A DNA stretch of 62,377 nt, counting the filler, from Nemertoderma westbladi (Eukaryota > Animalia > Xenacoelomorpha): assembly GCA_032718475.1 (NCBI GenBank). It is 3 parts of 3 records of this genome, joined end to end, with 100 filler letters (N's around TTAATTAATTAA, not from the genome) between each part and the next. Parts side by side here need not be neighbours in the genome. Positions count along the whole stretch, not along the records: positions 1 to 22,001 come from JAUCBJ010003459.1; 2 more parts are not named here. One strand, given 5' to 3'. Shown here piece after piece: positions 1-62,377 of the stretch. The notes beneath the pieces are model-generated. The model was given only the letters and a program-made list of their open reading frames with translations. It was not told the DNA's origin and made no database searches. A program made the position numbers and the translations under genes. The first letter of the stretch is position 1; every line of letters begins with the position of its first letter.

Positions 1-1550
1 CTTTACTGTTTTAGTCGTACACTAGTAGGTTTAATTATAAAGGGCATATATCCTTTAACTGCAATTTAACATACCTAAAGACTACTGCTAACTGATCATA
101 CATCCTGACTGCTGAAACATTGCAAACTCGTAACAATCAGTGTTCAGTTGTTGTTTTATACTGCTATTTGCGGTCAGTTCTTCATAATATGGTTGATGAA
201 TTATTATATTTGGAATAACGATAAACAACCCCGAAACCCAATGTTCTTGATATACCGAAGGTAAGAGAGAAGGGTTACAGATAAACGATTGTGACTTATG
301 TTAAAGTGGTTTGAAGTGAATCTAATGTTATTTGATAGACCGTACATGAGTCAGTCTGTGTTCCTTTTATATGTGACTAAAATCAGTGAAGATTGGCAGA
401 TTAGTGTGCAGTATTGTGCAGCATTGTGTATGAGTGAGTCTGTTAAAGAAGCAATTCCTAAAGAATGCGCCATATATGTGAATTATAATTAAGCCATATC
501 GTTGTGAGTAGTTTAAGTCATAACTCTGTTTATATAGTTAAAGCGCCACGTCCTAAAGGAACTGTTAATATTCCCGAAGGTGAATAATATTGTCAGAGAT
601 TATATAATACTGTCAGTCGAATAATACATTAGGCTTACATAGCAACAAAATTAAACCGTCGAACCCAATCTCCCGGGAATATCCAGCGGGTGAATGGTCG
701 CGCACGGATTGGTTTCGACTAGTGTAGTGAATCAAATACGTGTCATAGACTAAAAACTGATTTAATATCTAGAAGACATCTTAATTTGGTGGGTTAAACT
801 GCCAAAGGTCTGAAAGCGCGAACACACCACTCGTGTTATTTATTGGCAAATAAGCATTAGAAACATGCTGCTGAAACTCAGGCAATTGAATATCGACATA
901 TATTGTAACTTTTCTAAATTTTTCATTGATAAATCAACATTAATTTTATTTCCTTCCTATATGAACCACTAACATTTTTGTTATATTAATTAGTTTATAT
1001 CACATATTATTGGGGCCGCTAGTTTATCCATTAACAATGTTTGTTCACCTACTAAGAATTAGAAAAGTATTTACAAAGATGGGCAAGTTCTTGGCTCCAG
1101 TAACATTATTGTGAATTCCCTCTCGTATGTTAGTTAGTAGTTAGTTATAATTTTATAGTAGGGATCAATTCTATAGTAATGGTATACGTTTGTTGGCCCC
1201 AGTAAAATAATGTTATTCACCTCCATTATTGGTATTAAATATAATTTCTGCCAATATTTAACTGTATTATATGAAAGGCTTAGAAAACTGAAGGATTAGG
1301 TCAGCGGTTTGGCTGTGGTTACTTAGTCAACAAAACAATAATCCTTCATATTTTGGTCATACAGTTAACGAACAAGTTGTAATTTATTACTAATTATTGT
1401 AAAGTTAGAATATAGGCCTTATTTATAATTCATAAAACTATCGAAACATTTATTAGTTTTTTTTTAATCAAGATTATTAAAGTCGACTAGTTTAAGCTAT
1501 AACTTTGCCATTGTACTATCTGATCAATCAATCATTAACTCATCTACAAC

Positions 1551-2601
1551 ATGGATCAACAAGGCGGTGGTTATATTAATTCAGAAATCCGACTGGAAGA
1601 ATTTCCAGGGACGACGGAAGGTGTCTATGAAATTATTCCAGAGAACGTGATTCCTGGTAATCCGTCACAGAATAGTGAAGGTGACAATAAATCAGTTACT
1701 AAGAGACGAGTTGTTTCAGTTAGGAGATGGTGGGTCGGGGTTGTTGGAGGGATCTTGGTAGTGGTGTTAGTAACAGCGGCACTAGCAACATTGTTTGTTA
1801 TGATGTCTAACAAGAACAATAAAGAAATAAAAGACCAGATTACAATTCAAAATAATCATAATAAAGAAATAAAAGACCAGATTACAATTCAAAATAATCA
1901 TGTCATGGAAAGTATTGGGGATCTAAAGGAAAGAACTAACGAGTTAGAGGAAATGTTGTTGCAGCTTCATCTCGTGTTGGTTTGTTTAAATACCGAAGTA
2001 GGTTCCATCACCTACGTCAACCATATTTATGGACTAAATGGTGTCATTAGATGCGACAACTCAGTCCCTGGAGGTCCGTGGATAGTAATACAGAGGCGTG
2101 TAGATGGATCAATAGACTTCTATCGTGGATGGAGCCAGTATACTACGGGATTTGGTCTTGTGGAGAGCGAGTTTTTTCTGGGTTTGGACGACATCCACAA
2201 ACTTACCAAAGCCGGAGTGAAACTGAGGATCGATCTTTGGTACCGAGGAGAACACAAGTACGCCGAGTATAATTACTTCAGTATCGGTGATTCTAATAGT
2301 AATTACACGCTACAGATATCCGGATACAGCGGTACAGCTGGTGATTCGATACTTTACGGGAGTCCCGGTGGGGTTCACTACCTCAATGGACAACCGTTCT
2401 CAACCTATGATCGCGATAACGATGCTTCGTCCGCTAACTGCGCCGACCACTACAAAGGGGCTTGGTGGTATCGGGATTGCAGCTGGTCCAATCTAAACGG
2501 CATCTACGGTAGGCGTGGGGAGGGACCTTATTGGTGGACATTCACTTACCCTGAGAGTGTCGGTACCGATGGAGAAAATAGAAATGAAGATCAGAGTTTA
2601 A
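1551..2601 (+). CDS. Type II membrane fibrinogen-related domain protein (FReD; FIBCD1/ficolin/angiopoietin-like), intronless, with a frameshift near the C-terminus
   Basis: Hydrophobic TM segment (WWVGVVGGILVVVLVTAALATLFVMM), then a coiled-coil-like stalk, then FBG motifs WIVIQRRVDGSIDFYRGW, EFFLGLDDIH, FSTYDRDND, GAWWYRDC-SNLNG. The canonical terminal EMKIR motif is in the +1 frame (PMEKIEMKIRV*, TAA 2599-2601). The ORF track reads through to 2654 instead. Confidence 0.9.
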
Positions 2602-4496
2602 CGAATCTACTATTGTTAACTATTAACTATATTATTATTATTATTACATTTTAATTAGCCATATAGATAGCATATATTATATATAGAGACCCACAACACT
2701 TAGTACAATAATTAAGTAATCTACTCTATATTATAATTATTATATTATACTCTATAATTATAATTACACAATAACGTATTTATATATAATATATATAGTA
2801 AAGTAAATCATGAACTGACAAAAGCGAGAGCATTTGCCGTATCCTAGACGACAGGCAAAAATAATTTATTGCACAAACGATATAATTATCATAGTAGGAA
2901 CCGAAGGTTACTTTCTGTAATAAGAATTTGATAATAAATTTAATAAAATAAATAAATAATAATATAATAACAAATAAATAATTTTAATAATATAATATTA
3001 TTATATAATAGTAATAATAGTAATATTTTAAAGCGAAATAATATAAAAACGGCTCTAACGATTTCGTTAAAATTTTGCATGACGCAATGTTTTGATGACC
3101 ACTATCGTTTCCCGCTGGTCCCATGTCTGTCCATAGAATGTGGGCTCGAAAAATAGTCATAAACGAAAAAACGCCATAGGCCCAATGATAAAACACCAGC
3201 TGGAGCACATGAAAAATAGACGGAGAGAGGGATGTCAATACAAACGACTGTCTCAGTACACTTTTAGAACGCATCAGATTACTTTATAGGCCAACTGTTC
3301 TTGCATTCCAACCAGAAATTAACGGGCTTTCAGGTAGACCAATTGGTTTTTTGAATTTCAATTTTTTTTCATATAATTAGCTTATTTTTTTAAAAATTGT
3401 CCTGATTTTCAAAAAATTTAGCCAAATAATTAGTATCACAAACATTACAATCGCAGTTCGGTACTTATTCTTACATAATATAAAAACTAATTGGTTTACG
3501 TTATTCTACGGTAAAAAATGTTCCTAGTGGGACATTTTAACTCTATAACTCAAATGGCAGCTGAGAAACATGTAACGAAAAAATTCTAAAAACTCATTTT
3601 GAGAAAAATTATGTTAAAATTTGTACCTTCCCGCGCAAAAACTGTCTGTTATTATGAAATAACGTCTGTCAATATATACCTAGCAAATAGAAAGCATTAA
3701 ACCATGCGTCGACTTTTGCTATGGGGGTGTTCCTGGTCGCTGATTTCATTTCTGATGTCAGTTTTCACTTAAAATTAAATATTGATTTTCTGTAGGTAGT
3801 CTTTCGGTCTTTCTGACTATCCGACAATCTGTCCGTTAAAAATAAGAAAAGAGCAAACAATCTAGTTAAAAGTTTAACTAGCGGGGTTTTCCTGGTCGCG
3901 GAATTCATTTCGAGTGACAGTTTCAACATTTGATGACCTCCAAATTGTCTGTTTGGCAGTCAGTCTGTCGGTTATATTTTGACGTACAGACTTACAGGCA
4001 TACAGACAGAAACGACGAGGCCAAATTTGAATACATATCAGAAATGAAGTCAACCCATATAACGAAAACCCATACAGGGAATTATTTTAGGCAGATAATT
4101 TACTTTTTATCGACGGACAGACATACTGACGGACAAACCGACAGTCAATCGGTCAGACAGCCATATCTTGAGAAGTAAGACAGATCTGGCTAAATTTGGA
4201 ATCTTGATAAAAATCTGCTCTAGATGAGACAGAAAATAAATTTGAGTGCCTGTACTACTCCCCTTAACGTTGAATTTAATTGAACAAAAAGGTCGGATTC
4301 TTTGCAACTATTTATTAGTAGTTGCTACCCATAGACAGTGTTAGATAAGAGCGACAGATCGTCAGCATCCTAAGTGATTAATGGGTTTACCATTAATTAC
4401 ACAGCCATAACCTGATCTATTTAAAGCTTTGATTAAATCATCTATGTATAAATTGTATGAGTAAGGGCTGAGAATACCGCTTTGTTTGGTACCATT

Positions 4497-5257
4497 AGTT
4501 AAAGAAAATCTATCAGAGTTATAACTACCCCTACTAACAATAAGTTGTTGGCTACGATAGTTACAGAAAATCTATCAGAGTTATAACTACCCCAACTAAC
4601 AATAAGTTGTTGGCTACGATAGTTACAGAAAATCTATCAGAGTTATAACTACCCCAACTAACAATAAGTTGTTGGCTACGATAGTTAAAGAAAATCTACA
4701 GAGTTATAACTACCCCAACTAACAATAAGTTGTTGGCTACGATAGTTAAAGAAAATCTACAGAGTTATAACTACCCCAACTAACAATAAGTTGTTGGCTA
4801 CGATAGTTAAAGAAAATCTATCAGAGTTATAACTACCCCAACTAACAAAAAGTTGTTGGCTACGATAGTTACAGAAAATCTATCAGAGTTATAACTACCC
4901 CAACTAACAATAAGTTGTTGGCTACGATAGTTAAAGAAAATCTACAGAGTTATAACTACCCCAACTAACAATAAGTTGTTGGCTACGATAGTTACAGAAA
5001 ATCTATCAGAGTTATAACTACCCCAACTAACAATAAGTTGTTGGCTACGATAGTTACAGAAAATCTATCAGAGTTATAACTACCCCAACTAACAATAAGT
5101 TGTTGGCTACGATAGTTAAAGAAAATCTATCAGAGTTATAACTACCCCAACTAACAAAAAGTTGTTGGCTACGATAGTTAAAGAAAATCTATCAGAGTTA
5201 TAACTACCCCAACTAACAATAAGTTGTTGGCTACGATAGTTACAGAAAATCTATCAG
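4497..5257. repeat. Minisatellite, ~12 copies of a 61-62 bp unit
   Basis: Unit GAAAATCTATCAGAGTTATAACTACCCCAACTAACAATAAGTTGTTGGCTACGATAGTTA(C/A)A recurs at 4504, 4566, 4628, 4690, 4751 ... 5245. Confidence 0.97.
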
Positions 5258-7235
5258 GATTTCAGGAAGTATCTACGAACTCTATAATGCGCCGTAAGAC
5301 TGTGTTTTCAAAGATCATTCCAGTTAGAATAAAATCCCAAAATGGGAGATCAATTACAACTTTTTTGGATAATGGGTCGGATTGCTCTTTGATCGATGCA
5401 GATTTGAGCAGATGGTTAAATTTAGATTATGAAGCAAAGAAGGTTTCCTTGAGTACAGTGAATGATCGAAATGGTATGATTGAGTCAGGTGAAGTTTCAT
5501 TCACAATAGAAGGTATTATGAAAGAATATGAAAATGTGAATGTAAAAATTGAATCAGCACTGATTTTCCCAAATTTGAATATCAAGTATAAACGACCAGC
5601 TGACTATTATCCTGAATATGATTTTCAGTGGAAACGAACTGATGTGGACCTAAGCTACCCAGAACTAGATATAGATACTGTGAATCTTCTTATTGGACAT
5701 GATGTACCTGCATTACATATACCTATTGGAGAAGTAGCGCGTCCACAGGACATCAATACACAACCTTATGCAGAAAAAACATTATTAGGCTGGACTCTCA
5801 GTGGTGTCAAAAATGAATCCGTTGATACAATCAACCATAATGAATTGTTTGAGATCAGGATTAACCATGTCCAAAAGAGTATTATCTGTAAGATTAACAA
5901 TTGGAATATCACTGGAGTTGACATAAGAAAGCTGGAGATTCAACCAAGCGATGGCGTTCATCCTGGAGTGAAGTTCTGTGAGATCAATGGAGATGACCAT
6001 GAACTTGTACTTGAGTCAGAGAGAACACAGAGGGCTATGACGAAGTACTTCAATCAGGAGTCTCACGAACTTGATGATCACAATAAAGCGCATTCCGAGG
6101 AGGATCTAAAATGTATTGAGATGTTAGATAAATCTGAATTCATAGATGGGCACTGGGTATCACCAATGCTCTGGAGAAACCCAGCCAAAATAATGGATAA
6201 CAACTTCTCTATGGCATTTAGTCGCCTTAAATCTACCGACTTCATGGTAAACCAGAAATAAAGAAGAGATATAGCGAAATCATTCAGGGCTATTTAGAAG
6301 ATGGAATTGCATCTCGAATACCAGAAGATGAGTTGGGTCAATGAAAGCGTACATATTACCTTCCAACGCATTATGTGCTTGAACCCAGAAAAAAGGGAAA
6401 GATTCGTGTTGTTAATGGATGCATCAGCAACATATAAAGGGGAATCCCTAAATACACAGCTATATACTGGTCCAAATATATATAGTTCATTGGTTGGTGT
6501 ACTCTTTAGATTTCGGGAAGGACAAGTTGGAATGACATGTGACATTAAAGCAATGTTTCATCAAGTTCGCACAACCAAGAAAGACTCTGATAGCCTTAGG
6601 ATACTCTGGTGTGACGTAAACCTAACCATTGAAGAAATAGAAAATCTTTCTCCAAGCGATATTGTAATTATTCGCATGTTAGTGCATATATTTGGAGCCA
6701 GGGATTCACCAGTAGTCTGTCGTGATGCCTTGAAAAGGACAGAAACAAAGTTTGGAAATAATTTTTATCCCATAACTGAGGAAACAGTCAAACGATGCTT
6801 CTATGTAGATGATGGAATGATAAGTACAGATACTCCTGAAGAAGCAATTTGTTTAGCCCTAGACCTAAAGGCTCTTCTCAAACGAGGGGGTTTCAACTTA
6901 GTGAAGTTTAGATCAAATAATAAAACGGTGATGTCTAATCTTCCTGACGATATTAAACTCACAAGAGAAGAAATGTTTGGGGAAACTGCAGATCATAAAG
7001 CATTAGGGATTCAATGGGACCTCCAGAAGGATAGTTTATATTTTAAATATGCGCCTAAAGGAAAACCTTGCACTAAGCGCGGCGGATGCCTGTCCATACG
7101 AAATTCTGTTTTTAATCCAATAAATTTCCTAGCACCTGTACTTCTGGTAGGCATGGATATCATAAAATCCATGTGGATAAATAAGATCTCTTGGGATAAA
7201 ATTCTTCCCCAACCTATTCAACAAGAGTGGAATAA
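5258..7235 (+). pseudogene. BEL/Pao protease and reverse transcriptase remnant (frameshifted)
   Basis: ORFs 5224-6261 and 6301-7254 carry DNGSD, DASATYKGESLN, DIKAMFHQV, IFGARDSP, FYVDD, KALGIQWD. Confidence 0.9.
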
Positions 7236-7254
7236 GGGGGGAATAAGAGAGTAA

Positions 7255-8160
7255 GGGGGGGGGGGGGGGGTAGCACCCCCAAATTGAACCTCACATTTTT
7301 GTGTCTCTGGACCATAAACTTGGGTGAAAATAATTTTTTCTGCTACTAAACAACGTCTGGACTGTCTGAGAATGGCCAAACCAATATTTTTAAAATTGGC
7401 CCCAAAATGGCTCCGTAATGGCCAAAAAGGCCTTTTTGCGCCAAGGGCTATTTCTCCACCAATATTTGTTGAAAATTGTTGAAATTTGGATTATAGGTTC
7501 AGAAGAACCCTGCATCCAATTCTTCTTAACAAATTTTGCCTCAAATGCTCTGGAGCCTTTTTAGAACAAAAAGGCCCCAAAAAAGGGCCTTTTTGGGCCT
7601 TTTTGAAATAAAAAGGTTCCGGGGCATTTCCAACCAAATTTGTTAAGAAAAAGTATGGAGAAGGGTAATCTTAACAACTGTTCCAAATTTCAACTCATTT
7701 CAGTCAAAATTGGCGGAGAAATAGCCTTTTTCATGAAAAAACGTCGTTTAGAGATATGGGTGTTTAAAGTTTAAGGAATAATTTAAACCTTCCCGCTATT
7801 TTAGATAATACCAATTTTCTATGTTCGTCAATAACTTTGTCAAAAATGAATGAAATTCCACAAAATTTTTCATGCTTGCTAAACAGATAACGTTTTAGCA
7901 ATTTTATGCATATCTATAACGTGAGAAACTTTTTTATGAAAAGGGCCCTGTACAATTGTAAAATATAGTGCTGCTCGAAGGCTTTACAAAAATCAGACTA
8001 GCTCTTACGTTTTGGCTAATAACTTGAGTTTGAAAAAAGATATGAGAAAACTGCTGGCAGATTTGAAATCACCATTAAATTTGGCACATGATAGAATAAA
8101 AAAACTTTTTGTCAAATTCCAAAATAGGGGTGTGCTAACCCCCCCCCCCCCCCCCCCCCC
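7255..8160. mobile_element. TTAA-targeting MITE with G-rich termini (Kolobok- or Sola3-like), copy 1
   Basis: TIRs (G)nTAGCACCCCC / GGGGTGTGCTAA(C)n followed by TTAA. A closely similar ~900-bp copy is at 60588-61491. Confidence 0.85.
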
Positions 8161-8736
8161 TTAAATCAAAGATATGGTTCCAAGGCCCTGAATTCCTGAA
8201 AAGCCTGAATCTGCATGGAATACTAGATGTGATCCATTACTAGACTCTGGGAAGTATAGTGAAGCGGATAAAGAAATCTGTGACGGGATCAGAGATCCCG
8301 ACCGGGTAGGTTGTTATACGCGTCACCGTTTTGCCTTAGGGATGGTGCTAGCAGCTTGGCCGAGGCCGATGTAGGAAAACAATGAGAGTTCGATGTTGTC
8401 TCTTGATATTGTAAATGATAGCACAATAATTAACTGATGTAGCAGAAGTATAGATATGATGGTATATGATTGATAATATATGACTGATGACGGTGAACAA
8501 TGTTACCGGTCTGCACTGAAACTGGGTAACTAACTAACTGAATCACAAACCGGTAACGGGAGGTAATATATGATTGATATACCAATATTGCTTCACCTTC
8601 TACGCTACTTTGGCCTGTTACCTAATGGATGCTCTCCTGTGTCCTATCACGTGCTTTCATCCCCCCTATTGACTAATATCCTACTTGTCACCCTTGCACT
8701 CTCTGGGAGTGTTTCCCCTCTGCTGCTAGCCTCTAC

Positions 8737-9001
8737 TGTGGTGTTGTAATAACAATAATGGTTAACAACAGTTCAGTATAATATAGGATTGTAATTATAA
8801 GATATTCCAGTATTCATTCAATACAGCATTCAGTCAATAGCTTTTACTGGTAGTCAACCTGTATCACTTACTGTACCGGTACTGCCGCACGGTACCTACC
8901 TACTCCCTTCAGTCCTGACTCTCCCCTACTGCTGTACCGCCGTCCTCCCCTACTCTAGGGGGCCGTATCCACTTCACCCCCTGTGTGACTACCCTAACAC
9001 A
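8737..9001 (-). repeat. 3' LTR (265 bp)
   Basis: TGTGGTGTTG...CCCTAACACA on +, matching 12588-12852. Confidence 0.97.
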
Positions 9002-9124
9002 TCAGTTTCTATAGAAACTAATTATTTTACAATTTTAGTTTGCAAATTGTACATAACCGAGTCGTAGTAATTATTATCTTATCGTCCATATCGGCGATCG
9101 GTGTCCTAACCCCAGAACACCACG

Positions 9125-10276
9125 TCAGTCAACATCGAAACCGTAATATCGTGGAGCCTGTATTTGTCTACCAATACGTGTCACAATCGGCTCCGGATCG
9201 CAATCATCGCTGATATTACTATCAGTATCATCAGTTTCAGAGTTCTCAGAACTTTCAGTTTCGGAGTTACTTATTTCAGGCTTTTTAGAACTTTCAGTTT
9301 CGTGCCCCTTTTCCTTATCTGTACCTGTCCGGCTGGGCACCTTCCGTACATCATGTAGGTGTCGCCGCACCCCCTTCACCATGACCGACCGAGTGTCAAC
9401 TGCATCTACCTGAACCGGTCCCCTCCATTTTTGAGTGCATCGGACGTGCTGGCCAGGTTTTACGTAAACCATGTCACCCCTCTCTATAGTAGAATGCGGG
9501 AACGCGAACGTTTTTCCTGGATGTTTGAGTTCGTCCTGCTCTGGGGAAAGAGCAGTTACCCCTGGTAGTTTCCTATGGCGTTGTGCCAATCCCTGGAAGC
9601 ACTGGCTGGCTGGACAATGTTCTTGGCCCCGCCCCTTCGTTTGATTGTACCAGAATGTGGCCTGCTCCAATGTTTTCCCTGATCGAGCAACCCATTTCTT
9701 TATAGTCCTATGAACTCTTTCCACAGGATTACCTTGTGGTCGATAGGCGCAGACGTACTTTAGTTTTACCTCCCACTTCTCGAGAAATTCTTGGACTTCA
9801 CGGCTCCAATATGCTGGGCCGTGGTCTGCCAAGAATTCGTCTGGTGGACCGAATTCGATGAACAGCTGTTGCAGTTCCAGAACAACAGTTGACGCTTTCT
9901 GATTGGCTGCTCGTCGACATACAGTGTAGTTGGTTGCACAATCTAATATCGTTAAATACTTTCTGTTTCCATAGTCTGTGAAATCGCTTGAAAGTCGCCC
10001 CCACGGTTGATTAACCTTACTAGTTCCTGGTTCCCATGGTAATGGACTGGGATCGATGCTAATACACTGTTCACATTCGCGGCACACCTTCTCAATGAGT
10101 TTTTTCGGCACTATATTTTTTATTTCGTGGTCGTTCTGGCAGAGTTCAGTGGTTCGTTCCACCCCTGGGTGGAAAATATTGTGGATTTCTCTAACTCGCT
10201 CTATTTGTCTGTTTTCTGGGTTAGTATTCTCGGAGACGGTTGTCGCCGCTGCTATCGCATTGCCCCCCCCCCCCAT
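9125..10276 (-). CDS. Integrase portion of pol (HHCC zinc finger + DDE core)
   Basis: HNIFHPG...CEQC, RLSSDFT, FLADHGP, NPVERVHRTIK, C-terminal RIGRQIQAPRY. Separated from the RNase H frame at the C-run 10263-10274. Confidence 0.92.
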   Translation of the reverse strand: MGGGGNAIAAATTVSENTNPENRQIERVREIHNIFHPGVERTTELCQNDHEIKNIVPKKLIEKVCRECEQCISIDPSPLPWEPGTSKVNQPWGRLSSDFTDYGNRKYLTILDCATNYTVCRRAANQKASTVVLELQQLFIEFGPPDEFLADHGPAYWSREVQEFLEKWEVKLKYVCAYRPQGNPVERVHRTIKKWVARSGKTLEQATFWYNQTKGRGQEHCPASQCFQGLAQRHRKLPGVTALSPEQDELKHPGKTFAFPHSTIERGDMVYVKPGQHVRCTQKWRGPVQVDAVDTRSVMVKGVRRHLHDVRKVPSRTGTDKEKGHETESSKKPEISNSETESSENSETDDTDSNISDDCDPEPIVTRIGRQIQAPRYYGFDVD

Positions 10277-10850
10277 TAGTTTCAGTTTCTAGTTTTATCC
10301 ATTTTTGGGGAATTCTCGTGAGGGGGTCTGCTATATTCTTTTCTGATGCAACTTGATGTACTCGAATAGTGAGTTTATATTGCTCGATCATGTTTCCTAT
10401 CAGATCAAGTCGCCGTGCCACTAACTTTCGCGCTTGCCCTTTTGTTTGGATCCTATGTGAGTCGTTTATCACTGCTTTCAACCAACTTCCAGCAGTTACA
10501 GAATCCACATATAAGTCGATATCTACCAACCCCCAATCGATGGCTAGGTTTATCCCCTCCACAACGGCATCGAGTTCTGCTACGTTTATGTGGCTAGTGT
10601 CATTAGGTTTTCGCAGCCAGGCCGCATCTTCCACTATCACACCTCCGATTTTTATCACCACACCCTTTGCTATAGAGCTAGCGTCCGACCATACCTCACC
10701 GTGTGTCGTCATTGGGACTACCCAGTCACCTGTCACCGGATCGCTGGTCTCTAGACGGGCCAAGGTTTCACTCAACATTTTTCGGACCCCCTTCTCTACA
10801 GCTGTGTCCCACGCTTTCCCTGCACTGCAGCGCTGCAGCCATGCACACGA
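10221..10850 (-). CDS. RNase H portion of pol (DIRS1-like motif pattern)
   Basis: VWSDASSIAKG, HINVAELDAV, LYVDSVTA, VASEKNIADPLTR. Confidence 0.88.
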   Translation of the reverse strand, partial: SCAWLQRCSAGKAWDTAVEKGVRKMLSETLARLETSDPVTGDWVVPMTTHGEVWSDASSIAKGVVIKIGGVIVEDAAWLRKPNDTSHINVAELDAVVEGINLAIDWGLVDIDLYVDSVTAGSWLKAVINDSHRIQTKGQARKLVARRLDLIGNMIEQYKLTIRVHQVASEKNIADPLTRIPQKWIKLETETNGGGGQCDSSGDNRLREY

Positions 10851-11380
10851 TGGTCTGGTAAGATTGGAGATATTCTGGAACATTCACTTGCATATATGCC
10901 CATTTCAAGTCGACTATGGCCGTATTGTGTCCCATTCGGCGCCATTTTCTCATCTTCTCACCACACGCCGCAGCATCTCGGCCTGGTGAATTCTCAATAT
11001 ATTGGTTTAACTCTCGATAGTCTAATATTGGGCGTATTCGCCTTTTCTTTGGCTCGTATTTTCCCATCAATGGGATGGTCCCTCGCACCTTCCCGTGTCG
11101 CTCTTTGTCATAGGGTACCACCCAGCCTTTGTCTATCCATTCATCTAAGGCTGTATCATACATTTCGCGGTGTTCGGGACGAATTTTATACTCAGTTGTA
11201 TGGTTCTTCAGTGTTGGTGGACCCTCATCTGTTTTCCACTTCCACTCAACTGACCAATGTTTCCCGTCATAATTGGCTCGGAAATCCGATTCATCTATAT
11301 TGATATTCCGCGGGCCTGGTATGTCTTGTCCCGTATTTATCTCATCTATCTTTGCCACCGCCCCAGCTGCTCCAAATACG
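10850..11380 (-). pseudogene. N-terminal RT fragment, truncated before YxDD
   Basis: WIDKGWVVPY, RIRPILDYRELN, VDLKWAYMQV...YQTIV, then an out-of-frame jump into sequence just upstream of RNase H. Confidence 0.85.
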
Positions 11381-11762
11381 TCGCGGCCCCAATCCGTTTA
11401 ATTGTGTCATACCCAAGAATTATTGTCGCGATCCCCAACAGCTTCTTCACTACCAGGAATGTACACTTCACCAGTTGTTGCTGACCTTCAACCTCGATTA
11501 TGGTGAGGTCAACTTCTCCAACAATATTAGCCTGGGCTTCACCATCTAGCATAGTGATGTTTCTCCTTTGGCCTGGATTCGACATAATACTGAGTTTATG
11601 CTGTTTACACCAAGGGGCTGACACCACACCTCTAGTACACCCTGTGTCAACTAACGCCCTCACTGTCCCTTCTACATCTTCTACGCGTACGCCAACTACT
11701 GGTGCATCCAGCTTCCCTGGGAAACGTCCGTTGGCCGCAACGTTCCCCTCTTCTCGTTTCCC
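11346..11762 (-). CDS. Aspartic protease (start of pol, -1 frame relative to gag)
   Basis: RALVDTGCT and IILGYD motifs. Confidence 0.88.
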   Translation of the reverse strand, partial: GKREEGNVAANGRFPGKLDAPVVGVRVEDVEGTVRALVDTGCTRGVVSAPWCKQHKLSIMSNPGQRRNITMLDGEAQANIVGEVDLTIIEVEGQQQLVKCTFLVVKKLLGIATIILGYDTIKRIGAATYLEQLGRWQR

Positions 11763-12574
11763 GTCGGTTCCGGACCAACACTTCCAGGTGCCCCCCGGTC
11801 GCCTCCGCCGCCTCGACAACCCCTAGCTAGGTGGCCCGCATCAGCACATTTAAAGCATACCACCTTCCCTGATGGTGACCCTCCTGCCGATTGGCATTCC
11901 CTCGCAAAATGTCCTGGTTTCCCACAGTTATAGCAACTGCTTGGGGTTCGCCCCCGGTCCGCCCCCATCTGCCCCACGCCGCCCCGACCCCGACCCCGAT
12001 GGTAGTCCGATTGGTCTCCTTGATATCGTTGACATCCACCTGCTGCGCCCATCTGCTCGCTGACTGTTTGCTCGGACAACATTCTCCTTGCAAGATTTAG
12101 CAATTCGCCGACACCCCCCTTTGATGCCATCGCTTTTACCTCCCCGCGCACTCTATCAGGCAGCCCGTTTGCGAACTGTACCGCAAGTATATCCATAGCG
12201 CACTGACTCGTCGGTTCCTCCGTTACCAGTGACAGCAGCCGCCGCAGGTCGGCCAAATATGTATCCGCTGACTCCGATCCCACCAGAACTCGGTTTTTGA
12301 ACTTCTCGAATGCAGTGTAGGCCGTATCAGCAAATGCCTGAATTAATGTTTTCCTCACTGTAGCATAGTCCCCTTTCTCTGTGTCGCTAAGCTGGCTGAC
12401 TACGTCATGTGCTGCACCTGTAAGCGACAACCGAAGGTAAGTTACTTTGCTATCCTCGCTGAGTTTCGACTCCACTTTCAGTATTTTGAATGTATCTTCA
12501 AAAGTTTCCAGCCACACGCATGGGTCGCTTCTACCATCAAACTTCGAAACGTAGTCTGCCAATTTAGGAGCCAT
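11696..12574 (-). CDS. gag: Gag with two CCHC zinc knuckles
   Basis: ATG at 12574 (MAPKLADY). Knuckles CYNCGKPGHFAREC and CFKCADAGHLARGC, plus an RG-rich linker. Confidence 0.93.
   Translation of the reverse strand: MAPKLADYVSKFDGRSDPCVWLETFEDTFKILKVESKLSEDSKVTYLRLSLTGAAHDVVSQLSDTEKGDYATVRKTLIQAFADTAYTAFEKFKNRVLVGSESADTYLADLRRLLSLVTEEPTSQCAMDILAVQFANGLPDRVRGEVKAMASKGGVGELLNLARRMLSEQTVSEQMGAAGGCQRYQGDQSDYHRGRGRGGVGQMGADRGRTPSSCYNCGKPGHFARECQSAGGSPSGKVVCFKCADAGHLARGCRGGGGDRGAPGSVGPEPTGNEKRGTLRPTDVSQGSWMHQ
11715..11762 (-). promoter_or_regulatory. Programmed -1 ribosomal frameshift signal (slippery G GGA AAC plus downstream stem)
   Basis: Heptamer GGGAAAC at 11762-11756 in the gag/pol overlap (gag T-G-N-E, pol D-G-K-R), followed by a GGGAACGT...ACGTTTCCC stem. 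Confidence 0.8.
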
Positions 12575-12587
12575 AGCCCGGTTAGCT

Positions 12588-12852
12588 TGTGGTGTTGTAA
12601 TAACAATAATGGTTAACAACAGTTCAGTATAATATAGGATTGTAATTATAAGATATTCCAGTATTCATTCAATACAGCATTCAGTCAATAGCTTTTACTG
12701 GTAGTCAACCTGTATCACTTACTGTACCGGTACTGCCGCACGGTACCTACCTACTCCCTTCAGTCCTGACTCTCCCCTACTGCTGTACCGCCGTCCTCCC
12801 CTACTCTAGGGGGCCGTATCCGCTTCACCCCCTGTGCGACTACCCTAACACA
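12588..12852 (-). repeat. 5' LTR (265 bp)
   Basis: Matches 8737-9001 and is followed on + by the TSD TCTAC. Confidence 0.97.
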
Positions 12853-13392
12853 TCTACTAGCTGTATCCCCTCCGAGGTGGTTTGACCTCTAACCTTCCTT
12901 TGTGTGTGGCTTCGGGGCTTGTGTTGCCCCCCCCCCCCAAATGTTGGTTGTGATACGAGATTAATATTGCTAATCTCGTATCTCCAACATATTGCTGAAA
13001 ATGCCACTATCCCATTTTCTGGTGGGTAATGAAGCGGAATTGAATCCGCTTACAAAATCCACAAGATTGGAAAAGCTACAACACCACTTGAAATATATGA
13101 ATATATGACTGAACCATTTGGATATGAAAGAGTGGAAAATATTCATACAATTCAAATTCCAGATGCACATATGTTGAAAAAACCTGCTTCACAAAAGACA
13201 CAAGTTATCATAGGACCATATACGGTACAATCATTAATACAACAACATTATTAATCATACCATCGATTGGTTCTTTTTGTGATTACAATAAGACAATTTA
13301 TTCGATGGCATAAGGGATTAATTATTCAAAGATGTCAACTTATTCCTCAGACTGAATACCAGATATATTAAATTAAATTAATGGAAGAACAG

Positions 13393-13662
13393 GAGTCTTA
13401 CACCCCCAATAAAAAATATAGAATCAGGACATTTAGCCCAAAATATTTCTCGACCCCTAGGGTCATCGAAGAACAACAAACACACAAACACAAACAAATA
13501 TAAATACATGCTAAACATACAGGTATGTGTCGCAACCCTAACCCTAAGCCTACCCGCCATACACTAAATGATACCGTTAATAAACTGCACAATAGCTAAG
13601 CCTATATTCTATAAGAAAATATATGACAATTTTGTCGCAATTTTGTTTGACAATTTTAATAC
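13393..13662. mobile_element. 270-bp insertion in BEL pol with a 3-bp direct repeat (CAG)
   Basis: Removing it restores the in-frame LMEEQ|MAEQQLI. It contains CCCTAACCCTAA and a short hairpin near the right end. Confidence 0.7.
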
Positions 13663-13848
13663 CAGATGGCAGAGCAACAATTAATCCGTTATGTCCAGAA
13701 AGAGTTCTATTCTACTGAGATAGAATGCTGCCTGAGAGGAGGGTCAATTAGGCCAGATAGCCCAATATATCAGCTGCACCCGAGATATGATGATGGAATA
13801 CTTCGAACAGATACAAGATTAACTAGAGCTCCATTAGACTCTGATACC

Positions 13849-16700
13849 GAGAGAAAGCCGCCCCAATATTAGATTATTACAACAACATATCCATTGGGTA
13901 AGAAAGTGGAGAAGAGCCAGGCACGACTCTCAATTTTTTCGTTTATATTATGCGATCAATTTTCACTCATCTCGTCATGAACACAACATGTATGTAAACT
14001 TTTGATAAATTTGTTGGCTATGCGTTTGCGGCTGTTTGGGCGGGGTGTGGTAGGCCTACACTTTTCACACTGAAACATTTTGGTTGTGAAATGTTCAGGG
14101 CACAGCGATCAGAGATATTTTATATATATTTTATTATGAGAGGAAAAAGAACATACAACGTTATTTACTATATTATATGTAACAAAATAATTGTTTTCGG
14201 GTTTAACTTGGAAGCCTCCCCAAATAGTTGATATACAATTATATTTAAAATTATTTCTATGGTCATGGTCATTCACCCGTCTTTAGTTAGAAATTTGTTT
14301 GCATGAAAGACAGTTTAGTTTAGTTTTTAATGATTTATTATCTCTTATCTGACTGGGGTAATAATAAAGGATAGTATAAATGGAAGCAAAGTGTGACAGT
14401 AACAAATATTTCCCCGTCACCCTAGCATGTCTTAAGTATATGATATCTCAAAGGGGGAAGTTTGGATTCACTGCATAAATGCAGTTCACCAAACTTCCCC
14501 CGAATGCACACTGTAACTTCCCCCTTCCCCCAAATATCCATTGTTGAATTAATTTGAAGCGATATAATATGTACAAAATTGTGCGAGTTTTTAATTGTGT
14601 GGTCCATTTGTTATTTGATCTCTATTTATTATTTAAAGTGCATTTAATATCACACTGGTTTTTAGAATATTACCGTATACTATACAACCTTATGTTTTAT
14701 TAATTTACCCAATCGAAGCCTCATAAGGGCCGGTTATTTTTGTACGCATATCCCCTAATGCGCTCAGTAAGGTTCAAACAACATATTAATATGAAAATAA
14801 AGTATCTGCAAAGAAAAGAACCCAATACTATATAATTTGACCTTATTAAAAAATTTGCACTTTTGCACACTTATTTGTACAAGTGCACTTTAGCAGATCG
14901 TAATGGTGGCTCTTATTTAACAAACTTATGTTTATCCTCTACCGATCTACGATGGTGTAAGATCAAGTGTCAGTCGCTAAAAGTGTCAAAAATCCAATTT
15001 AATAAATCTCGATATTTGCGATTTTGGACCATATTCATGGACATTTACATCACTTTATAGACATAAAAAGTTAAACAAATGTTACGATTATAGTTAGAAA
15101 TCATTCCAAACTACATTTTAATCCAAAAAATTACATTCTACGATGAATAGAACTGGAAATAATAGTGTTTGAACTATCGAAAAAATGTTCACTATTTAAG
15201 TGCATTTTGCACTTAGTGCACAGGTTCACGTTAATGAAACCGAAATCCAATATTGACCATTCTTATTTTTTTGCAAAAAAAAATTATTTTTATTTTTTCA
15301 CTAAAATCGCTCTAACTTCGGTTCTGGTGGTCCAAATTCAATAAAATTGGTATATTCTTTGCCGTAATTTTTTTCTTAATCTTTTGAAAAGGGGTTATTT
15401 TTGGCCCCAAAAAAATTAAAAAAAGGGCCAAAATAACGCGATATTTTTCGACCCTTAAAATTCGTAATTTTGATTATATATGTTAAGATAAAAGATAGCG
15501 GAGTTAATTTGATACTTTTTACAGGTACTTTTGGCGCAATACGCTAAATTATAATGGAATAGCGATTTGTTTAAAAAAAAATGTTTCGTCCCTTTTTATA
15601 AATATTATATTTCACACGATCGCCTGCCGCTCCAGTTTTATAATACCTCCGGCGCTGTGATTAACGCTGTTAGATAGATAATTTAACGCACTATAAGTCT
15701 GTGTAAACAAATCTCCCGTAAGTTAAGTAGTTTTCGAGCTAGACGATTTCCCGCGAAGCAAGTTTGAAGCGCGAAATTATAATTTTGGCCCTCATTTTTT
15801 TAATATCATCCTTGGAGCAAAACCGATAGCATATTTGAATTCCCCGTATGGATATTGACTGTATAGAATGTACCTTAACCAACTAAAGTTAAAAATAAAA
15901 AATTATTCGATAAAAACTACTTTACAAATTCTGGCCCTTTTTGGCCCCTATTGCCGACATATTTTTTGTACCCCCATTCGATAGGAACGTAGCCCCAATG
16001 GTCTTCTACGAGTTTCATAAAAGAATTAGTGGATTCCTACCCGCGTTGTCGAATTAAACTTTTCCAAAATAATAAGTTTTCCAAAAAAGACGGACAAAAA
16101 CGTACAAATTTACAGCCCCTTTTTCCACCCGAAATTTTAATAAATATCTTACCCCCATTCGATACGAAGGTAGTACCACTCTTCCCCTTTCCAACCGCGT
16201 TACTTTTGTCCCCGTACGATTAATATTAGCCGAGTTATAGCGGATCCCGCAAAGTCATTTTGTCCGTTTTTCAACTTTGACGGACATTTTCGGAAAAAAG
16301 GCGTGGTAATCTTTTTTGAAAAAAAAAAGAATTCACTAATCAATCCCTTCTATCGTATCCCGGCGTCGGCTAAGCAATAACCTAGGGTTTTTTCGAGCCA
16401 CTGTAGAGCGCCTTTCAAAAAAATTTTAAAATTGTCGAAAAAATGACGGTTTTTTGTCCGCCGTGTCCGTCAAAGGGTTAGATTTAATAATGTTAAAGTT
16501 GCTAATATCTTAGAATTCCGAGCCGCTCCCCTGGTGAGAAAATAAAAAAATTTGGTCAGTTCCTTCATCGAAAAGTCCCCCAGAATCCCAAGTTAACCTA
16601 TATAGTTAGCGATGGCCTGCGGCTTTAGGAGCGGCCGCGGTATTCACCTCCCTCATAGCGGCCGCGGCGGTGTTGCGTCAAATGGAGAAATATTTATCCC
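13849..16700. mobile_element. 2.85-kb (probably composite) non-coding insertion in BEL pol with a 3-bp direct repeat (ACC)
   Basis: Removing it restores the in-frame LDSDT|KNPIIIP. Confidence 0.72.
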
Positions 16701-17030
16701 ACCAAGAACCCTATTATCATTCCTGGGAAGTCACCACTAGCTCTACTCATAGTACGGCACTATCATGAAAGAAATCTACATTCAGGACAGCTTAAGAGGA
16801 ATGTAAGAAAAGGAGACCTTGTATTATTAGTAGAAGGAAATTTTGATAGAACAAGATGGCCTATGGCCCGAGTGATAGAAGTTCATCCCGGAGAAGATGG
16901 AATTGTTCGGACTGTAACTATTAAGACAGCAAGTGGTACATACCAGCGACCAGTATCCAAACTATGCCCTCTCGAGATTTGTGATGATGAGAATGGATCC
17001 GTAACAAACAAGACCTGGTATGGAGGATAA
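16701..17030 (+). pseudogene. BEL integrase N-terminus fused in frame to the C-terminal DUF5641-like domain (core deleted)
   Basis: Manual translation: TKNPIIIPGKSPLALLIVRHYHERNLHSGQ|LKRNVRKGDLVLLVEGNFDRTRWPMARV...KLCPLEI...GG*. Confidence 0.88.
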
Positions 17031-17171
17031 CAAGTGTAACTAGTAAATTAAGAATATATTTTCAATAACAAGGATTAATTATATTAAAAATTATGAAAGA
17101 AATTTGAAATCAAACATCACCAATGAATTATGACATATTCTAGAATTATGACAAGATTTACCAATATTATG

Positions 17172-17450
17172 CTACTACTACTACTAGGATCGGCATGCTG
17201 CATTGCAGCTGCATTTCTAAGAATGCTGTGCCGGCTTGTCAACAAAATTGCACCGCTATAACTCCCTATCACCCATGACATTTGCTAGATCATCCGCATC
17301 TTTAAGGCCAGTGTCCTTTAAGATACGTCTCAAGAAAGTCATGGGCTGTCCACCATGCTTATTCACTCCATGGGGCTGCCAAAGTACAAGATTATTTACT
17401 GGCTGGTCCTCACGGCGAAAGCAATGTCCTGCAAAGCGGAGGCGATTTAT
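17172..17450 (-). mobile_element. RTE-like LINE 3' fragment with (TAG)n tail, copy 1
   Basis: RLRFAGHCFRRED...LVLWQP. (CTA)n on + at 17172-17186. Homologous to the copies at 24141 and 36093. Confidence 0.82.
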
Positions 17451-18280
17451 GGTATATATAATAATATTATGGTATATCATAAACTATCAATAACAAATGG
17501 CCACAGGAGATTTACTCTCTTGTCACTTCATTATGGAGATGTGGAAAGCAAATGTATGATGTGGGTAAAGGATGTCGGGAAAAGGATAGGAATGATGAAA
17601 CAGGAAACATACTAGATACTACAATACAATAAATCTGATGAAAGATGACAGCAATGTATTATAATTAATAATGGTATGCTTATGCTTATGTTGATAAGTT
17701 GAATAAGATAATGCTAATGATAATGTTCTGCTTCGGACTTAGGTCCAAATGCTGTTCTTTCTGGAAGTCAGAAGTATGGAGCTAGCTTAAGAAAGGGGAG
17801 AAAAGATATATCAGAATGTCAATGGAGAGGACAGTGTTATTCTCTGGAAGCATCTCTGTGAATATATTATTATGATTTCTACAGGTTCCATGGATGGTTC
17901 CTCCTGAGTATGTTCTTCAAGAACTGAATGAGTCCAAAAATCAATGGCTTTAAGGGATTTGCCATAAAGTTGACAAAACCTACAAAATATACCTTTGTCA
18001 AAAGGTTGCTAGGGAAGATGAATGATGATTATTTCCTGAATATTGCAAATGATAATTAAGGTGCTTTGTTTAATATCAGCAGACAATGTTGGTGAATAAT
18101 TGAAAGATAAATGTTGAATGTTCTTTTATGTTGTTGTTGTTATTGTGATGTGCATACCTATACTATTTACGCTAGAAGATATTGTAATTGTATTAACCAG
18201 AAAGTTAGATATTTATCTCTTGTGTTTTATTTATACTGCTTAGATATATATAATATTGTCACTGATACCAATACAATTGA

Positions 18281-18797
18281 TATGGATTACTCCTTGTTAA
18301 GGAATAACCCTCTGCCAGTGGCTCTTAGGATAAAAGCGCCATCGGAGACTAAACATGAACCGACACACAAGTCATCACAAAGACTCCGACTGAAGTCTAC
18401 TCTCAAACGACACAAACCCCGTCCAAAGTCAAGAAGTATACCTGCCAAAGTCAACAGATGTTTGACTCCTAATCTTAACCTAAGGGGAGGGTTATCAGAA
18501 CCACCAGGCACATTTACCAGCTCTAGTAAATACAAGTATAAAATATATCCTTCCAAGTTTTACAGAGAACCTAATCCACACCATTTACAGCCAGTGACTG
18601 CTTTGAGTCAAGATTCGGATAGATGGTATTCCGATGCCCCCGCAGATCCAACACCAGTATCAATATCCATTGATACATTACCTTTGCAGCCCACTACATA
18701 TGAAGTCAAAACAACTGAAATAGTGTCTCCAATCCAACAAAGATCAGACTTTATTTCATGTCTCCAAGAAAAACCGTTTAGAAAAAATGTTAAATAG
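18281..18797 (+). other. Uncharacterised ORF or exon (Pro/Ser/Thr/Lys-rich), possibly a decayed gene extending to ~19245
   Basis: Open frame of ~170 codons from MDYSLL in AT-rich DNA. Coding-like but stop-interrupted sequence follows. No recognisable domain. Confidence 0.3.
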
Positions 18798-19250
18798 TTT
18801 AGCTCCATACCGTTTCTCACGCCAGTTACCTTATTCTGGTCGTCATCAAAGTTTTACTGGAGGCTGAAGGAGCAAATGACAGAAAATCATAATAGGAACG
18901 TAGATTTTCTCGGTTTTCTGTATCTATATAGGAATTCCCCTGCCATTGTTCCAAATCCGGATTAATAAATTGTATTCGGGTTCTATGGCCACCTAATTCC
19001 ACCTGCCTCATTTTGGAATCTCGAATTTTGATATCAGCAGCACTTACAAGAATCTCGTCAAATATTTTAGACAATCCGAGGACAAAGGAAACTTATTTGA
19101 GGCGTAGTTTCCTGCCATCATGAATCCCCATTGGCTGAGTAACAGTTTCTACAGAAACAATATAAGTATCGGGTCTCAGCAATATTATGCTAAGTTGGGT
19201 CTTCTTTTGAGAAATTACCTTGATAGTCGTGTATTTGCGGTACAAGGCAA

Positions 19251-19292
<42 letters not shown>

Positions 19293-21519
19293 GTTATTCA
19301 CAACATAAAAATAAGTGTGAAACCGACACAGAAGCGACTGACAGCAATAAAATTAACACACAATAGGTAAAAAAAGGGGGGCCAGGTAGCGCATTTTCTG
19401 ACCAAAAGGTCGAATTTTTGAAACATATCCTATCTGATGCAGAATTTCATGCTGAATCCAAATATGGAAACCGTTTTCCGATATCTGCTTAGTTTTTGAG
19501 ATATCTGGGATAGAAGATACTGGCTCCGATATATCGCGATATCGGTAAAGGAGATGAAGTTTGGATGGGGTTTGCATTCAATTTCTGTAAATTTCTGTGC
19601 TCAGTGGTGCCAATTGGATGTCTCAACGAGAAAGAGTACAAAATTTTAATTGAGAAGGTATTTTGTTATGATTATTGGACCTACTGATCAATCAGTTTAT
19701 AAGACAATGTTAAGTCTCCGGAATAAAGACGGGACTCGAATAAGCGACTCTGCGGTCTTGCGGGATTACACGGAATAGACTTATTGGTCATCGGAGATCT
19801 TCAAAATGTATAATCTCCAGTTCTAGTGGTTTGCTGCGTACCCATCTGACGGATTAAGTACAATAATATACTGTGTTGTATAGCTAAACTATACACTACA
19901 GTAGACACCAGGCTTACCTTCACTGAAACCTACACTGGGTTTGTCACTGATTAGAAAACCATTATCCAATTATTTAAAACCGGTGGTCTTTTTTCTCAGT
20001 AAAACTAGGGTTTTATGAGAAACCAGTAGTTTGATAAAAAAAATATAAAAGTTTTATAATTCTTTTAAAAGTGATTGCAATTAACCCTTATGTCAATACC
20101 ACTCAAACTAATAGTATAAATCGTTAATTTGGAACACTTATTCTTTTTTCGAAACCTATGTTAAAAATCGCAAATACAGGTTTGGTTTTTTCAGTGTACT
20201 GACCTACTACCATATAGTTAGATTAACCTATACAATAATTGGGACATACAATCCAAGTTGTTAAAAATTAACTACGCACACTGCTTCTACGTTCGTGTAG
20301 TTGATATCGATTGTGAGATGACAAAACATATTTACTGATTCTGGAATAACTTGGAATTATAATTACTAATAATATATCGATAAGTAGACCATATTATTTA
20401 TATAACTAACATTATAAACCATCCGCATAATATGCAGCAGGGCTATGGGACTTAATATATACGAATATCTTCTATATACTTACGAATATTATGTAATACA
20501 AAATCCTCTGAATTCCGATGCATCAAGTGAAAGCAATTCGTCTATAGGGAATAAACCTAGTTTTACTAACAAGCGTTATTGCAATACATAGATCTGGAGC
20601 TGGAATGTAATACATAGCACAGAATAATTCAATTGTTACATTATTTGGCGAAATAAAGTTGGTTTCAAATAAACATAATTATAAAAAGAAAAGCCGTGCC
20701 CTTAAATAATGGTAACAATATTTAATAACCCAAATAGTAATGGGCAATCCAAATTGTATCCATATTTATTGCATTTCCGCACCAATAAGTCCTTTAAATC
20801 CAACTATAAGATAAATTACTAAGGCCTAACCTATCCGCAAATTAATTTATTAATCTACAAACAAATCCAAATCTATTACTTAAATTAAAAAATAGCAATA
20901 AACAGCATCTAAGTGGTATTTTAAAATAAGTCCACATAAGACATATAACAACTACACCTTGCATGTGACTAAAAATTAATTTACGTTAAGTAACACGATA
21001 AACTAATGTTAAACCAACAGTTACCGGTAGGTCGGTTGTTCTTCTTCATATGGTCGAATTCATTCTCAGCAATTTATGAAAAAAATTCCACTGGGCCATA
21101 AACCTCTGGTTCGAATTAATGAATCTTTAGTGAATAACACTGATACACCAATAAATTTAAGCACAAAAATACAAGTCAATTTCAACGATTAAACAAATTC
21201 CTTACAGGAAATTAAAAATAAATTAACGTAACAGAGATAATATAACGTGTGATTAAAATAATTTAAATAAATTGAATTATATCTCAATACCATTCATTGA
21301 CTTAGTATATCAATAAAATTGACTAAGTAATTATATATTATAAATTAATTGTTGTTGGGTGGGTGACGGCGAATTCAATACATATTATGTTTTTCGCTAT
21401 GGAGAGCATTATCATAATGTAAGTTATAACATAATATATAAAGTAATTATATTGCCCCCCCCCCCCCCCCTGTACTCATTTAGCAACGTAAGGATGCAAG
21501 ACAGAGATGCGCCCAGGCT

Positions 21520-21640
21520 GGTCCCTTTAATGCATTCGTGCGAAATGAAACCTACCCTGGCTCCTATGAAGGGATCGAATCCACGACATCCGGAGGGATC
21601 TGAATTCAGCAATGGATTGAAACACTTCGCCAAGGTGCGA
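21520..21640 (-). mobile_element. tRNA-derived SINE copy
   Basis: Minus strand has a B-box-like GATTCGATCCC followed by GAATGCATTAAAGGGA, shared with the copies at 39765 and 59995. Confidence 0.65.
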
Positions 21641-21714
21641 CTTTTTAAGTTGACTGTTTCCATGATTAATACAATACATTCATTATCATTGTATCCAAGG
21701 TATACTGTGCCATT

Positions 21715-22001
21715 GGCCAATATGTCCATCTCCATGGCCTATTGTTACATGGTCAAATATGTCCATGGTCCAATATGTGCATGGTCAAATATGTCCATGG
21801 TAAATTATGTCCATGGTCAATATGTGCATGGTTCAATATGTGCATGGTCAATATGTCATGGTCAAATATGTCCATGGTCAAATATGTCCATGGCGCAAAT
21901 ATGCCCATGGTCCAATATGTCCATGGTCAATATGTGCGTAGTCAAATATGTCCATGGTCAAATATGTCCATGGTCAAATATGTCCATGGCGTAAATATTG
22001 T
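21715..22001. repeat. 15-16 bp tandem repeat (GGTCAAATATGTCCAT) running into an assembly gap
   Basis: Directly visible. Confidence 0.92.
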
Positions 22002-22101
22002 NNNNNNNNNNNNNNNNNNNNNNNNNNNNNNNNNNNNNNNNNNNNTTAATTAATTAANNNNNNNNNNNNNNNNNNNNNNNNNNNNNNNNNNNNNNNNNNN
22101 N
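22002..22101. other. Assembly gap linker (N44-TTAATTAATTAA-N44)
   Basis: An identical 100-nt construct is at 50825-50924. Confidence 0.97.
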
Positions 22102-24140
22102 TACACAATATTCTGGAACACTTTGTTTATCTCATAAGTAGCTGGGCAACAATCCAATCCTTATACACCATGTCCTGGAATATAGTATCGTTTTACGTCG
22201 CCACGCCTCTTTGGCCCCGCCCCAATCACTGGCGCCTCCAGCCGAGGGTGCAGTCTGCCCTGTGGCGGGAGTGGCAGTGGGCGCAAGTGGCGGAAGGTGT
22301 CGTAGCCGCCCACTCGTCCCCAGCCCAGTCCTGACCGAATCCCGCAGTCGGTTGGGTCTTCATATCGGCGTGGTTCCCCTCAATCCGGAGCCGTCCACGA
22401 ATCCGAGTCCGCGCCAGGAACGCCGTCCACCTCGAAGACAGAGGGAGCTTGATCGCAGGAGGGCAAATCCCAGCCTCCGAATGCACAATGTTCTAGAACA
22501 TTTTATTTATCTCATAAGTAGCTTGGCAACAATGCAATGCGTACATGATAATACTAGTATATGGATATTACTACATAACCAAATTGTTCTAGAACATTGT
22601 GTATTTATTTAATATAATAAATTCGCAAGCAAATAAATACATGCAACATTCGAATGCCCATATCTCAGCTATTTCCCAACCAAATTCAAATATTTTTACA
22701 AATTTGGAATCCTTGCAATCCTTGCAATACAAAATCCTAAGTATATTATACATAACAAAGTTCACTTGTTTTAGTACAGTCCAATACGGGGAACTACAGT
22801 GTTAAGTGGGGGGCTATGCAAGTTAATTCTTCAGCCTCAGAATGAATCCTACGCTCGTGGTTAGTAAACCTTTTAGAACATGTAATATTTTAATATATGT
22901 TAAATATTTGATATAGTATAATAATATAGTATTTAATATAATATATAATATTTAATATAGTATAATAATATAGTATTTAATATAATATAGTATAATATAG
23001 TATTTAGTATAATATATAATATTTAATATAGGCACATTGTAACAAGTTACTTTGTATTATATGTAATATATGTCCCCTCTCTATTGATTATCATGTCGGG
23101 AAACCAGCATGACTAACTACTGTACTGTTGGTAAAGCTCTTCTGAACTAACTGTGTAATGTTAAGTAAACTTAATCAATGAAACATGACAGTGATGCTGA
23201 GGCTCTGATAACTACAATTCTGACTGAACTCATATACTCATAATATATAATATATTTAGTCAGGTCGCTTAACAAGTTAACGTGGACGTTCTGGAAAAAC
23301 TTCCCATAATTGGCATTTGTGTAGGTAATTAGCATACCTTTAAATTTTTAAGGGGAACCAACTTTGCAACATTATTTATCGGTCCCATGTTACCATGACA
23401 ACAGGAGGTCATTTACAAAAGTCCACTTTCCAATAATGCTACAGTCTTCTAACCTTGACCTACCCCCCACATATCAGCATCAGAGATTCCATTGACGTCA
23501 TTTGTAAAACCCGGTAACCATGGCAACTGTTTCAAAAACGACTTTCAAACGCCGATTTTCAGTAAATATCCGAAAAATATAAAACCATTGATTAATAAAT
23601 GCTACACATTTGTAATAATCATCTAACATTATAAATATATTATCCCTGAGACCCTCTTGATTTCTAGTGTAGTGGACCAATTTAAATGGACCTGTGGTAG
23701 TCCTGTAACCATGGTCACAAGTCACTAAATATATTCTGCCAAATTTAATATAGTTCCGAACTATCTAAAAAAAATCAATTTAGGATCTAGTGTCTTAGAT
23801 ATTACCAAGTCCAGACAATTACTTTCCGACCATTCAAGTTTGCCTCTGTTGCCATGGTAACCGTTAACATTTGGAATGTGGACAAAATATTGATAATAAC
23901 ATGTTCAGTTTACTTCAACTTTGATCATATGCACATACCTTAGTTCCTCATTACATAGTAGAGGTTTACTCTCCTAAAACCTCTAGCACAGTCAATATAG
24001 TTACCATAGCAACGGGTATGTTTCAGTATTTATGCACTTCCGCTTTCTTATTTTTTCTTATTTTCATATTTAGAAGGTAATAATTTTCTTGATTTGAAAA
24101 ATATATATCTGGGGTCTATCATAGCTATTTTTTAAATGTA

Positions 24141-24677
24141 CTACTTGGATCGACATGCTGCATTGCAGCTGCATTTTTAAGAATGCTGTGCCGGCTTATC
24201 GACAAAATTGCACCGCCACAACTCCCTATCACCCATGACATTTGCTAGATCATCCGCATCTTCAAGGCCAGTGTCCTTTAAGATGCGTCTCAAGAAAGTC
24301 ATGGGCTGTCCACCATGCTTATTCACTCCATGAGGCTACCAACGTACAAGATTATGCACTGGCTGGTCCTCACGGCGAAAGCAATGTCCTGCAAAGCGAT
24401 TTTGTTCTAGTGTCAAGTTTGGGGGAACCAATGAGATACCTCCAATGTTATATAGTGTCTGGTTGGAGATGTGTGCATTGTACTTGACACAATGAACCCG
24501 GCGTAGCATTCTTGTGAATGTGCCATCCAGAGATTTGGTGTCCTCAGCAGTTAGAGCCCAGCATGGACTCCCATAGAGGAGTACTGGAACTACTGCTGCT
24601 CTAAATAATCGGACCTTAAGTTTCCGATTAATTCTCGGTGACTTTCAAATCTTGGAAAGCCTATTAAAGGTTGCCCA
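24141..24677 (-). mobile_element. RTE-like LINE 3' fragment, copy 2, inserted in the left Academ TIR
   Basis: Homologous to 17172-17450 and absent from the mirror position in the right TIR (~26070). Confidence 0.85.
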
Positions 24678-25139
24678 AAATAATTACTCATGAACATAGC
24701 AACGGGAGATTTCCCTCTTTTGCACTAATTGCTAGGTGGAATTTCTCCAAATTTTGTGAAATATGAACACTGAAGTATAGAGAAACATATTATGGACAAA
24801 AATTTCAAAATTAATTTATGTTTACTTAACTATACTTGCATAGCAACATAGGTTTTCCATAGCAACCATAAACGTTTTTCATGGTATTCTAAGCAAAAAC
24901 ATGTTTCCTGCATCAGTATGATGCTTTCCGTAGCAACGACGGGTTTTGCATAGCAACGTTAAGTTTTACATAGTAACGACGAATTTACCATAGCAACCTG
25001 GAACACATCTTAGCAACGGAGCGTTTTTGACAGAAATAACAAGTTTTTTTCTTAGAGTGTTGCATATGGGAGGCAATACATCCTTAGCATCAGCGATTTT
25101 TGCATAGCTACGAGGAATTTTGCCATTTTGATATTAGTC

Positions 25140-25553
25140 AAGTATTGGAAAGGTTCAAGGTTGTACTTTATGATAAGACCAGTGAATTACAACGTGAACG
25201 AATTAATGAAGGTCCACTTTTGCCAAAAGAATAGAACATTAGAGACTATACCTCCAACCCAGGATGCGCTGATGCAACATATAAAGCTAACTGCCTACCA
25301 GGCAGGAATATGGTGTACCAGCGATAAGAGTGACCAATGGGTACCAGCGCGAGATAGCTTTGGATGGTCACTTGATGATGAAACACAATCTTGGAATCCT
25401 GTCTGGAATATACTTCCAATTGCTTCCATAGCATACAAGGAATTATTGAAGTGTGCTTGCAAGAGTAAGAAAGGATGTGGCACAAGATGAGCTTGCAACA
25501 TTGCAAATTGGAAGTGTACAGAACTTTGCAAATGTCAATGCGAAAAACTTTAA
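25140..25553 (+). pseudogene. Academ-type transposase C-terminal fragment
   Basis: IPPTQDALMQHIKLTAYQAGIW...FGW...PVW...LLKCACKSKKGCGTR*ACNIANWKCTELCKCQC. Confidence 0.82.
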
Positions 25554-26738
25554 TAGATTTATTAATTGTTATCTAGCTATATAAACACTATGTTGCTTTG
25601 ATAAATTCCAATAAATACTACCAAATCAGAGCCAAATTCCTCGTAGCTATGCAAAAATCGCTGTTGCTAAGGATGTATTGCCTCTCATATGTAACACTCT
25701 AAGAAAACACTTGTTATTGCTGTTAAAAACGCTCCGTTGCTAAGATATATTCCAAGTTTCTATGGTAAATTCGTCGTTGCTATGTAAAACTTACCGTTGC
25801 TATGAAAAACCCGCCGTTACTATGGAAAGCATTATACTCATGCAGGAAACTTGTTTTTGCTTAGAATACCATGAAAAATTTTATGGTTGCTATGGAAAAC
25901 CTATGTTGCTATGCAAGTATAGTAAGTTAACATAAATTAATTTTGAAATTTTTGTCCATAATATGTTTCTCTATACTTCAGTGTTCATATTTCACAAAAT
26001 TTGGAGAAATTCCACCTAGCAATTAGTGTTTAAGAGGGAAATCTCCCGCTGCTATGGTCATGAGTAATTATTTACATATAAAAATAGCTATGATAGACCC
26101 CAGATATATATTTTTCAAATCAAAAAAGTTATTACCTTCTAAATATGAAAATATTAAAAAATAAGAAAGCGGAAGTGCATAAATAATGAAACATACCCGT
26201 TGCTATGGTAACTATATTAACTGCGCTAGAGGTTATAGACCTCTACTGCGTAATGAGGAACTAACATATGTGCATATGAGCAAAGTTGAAGTAAACTGAA
26301 CATGTTTTTTTTAATATTTTGTCCACATTCCGAATGTTATCGGTTACCATGGTAACAGAGACAAACTTGAATGGTCGGAAAGTAATTGTCTGGACTTGGC
26401 AACATCTAAGACACTAGATCCAAAATTGAATTTTTTTTTAGATAGTTCGGAATTATATTAAATTTGGCAGAATATATTTAGTGACTTGTGACCATGGTTA
26501 CAGGAGTACCACAGGTATATTTAAATCGTTCCACTTCTAGAAATCAAGAGGGTCTCAGGGATAATATATTTGTAATGTTAGATGATTTTTCCAAATGTGT
26601 AACAATTAATTATTAATCAACGGTTTTATTGGTTTGTCAATGGTTTGAAACTCGTTTTTGAAACAGTTCCCATGGCAACCGGGTTTTTACAATGACGTCA
26701 ATGGAATCTCTGATGCTGATATATGAGGGGTTGATCAA

Positions 26739-28147
26739 TAGGGCGGTGCGTTTTTTACTTTTTTTCGATTTCATTGTTCTACCGGTGCACAAAAGTTGCC
26801 AAATGGTAAAAAAATAAGGCAAAAGAAATTTCTTTAAATTTCGTCTATGTCTTCACGGATCCCAAGAGGGTTGAAATTTTGTGCCATCGCGATGCACCAT
26901 AATGAAATTTATAACAATATAACACATTGATGAAAGATCAATGACTCAAAAAAGAACTTCCTGGATGCATCAAATGTCATCAAATAGGTCCAAACTTAGT
27001 TAGATACCAAAATTTTAATTTTTGGATCAAGGGAAGTTGTGCCACAGGCACATGACCAGAACCTACTCTTTGGCGCAAGTGATGATTATTCTCAATTTTG
27101 GTGATGGACAACTTTTAGTTCTCCTATGGCATTATTATTATGCTCATTAGAACCGCAATGACCGACTTAGTGGGGGTAGACACCATCAAAACAAGCATAG
27201 AGCGAATATTTCTTGAGATATTACAGAAAATGTTAAGTACGGCACATGTCAACATTACCGGCTTGATGATTTATAGACAAATACACAAAAATGTTAATTC
27301 TAATTATCTTAAGGCATCAAAAATATAAACATCACTGCAACAAATTGATTTAGTGTATACAGAGACCTTCAAAATTAAAGATTAGTGATTAATTCAGTAT
27401 AGGTTTTGTAAAAAATGTGTGGAATGGGTCAACTCAATATCAAGTAGTAATTGGTGGACATAGTCTTGACATTTTGTAAAATAACTCAAGAACTAATGAC
27501 TCTACTCTTATTTTGAAGGTGTCTTCACCCACTATATCGATCATTTCTGTGATGTGTCTATTTTTTGATTCCTTGAGATAATTCAAAATATCATTTATTA
27601 TGTATTTGTCCATATCACATCAAGGCGGTAATGTAGACTTGTGCCGTACTTCACATTTTCTGCGATATCTCAAGAATTATTCGCTCGACGTTTGTTTTGA
27701 ACGTGTCTACCCCCACTAAATCGGCCATTGCGGTTCTAATGAGCATAATATAAATGCAGTAGGAGAACTCAAAGTTGGCCATCGCGAAAATTGAGAATAA
27801 TCATCGCTTGCGCCAAATGGTAGGTTCTGGCCATGTGCCTGTGGCACTAGTTCCCTTGACCCAAAAGTTAAAATTTTGGTATGTAATTAAGTTTGGACCC
27901 ATTTGATGACATTTGATGCATGCAGGAAGTTCTTTTTTGAGTCATTGATCTTTCATCAATGTGTTATATTGTTATACATTTCATTATGGTGCATCGCGAT
28001 GGCACAAAATTTCAACCCTCTTGGGATCCGTGAAGATATAGATGAAATTTAAAGAAATTTTTTTTGCCTTATTTTTTTACCATTTGGCAACTTTTGTGCA
28101 CCGGTAGAACAATGAAATCGAAAAAAAGTAAAAAACGCACCGCCCTA
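26739..28147. mobile_element. Palindromic non-autonomous hAT (hATm-like) element inserted in the right Academ TIR
   Basis: Termini TAGGGCGGTGCG / CGCACCGCCCTA, 8-bp TSD TTGATCAA (26731-26738, 28148-28155), arms inverted over ~650 bp. Confidence 0.92.
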
Positions 28148-28744
28148 TTGATCAAGGTTAGAAGACTGTAGCTTTATTGGAAAGTGGACTATTGTAAATG
28201 ACCTCCTGTTGTCATGGTAATATGGGACCGATAAATCATGTTGCAAAGTTGGTTCCCCTTAAAAAAGGAAAGGTATGCTAATTACCTATACCTATGCCAA
28301 TTATGGGAAGTTTGTCCAGAACGTCCACATTAACCTTATTTTTGAGGTTAAGCGACCTGACTAATATTATTTGTGGAGACACCACTGTTACAGACGCGTA
28401 TACATATACACGTTCGTGGGGCCTTCGCGCAGCACGAGGCACAGTTATGAGATACAAATTATATATTTTAGGCGTGGATGCACCCAATTTGTAAGAAATA
28501 TTAAAACTTACCTTATGCCGATATTATTGATACTGAAATATTACTTTACAACGTCAACACCCCAACAAAATTATTTAGCCAATTATTCTAAGAATCTATG
28601 AATTCTAAAGAATCAGGATTAAATATCTGTCTCAGTTAAATACTGCAACCAAATATCGAACGTTTGGCGCATCAAATTTTAGTGGAGATGTACGGTGGCT
28701 GATTGCGGCCAATTATTTCAATTTTATAAATTATAAATTATAAA

Positions 28745-29140
28745 TTTTATCACCCGGGTGAAAAACATTTATCACCAATGTGAAAAACATTTATCACCCG
28801 GGTGAAAAACATTTATCACCAATGTGAAAAACATTTATCACCCGGGTGAAAAACATGTGTCAGAACTCTGAACACATGTAGTTAGTTTCCTTATAAATAA
28901 TATCGAAAGCTCATTTTGATCCAGATTCACTCTTGGCGAATTAATATCTCGAACATTAATTAAGGGAGAGGATCAGGTTACAGTGGCATTCTAACCAAAA
29001 CAAAAAAAGGAAAGTCATTAGGTAAACATTTAAATGTTTTTCACCCGGGCGATAAATGTTTTTCACCCGGGTGATAAATGTTTTTAACCCGGGTGATAAA
29101 TGTTTTTAACCCGGGTGATAAATGTTTTTAACCTGTGTTT
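28745..29140. repeat. Small foldback-like element: 22-bp tandem units (AAAACATTTATCACCCGGGTGA) in two inverted arrays
   Basis: Forward array ~28745-28855, reverse-complement array ~29030-29135. Confidence 0.8.
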
Positions 29141-29845
29141 AAATTTTTTTTCTCCCACAGCGCACAGCATGGGTAAACAAAGTTAGTAGAAATCCAACAC
29201 GAACGCAATAGAATGACTGTGATACCACCACATCGGTATGTACAATTAATATGTTTTTAACTGGTGTTCCCCTCAATTCACTTTATTATTCTGCACTATT
29301 CTTAGGCAAATAAATTCTCAGTACACGCTCTCCATAGTTCACAGTTCTAATCTGTTTGCCTTTTGATCAAATCCTTTGGATGTATTCTGATACAAAAGGC
29401 ATGACGTCATACAAAAGTCGGGCGAATTCTTCATTACTTATAATTTGGCTTAATTAGTTTATCTCCCATTTACATTAATGTTCGTCGTCATTTAATAATA
29501 AAATGTTTTGTGTGGTAATATATATAATATAATGTAATATATAATAATGTAGCATATAATTTATTTATAATTCCTCACCACAAGTAATAACTATTCACGG
29601 CTTTATTGTGAATCAAGTACGCCAAGTACGTGATAGACAACATTACGATTCAATGTGAATTTGTTTTATCATCTCGCGATTGAAACAAAATAAATGAGTG
29701 TTGTAATGATGAGTAAACGCTTTTAAATACAACTTAAACAACACCAAGTTATTACTGCAGATCTTTGACTATTAGCCAGCCATATTGAAGTTAAAATATA
29801 TTTTTTCATTTTTGGATTTTTAACTGTACTGTACTTTTATACTAG

Positions 29846-32800
29846 TAGTCCATGGGCCAGCCAGCATAGGGGATACTTTTTGGTGTAACCATCTGGAACT
29901 TATATTTTTGGGAAGACCTAGCTTCTGGCCATTCATTTTCATATGATAACAAATCTGAATCGGTAGCTGACTTGGTGTTATCACCGGTTGTCATGGAAAT
30001 GGTAAAACAACAAACATGCTGTAGTATTCTAATTACTCAATATAAATTTATCGCATCTTTTGAAAAAGTTAGCTACTGGTCTAACAATTCTAAATGTGAC
30101 ATAAAATTCTGGAATATAATTATTGTTACCATGGGAACGCTGCTAAATGAAAACTGACAAGTTTTAGAAAAATAGCTACAATTCTAGAACAATATCATTA
30201 TTTTAAAAACAAATTGCTACATTTTATTGAATATTCGTTTTGGAAAATTTTGGTATACTGAGAGCTAAACCTGTTTTGTTATAACGGTGATATATGGTTC
30301 CAAAGATATACCCATGTTTGAAATATTTTTATTTTTCATCAATTTAATCTCATTCCACTCTGTTTCAAAATAATGACTTTAACATAATATTTATGTCAAT
30401 AAAAAACAATCAAGATGTGACTACAAATCACTTTAAAATGACAAGTGACATCTAAATGGCATTTCAGACAACACTCCTTCACAGGTTACCATGACTACCA
30501 ATACAGATGCAATTGAAGATGACTCCGATATGATAGAGTACAAACAAATGACTTGACACCTACCACAAAAGAGAGGTTAGTTCTTTTAGTATATTCACTT
30601 CAATTTATATATTTATCATAATTGTTCCTAGATGATTTCTGTAAAGATGATTCCTTCGATAATGACCTTTTTGAATACTAAATCCTCTTTATTTAATCCT
30701 ACTGGGCCGGGGGCATTTCCTAAAATTTAATGGGTTATCCAAACGAGCAAACGCCATTTACATGGTCATGTTAGTTTTCGTGCTGTGCTCCCTTTCTGGC
30801 ACCCATCTCCAGTACTTTCGTACAAAGATTTTCAATAGTTTTCATAATTCACTAAAATTAATTTATTTGCGATATATAGCGGTTTTTTTGTATGCTGAAA
30901 GCGATTACATGTATAGAACTGGAATATTACATTCGTGAAATTTTTGGTAATTTTTAAAGTGTCACCTGGGGTAAGAATAAAACAAGTAGTGCTAATATGT
31001 TAGTCAAAAATCACGTCAACAGCTTCAGTTCATTAAAATTTCGCCTCCTTTCTCTACATGACTTGAATTTGCACAACTCAATGCAATGCAATGACGTTGA
31101 TGTTTGTTTTGTAGGCAGATACAGAGTGAGTACAAAACAAAGACTCAACACCCAATTATAAAGACCTGCATAATCATCTAACATGTGTTAACTTTCGTTT
31201 ATTGTTTTGGTTCCCCCAACACGCCTCAGTAAGTGCTCCTTTACTAACCTGCTCCTTTAAATAGCAATGGGACTCATCGCTCTTATGGACCTAGCGCGAC
31301 TTCACCTCTTTGTTTTGTACAGAACAGGCAGAAAAGTCTTGGGTCTTTGTTTTGTACTCAACCGGCAGATACATGTTGATGGTTTACAATTGCAATACAG
31401 CAGAGATAGAGAGAGAGAGGATAGATTATGGAGCTGGTAGAACATCAGTACATCCAATCAGGTATTACCATATCCTCCTCATCTAACAGCCATCCCAGAC
31501 CTATGGGAGAAGATACATTGATGATGGGTACTAAGCTTATATACGATTGGTAGTTGGCTCGGGATAGGTGTCTCTCTTTAAACAATATTTACAAGGTGGC
31601 AGAAAGGTTGACTCGATTTCTCCATGTTTTGAACAGAAAAGACGATACCGAAGCTCGTTCACGTCATTAACTTCTGACATTAATGTAAAGCAATAAGTAT
31701 TATGCATAAGTCAGGTCTAAGATTAGCTGATATAGTGTTTATGTTACAATGCGTTATTCTACTTAGAGATCCACACTTTTGATAAACCTGGCATTTCAGG
31801 ACATTGTTTTCATCCCTGGTAATGTATTTGAGTTGGTTGAAGGTCATGATGGCATTGATTTGTGTCCATTTATTGCCGACACCCTCATTATCATCTCGAA
31901 TATGAATGTCACATACTTGATCTAGTCTTTGACGTTTGCTATTGGATACCCCCCCCCCCCCCCCCCCCCCCCCCACCATCCCTTCCTGGTGAAACCTGCC
32001 TCTGCATTGATGTCTATATATTCTTAACCTTCCAACACATGTTAATATTCATCATTGGCGAACATTGGTAACTATCAGAATCGTATCTAGAGATTTAGAA
32101 AGTTTTATATGCCAATTATATCGCAGGTGGTCAGATATTAATGACGTGAACGTGCTTCAGTATCGCCTTTTAATCTCAAAAAGTGGAGAAATCGAGTCAA
32201 CCTTGCTGCCTCCTTGTAAGTATTGTTTATACACCTATATATCCAAAGCCAACTACCAAGCGTATATTTGGAAAAAAGTTTAGTATCCATCATCAATGTA
32301 CCTTCTCCCATTATACTGTAGGTCTGTCTGTTAGATGAGGATGATATGATAATACCTGATTGGATGTATGTTCTTCCAGCTCCATTATCAATCCTCTCTC
32401 TCTCTCTCTCTGCTGTATTGAAATTGTACTACGTCATGTAAACCACTAACGTATCTGCCTACAAAATAAACTTCATTGCATTGAGTTGTACAAATTCAAG
32501 TAATGCACCAAATGGAAGGAGGCGGAATTGGAATGAACTGATGCACTTGACACCTCAGATGATGAAGGCGATTTCTATTACAGCAGTAATTGTATCACAT
32601 ACATTAACTACTCGACTAAGAATTCTCTATTTGCTCGGATCACATCATCGCATACCAATTAAGAATACGTACATACATAATTATGTATTTATTATTAAAT
32701 AAAAAGGATTTAGTATTCAAAAAAGTTATTATCGATGGAATCATCTTTGCAGAAATCATCTAGGAAAAATTATATATATATGATAAATATATAAATTGAA

Positions 32801-33555
32801 ATGAATATACTAAAAGAACTAACCTCTCTTTTGTGGTAGGTGTCAAGTCATTTAAGTTTGTGTCATATCAATCTGAGCAATCATCTTCAATTGCATCTGT
32901 AGTGGTAGTCATGGTAACCTGTGAAGAGGTGTTGTCTGAAATGCCATTTAGATGTCACTTGTCATTTTAAAGTGATTTGTAGTCACATCTTGATTGTTTT
33001 TTATTGACATAAATATTTGTTAAAGTCATTATTTTGAAACAGAGTGGAATGAGATTAAAATTGATGAAAAATAAAAATATTTCAAACATGGGTATATCTT
33101 TGGAACCATATATCACCGTTATAACAAAACAGGTTTAGCTCTCAGTATACCAAAATTTTCCAAAACTAATATTCAATAAAATGCGGTAATTTGTTTTTAA
33201 AATAATGGTATTGTTCTAGAATGGTAGCTATTTTTCTAAAACATGTCAGTTTTCATTTAGCAGCATTCCCATGGTAACAATAATTATATTCCAGAATTTT
33301 ATGTCACATTTAGAATTGTTAGACCAGTAGCTATCTTTTTCAAAAGATGCGATGAATTTATATTGAGTTATTAGAATACTACAGCATGTTTGTTGTTTTA
33401 CCATTTCCATGACAACCGGTGGTAACACCAAGTCAGCTACCGATTCAGATTTGTTATCATATCAAAATGAATGGCCAGAAGCTAGGTCTTCCCAAAAATA
33501 TAAGTTCCGGGTGGTTACCAAAAAGTATCCCCTATGTTGGCTGGCCCATGGACTA
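29846..33555 (+). mobile_element. Second non-autonomous Academ-like transposon with ~850-bp TIRs
   Basis: Termini TAGTCCATGGGCCAGCC / GGCTGGCCCATGGACTA, 3-bp TSD TAG (29843-45, 33556-58), internal transposase remnant. Confidence 0.9.
32000..32440 (+). pseudogene. Academ-type transposase fragment
   Basis: LESFICQLY...VNVLQYRLL...LLPPCKYCLYTYISKANYQAYIWKK. Confidence 0.78.
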
Positions 33556-33983
33556 TAGCTAGTGATATCACTTTTTGTTGTTTTAAATGTTCTAAAACAT
33601 TTTAGCTATTGTTTAAAAATAAAATTTATGTTCTAGAACAAATATTTTTTGTTCTAGAACAATTTTTATACTAGCTAGCCTTTGCAACAAATGTGTTTAT
33701 TTAAAATAAATTTGTTGTAGGCCTAATTTATTGCGGCAACAATAATATTATAGTGATGTAGAACATTAGCTATTTTCTCAAACTAATAAAAGCAAATTCT
33801 CGGTATTATTTCGGAATTGAGTAGATCGAATTGATCACTAAATAATAAAGTGACTAAGCAATAATCAATCAACAAATGAAAATTGTACATTACCTATACA
33901 AAATAACATGTAGTGTAATACTGGTAAAGAAATATTTATGGCATTCAATTTGACCATTGTCGGACTCTGTTTTTATTAAACAT

Positions 33984-34183
33984 GTAGCCACGGCACGGGC
34001 GGAACTATAAGAACGAAATGTAGCCACGGGCGGAACTATAAGAATAAAATGTAGCTACGGGCGGAACTATAAGCACGAAATGTAGCCATGGGCGGAACTA
34101 TAAGAACAAAACGGGTGGAACTATAAGAACAAAATGTAGCAACGGGTGGAACTATATTAACAAAATTTAGCCACTAGCGGAAC
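33984..34183. repeat. ~31-bp tandem repeat, about 6 degenerate copies
   Basis: TGTAGCCACGGGCGGAACTATAAGAACAAAA units. Confidence 0.85.
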
Positions 34184-34420
34184 GTCAATCATTTTTATTA
34201 AATTCACTAAATATTTTATAATTAAAAAAACTAGTTATATGTTCTAGGACATTAGTTTTTTGTTGATGTTCTAAAATAGTACATAATACTTTTTATTTGT
34301 TCTACAATTCTTCAACGTTGCCATAGTAACAATGATATATGTATTAAAATTGTATAGTTTTACGGAACTCTAGCCAATAAAAGTATATAGCCAAAATAAC
34401 TAGTATTTTAAAATATATTG

Positions 34421-34795
34421 AGGCACGTTTCTGCGCTGCTTTTTTATGTGTGGTATTCTGAGCTTTTTTTTAGATGTTTTTCTAACTTTTATTGAGCTTT
34501 TTTTCAAGCTTTTTTTAGCTTTTTTTAGCTTTTTTCAATCTGGTTTTGTTATGCCTTTTCTAACGTTAAAATGTTAAAAAGTTAAAATGAAGATATAATA
34601 TGAATGTTCTAGAATTAGATAATTATGATTTTCGACCCAGCTTTTTTTGACCTGTGTTTCAAGCTTTTTTTGGAGCTTTATTCTATACCATAGGTTTTAA
34701 CATTCCAAAATTCTCAGATGTATCTTGAAGCAATGTGTTTTAACTAAAAAAAGCTTGAACTAAAGCTCAATAAATAGCAGCGTGGAAATGGGCCT
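34421..34795. mobile_element. PIF/Harbinger-like MITE
   Basis: Imperfect TIRs AGGCACGTTTCTGCGCTGCT / AGCAGCGTGGAAATGGGCCT, with internal AGCTTTTT repeats. Confidence 0.55.
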
Positions 34796-34877
34796 ATAAC
34801 CACATATTATTGGGTAATATTTTATGTGTTAATAATATTTCCCTAATATTATTTATGTTCACGACGTACTGTAACAA

Positions 34878-35978
34878 ATGTCTTCCTCAAATGATAAACA
34901 CGATTTTGAGCGCGATGACATTGGATGTCAAATGGATGAGATGGGCAAGAAAGAAAACGGAGATGATCCTATACGTTTTATGTTCACTCAGAAAGTACAA
35001 CCTGCTATGACAAAACCTTTTATAGTTGCTAAGGAAGCTATTGAATCTAGAACATTGGGAATATTATCAATAGGCCGCATTGCTGGGGATTGTTTTAATC
35101 GAATAGCTATAATCGAAAAATATTCGAATTTACTTCATTTCTTTGTGTATGACGAAGATTTATTCTTTAAGTACAATAGAACTTCATTGAAAACAGATGG
35201 CCATCCGCTAGAATTAATTTGTAGTAACGAATGTGGGTTTCCAGATGAAACATTGGAATTTCTGAAAGGTTATAAAAACCAATGGATCGCAGCTACTAAA
35301 CATTGTCTATCTGTTATTCAAAGAGAAGGTGATGTTTCAAAACTGATTCACTTATGCCCACTTCTGAAGACTACATTTTCTATTGTAGCGGTGACTGCTT
35401 GGGAAAATTATGGTTTTGTTGCTACTGGAAATAATAATGTAATCTCAATTGATTTATCTTCAGCAATGGTGAATAATGAATGCCATTTTGAACATTCCGG
35501 CAGCTTATCAGCTATTACAACATGTAGCTACGGTGTCATATGCAAGTGTCCTACATCCATTTGTGTTGGTTTCCATGACTCTAAGAAACACCTCTACTCT
35601 GTATATGTCTATAATTATTCACCAGAATTCACTAAGTGTCCATGGCAATTTAGTAAGAGAATGGCTACCATTGACTGTGGCAGTGCCATACCTAATGGCA
35701 GTTTGGAGATCTTGCATGTAATGTACTCTTCTGACTGTTGTTATTGGCTAATTGGACTTAAGAACGCTGACGACAAGGAATACATTGGCGTTTACAAAGT
35801 TAGGGAATCACGTTGGAAAAAAAGCTGCACTAAGAAATTTGGTATTATAGATATTAATTCTGGTTTTGGTGTTGTATTACTCGGCAAAGGATTTATAGTC
35901 CCAAAATTAGACACTAATTTAATATATTTTGATCGGCAATTACTTACCACCACCACTACATATTTTGATAATGTGTAA
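34878..35978 (+). CDS. Uncharacterised intronless 366-aa protein, predicted beta-strand-rich (possible beta-propeller)
   Basis: Uninterrupted 1.1-kb ATG-to-TAA ORF in AT-rich DNA, with globular composition and short hydrophobic strands separated by turns. Confidence 0.7.
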   Translation: MSSSNDKHDFERDDIGCQMDEMGKKENGDDPIRFMFTQKVQPAMTKPFIVAKEAIESRTLGILSIGRIAGDCFNRIAIIEKYSNLLHFFVYDEDLFFKYNRTSLKTDGHPLELICSNECGFPDETLEFLKGYKNQWIAATKHCLSVIQREGDVSKLIHLCPLLKTTFSIVAVTAWENYGFVATGNNNVISIDLSSAMVNNECHFEHSGSLSAITTCSYGVICKCPTSICVGFHDSKKHLYSVYVYNYSPEFTKCPWQFSKRMATIDCGSAIPNGSLEILHVMYSSDCCYWLIGLKNADDKEYIGVYKVRESRWKKSCTKKFGIIDINSGFGVVLLGKGFIVPKLDTNLIYFDRQLLTTTTTYFDNV

Positions 35979-36092
35979 ATAATTTCAATGTATTTATCCA
36001 CTATTATTATTTTAAGTTTATCATATATTTCTCTAAAATTTTGAAAAATGCATTGTGTACGAAAAGTGCAAACCAGTGACGTAATCATCCAT

Positions 36093-36800
36093 ACTTCTAC
36101 GAGGAGTGGCATGCTGCATTGCAGCTGCATTATATATATATATTTCATATATATACTAAGAAAGCTGTGCCGGCTTATCAACAAAATTGCGCCGCCATAA
36201 CTCCCTATCACCCATGACATTTGCTAGATCATCTGCATTTTCAAGGCCAGTGTCCTTTAAGATGCATGGGATTAAGGGCTGTCCACCTTGCTTAAAAAAC
36301 TAATTTAATCAAAATGTACAACAATTTGCAGGGTTATGGTACCTACCAAGCAACTTACAGACATACAGTATTGAATTGGTATTAAGTAGGACATAGAATA
36401 TATTAAATTACAGAACCCTTTTTTATTATTTATATCCACGTGGTGAAAGACCCTTCCGAATACACCACGAAAAGCGTCGTTCCGGTCAATTCATTGTTAT
36501 TGACACACAATGAACCCGGCGCATCATTCTTGTGAATGTGCCAACCAGAGATTTGGTATCCTACACAGTTAGAGCCTAGCATGGACTCCCATATATAAGT
36601 GTACTGGTACAACTACTGCCATAAATAATCGAACCTTAAGGTTCCGTTTTATTCTATGGGACTTCCAAATCCTGGACAGAGTATTTAACGCTGCCCATGC
36701 CTTCCCCTTATGTATCCGAAGGTCTTCACCTGACTTTCTGAACCATGATTCCAAGTAGCAGAAGTCATCCACGCGCTCAAGCAAGCCGTCCTTAGAGCTT
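36093..36800 (-). mobile_element. RTE-like LINE fragment, copy 3 (interrupted)
   Basis: LERVDDFCYL...KAWAALNTLSRIWKS...LKVRLF. The 3' part matches copies 1 and 2. Confidence 0.8.
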
Positions 36801-37289
36801 ATGCCCTTGCCATCAGATATTTATCATCATAACAATCCATACCTAATTTTGAAGCAGAATAATTTCTTCACCAGATGTATCACATTTATTGGTGAATTGA
36901 CAAATCAATTAAACTGGAGGGATCCAAAACAGAGGTATCAGTTCTAGAAAACAGGTGGCGAAGGTACGCTTTCCTTCATAGCAAAACAGCATGCAGGCTA
37001 GAGTTGGACTAAATACAACAGTAAGTGCAGTTTTTAATTATCTCTCTACTAGTGTATCCATGGAAACGCCAAACCCAAGCGTTCTCCTTTAAATTGCACT
37101 GATTTACCCCTCCTCATGGTTCAACCTTCCCTGCCTTCCTCTATTTTGCACCGTACCGTAAACAAGGCAGTCTGGAAAGGTTGCTATCGAAACGAGACAT
37201 AGATAGGAGGAGGCGCGGGGATGTGATAAATTAGCATAAAGGGCTTTGTTTAGTGGGGGCAAAGGTGGGGCATTCATCCGACTAGCGGT

Positions 37290-37920
37290 AGACTGGAGAA
37301 CTGCCGAAGCATTACTGTCCCAACAAAGAGGCAGCCTGTTGATCGTTGATGGTCTACGGTATAGCATGTATATCTGCCAAGTTTCAGCTGAAACGGATAA
37401 AACATAACGAAATTAAAGAAGGATTTCACTTTCAGATATTTCGACCTCTAGCGCCAATCTGTAAAAGTGTAGGTAATCGCTTTCAGACATTCGCCCTCTA
37501 ATTGTAGACTGGAGAGCTACAGACCGATTACCGACCCCTAGAGAGACACCGGATGTGTTCTAGCACATATCTGACAAGTTTCAGCTTGAACGAATCATAA
37601 ATAACGGAATGGATCAATAATTTCACTTTGAGACATTTCGCCCTCTAGCGGCATACTAGAGAACTGCAGATGGATGAGCCACCCTGAATGTCACTCTTAA
37701 TGGTCTATTACAAATCTGCCAAGTTTCAGCTTGAACGGATTAAAAGTAAAAGAAAATGTTTAAGAAAGAAAATTAAAATGTTTAGAGATGCAGCCATCTA
37801 GAGGGGGACTGTTGAACTGATGGTGTCTGAAGTCTCTAAAAATCTCAACTTTTGGTTTTATTGATGCCTTAAAATTTTCAACTCGACAGCTTTAAATCCG
37901 ACAAAGTTATTAGCTAATCA
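37290..37920. repeat. Degenerate ~190-bp tandem modules (TE-derived)
   Basis: ATCTG(A/C)CAAGTTTCAGCT(T)GAA recurs at ~37372, 37569 and 37714, with (C)CTCTAGCG motifs. Confidence 0.55.
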
Positions 37921-39764
37921 AAATGGTAACGCAGACGACGACGTCGACAACTATTTGCCAAATTCTTTTTAATTAATCTTTAATTAATGCAATTATCTTT
38001 TTAATTGAAATTTTCATTGTGCTTCACTATCAGCACCAAACGTAAAAATAGCATACCGGGGCCGAAATGCATATAAAGGGACTATTTAAAGTTAGGCTTA
38101 AGTTTAGATTGGCTTGAGATTATTGGGGGATTAGATTAAATTAAATTAATTTAATTTATTATAAGGAACTGATATCAGGTGTCGTAACTCTTAACCTCGA
38201 ATCATTAAGTTTATTTTACCGAGTTTATTTTTTTTAAGTTTATTTTTATTTATTTATTGGTGCATTTGTAGAATTAATCCCATCATCACACGCAGGGCGG
38301 GTATTTTACAAAATTACGAATTAGGAATTTTAAAATTAAATTCATATGACAATATCTCTCCAAACCACGTACGTTCGGTACCACGCACGGTGTTGAATTC
38401 AAACTTGGGACCTCGAGGTGGAAGCCGAGACTACAACCTCAAGGCAACAGGATTGTTGATAAATAAAGTATGAATTTCAAATCCAGCTGCCGTGTTATTA
38501 GTATGTAGGAATGTGATGAGATTTGGGATTAGTCATAAAAAGATAAATTCTTTTCCGTAAAGTAATCTTTATCATTCGAGGTTAATAAATCAAGAATATA
38601 CAATGATTTCATTTACCATCTATCCGCGCGAAAACCAAGGCTTTAATGCATTTTTAATATCTTGAAAATTGAACTACAGTACTTACTTATTGTGTTGCGG
38701 CCCATTATTGCCGGATTTTACTATTTTACTCTACAAAACAATATTTTTTGTTTTTATTGACCAACATGCGATTAATATTTCTCTGGACAATGACATGACA
38801 ATATCGAGACAATAATTTCTAAAACTTTAAAAAAATAATACATAAAATTTGTTGAAATTTTACAATATTAGAAGTTAATTATTATGACACAATATATTAA
38901 AACTCTTCAATATAAGGGGGATATTATTACCCGAACAATTTGTGTGTAGAAGCGTATAATTATGAAAGCCTATTACAATGATTTATACAATGTACAATCT
39001 GTTACCAATACTTCTACTGTGTTGAACATATTGACCCCAGCTTGCTTCCTACCTAAATTAATGAATGCAGTATATCATAATAATAAATATTTTGAATTAT
39101 TTTTATAAAATAATAATCAATAATTAATAAATAATAGCGATACTCTCCCTCTTTATAGAGATACTGCTACACTTTTCGTTTATCTTAAAAAATTTCGATA
39201 TAGGCCTACAGTTTAGTCAGTTTGGTTTCCCGTTTTCTAGAAATAATATATAGGCCTATTCAATAATCTCACTGTTGTTGTTACCGTTGAATACAGTTAC
39301 CGTAGTCCCATGAAGGATACGGGTCAACAGTGCAGTTCGTCCGAGTGCACTGATAATCCCTGAAAACTGAAAAGTCCAACTGATACTCATACTGATGATG
39401 ATATATAAATTGCCATTGATTTTATCCCTGTTTAATTATTAGTTTACTACTTTTAATGATTATGCGGGTCATATCATTTTACGTAAAATTCATCATGCCA
39501 GTATAGTGCAGTTTAGGCCTAATTTGTTATCATCAATCAATCAATAAATCTCACTATACAGTACGTACCGGTACTGCAGGAATTTATTATATCCAGGTTC
39601 TCGTCAGAGATGTTTACACCACCTTTACCCATCAGATTATATGAGTACACAGATATGTGGAATACAAACATAAGGGTTTCGTGTAGGACGAGATTATATC
39701 GAGTCAGAACTATACTCTCATTTTGCTACTATTTTATTTAGCATTGAGGTTAGAGATGAGCCAC

Positions 39765-39880
39765 GGGTTGGGTATCCCTTTAAAGCATTCTGAAAACAAT
39801 ATTAACCGACCTCTTTGGAGGGCTCGAACCTACAAGCTCTGGAGCCAAAGCCGAGAATTTAAGGTAACGGATTAAACCTC
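39765..39880 (-). mobile_element. tRNA-derived SINE copy
   Basis: Minus strand has GGTTCGAGCCC (B box), then GAATGCTTTAAAGGGA. Confidence 0.6.
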
Positions 39881-39929
39881 TATCAAGATGGTCCTTCAAG
39901 ATGGTCTATCAAGAAGGGAGACATGGAAT

Positions 39930-39970
39930 CTACACGTTCGTGGGGACTTCGCGCAGCACGAGGCCTAGTT
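39930..39970 (+). mobile_element. Helitron-like 3' end (hairpin + CTAG|T); similar copy at ~28406-28446
   Basis: TACACGTTCGTGGGGACTTCGCGCAGCACGAGGCCTAGTT. Confidence 0.5.
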
Positions 39971-41872
39971 ATTATATACAAATTAAAATGCAGCGACTGT
40001 ATCACAAAATCAGGTTTTGAGAAATTTACCCACACCACCAATCAATCAAAGAAAGGTGGACAGTACGTGTTCACCCCTTTTAATCTCCCCCCCCCCCCCC
40101 CACCCTTCCCAACCACCAATACATAACCGCGACATCTACCACCCACGGAAGGGTAGCACGAACTTATTTCCAATCGCACGTTAAATATGCAAAGCCAGGT
40201 GGTTTATAGGAATATAATAAACGCAGTACTCGTTTTCATTATAAGCCTCTTTGCGTTCGTCCTGTTTTGTATTTAAATATATTTCTTAAACGCAAGCTAG
40301 GACGATCTTTATAATAATAATAACTAGGGATGCGATCAATATGTGAAGCCAGGTGGTTTATATAATAATTTAGTCAACGCAGTACTCGTCTTCATTATAT
40401 GCCTCGTTGCGCTCGTCGCTTGTCCTGTTTTGTCATAAAATATTTTTCCTAAACGCAGACTGACGATCTTTATACAGTTATAACTATGCGAAGTTTCGAA
40501 ACTGTGCGAGTAACTGTTGATACATCTATGTGGAGATGTGTGATATGTGGAGATGTGTGATACAACGCCAACGCATCTTATGCCGATGTAGTAATATGGG
40601 TATTGAAATAATATATTAAATCAATGTACACTCTTAAAGCTGCAGCGAAAAAATGTAGCTAATTTCCTAGGTTACATATAAAATAATAATATTATTTTTA
40701 AGAACATTAATTTTACTACTTTGCAAAAATTCAATTAAAAAATAACCAGACATATACATTGTGGAATAAACTATTTCAGAAGCCTACAACAGCCATGCCA
40801 TGGATTGTATTTATGTTATTATATCTGTCATTTAACTGAGATAGCAATAGTAGTAATAGTCGAACGGTTATGCGGCCCGTCCAGCCTATAATAAACACAA
40901 TTCAGTGATTGGGCTGGAATAGCAATACTGGTTGCCTCTATTACAATTCCTCTCAGGTTAGTCTACAGCCACAACTCCCAGCAGCTAGCTCCACACCAGC
41001 AGAGACTTGACCAATAATGGGAAGGATTAAATTTGTACTCAATAATTGTGCGGTTTAATTACGTTTAGATCAATTAAAGACACATTTATTAAAGCAAATC
41101 ACTTAAACTAATTAAAAACTATAATAGAATGGCGTATGGGGATTATATCTGTATAATTTTTAAGTATAATTATTTAAATCTTATACTGTAAAACAATTAA
41201 TTTCCTTTAAAAGGCAGGTTGAAAATGGCGTTTTCACCGCAATCAACTTAATTAACTAATTAACTGCTATTATCTTAGCTTCTCGAAGGCCACACAGAAA
41301 TTCTACTTGGAAAATTTCTAAACTTTTGCCAAACAACATGTGTACCAAGTTTGGATAGATTTCATCAAAGATTGGCCGAGTTATTAACGTTTAAAATTGA
41401 ACACGACAGAACGACAGAACGACAGGTTGATTAATGGTACCACTACGCTAAGGCTCACTCACTTCGTGGCTCGCCCCACAGTACCCACTACTGGGAAGAA
41501 GCCATACAAAATTGAGCAATTATGGGCAAATATAAGGACAATTGATTGTTTTAGTTCAAGGCTCTGAACCTTTGCTAACTAAAGGTCGCCTTACACCCCC
41601 CCTCCCCCTCCCACCACTCAAACACCAAGTTACTTCAACAGTTGTTGCCAATACTAGCATCTGCTACTGGCAACATCTGTTGCTCCTTAAAAAATTCCAG
41701 TCAAGATAATTTTAAATTTGAAATTTTTAAGATAATTTATATTAAATTTTATCCAAAATTGCAAAATTGGATGTGTGGAAAAGAAATATAATATATGGTT
41801 ATGGTTAGTTAATTAGATAATTTCATTTAATATGAACAGCAGTTGATGGAGATTAAAGAATACAAGAAAGGC

Positions 41873-42808
41873 CTAGAACGATAACCCGGAATCCGACCCA
41901 AGCGATATCTAGAACGATAACCCGGATTCCGACCCAAGCGATATCTAGAACGATAACCCGGATTCCGACCCAAGCGATATCTAGAACGATAACCCGGAAT
42001 CCGACCCAAGCGATATCTAGAACGATAACTCGGAATCCGACCCAAGCGATATCTAGAACGATAACCCGGAATCCGACCCAAGCGATATCTAGAACGATAA
42101 CACGGAATCCGACCCAAGCGATATCTAGAACGATAACCCGGAATCCGACCCAAGCGATATCTAGAACGATAACCCGGAATCCGACCCAAGCGATATCTAG
42201 AACGATAACCCGGAATCCGACCCAAGCGATATCTAGAACGATAACCCGGAATCCGACCCAAGCGATATCTAGAACGATAACCCGGAATCCGACCCAAGCG
42301 ATATCTAGAACGATAACCCGGAATCCGACCCAAGCGATATCTAGAACGATAACCCGGAATCCGACCCAAGCGATATCTAGAACGATAACACGGAATCCGA
42401 CCCAAGCGATATCTAGAACGATAACCCGGAATCCGACCCAAGCGATATCTAGAACGATAACCCGGAATCCGACCCAAGCGATATCTAGAACGATAACCCG
42501 GAATCCGACCCAAGCGATATCTAGAACGATAACACGGAATCCGACCCAAGCGATATCTAGAACGATAAACCGGAATCCGACCCAAGCGATATCTAGAACG
42601 ATAACCCGGAATCCGACCCAAGCGATATCTAGAACGATAACCCGGAATCCGACCCAAGCGATATCTAGAACGATAACCCGGAATCCGACCCAAGCGATAT
42701 CTAGAACGATAACCCGGAATCCGACCCAAGCGATATCTAGAACGATAACCCGGAATCCGACCCAAGCGATATCTAGAACGATAACACGGAATCCGACCCA
42801 AGCGATAT
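41873..42808. repeat. Highly homogeneous 36-bp minisatellite, 26 copies
   Basis: Unit CTAGAACGATAACCCGGAATCCGACCCAAGCGATAT, 936 bp in total. Confidence 0.98.
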
Positions 42809-43452
42809 CCTTCTAGACCGTCTATATCGGGACTAAGACGCCGTGCAGCGGCGCAACTGATTGCTAATGGTTATCACCACAAATTCTGCACAGGCGAAAA
42901 GTGCTGACGACAAAATTAGAATTGTGTACCTGCATATGCAAATTGTGCCAAAATAGTGTAGACCCTGTCCAGTCCATTATAAACACTGTTCTAAAATACC
43001 GAGTTTTGGTTCGTCACTTAGAACTGCAATGTACCTTTACATGATTTGAAATAACTTTATAGTAATTATTTTCCATTAATGATGCGATGTAATGTAATTT
43101 GTAATTTTATGCGTTATGTATTTTATTCCAAAATTGTATCATTACTCAACGCCGTTAGTATTAACAGCGAGTTGTTATTTAGCACTTTACAACTTTAGAG
43201 GACATTACAGCATTGTATTGGCCTGTACATTTAGTATTGTATTTTGTGTTATTATAATATAATTATAACAATTAACAATGCGCATAGCTAACCCTCAGGC
43301 ATATAATAACTTGTAACTCCACAGGTATTAGTTAGATTAGTAGTGTTATAACAGCATTGAAAGATTGACCATTAAAATTATAGTAGAACCAAGGTTAATT
43401 AATAACTGTTGAGAGTAGGCCAACTGGATTGGATTAGCGAATTATATGCTCA

Positions 43453-46400
43453 ATGTCTCAGGGATCGCTGCGGTGTTGCCAATGTGGCATCACCAGCAAT
43501 GGTTGCTGTGAAAGCCGTCGTTGCGGATGCTTTCGAGCCGAACGTTCGTGTGTCAGCTGTTGTCAGCTCAATATCGGCCGCTGCAGGAACCAGTACACGC
43601 TACAACAACTCAGTTCAACCGCTAGTTTACCTTTACCCAGTCCATGTGATGGAAGAGGACAGGTATGTTCGTGCTCTCTCTCGCCAATCCCATCAATCGA
43701 CAGGACTCTCATTGACAATTCCTCAGGGAATGACAGCTCGTTCTTCGGTGACCTAAATAACACCGTCATCTCGACTATTCGATCGAGTAGTCCCATCCTA
43801 ACCAACCTGCCAGCCATTACGATTCCCTTGATCAGCTCCTCGCGTCATGCACTGCCTCCGTCTACTAATGATCGCCAGCCTACGATCCATTGGTTTGAAG
43901 CCTCGTTTCCACTGGAGAGGTTTATCTTCTCTTTACGAGGAGCTTACAACATGGTAGTTCATTGGCATCCCAACCTCTTCCTGTTGCCTCCCGGGGCCAT
44001 CGGTAGGGCGGTGGTTTCCGAGATGAGCCGACTGCTGAAACTCTTCTCAGCAGAACCCAGTTACGAAGATGCCTCACAGGGCTTATGATACTCCCTGCAC
44101 TTCTGCTTCAGAAGCCAAGTCGTGATTCTGCTGCGTTGGTTCATCGACGGGTTTTAGAGCGCCGGTTCGAGTCATTGAAGTCGGGACATTTTGATCGTTA
44201 TTACAGGAGGCAAGTGCCATCCAGGCTCATCTGCCCAAGCGGTCTGCGTGCACTGTTCTGCTGCACAACACTGCCGCTGAGAAAGTTTTCTGTAGACATA
44301 TGCTTACAGGGAATGTCAACGCAGCAATCAGGTGCCTGAACGAGTTAGAAAAGGGGAAGGTACTCTCTCTCGATGAGTCTGTCACAGACAAGAATGGGGT
44401 GACGAAGAAGGTGCGTGATTTTCTTCTCGATAAACATCCTCCAGCCGCTCCGGCAGATCCATCGACTCTCCTGAGTGGGTACAACCGTGCTCCGGAATTT
44501 CACCCAGTCATTTTCGAGAAGATTTCAGCTGATGTTGTGCTAAACTGTCTGCTCCAGATCCGGGGAAGCGCTGCAGGGCCTTCGGGACTCGACGTTCAGG
44601 GGTGGAAACATATCGCCACTCGGTTCCGGAACTCTTCAACAGAACTGTGCTCCAGTATAGCTTCTGCTGCAAAGAAGATTGCAAAGTTCCCGCTGGAGTC
44701 ATCAAACCTCTCCTCGCTGCTCTCTGCTCGCCTCGTGGCAATTGATAAGTGTCTGGGGGTCCGACCTATCGGAATTGGTGAGGTGTTGTGTCGCATTATC
44801 GGCAAGACGGTTATATACTGCATCTCTAATGATCTGCAGAGCATTGGCGGGTCGGTTCAGCTCTGCTGCGGGCAGAAGGCGGGGATTGAGCACGCAATCC
44901 ACAGCCTCAGCGATGAGTTTGCCAAGGACGACTGTGAGGCGGTGCTCCAGGTTGACGCTACAAATGCATTCAACTCGATTAATCGTGCCGCTGCAACCCA
45001 CAACATCGGGATGGTTTGTCCCTCGCTGCAAACCATAGTATCGAACTGCTATGCAACTCCTTCAAAGTTGTTCATTGGCGGGGAGTACATACTCTCGTCA
45101 GAGGGCTTCACGCAGGGTGATCCGATAGCGATGCCATCTTACGCAGTCGGATCGATCCCTCTGATCGTCGAGGCGGGTGCTGCAGCGGATGTGCTACAGA
45201 AGTGGTTTGCGGACGATGGCAATGCCGCAGGGACTCTATCGGAACTGCGGAAGTTCTGGGACCTCATCCAGACTCGTGGGCCCTCACATGGCTATTTCCC
45301 GACAGAGTGCCACCTTCTCGTCAAACCGGAACTGATCCAGGAAGCCCAACGTCTGTTTCCAGATGATGGTTTCACCATTGAAGTCCGAGGGAGCCGACTC
45401 TTAGGAGGTGTCATCGGGAACGACGAGTACCGTGAGGAATTTGTGAACTCTAAGGTAGCTGAGTTTACTACTCAAGTGGATCTTATCACCAAGATTGCCT
45501 CTATGGATCCACACTGCGCCTACGCTGGCCTCACCATCGGCCTAGCAGCTCAGTGGAGGTACATCTCTCGTGTGGTACCCGGGTCGACCCAGTTATTCGG
45601 TGACCTTGAAAATGCAGTTTGGAAGTGCCTCGGCGCACTAACTGGCCAGCCATCCATCTTGACAGTGGAGCGGGAGTTGTTCTCCCTACCGGTCCGGTCA
45701 GGTGGTCTGGCAGTTCCCCTTCCGAGTGACCTGGATGCACAATATGTGAACTCCAGGAGGCTGTGTCAGCCCTTCAATGAACACAATGATCCGGACTCGA
45801 TTTGGGCAGCACAGTGCGAGATCATCAAGGTGAGCCGGAGTACTGACTCCCTGCAATTGGAGGGGAAGCTGAATGCGATTCGCAATCAACTCACGCCAAA
45901 TCAAAAAACTCTCCAAGAACTCGTGTCAGAGAAAGGCGCCTCAGCGTGGTTGAACTCACGCCCCATCACCCTGCTCGACACGCTTCTCAATAAAGAGGAG
46001 TTCAAGGATTCACTCTGTCTTCGCTATTGCTGGTTACCCCAGTCGCTCCCAGCTCGTTGCGCCTGTGGGACACGATTTTCCGTTAATCATGTCCTGTCGT
46101 GTCCCACTGGTGGTTATCTGTCAATCCGGCACAACGAGATCCGGGATTTCGTCGCATCAACCCTGACCGAGGTCTCCCAGAACGTCTCGATTGAACCCCG
46201 ATTGCAGCCTATCTTTGGTGAGCAGTTCGAGAGGCGTTCAACAACGGAGGACCATGAGGCGCGGCTGGACGTGGCGATGTATGGGTTTTGGGGATCGAGA
46301 TTCCAGAGAACCTTTTTGGACATCTCGGTTTTCAATCCTCTCGCTCCGACCAATGCAGCAATGACACTAGAGGGCGCCCATCTCCATCACGAGGCGCGGA

Positions 46401-46741
46401 ATCGGGGTCGGTATGAAGAACGAGTCAGGGAAGTCGAGCTGGCGACCTTCACACCACTGATCATGTCTGCTTTCGGAGGAATCTCACCATCCACGGCGCA
46501 GTTCTTCAAACACCTTGCTGTTCTGTTGGCGGATAAGCGGGAGATCAGCTACACAGAGTGTGTTACCTGGATCCGACGACACATCAGTTTTCTGCTGGTT
46601 CGGGCCGCCCACATGTGCCTGCGCGGGTCAAGGTCATCACGCCACCGGCCAGTTCATAACGCCAACCTGGGAGAAATCTCCATCCGGCTCACAAACAACG
46701 GGGCGGCCATCGGAGGCAGCGGGGGTGAAATGCGGGGTTGA
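43453..46741 (+). mobile_element. CRE-like non-LTR retrotransposon (Cys-rich N-terminus, RT, zinc knuckle, restriction-like endonuclease), near full length with frameshifts at ~44080-44300
   Basis: RPIGIGEVLCR, QLCCGQKAGIE, DATNAFNSINR, QGDP, WFADD, CACG...HVLSC...RHNEIRD, RLDV...FLDI, FTPLIMSAFGG, CLRGSR. Confidence 0.92.
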
Positions 46742-46949
46742 GCTGCTGTGGATTATCGGTGCAAAGTAGATAGTCAAAGACGATGGGTTCCTCCGTTGTC
46801 GGGTCAGCAACTCTGTCAACCTCTGCGGTACCAGCACCGGCGACGTCCACACCATCACCTGCTCCGGGAAGACTGGCCGTTATGTCGTTGAGTTAAAAGG
46901 AATCAGCGAATATCTTACTCTTTGTGAAGTTGATGTCTTTCCCTTATAG
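46725..46949 (+). pseudogene. F-type lectin (fucolectin) domain, C-terminal fragment
   Basis: Manual translation of 46803-46949: VSNSVNLCGTSTGDVHTITCSGKTGRYVVELKGISEYLTLCEVDVFPL*, with the GRYV and LTLCEV hallmarks. Confidence 0.72.
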
Positions 46950-47202
46950 AGACGAAGAACAACGAATTACAGCAACAGTAGCCGAGACTGTAGATCTAAC
47001 TTATATTGTTAATAACAAAGTTTCTGTTGGTGGCATACTTTCACCTACAATTATATGTAAAATATTATATAAATTTTAATGTAATTATGAAGCTATTAAG
47101 AATTATCGTTGCGATAAAAAAAAATAAAAAAAAAAAATTGTTTACGTGGTAAATAATTTATAATATATAAATAATATATTTTAAATAATATATATATAAT
47201 AT

Positions 47203-48942
47203 ATATAAACTTTCATTTGCTGCAATTTGGTCAATGGACGTAATTGAAGCATCCTCGTTAAGTAAGATACAAAATTTAATGGTAGCTAGTGTTTTAGGTA
47301 GGTTTAGCTAGTAATTTCGACACTGGTTGGTTCCAACATCCTACTTCCTTCTATAAATATTTTGTAGTAGCTAGTTCTTATTACTATTTGTATAGAAAAT
47401 GTTCCAGAAGATGATAGCTATTCATTTTAAAAATTATGTTCTAGAACAAATATTTTTTGTTCTAGAACATTTTTTATAAAAATATCTGGATTATATTTAA
47501 AACGCATGGAAGAATTGTTCTAAAACGTGTTTAAAATCAATAAAAAAAATTTTAACATTTTTTTCAGAATATTTTTTATTCACAATTTCTTTTATTGATT
47601 TTAAACACATTTAAGCACAATCCTGGATAACACCGACCTAGACCCAGAGGTGTTTCGTGATAGTGTCGCATTACATTATGGCCTGACACCGCCCGGCCTC
47701 CCTGCCGCGTGTGATGGCTGTGGGAATGATTTTACTACTACCCATGCTCTAAGTTGTAAATCAGGCGGGCTAGTAATCAAGCGCCACAATGAGGTTAGGG
47801 AGGTGTTTGGAGATTTAATTTCAGCAGTTGTCGGTCCCTCTTCGGTTGAGCGGGAGGTGACACTTGCGAATGGGCACCTTGACTGACAGGGATTAAACAT
47901 CAGGGGAGTTCGCGCAGACCTAGTGGCACGTGGTATCTGGACCAATCAGAGGGTGGCGTCTTTCGACATTGCCGTGATAAACGCCGACGCCACCTCATAC
48001 ATCCAGAATAACCGTTCCACGAGGTCAATCCTCAAGCAGAGGGTCCGCGCAAAGAAGCAGCATTATCACGATATGTGCGAGTCGAGGAGGATGTCATTTA
48101 CAGCACTTGTCGGCACCACAGAAGGAGTGTGGTGTAAGGAAACCAACATCTTCATACATCACCTCGCAGAGTCACTGGTAGCCAGACACGAATGAATGCG
48201 GGAGAGTGGCCTCACCCGGGTGGTATACGCCGCAGGCTCCAGTTCGCTCTCTTACGCTCCAGCTCGCTCTGCTTGAGGGGCGGCCGCCGTCCATGGCGGG
48301 CACTCGGGTTCGGCGACGGTGCTGCTCTTCGTGGTTCGGATGTGAGAGATCACTATTAACTGCCCAGATGAGGATAAACTTTATCTGATTACAAGTCTGA
48401 TAGAAAAAGAAGGACAAGGAAGGACCACAATCAAACCAAAAAGATAAAGAAGAAATTACTGAGAACAAATGAAGAAGGAAAAAGAAGCATTCGAAAAAGA
48501 GTTGAAAATCTATTTCATTGAATCTATTGTTATATTCATTCAGTCTCAATTAATTAATTTTATTATATAATATTAACGGTTTTTTTTTTCATATGAATCA
48601 TAAAATTTTCTATATGAAAATGTTTTTTTAAACACGTTTTAGAACGATTCCATGTGTTTTAAATATAATCCAGATTTTTTTCTAAAAATGTTCTAGAACA
48701 AAAAATATTTGTATTTTAAAAAAAATTATAGCTATCATCTTCTGGAACATTTTCTATACAAATAAAAATAAGAACTAGCTACTACAAAATATTTATAGAA
48801 GGAAGTAGGATGTCGGAACCATTGTCGAAATTACTAGCTAAACCTACCTAAAATACTAGCTACCATAAAATTTTGTATCTTACTTAACGAGGATGCTTCA
48901 ATTACGTCCATTGACCAAATTGCAGCAAGTGAAAATTTATAG
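47203..48942. mobile_element. AT-rich foldback element with ~330-bp inverted arms, containing a CRE fragment
   Basis: TTTGCTGCAATTTGGTCAATGGACGTAATTGAAGCATCCTCG at ~47216 is mirrored at ~48885-48930. Confidence 0.85.
47622..48500 (+). mobile_element. 5'-truncated CRE-like retrotransposon fragment (different subfamily)
   Basis: FRDSVALHY...CDGCG...HALSCKSGG...RHNEVRE, RADLVARGIW, FDIAV, KKQHY, FTALV. Confidence 0.85.
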
Positions 48943-49166
48943 AACTTTCCCCATATCAAAATATCAAATTGTTGTAAAAAAAATCTTGCCCCCAGTCACC
49001 ACCCCCAGTTAACACGATGGCATGGCCTTGTATATAGTACGCCTTGACCATAATCCCATCGGATTGGGGAATCGATGCGCCACGAATTAAATCGCTCTCA
49101 ATCATCACTGGACCGATACATAATACATCTTATTATTAATGGAAAATTGCACAGCTCAGTATAAGA

Positions 49167-50720
49167 TTGCTAGTTCAGCTAGGAGAGGTAAAATGGGGTT
49201 GTGGAATCCGCAGAATCCGCAATACAATTCTAACAAGCCAAGACCTATCAAATTGTGTGAAGTCATGTATTGTACTTAATGATGACCCCTGCAACCTAGC
49301 TGATCATACACCTGTATCCGCAACGCTGTTCTATGATAAAGACATCAATTGTTGCTTGAAACTATACAAGCAGAAGGCCGAATTTTTTAATTTCAATAAA
49401 GCAACAACAGACCAAGTTAATCAATGTAATGATGAAATTGAATCCTACCTTACCGCTCATTTCAACACCATGTACAGTGAGTCAAATTACTCAACAGATC
49501 CAGAATGCGCTAAAATATCCCTGAACATAGTCTCACAGACAATACTCCATGCTGCAAGAAATCACATCCCACGTACATACTTAAAGCGAAGGACCAAATA
49601 GAACTACAGCGCTATTGCCCGCAAGGGTAAAATCCAACAAGGAAACAAAATTGGTCTCCTTAAGGAGGACATGGGAAAGGCCAAGCTTGCATGGGAGAAT
49701 GGTGGAGGTGTCATTAATTACTCGAGCGAGAATGAATCCTACATATATTACCGTAATACTTGTCGTCGCTACAGCACATCACTATCATACGTCCAGAAGA
49801 GACAATATGAACAACACATAACAGAGATGGCTGAATACTGCAAAGGTAACGACAATCGATTCTGGAGGTGTATAAAATCTGCTCACCAATATATTGATCC
49901 TTCTGAAGAAGCAACAGATAATTTAATCAACTACTACCATGATCACTTCAAATTACCTATGACTTGTAAAAAACAACAACACAATGCAAACCATCTACCA
50001 CCCAATGAATTAGTACCCCTGATAAACCCAACGAAAATTGCAGAGGCAATTCGGTCACTTAACAGCAATAAAGCTTCTGATGTTTTCAACCTGAAGGCAG
50101 AGCGACCTGTTCTGAAGGCTGTCTGAAGGCCTGCGATTTGGTTTATGTGATGGTCTTCTTCGTTTCCTATCTCATATGTTCAACACCCTGAGAGTTACTG
50201 GATCATGTCCAAACAAATTAGGAAAGTCACTACTGATACCAGTCCACAAAAGGAAAACAATGCAAAAAACACAATAAGACCAATGCAAAAAACTATCGAG
50301 GGATAACACTAATAGCTATTATCGCAAAACTCTGGGATAACTACAGTACTAAAAGAGTAGGAGCTCTTTTCACAGTTAAATACAAATGACCTACAACTGG
50401 ATTGTAACCACTAATAAGCACTGAAATCACTTACTTGAGCGTTACCAATATAATCTCCTACTTCAACAAGCAACACTCAGAAACACATATCCTTTCCTTG
50501 GACTTGTCATCAGCCTTCGACAGGGTAGACTATACAAAGCTGCTTCAGATTCTAGAGGCCCATAATGTAGAACCCCACCTCCGCAGAACGCTTATGGCAT
50601 ACTACCATTCTGGCTCTGCATACCTCTGCATCATCGGTGGCATTCGACACAATAACGTAATCAATCCGACAGGGTAGTATATTATCTCCTTTCCTGTTTA
50701 ATATCTATATCTCTATTGCT
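49167..50720 (+). pseudogene. Decayed APE-RT LINE ORF2
   Basis: ADHTPV (end of APE), FWRCIK, NYRGITL, LDLSSAFDRVDY, ILSPFLFNIYI; many stops and frameshifts. Confidence 0.82.
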
Positions 50721-50824
50721 AAACATCTTGTTTATCTCAAGTTTAAATCATAATTACATTAAATATACAGCGGTTGCTATGGAAATTTCACGTTGTTGCT
50801 ATGGAAATGTGTACAGGACTTCAT

Positions 50825-50924
50825 NNNNNNNNNNNNNNNNNNNNNNNNNNNNNNNNNNNNNNNNNNNNTTAATTAATTAANNNNNNNNNNNNNNNNNNNN
50901 NNNNNNNNNNNNNNNNNNNNNNNN
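50825..50924. other. Assembly gap linker
   Basis: N44-TTAATTAATTAA-N44. Confidence 0.97.
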
Positions 50925-51091
50925 ATAGTGGCTAGCGATTCTAATAGGCCTGGCTAATCAATTAGTTCTGTAGTTGTAATATATATTCAGATATTATATA
51001 GGCCTATACATTATATTGATGATCAATCTCGCTATTGCTATTCGTACTGTTCGATCATTCATTGCAAAAAATTGCGTTGGACTACTCCGAG

Positions 51092-54000
51092 ATGATTGGC
51101 TCTGGAAAAGGATTAACGACTTCCCAAGCTGAAGCACCATGCAGCGCTCATATACAGTACGCGAACGCGGGAAATTTTGCGAAAATACCCCGAGAAACGG
51201 CCCGCAATCCACAGAAAGGCGTCGTGCAGTTCGCCATTAATGACGATGTTAGGAATTTCCGGCATTTACAGCAAGCGAGCGATAGCTTGGGATCTCGGAT
51301 TCTCCCGACACACCAAGCACCACCACCGGCATTAGGTCACCAGCAGCAAGCTTTCCATATGAACCCGCAAACAATGCGAAGTCCCCCCCACATCCATCAA
51401 CAGCCCCCACTCTCCTTCCACCATCTAGGCAACCGACGTATATCTTTAATCGCCGATTACCACACACGACAGGGTTATTCGAGTAACTCCACGATCACCC
51501 CTAATCCAACCCTCCGCCCCTCGATAATATCAGCCCCCGACACCCGCCCACCTCCCTCTTCTCCGGTAACTAAACAAGCGCTGATCGAATCGATGGGAAA
51601 AGTCGACACGGAGATAGACATTGTCGAGCAAAAAATAAACAAGCTAATAAGCAAACAACGGGAGCTCGAAAATGAAGCGAATAAACCTAGGGTTGTCCAC
51701 GCGAAAACTGGTGAGAGCGCCGTGGTAAATCAGCATGAATCGTTAGCTCAGACCATTTATATGGAAAATGATGACAAATCAACATCAGCTCATCGGTTAG
51801 TAGCCGGTGACAAACATAATTCTACAGGGTTTCCTTTGTATAATCAACCATCGGATTGCGCTGTTTATCATAAAAACGTGACTGCTGCGAAATTATTGAA
51901 ACCTGCTTTGATCGCAAGTCTCGCACGCACGAACAAAGCGCGTTGGTTGCGCGACCAGATAATGAGTCAGTGGTATGCTGATGAGTACAAGGCATGGGCG
52001 AAGAAGGTGGAAGCCCATCAGGTGAGCGGGAAACGCCGCGCGAGGGCCGTCAAGTTCCGCGATAACTTCGAGAAGGTTTTCCCAGATCTCCGTAAGAAAA
52101 GAGACCAGGTGGACCGGCTGAGTCGGATGGGGACTCGAACGGGACGCAGTGACGCGGATGTAGAAGAAATCGCGTCAGTCCTACACGAGAAGGACCTCAG
52201 CGATAAACATATGCACGCGATGGCAGTGATTCCCCCGATTCTATACGATGCAAAGCGTCGCAACATGAAATACATCAACGATAACGGGCTGATTGGTGAC
52301 CCTGCCGCCGACTGGAAAGCCAGGCAGAAGACAAACATCTGGGCCGTCCAGGAAAAGAGAATATTTCGCGAGAAATTTCTTCAACATTCCAAGAATTTTG
52401 GTTTGATTTCCTCTTTCTTGGAGAATAAATCAGTTCGCGATTGCGTCGCTTTCTATTACCTAACGAAAAAGAAGGAGAATTATAAACAACAAGCGCGACG
52501 AACTGCAGTGAAGAAGCGTAAACTCCCTCATAAATCAACATTCGAAGGTCTGCAGCCCGCTGTGCGTGAAGCCAAAGCCGACAGTCTAGAGAGTGCAGAT
52601 AGCAACATGGCGGAATCGATTGATGGATTTAACGACACCATCGATGAGGTTTCTTCTATAGCGGTGTCTGATGAAGTGAAGGCGGATCTTGTTGTGGGTT
52701 CCGAGAGTGTTACCACCGAGCCGGAGCACTACAGACCTTGGCTGTCCCGCCTGGGGAGTTGTCCCTACGCGAAGTGTCTGTCCGGAATCGCGGCCCCGCA
52801 GAAACTCTACGAGTTGCCTTCATTGTGGATTGATTTGTACCGCGGGGCGATTGAGGCCGAGTTGGGGGTCAGTAGTAGCGGGAGTGGGGAGGGCCCTGCC
52901 GAGGCGTGCATTCGGTGCCGGGACTACGTGCTGCAGCGTTGGGTTGAACCGGATTGGCCGGGGCAGCGCGTTGACGCCCTCAGGCGGGCGCTTAAAGAAC
53001 ACGGACTCAACTGGCTCGAGGTCTGCACCATGGTGACCGACCGCACGCCCGAGCAGTGCAAGAGTTTCTACCACACGTACAAGTCGAAGTACGGACTCGA
53101 AGCCTGTGTGCAGGCCTTCATGGTAAAGAAAGGAGGAGTCAGTAAACGGGAGCGCAGCGAGTCTACGCTGACTGCGTTTGAAGGCGAGACTATGGAGTCT
53201 AGTGTCGTTGCGGCTGACAGTCCATCGGACACTGTGAGTGCAGACGGGATGGAAGTGGCCGGAATCTGTGAAAGTAAATCCGAGGAGCCGTGGTCCGGGG
53301 GGGAGAAACACGATATAATACGTGGGATCGTGGTGTCCGAGTCCGTGTCCACCCGCTGCCCGGAATCATGTCCTGCAGATAGTCCGCCTGCCTCTGCAGT
53401 CGCTGTACAGGGGTCTATCGTGCGGGGCACCCCGATGCGCTCCACAGCGCAGAAAACAAACGAGGCGGCATTCGGCCGCGTTCCATTGGCCACCGTGTCT
53501 CCCGTAGCGACGCCGCTGACCCGCGCCCCGTCGGGTGGCGACTACTCTCAACCAGATCGTTTAAACAACGCGACACAAAGTCGCCACGAAGAGCTGCGAC
53601 AGGCGTACCAGGTCTCGCGACGGCTGGACGCGGGCAGTGGCACTTCGGCTCGGATCGCCACGGTTGCGCCGAGCGTCCAACGCCCCTCGGAGCCGGTGTA
53701 CTACCCCAGCAGGGGGCAGATGAGGCGGTTAATCGGGGAGCGGCTCACGCAGGATCCGTTCTTAGCGGAACGTTTCGACCTGGAAGGCCGACTAGTTGAG
53801 CCGGCGCCCGTTCTCATGGGAGGTAGCGAGCCCATCAGGGCGCTGCCCCCACAGCCTTACCGCGTAGCTGTGGATTACTCATCATTACGACTCACCGACG
53901 AGCAGCACCGAGCGTCCGAGTCGCACAAACTCACTGCGACCGAACACCGGCCACTCCATGTGATTGACAGCCAGACTGGAGATATATTCGCTATCGATTC

Positions 54001-54916
54001 TGCTGTCTATGGAGCGGGTCTACGGGTTGATCAGGCAGGTTTGCGGGTTGATCAGTCGGGTCTGCGTGTTGATCAGTCAGGTTTGCGGGTTGGTCAGTCA
54101 AGTCTGCCTCTGCGGGTTGATCAGGCGGGTCTACGGGTTGATCAATCGGGTCTGCGGGTTGATCAGTCGGGTCTGCATCTGCGGGTTGATCAGGCGGGTC
54201 TGCGGGTTGATCAGGCCGGTCTGCGGGTTGATCCGGCGGGTCTACGGGTTGATCAGTCGGGTCTGCCTCTGCGGGTTGATCAGGCGGGTCTACGGGTTGA
54301 TCAATCGGGTCTGCGGGTTGATCAGTCGGGTCTGCGTGTTGATCAGTCAGGTTTGCGGGTTGATCAGTCAGGTCTGCCTCTGCGGGTTGATCAGGCGGGT
54401 CTGCGGGTTGATCAGGCCGGTCTGCGGGTTGATCCGGTGGGTCTACGGGTTGATCAGTCGGGTCTGCCTCTGCGGGTTGATCAGGCGGGTCTGCGGGTTG
54501 ATCAGGCCGGTCTGCGGGTTGATCCGGCGGGTCTACGGGTTGATCAGTCGGGTCTGCCTCTGCGGGTTGATCAGGCGGGTCTACGGGTTGATCAATCGGG
54601 TCTGCGGATTGATCAGGCTGGTTTGCGGGTCGACCAATCAGGTTACCGGGTTGATCAATCGGGTTTACCCTTATGTGTTGATCAAGCTGGTATAAGATTT
54701 GACCCATCGGGTTCACGGGTTGATCCATCGGGTTTACGGGTTGACCCATCGGGATTACGGGTTGACCCAACTGCTGCTGGCGGATTGGCAGTGCTACCTG
54801 GTGCGACTCCTTTGCTGCGTTACGATGCCGCGATGTTGCCGGTACAGTACGACCGTCTGTCCCAGGGTTACAGACTAGCTGACTCCTTACATCTACACCA
54901 AAATAGGGTGCGCGAG
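51092..54916 (+). CDS. NCOR: Nuclear receptor corepressor (NCoR/SMRT family), exon 1
   Basis: GPS2-binding coiled coil (LIESMGKVDTEI), PLYNQPSD, FEKVFP, AVIPP, SANT1 (FREKFLQHSKNFGLI...YYLTKKKENYK), SANT2 (LKEHGLNW...QCKSFY), GSIVRGTP. Donor GAG|GTGAGA at 54917. The start codon is uncertain because the exon lies close to a gap. Confidence 0.93.
54015..54770 (+). repeat. In-frame 21-bp (and 27-bp) tandem repeat encoding GLRVDQ(S/A), inside NCoR
   Basis: About 30 units visible in both DNA and protein. Confidence 0.95.
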
Positions 54917-55679
54917 GTGAGATTGGCATCTTATGTAAATAATATGATACTAATAGATAAAATGTATTAATTAAAATAAAATAATTAAGTAGATGAGTAA
55001 TCCGCACTCAAGATCTTGGTTACGGATTTGCCACAATATTAGCAATATGTGGGATATTCGGCAAATTATTGTGCTGATTGGATACGACACCTTATTTAAA
55101 TAGTTTTCTTGCTGATGCTACTAGGCCTACTACTATTACAAGGTCGAGCGAACTCGGACAGTGGAAATGAGATCCTTCCAGGCTTCCCGATTCTCCATAG
55201 TTGTCGTAATTTCGTTTCTCCCAAGTTCAGTTTGTCCTGGCAAGTTGGTCTATATATGTTATATTTGGGTGTGTAGTGTATTTCTGTTGCAGATGCATCA
55301 TCAAGCCTTTGTTTTCAATAATGGTGTCCTAGTCACTGCTGTTGTAGCTCTCAATGACTTATTTAGCTGAGCCCTACTGGGCTGACAGCTACAGGTAGTA
55401 CCACAGTTAGTACTGCCAGAGTGGTAGCAGGATCTGGGGACCCTGACATGACCTGTTGATGGGAAAGTCCGATTTGTTTACATTTTTAGTTAAAAAGCTT
55501 ATGATTCACACATGGGGTCATGACTCGTGTTAGGATACAAAATATGAAACATAATTCCTTTGTAAGTTACTCATACTTTGTAGATATAACATATATAGGG
55601 GCGGGCGGCGGCGGGGTCATTGTTCTAAGTTAATGTTATTAAACAAAGGTTTCACTATTTCTTACTTCTGTGTCCGCAG

Positions 55680-56020
55680 ATGATAGCTTTGGAGCAGCAA
55701 CACCTGGCACCCAGCTACCCCCGTCCGTACGGCCATGCGGAACCACTGCGAGCCGCGACCTTACTTCCGGTGGGACACGGCGACCCCCTCCACCGATCCA
55801 CCGCTCTGCAGCCAAGCATTTCCTCCGGTGTAGCTTTGGGCGCCTCTGGTGTCCCTTTGGGCTCCTCCGGTTTATCTCCAGGCTCCTCCGGTTACGTACA
55901 GCGCAGTTTCACTACCGCTTCGGCTCCTCCGGACCCCTCCACCGTTGCCACCGGTTATAATGTAGGTCACCATGTCTCGAGATATTATCCTATGATTGAG
56001 GCCCCCACGATGAACACAAA
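55680..56020 (+). CDS. NCOR: NCoR exon 2
   Basis: Acceptor TTCTGTGTCCGCAG|ATG is phase-0 compatible with exon 1. Donor AAA|GTGAGT at 56021. Confidence 0.78.
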
Positions 56021-56705
56021 GTGAGTTTATTCAGATGTAATTTATCTTTGATTTTATGTCCCTCTGGCATAACCTGCCACTTGTCACCCAATTTATACAA
56101 AAGTATTTAAATAAATTTCATTACATTTTTTTTAAATAAATATATTTCAATTTTTTAATAGCAGCCGCTGCCAATATTTTAATAGTCGCTCTAAGTATTT
56201 GAACTTCCAATTAGGACCAAGCGGATGTTTGACATATTATTATATATATATTATTTAAACAATTGAATATATATTATTATATTCAGAGAAGTTTATTTCC
56301 TACAAAATACCGATAAATATACGATGTTAATATATGTTGTATTTCATCCGGTGCCTTTATTACGGAGTCTCTATAGGCCTAGGGACATTTGTGGAGATAT
56401 ATTTTAACTAACACCTTCGAACTTATTAGTAAATAATATAATACCTTTACAAATATCCCTTTACATACCGTACATATCGTGCTTTATTATTTATTTAGGA
56501 GAGCTTTTAACAAATAGTTTTTATAATTTAAACTAACTGATACTTATTCTTATACCACTTTAATCAAATTTTAAGTGCATATTATTATATATTTTAATTT
56601 ATATTAAATTGTATGTACTTAGATCCGCTTTAGAGTACTTTATACGTATATGCAACCCTATATAAATATATTATTATTATTATTATTATATCTAGGTATA
56701 TAGTA

Positions 56706-56934
56706 GAGCCAGATAGGGGGGAAAACTGGACGCAATACAAATTCATCCCTCTCCAGGGGAAATTAGACGCAAATAACAGCTGATTACTCTCAAAAATAAA
56801 AATCTATTGTGTTTAGTTTTTTGTTTTGGTTAAAATATCGTGCCACTGTAACCTGCTCCTTTCCCTAAATTGAGAATTTAACATTGAGGCGGGTTTTGCG
56901 TCCAGCCCCCCCCCCCCCCCCCCCCCCCTGTCTC
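56706..56934. mobile_element. Sola2-like MITE in NCoR intron 2
   Basis: GAG...CTC termini, inverted CTGGACGCAA motifs, 4-bp TSD AGTA. Confidence 0.65.
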
Positions 56935-57880
56935 AGTAGAACTGTAGTAATTCTCACCACAGACAGCCAGTGTTGTTAGGTTACATATTATAGTCACTTT
57001 CAATAAAAAAAACACACTAATTTATGGATGAGTTATACAATTCTAAACATTATAAGGTATTTATTTCTTGATCACGTTTGAAACACTTTGTATTCACAAA
57101 TGTACTAGCAATGCAGGAATGACTTCGAAATTTTACACAGTCGTAGATTAAATATCAAATTGCTTAGATCCACTCTCCTTTGAATTATTATTCGATCCTT
57201 TGTTATAATTTAGCGAAAAATAATTTTCCCTTTTTTTTACTGAACGTTCAGTGGTTTATTTCGGATTAGTTCTCGACATGTGGGCTGTTTATTCATCATT
57301 AGCCATTTATTAAACCAAATAATAATAATATTATTATTGTTGCCCGGGGTAAAATATTTCGATCGATTTTCTGAAATTTTCGATTAATTGTAGATGATTT
57401 TCGATTATTACCAATGAAATACTAACTATTTATTCGATTTAAATAAAGTCCACTGTATTTCACGCCACTACGAGTGGGAATATTTCCACGAACGAACGTA
57501 AGCGAGTGAGTGAAATATGATACGAGAACCTGAAAGTGAAATACAGATACTTTATTTAAATCGAATACCGGTATGTCGTTTTATTTTCAAGTTTCGAAGT
57601 TTTATCAAATAAAAATCACATTATACCTGAACCCGTAGTACCGTATGGGACCGGTAAGACCTGTGTAGCTTGTGCTGTCTGCATCTGTGATGGATGACTT
57701 TCTGTTACGCCTATCTCGTAAAGGTAGAATGCGCTACAATCATTCTGAAAGAATACTGTTGCTTTGTTTCACACCGTGATATATGATACCCCATAGCCCA
57801 TCATTGAGTTTACTTTATTTCACGGCGTATTTCACGCCGATTTGAAATAAAAAATATTTGTAAAATTATTCATTGGTTAA

Positions 57881-58789
57881 CACGTTAGCTGCGACTCTGA
57901 AACCACCGGTTCTTTGTTACTGCGGATTGTGCACCGGTGAACAACCATGTGCTATTTCATGACTGCAGGATTTGAGGCTTGGCGTTTAGCTGGTGCGGAT
58001 TGTGCACCGGTGCTCAACAATTTACTTTTTGTTAATTACATTATGTGGGAACGCCTTTGGGCACCGGTGCTCAAATTTACTATCATTGTATTTATAAAAC
58101 TATGTAGAACCACCATGGAAGAAACCACATCTCAATACCTCCTTCCAGGCCAGAGATAGTTGTTTGAATTTCATCAAAATTGTATATATTTTTTTATGAT
58201 TTTACTCTTACAGGGTTAACAATTTTCAAAACTGTACCAATGATTATCCCATCACATTAGTAAATGACTTTTGGCCACTTCCAAAATTTCAGAATTTCAG
58301 GGGGTAGTCCCCTAGCCTCCCCAGGGTCCGTGCCTGTGTATGGGCGTAGTAGATAATGACCCACCCCCATCAATCATTTGGGTTTTAAAAACATTAGAAA
58401 GTAAAACAATATAAAATAATATTGTTACTGTTACAACAGCACATTTGCTCATGCAATATAAATTAACACATGAAAAGTAAACAGTTAACAGTTATTACTA
58501 AGTAATGCTAACTAACAATGAACTAAATCAAATAGGCCTAGCTATTGCTAAAGCATTTTAAAAATCCCGCCATATTTATATAATTAGAAATATTGAGCAC
58601 CAATATCAACTTATAGCCTCCGCTCTCAGGGCTAACCAAGCCAATATAGCTCCCCACTATAGGGTTGCACATGCACAGGTCATGTTGACCGGTGCTCAAT
58701 CCGCAGTAAGAAGTTGACAGGGGGTAAAACCTGCCGCAGTAAAGTTAAAACACGAATTGTGCACCGGTGCTCAATCCGCAGCTAACGTG
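57881..58789. mobile_element. piggyBac-like non-autonomous element in NCoR intron 2
   Basis: TTAA|CACGTTAGCTGCG ... CGCAGCTAACGTG|TTAA, with subterminal GCACCGGTG repeats. Confidence 0.82.
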
Positions 58790-59163
58790 TTAACTATATA
58801 TTTGAAAAAATTTTATTGTAAAATTAAGATTATAAATGATTATTATTTCAAAAGTTACTGTGTTTAGTGTAAAGTGGTAATTTACATTGTCCTGATGACA
58901 GCGCTGTGTTCCATTAATTAATGAATGGATTGAGTGAGTGAGTGCAATAATGCAAAAGTATTAGAAAACTGTTACTGTATGGAACTTTATTATAAAATTT
59001 TAACATTACATTACAAAATTACAGAAAAATATAAAGTTATAAAAACTTGATGCTTTTTGTGTTAAAATACAGTTTTATGTTTTATTGTCGTAACTCATAA
59101 ATATATCGATGAAAGCGATGATTCTCGATCGATCTTCACTCTTTTTTGACAACCATATTACAG

Positions 59164-59723
59164 GTACCTAAACGCCCACCATCTTGCCGACTCGACCAAT
59201 CACCCCTCGATAGACCCCAACCGCATGAACCTAGCGGAGGCGCTGTCCGTAGCCAAGGCGACGCCCGTCCAACCACCGCCCAGACACCCTGCCCTCGATC
59301 CAACGCCCCCCGGCGATGTCCCGCCCACCTCTCGCCCCTCCCATCGGGAGGACGCACGTCGCGCAATACTCTCCAGTGATTGGCAGACGTCCCGCTACCT
59401 GCCAGCCAATAAGGAGACCCCGGACGAGGTCGACACAACCACCCCCGAATCGAAGTCACCCAGACGACGAGACCCTGCTAGCCCGCGTTGCTATAGCGAC
59501 CGGGTGGCTTTGTACACGCCGGACAGCCCCTCCCGGGCCGTGGAAGGCCGGCGCTCCAGCGGTGAGTCTTGCAACCCCGTCTCTATGCTTATCGACGGAA
59601 TCATAAAGAAACGCATCAACCAACCGCCGTTTCTGGGGGATTCCCTGGTCTGCAGTGACGTCACTCAATCACCCATGGTTACGGATTCTAGCTATCATGC
59701 GCCATCCACACAGCGCAGCCGAG
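59164..59723 (+). CDS. NCOR: NCoR exon 3 with a CoRNR-box-like motif; the gene continues beyond
   Basis: Acceptor TTACAG|G is phase-compatible with exon 2 (AA|G = Lys) and the frame is open. VSMLIDGIIKKRI resembles NCoR FIDVIITRQI. Donor GAG|GTAGGC at 59724. Confidence 0.8.
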
Positions 59724-59994
59724 GTAGGCAGCATATTTTTGTATCTCATAAGTCATTATTATTTATTATTTATTATTATTAATTGTATTATTACCCATGT
59801 AAGACGTTGAACCGGAAGATATCTGTCTCGTCAAATCCGCAGAGCGACTGAGTGAATTAAAAGATTAATAAAACGTCCGGCGGTATTCTACGTGAGTCCC
59901 TCACTACATGCAATACGAGATGTTCAGATACATTTGGATCGTCCTTTATGGTTTAAATCTTCGAAACAAAACTCTCCCAGCTAAGTTTCACCTT

Positions 59995-60115
59995 GGCGTT
60001 GGGGAAATAATTTTCCTTGAATTCACATCTCCGGAGGTCGCGGGTTCGATCCTCGTATGGGGGCAATGGTGGTTTTCGTTTCGGTACGAATGCTTTAAAG
60101 GGACTTGGAGTTGAG
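59995..60115 (+). mobile_element. tRNA-derived SINE copy
   Basis: GGTCGCGGGTTCGATCC (B box), then GAATGCTTTAAAGGGA. Confidence 0.65.
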
Positions 60116-60587
60116 CTGTTAATGCAACTAATGATGTATTCTTCTTTTTACTTTTTTCTTACTTATTTTAATAGTTTTGTCATTAAATGGACTAGTCAGG
60201 GCGCATAAGTAGCCACGACCGAAGAAAACTTTACTTTACTTTTACTTAATTTTTTAACATTTTTTAGAGCCGTAGCCTCTGCGTTTGTCTTTTCATTACT
60301 AGCGTTACAGACAGAATGGTTTAAGGAAAGTTACGTCCAACTCAGAGATGGAATGAAATTTTCATGGGTCGTAATTATCCGGATCCAGCTAGGACAATTC
60401 CGACCCAAAATAATTTAAAAGTATAATAATAATAAATAGTAATTTTATTTAAAATTACATTATTTTATTTTATTATTCAACTTAAGATTGCTGTGTCCAT
60501 GGATATTCTTTGTTCTAGACACGTTTGCTAAGTAAAGTAATCTTACAGTTGCGTTGTATTTTTCGAATGGAATATATTCGGTATTAA

Positions 60588-61491
60588 GAGGGGGGTAGCA
60601 CCCCCAAATTGAACCTCACATTTTATTGTCTCTGGACCATAAAATTGGGTGAAAATTATTTTTTCTGCTACTACACATCGTCTGGACTGTTTGAGAATAG
60701 CCAAACCAAATATTTTTAAAATTGGCCCAAAATGGCTCAGTAATGGTCAAAAGGGCCTTTTTGCGCCATGGGCTATTTCTCCACCAATATTTGTTGAAAT
60801 TTGTCGAAAATATTTAATATAGGTTCAGAAGAACCCCGCATCCAATTCTTCTTAACAAATTTTACCTCAAATGCTTTGGAGCCTTTTTAGAACAAAAAGG
60901 CCCCAAAAAGGGCTTTTTTGGGCCTTTTTGATATAAAAAGGCTCCAGGGCATTTCCAACCAAATTTGTTAAGAAGAAGTATGGAGAAAGGTATTCTTAAC
61001 AAGTGTACCAAATTTCAACTCATTTAAGTTAAAATTGGCGGAGAAATAGCCTTTTTCATGAAAAAACGTCATTCTGAGATATGGGTGTTTAAAGTTTAAG
61101 GAACAATTCAAACCTTCCGCTATTTTAGATAATACCAATTTTCTATGTTCGTCAATAACTTTGTCAAAAATAAATGAAATTCAACGAAATTTTTCATGCT
61201 TGCTAAACAGATAACTAGTAAAACAACGTTTTAGCAATTTTATTAATATCTGTACCGTGAGAGCCTTTTTTATGAAAAGGGCCCCGCACAATTGTAAAAT
61301 ATAGTGCTGCTCGAAGGCTTTACAAAAATCAGACTAGTTCTTACGTTTTGGGTAATAACTTGAGTTTGAAAAAAGATATGAGAAAACTGCTTGCAGATTT
61401 GAAATCTCCTTTAAATTTGGCACATGATAGAATAAAAAAACTTTTTTGTCAATTTCCAAAATAGGGGGGTGCTACCCCCCCCCCCCCCCCT
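60588..61491. mobile_element. TTAA-targeting MITE, copy 2
   Basis: TTAA|GAGGGGGGTAGCACCCCC...GGGGGGTGCTACCCCC..T|TTAA; homologous to 7255-8160. Confidence 0.9.
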
Positions 61492-61679
61492 TTAATGTAT
61501 TTTATATTAGTATATTTATATTATATATTATATATATTTTTTTTATTAGTGTTCTGGAACACAGATTTTTGTTATTGATTGATTACAGGTAATTTATATT
61601 AATTATTTTTATTTATTTTGATGCGGACAATTCTGACCCGCACAATTCCGATCCATGAATATTTCATTAGATCTTTGTA

Positions 61680-62377
61680 TGGGTCAGAATTGTCCGGCTC
61701 GGAATTGTCCGGTTCGAAATTGTCGGGTCGGAATTGTCCCGGACGGAATTGACCCGAACGTAATTGTCCCGGAACGAATTGTCCGGGTCGGAATTGTCCC
61801 GGACGGAATTGTCCCGGAAGAAATTGTCCCGGACGGAATTGTCCGGGTCGGAATTGTCCCGGACGGAATTGCCCGGGTCAGAATTATCCCGGAAGGAATT
61901 GTCCGGACCGGAATTGTCCGGGTCGGAATTGTCCGGGTCGGATTTGTCCGGACGGAATTGTCCGGGTTGGAATTGTCCCGGACGGAATTATCCGGGTCGG
62001 AATTGTCCCGGACGGAATTGTCCGTGTCGGAATTGTCCGGGTCGGAATTGTCCCGGACGGAATTGTCCGGGTCGGAATTGTCCCGGACGGAATTGTCCGG
62101 ATCGGAATTGTCCCGGACGGAATTATCCGGGTCGGAATTGTCCCGGGCGGAATTATCCGGGTCGGAATTGTCCGGGTCGGAATTGTCCCGGACGGAATTT
62201 TTCGGGTCAGAATTGTCCGGCTCGGAATTGTCCGGTTCGAAATTGTCGTGTCGGAATTGTCCCGGACGGAATTGTCCCGAACGTAATTGTCCCGGAACGA
62301 ATTGTCCGGGTCGGAATTGTCCCGGACGGAATTGTCCCGGAAGAAATTGTCCCGGACGGAATTGTCCGGGTCGGAAT
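61680..62377. repeat. 15-16 bp tandem array (CGGAATTGTCCGGGT / CGGAATTGTCCCGGA), probably the arm of a foldback-type element
   Basis: Directly visible. Inverted units occur at ~60390-60406 and 61624-61655. Confidence 0.93.

Follow-up and report, generated by a model that had tools for sequence, protein, structure and literature searches.

A decayed LTR retrotransposon of a widespread lineage lies on the minus strand at positions 8737–12852 of the window, which is the whole 62,377-nt stretch of Nemertoderma westbladi DNA analysed here. Comparison with its relatives suggests, with a probability of about 0.7, that a 12-nt site beside the 5′ LTR binds a tRNA cut after nt 12, and that a G-tract of 7–8 nt, bounded by a hairpin, primes the plus strand. 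The 12-nt site is conserved, lies flush with the CA of the LTR and ends at tRNA nt 1. At the other end of the element a hairpin, a G-tract and the TG of the LTR follow one another. Six PPT bases and the core of the reverse transcriptase (RT) are lost from the window copy.

The element, an integrase-bearing LTR retrotransposon of the Ortervirales, is genuine, with two direct LTRs, TG...CA ends and a target-site duplication, but it is defective. Gag, protease, RT, RNase H and a DDE integrase are all represented (Table 1); the RT core is deleted here and present in relatives. As the preliminary description had it, the 5′ LTR is followed at once by a PBS-like 12-mer, within a 13-nt leader that is devoid of TGG: the order is AGCTAACCGGGC (12587–12576), a single T, then the start codon of gag (12574). 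The window has no second instance of this 12-mer. The perfect 16-bp palindrome noted at 9004–9019, 2 nt from the 3′ LTR, is also present, and the window copy has no purine tract there. The palindrome by itself is weak evidence, since the window holds eight perfect palindromes of at least 16 bp. Searches of the window for tRNA genes and Rfam families gave no match.

Table 1. Positions of the features of the retrotransposon in the window.
Feature	Position	Strand	Remarks
Target-site duplication, left copy	12853..12857	(-)	GTAGA on element strand; identical 5-mer after 3′ LTR
5′ LTR, 265 bp, TG...CA	12588..12852	(-)	2 mismatches vs 3′ LTR
Putative primer-binding site (PBS) AGCTAACCGGGC, complement of tRNA nt 1–12 (tRNA-Lys type)	12576..12587	(-)	abuts CA of LTR
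gag ORF encoding 292 aa with two CCHC zinc knuckles	11696..12574	(-)	ATG 1 nt past PBS
Aspartyl protease frame	11346..11822	(-)	PF13975, E 7e-7; overlaps gag end in a different frame
Reverse transcriptase, N-terminal part, broken	10768..11397	(-)	no Pfam match
Frame with DUF7047 end and RNase H domain	10221..10883	(-)	PF23088, E 1.5e-5; PF13456, E 4e-4
Integrase frame (HHCC, DDE core, C-terminal tail)	9125..10288	(-)	rve, E 8e-14
Hairpin, 6–7 bp stem, short loop	9004..9019	(-)	directly 5′ of PPT across family
PPT remnant, 2 nt	9002..9003	(-)	six bases fewer than sister contigs
3′ LTR, 265 bp	8737..9001	(-)	TG...CA; 2 mismatches vs 5′ LTR
Target-site duplication, right copy	8732..8736	(-)	5-bp GTAGA

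The relatives show the same arrangement at the 5′ end. In 58 of the 61 with a placeable gag start, the CA is followed directly by xGCTA-NNNN-GGC, the complement of tRNA nt 1–12. The motif is within 130 nt of gag in 54 of the 61 gag-anchored loci, and of the other seven, four have it further upstream or at the contig start. It is also evident in an unselected printout of leaders, and a loose form of it gives 67 sense and 3 antisense matches in 331 kb. Over 51 distinct contexts, which are not independent lineages, the information content is 1.5–2 bits at site positions 1–5 and 10–12, with conservation at positions 2–5 built in as a search requirement, and 0.35 bits at position 13. Conservation in the relatives' leaders stops at tRNA nt 1. 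In four loci with two LTRs (L130, L136, L140 and L151) the 5′ LTR ends at the site or at most one base off. Departures from the GCC start occur in 4 of the 16 distinct 12-mers, and the two elements with C rather than A at site position 1 are those that fit a tRNA start carrying G as nt 12. The exact 12-mer of the window is found in one of the 51 contexts and in no other element.

Five of the 16 distinct 12-mers correspond to eukaryote-type tRNA-Lys or tRNA-Phe starts. Among the human sequences given in PMC12217144, the 5′ end of tRNA-Lys-TTT corresponds to the site variant of two contexts, and two of the human tRNA-fragment starts given in PMC12025293 correspond to variants of 10 and 2 contexts. 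In locus L244 a tRNA-Phe(GAA) gene of eukaryote type starts with the complement of a variant seen in 7 contexts. We take the two human fragment starts to be those of tRNA-Phe and tRNA-Lys-CTT. The window's own variant is matched by tRNA-Lys genes in viral contigs (28/120 matches), where tRNA starts are mostly of phage or bacterial type and uninformative on hosts, and where the search patterns contained CAG after nt 12, so that tRNA enrichment is built in. The two commonest other variants (12 and 5 contexts) have matches at prokaryote- or phage-type tRNA starts only (28/120), and none at tRNA starts found in the literature. Contigs resembling tRNA-Lys(TTT) in run X2 start at nt 1 and have 34 of 40 letters alike, in alignments whose listed differences stop short of the ends and of nt 7. 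One contig end in run X3 suggests a tRNA-Lys with an acceptor stem that pairs C or U at nt 7, and is compatible with either base. Pattern searches of the two prokaryote bins in which family members occur returned 8 matches, all different from the sites of the elements there, and no tRNA genes were detected in 30 of the 82 loci scanned. By this comparison the minus-strand half of the preliminary description, priming by a 5′ tRNA fragment, is supported in that a putative Lys/Phe-like site, flush with CA and ending at tRNA nt 1, is family-wide.

At the 3′ end, a G-run precedes the TG of the LTR in 53 of 66 loci, and the tract is G-rich and 7–8 nt long. Directly 5′ of the G-tract, 41 of 47 distinct contexts have a hairpin of at least 5 Watson-Crick pairs, as against 1 of 47 positional controls and 147 of 2820 shuffles. 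A composite scan for hairpin plus G-tract was positive in 42 of 56 cases, 12 of 1680 shuffles and 0 of 208 coding regions. The stems vary in sequence with compensating changes across relatives; 29 cells are changed on both sides, compared with 15.2 ± 3.2 in shuffles (0/500), with two of the five covariation measures not above shuffles (388/500 and 52/500). The distance between hairpin and LTR is 6–8 nt in 41 of 43 contexts with a stem of at least 4 pairs. Sister contigs of the window element from runs X1, X3 and X2 (two studies) carry six extra G-rich bases between the palindrome and the LTR, and these restore the hairpin to its usual distance of 8 nt. The longer form makes up all of the depth at the site in X1 (197.3 of 197.3) and X3 (19.1 of 19.1) and is seen at one joint in X2; the comparison rests on these three runs, the X5 contigs not spanning the site. 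It is likely that the window copy lost its PPT bases after insertion, and an assembly error in the window may be another source of the short form.

In the proposed mechanism, Gag would anneal the 5′ strand of a host tRNA, here of tRNA-Lys type, to the site, and a nuclease that leaves a 3′-OH would cut the tRNA after nt 12 to provide the minus-strand primer. By analogy with Tf1 the chances are about even that the cut would be made by the element's own RNase H; otherwise a host enzyme followed by trimming may be responsible. The usual 5′ tRNA fragments are 14–16 nt and longer, and a 12-nt fragment with a 3′-OH is shorter than these. At tRNA G1 plus-strand synthesis would come to the end of its template, and because of this the complementarity could end at tRNA nt 1 without a modified-base stop. 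The hairpin may fix the 5′ boundary of the unusually short PPT, either by making the RT pause or by looping out of the hybrid, beyond the reach of RNase H. A more specific scheme is offered tentatively, whereby an entire eukaryotic LTR lineage, separate from Gypsy and BEL as defined by profiles, relies on a primer of a fourth type. In the manner of Tf1, but in trans, the RNase H of the element would cut tRNA-Phe, tRNA-Lys or tRNA-Met of the host after nt 12, and a similar structure-guided cut at the hairpin would yield an 8-nt plus-strand primer; RNA structure, and not a CCA end and a long purine tract, would then set both ends of reverse transcription.

Other roles for the 5′ site should be considered. 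It may pair with tRNA nt 1–12 as an anchor of the intact tRNA, for packaging or dimerisation, with synthesis starting from another 3′ end. No unusual nuclease is then necessary, the cleavage product being so far hypothetical, and the bipartite sites of Ty1 and Ty3, as outlined in PMC5371799, involve tRNA arms besides the 3′ end. However, practically every member has the site directly against the CA, where the 3′ end of a primer must sit, and TGG is found within the first 6 nt in none of 55 leaders. In addition, the leader and the 3′ terminus of a tRNA-Lys gene show weak, discontinuous pairing (-14.9 kcal/mol), compared with a computed -24.6 kcal/mol for the 12-bp duplex of the site with the start of the L060 tRNA-Lys gene, and an anchor is thus unlikely. 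Less probable still is a conserved cis-element, such as an integrase or Gag recognition site or a translation signal, with a coincidental likeness to tRNA. Strong conservation at just 8 of the 12 positions, a first ATG that in most members lies 0–14 nt away, and several site variants that lack a confirmed host tRNA all suit such an element. Yet the fixed positions (nt 1–3 and 8–12) and the free ones (nt 4–7) mirror those of tRNA, the eukaryote-type Lys/Phe starts recur among the 12-mers, and leaders of widely differing length (L134, L146 and L195) hold the site at the LTR and not at the ATG. Self-priming of the Tf1 type, or a degenerate half-tRNAiMet site, is very improbable. The window has a 9-nt likeness, around the gag ATG, to the half-tRNA site, but this 9-mer is confined to the leader of the window element (1 of 55 leaders) and would lie clear of the LTR, so that the half-tRNAiMet alternative of the preliminary description fails. 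Its doubts about self-priming were well founded; in 50 elements the best contiguous pairing of the site with the upstream 265 nt averages 6.9 nt, against 7.1 in shuffles, with 5 in the window and none of at least 11, and self-priming was rejected. Both are primer types described in PMC6317226.

For the 3′ end, plus-strand priming at a palindrome in an element that has no PPT had been proposed. The assembled window copy does read palindrome, 2 nt, LTR, with the target-site duplication intact, and absence of a purine tract holds for this copy. But the site-covering contigs listed in the three runs all carry the six additional bases, the relatives have the G-run, and the window copy shows other deletions and CpG decay, which together leave this reading with hardly any probability. 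On these alignments the palindrome is a real, conserved feature that adjoins the PPT and does not replace it; the role first given to it was wrong. A stronger competitor, though still rather unlikely, is a genuine hairpin that helps to dimerise or package the RNA or to process its 3′ end and does not define the PPT. The near-palindromic arms could pair between two RNA molecules, the structure is kept while the sequence varies, and such a role is compatible with the tRNA view of the 5′ end. The near-fixed distance to the LTR, however, points to the geometry of priming or cleavage, as in the preferred reading of a hairpin-bounded PPT.

The LTR primer types listed in surveys are three: the 3′ end of a whole tRNA, a tRNA half produced by a cut in the anticodon arm, and a self-primer (PMC6317226). 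Half-tRNA priming is described for Drosophila copia, yeast Ty5, plant Osser, Bryco and Bianca, and fungal Helenus (PMC5371799, PMC6317226, PMC10886601). As in the scheme proposed here, the 5′ part of a host tRNA, and not the CCA end, gives the primer 3′ end beside the LTR. In contrast, those sites pair with the anticodon stem/loop of the half molecule and are reported, in the accounts cited, in Ty1/copia lineages only, whereas the family site fits nt 1–12 (the acceptor 5′ strand and the start of the D-arm) and the family integrase comes after RNase H; also unlike Ty1/copia, the integrase of the window element is not upstream of RT. Tf1/Sushi self-priming resembles the proposal in that a very short 5′-terminal RNA, freed by cleavage, pairs flush with the LTR (PMC6317226), and in the proposed scheme synthesis would likewise run off at the primer 5′ end. 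The Tf1 primer is the end of its own transcript, whereas the family LTRs have no such complement of the site; therefore the pairing partner would come in trans, from a host tRNA. In Tf1 the self-primer is released by RNase H and is 11 nt long. No description of a PBS for tRNA nt 1–12 or of a hairpin-bounded PPT was found in the literature searched, mainly titles and abstracts, outside subscription journals, Repbase and supplements.

If true, a site for tRNA nt 1–12 would be a fourth LTR primer type, would assign a definite role to very short 5′ tRNA fragments, and would lead one to expect a retroelement enzyme that cuts tRNA; 5′ tRNA fragments could then also silence such elements. Standard annotation relies on TGG and on long purine tracts, and would overlook both ends of these elements. 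The unit of hairpin and short PPT offers a clean substrate for how RNase H chooses the plus-strand primer. The window copy, being decayed, is the wrong object for tests of priming.

The ends of the window copy had been considered compatible with recent transposition, but this copy has likely aged in place after insertion, because it has further lesions and CpG-decay transitions. The RT catalytic core is absent near 10858, and record 20 of X3 continues for about 500 letters more at 10856. There is a short deletion near 11377 in the RT region, and a frame break at a homopolymer run near 10263–10274, between the RNase H and integrase frames. Both LTR-LTR mismatches are CpG transitions, and compared with sister contigs, 12 of 21 decay-type transitions are in a CpG-decay context (background 0.21–0.33). 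Empty-site joints are present among sister contigs, but the flanks are a high-copy repeat, and the joints are thus of no use for dating the insertion.

The family comprises 539 protein clusters at E 1e-30 or better, and its annotated members include proteins from a nematode and, at a greater distance, from a sponge. A search with gag found only 3 clear relatives, an atlas search matched unnamed clusters only, and viral contigs gave no family relatives. In a quick integrase tree of 42 rows, all family members, the site variants are interspersed; the window integrase stands at 42% to the nearest row and is on a long branch (1.6), so that its placement is unsure. Like Ty3/Gypsy (Metaviridae), the family has the order PR-RT-RH-IN with integrase downstream of RT and RNase H, TG...CA LTRs and a 5-bp target-site duplication, and its best match among solved structures is Ty3 Gag-Pol (E 9e-21). 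Unlike Ty3/Gypsy, it has a PPT of 7–8 nt preceded by a hairpin, compared with 12 nt in Ty3 as given in PMC5371799, and a total length of only about 4.0–4.6 kb. Moreover, at E 0.05 none of 17 family Pol proteins matches PF17917 or PF17919, the RNase H models of Gypsy, with a faint match in 1 of 10 more distant relatives (E 0.02–0.03); DUF7047 is found in all 17. A link of the longer relatives to tyrosine-recombinase elements was rejected, as they carry rve. The domain order is also that of BEL/Pao (Belpaoviridae), gag has a faint match to DUF1759 (E 0.05), and the motifs from RT to RNase H look BEL-like to us by eye. However, the family has a separate short gag and a short integrase, and BEL membership was rejected because Peptidase_A17 is matched by 0 of the 17 Pol proteins; as a positive control, a BEL element at 6298–7251 of the window matches Peptidase_A17 at E 8e-8.

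The LTRs, leader, gag ATG and palindrome reported in the preliminary description were re-read in the window and are correct. AGCTAACCGGGC comes directly after the 5′ LTR, with one T and the gag ATG next, and in this copy the palindrome and 2 nt precede the 3′ LTR. Taken alone the palindrome is unremarkable, because the window has eight perfect palindromes of at least 16 bp.

Features of the window and their positions
Feature	Position	Remarks
LTR element	12852-8737	minus strand; 4116 bp
Two LTRs		265 bp each; TG...CA ends; two mismatches between them
Target duplication		GTAGA, 5 bp, flanking the element
Element frames		292-aa Gag (two zinc knuckles), protease, partial RT, DUF7047/RNase H frame, integrase
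Primer site	12587-12576	
Short stretch absent	near 11377	relative to sister contigs
RT core absent	near 10858	
Frame break	near 10263-10274	at a homopolymer
Second hairpin	9028-9051	8-bp stem; just upstream of the conserved hairpin on the element strand
Palindrome	9004-9019	16 bp
Repeat enclosing the element	8500-8736, 12853-13100	
Broken BEL/Pao element	5182-7254	Peptidase_A17 and RT matches; interrupted by the inverted-repeat element
Inverted-repeat element	7265-8153	about 890 bp; second copy at 60590-61490
Fibrinogen-domain ORF	1539-2654	
848-aa frame	44195-46741	weak RT match (E 0.003); likely a non-LTR retrotransposon
Long ORF	51023-54970	GPS2-interacting and Myb domains, repeat-rich tail; NCoR/SMRT-like corepressor gene; together with the fibrinogen-domain ORF, a sign of an animal host
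N gaps	22002-22101, 50825-50924	TTAATTAATTAA spacer in the middle of each
Tandem arrays	4482-5257, 41873-42809, 54014-54768, 61675-62377	

Full-length relatives sharing 35-45% identity were retrieved with integrase and Pol searches, in which 539 clusters reached E ≤1e-30. From an alignment of 55 proteins, 78 metagenome loci were obtained (best 80 of 189 confirmed), together with four loci in bacterial bins. The latter (L199-L202) are family members inside bacterial metagenome-assembled genomes and are likely eukaryotic contamination of the bins. DUF7047 is present in all 17 family Pol proteins scanned, and none of the 17 matches the models for Gypsy RNase H or for BEL Peptidase_A17, which did match Gypsy and BEL controls. 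Among solved structures Ty3 Gag-Pol is the closest, with E no better than 9e-21. The named members come from Trichuris suis. Proteins P0082, P0088, P0090, P0091 and P0098 belong to a sister group with members annotated in Sycon ciliatum; they have the RT-DUF7047-RNase H block in common with the family, a single long ORF, and an integrase that is more distant. A quick tree built from 42 integrase rows shows the primer-site variants mixed among one another; the window row has a long branch and groups with 10 others, both Lys-CTT-type sites among them.

The gag anchor could be placed in 61 of the 82 loci, upstream of which the raw printout reads ACA/AGCTA....GGC, the slash marking a boundary. This motif lies within 130 nt of gag in 54 of the anchored loci, is missing there in three, and four are too short; a scan of whole loci located it in all three missing cases, in one of the four short ones and in two loci lacking a gag anchor. 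A loose form of the motif occurs 67 times in sense and 3 times in antisense orientation in 331 kb. Among 51 distinct contexts conservation is seen in the last three bases of the LTR and at site positions 1-5 and 10-12, variation at positions 6-9, and a fall in information to 0.35 bits at position 13; it should be noted that the values for the conserved positions are inflated, since the search required positions 2-5 and its scoring gave preference to ACA and GGC, and that the motif is still found in nearly all loci. The complement of the site is GCC-NNNN-TAGCT, in which tRNA nt 1-3 and 8-12 are fixed, acceptor-stem nt 4-7 are free, and the end falls at nt 1. Thus the earlier reading of the site as the complement of a tRNA 5′ end appears, on sequence grounds, to stand and to hold across a large family.

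Sixteen distinct 12-mers occupy the site. Five, covering 22 of the 51 contexts, are identical to eukaryote-type tRNA starts, and four deviate from GCC, at the end distal to the LTR. No Tyr-type site occurs among the loci. One variant matches the human tRNA-Lys-TTT start in PMC12217144, and two match human tRNA-fragment starts in PMC12025293. Another is the start of the tRNA-Phe(GAA) gene carried by one of the relatives' loci (L244). We take the two human fragment starts to be those of Phe and Lys-CTT. The window's own variant is found at tRNA-Lys gene starts in viral contigs: these make up 28 of the 120 matches, the rest being mostly phage-type Val and Thr. Two further variants, represented by 12 and 5 contexts, match only prokaryote-type tRNA starts, and neither was found in the literature search. 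In the host, sequencing run X2 has contigs that resemble tRNA-Lys(TTT) and begin at nt 1; 34 of 40 letters equal the reference, and nt 7 was not reported.

Other primer readings were set against 55 leaders. A TGG, as in a conventional primer site, is found within the first 6 nt of none of them. A degenerate half-tRNAiMet site, offered earlier as the alternative, fails, as the 9-mer resembling it occurs in the window leader only. Self-priming of the Tf1 type had been doubted, rightly: no self-primer complement was detected, with mean pairing of 6.9 vs 7.1 for shuffled sequences (n=50).

The element was also compared with sequencing runs. Six runs are listed, none of RNA; three, from two studies, contain 65-71% of the element's words, and four were aligned to it. 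Six extra G-rich bases are present at the PPT position in contigs of X1 (197.3/197.3 depth) and X3 (19.1/19.1), and are seen in an X2 contig as a joint; X5 does not cover the site. Among the single-base differences listed, 33 lie inside the element, of which the 31 seen in X1 were used and two seen only in X2 were left out. None of these 31 falls in the primer site or palindrome, and 12 of 21 decay-type transitions among them are in CpG context, vs a background of 0.21-0.33. The deletions, the frame break and these transitions indicate that the window copy likely decayed after insertion, and its present ends are therefore not assumed to be those that transposed. The view that they were compatible with recent transposition is accordingly not upheld. 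An assembly error at the window PPT may be an alternative to real loss; contigs drop rare variants.

Relatives carry a comparable 3′ end. A run of at least four G directly precedes TG, 3′ of the integrase stop, in 53 of 66 loci, and in loci with two LTRs this TG is the LTR start, with 5-bp target duplications (exact in L140, 4/5 in L130 and L151, none in L136). Directly 5′ of the 7-8-nt tract, a hairpin of at least five Watson-Crick pairs is found in 41 of 47 distinct contexts; the same test succeeds in 1 of 47 when moved 30 bases upstream, and in 147 of 2820 shuffled sequences. A composite scan for the hairpin-tract unit, in which purine tracts lacking a G4 run also count, detected it in 42 of 56 loci; it was present in 12 of 1680 shuffled sequences and in none of 208 coding stretches. 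Stem sequences vary: the 29 perfect stems that keep a fixed register have eight right arms between them (swap control 94/2561). In the unadjusted stem alignment the share of cells that pair is 70.6%, compared with 60.5% in shuffles and 36-50% when the register is slid, and both-side changes number 29 cells vs 15.2 in shuffles; two other covariation measures on this alignment gave no excess over shuffles.

With the six bases of the sister contigs added, the palindrome lies 8 nt from the LTR, the usual family distance; by this comparison of sequences it is identified as the conserved hairpin adjoining a short PPT. Thus the palindrome singled out in the preliminary description is a real feature, but it does not take the place of a PPT, which sister contigs and relatives have. 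The absence of the PPT is probably a lesion of the window copy, and following it up led to this second conserved feature.

From the observed layout and conservation of both element ends, we infer how priming may proceed. The tRNA 5′ strand would anneal to the primer site (12 bp, -24.6 kcal/mol), in a pairing that does not extend into the LTR. A cut after tRNA nt 12 would leave a 3′-OH flush with U5, able to prime the minus strand, and copying of the plus strand would stop at tRNA G1 by running off the template. The likeliest cutter may be the element's own RNase H, at about even odds, by analogy with Tf1. The proposed priming resembles half-tRNA priming and Tf1 cleavage in its working, but the family lies outside both groups. 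The hairpin, placed directly 5′ of the tract, likely bounds the short PPT; that it serves dimerisation or packaging is less likely, but an appreciable possibility. A probability of about 0.7 is given to the overall reading, in which a tRNA piece of nt 1-12 would prime the minus strand and the short PPT would be bounded by the hairpin.

Three primer types are distinguished for LTR elements (Neumann et al. 2019, PMC6317226), 3′-end and anticodon-loop primer sites are treated by Kojima 2024 (PMC10886601), and bipartite primer sites and a 12-nt PPT in a Ty3 review (PMC5371799). The available portions of these three make no mention of a nt 1-12 primer site or hairpin-bounded PPT, and a search of openly accessible literature returned no description of either.

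Contigs also bear on the element's surroundings and variants. The element is nested in another repeat with an X1 depth of ~10^4, vs ~200 for the element, and many contigs join both flanks without the element between. An X3 contig continues for about 500 letters where the RT core is absent, and contigs of X1 and X2 stop at this point (10857-10860); an RT-deleted form may thus exist as a non-autonomous variant alongside full-length copies. In X1, X2 and X3, contigs align to the integrase region and continue with 20 letters (12576-12595) that begin at the exact primer-site boundary, and this joint, 10066 to 12576, hints at a second family in the same host with a common primer site and LTR end.
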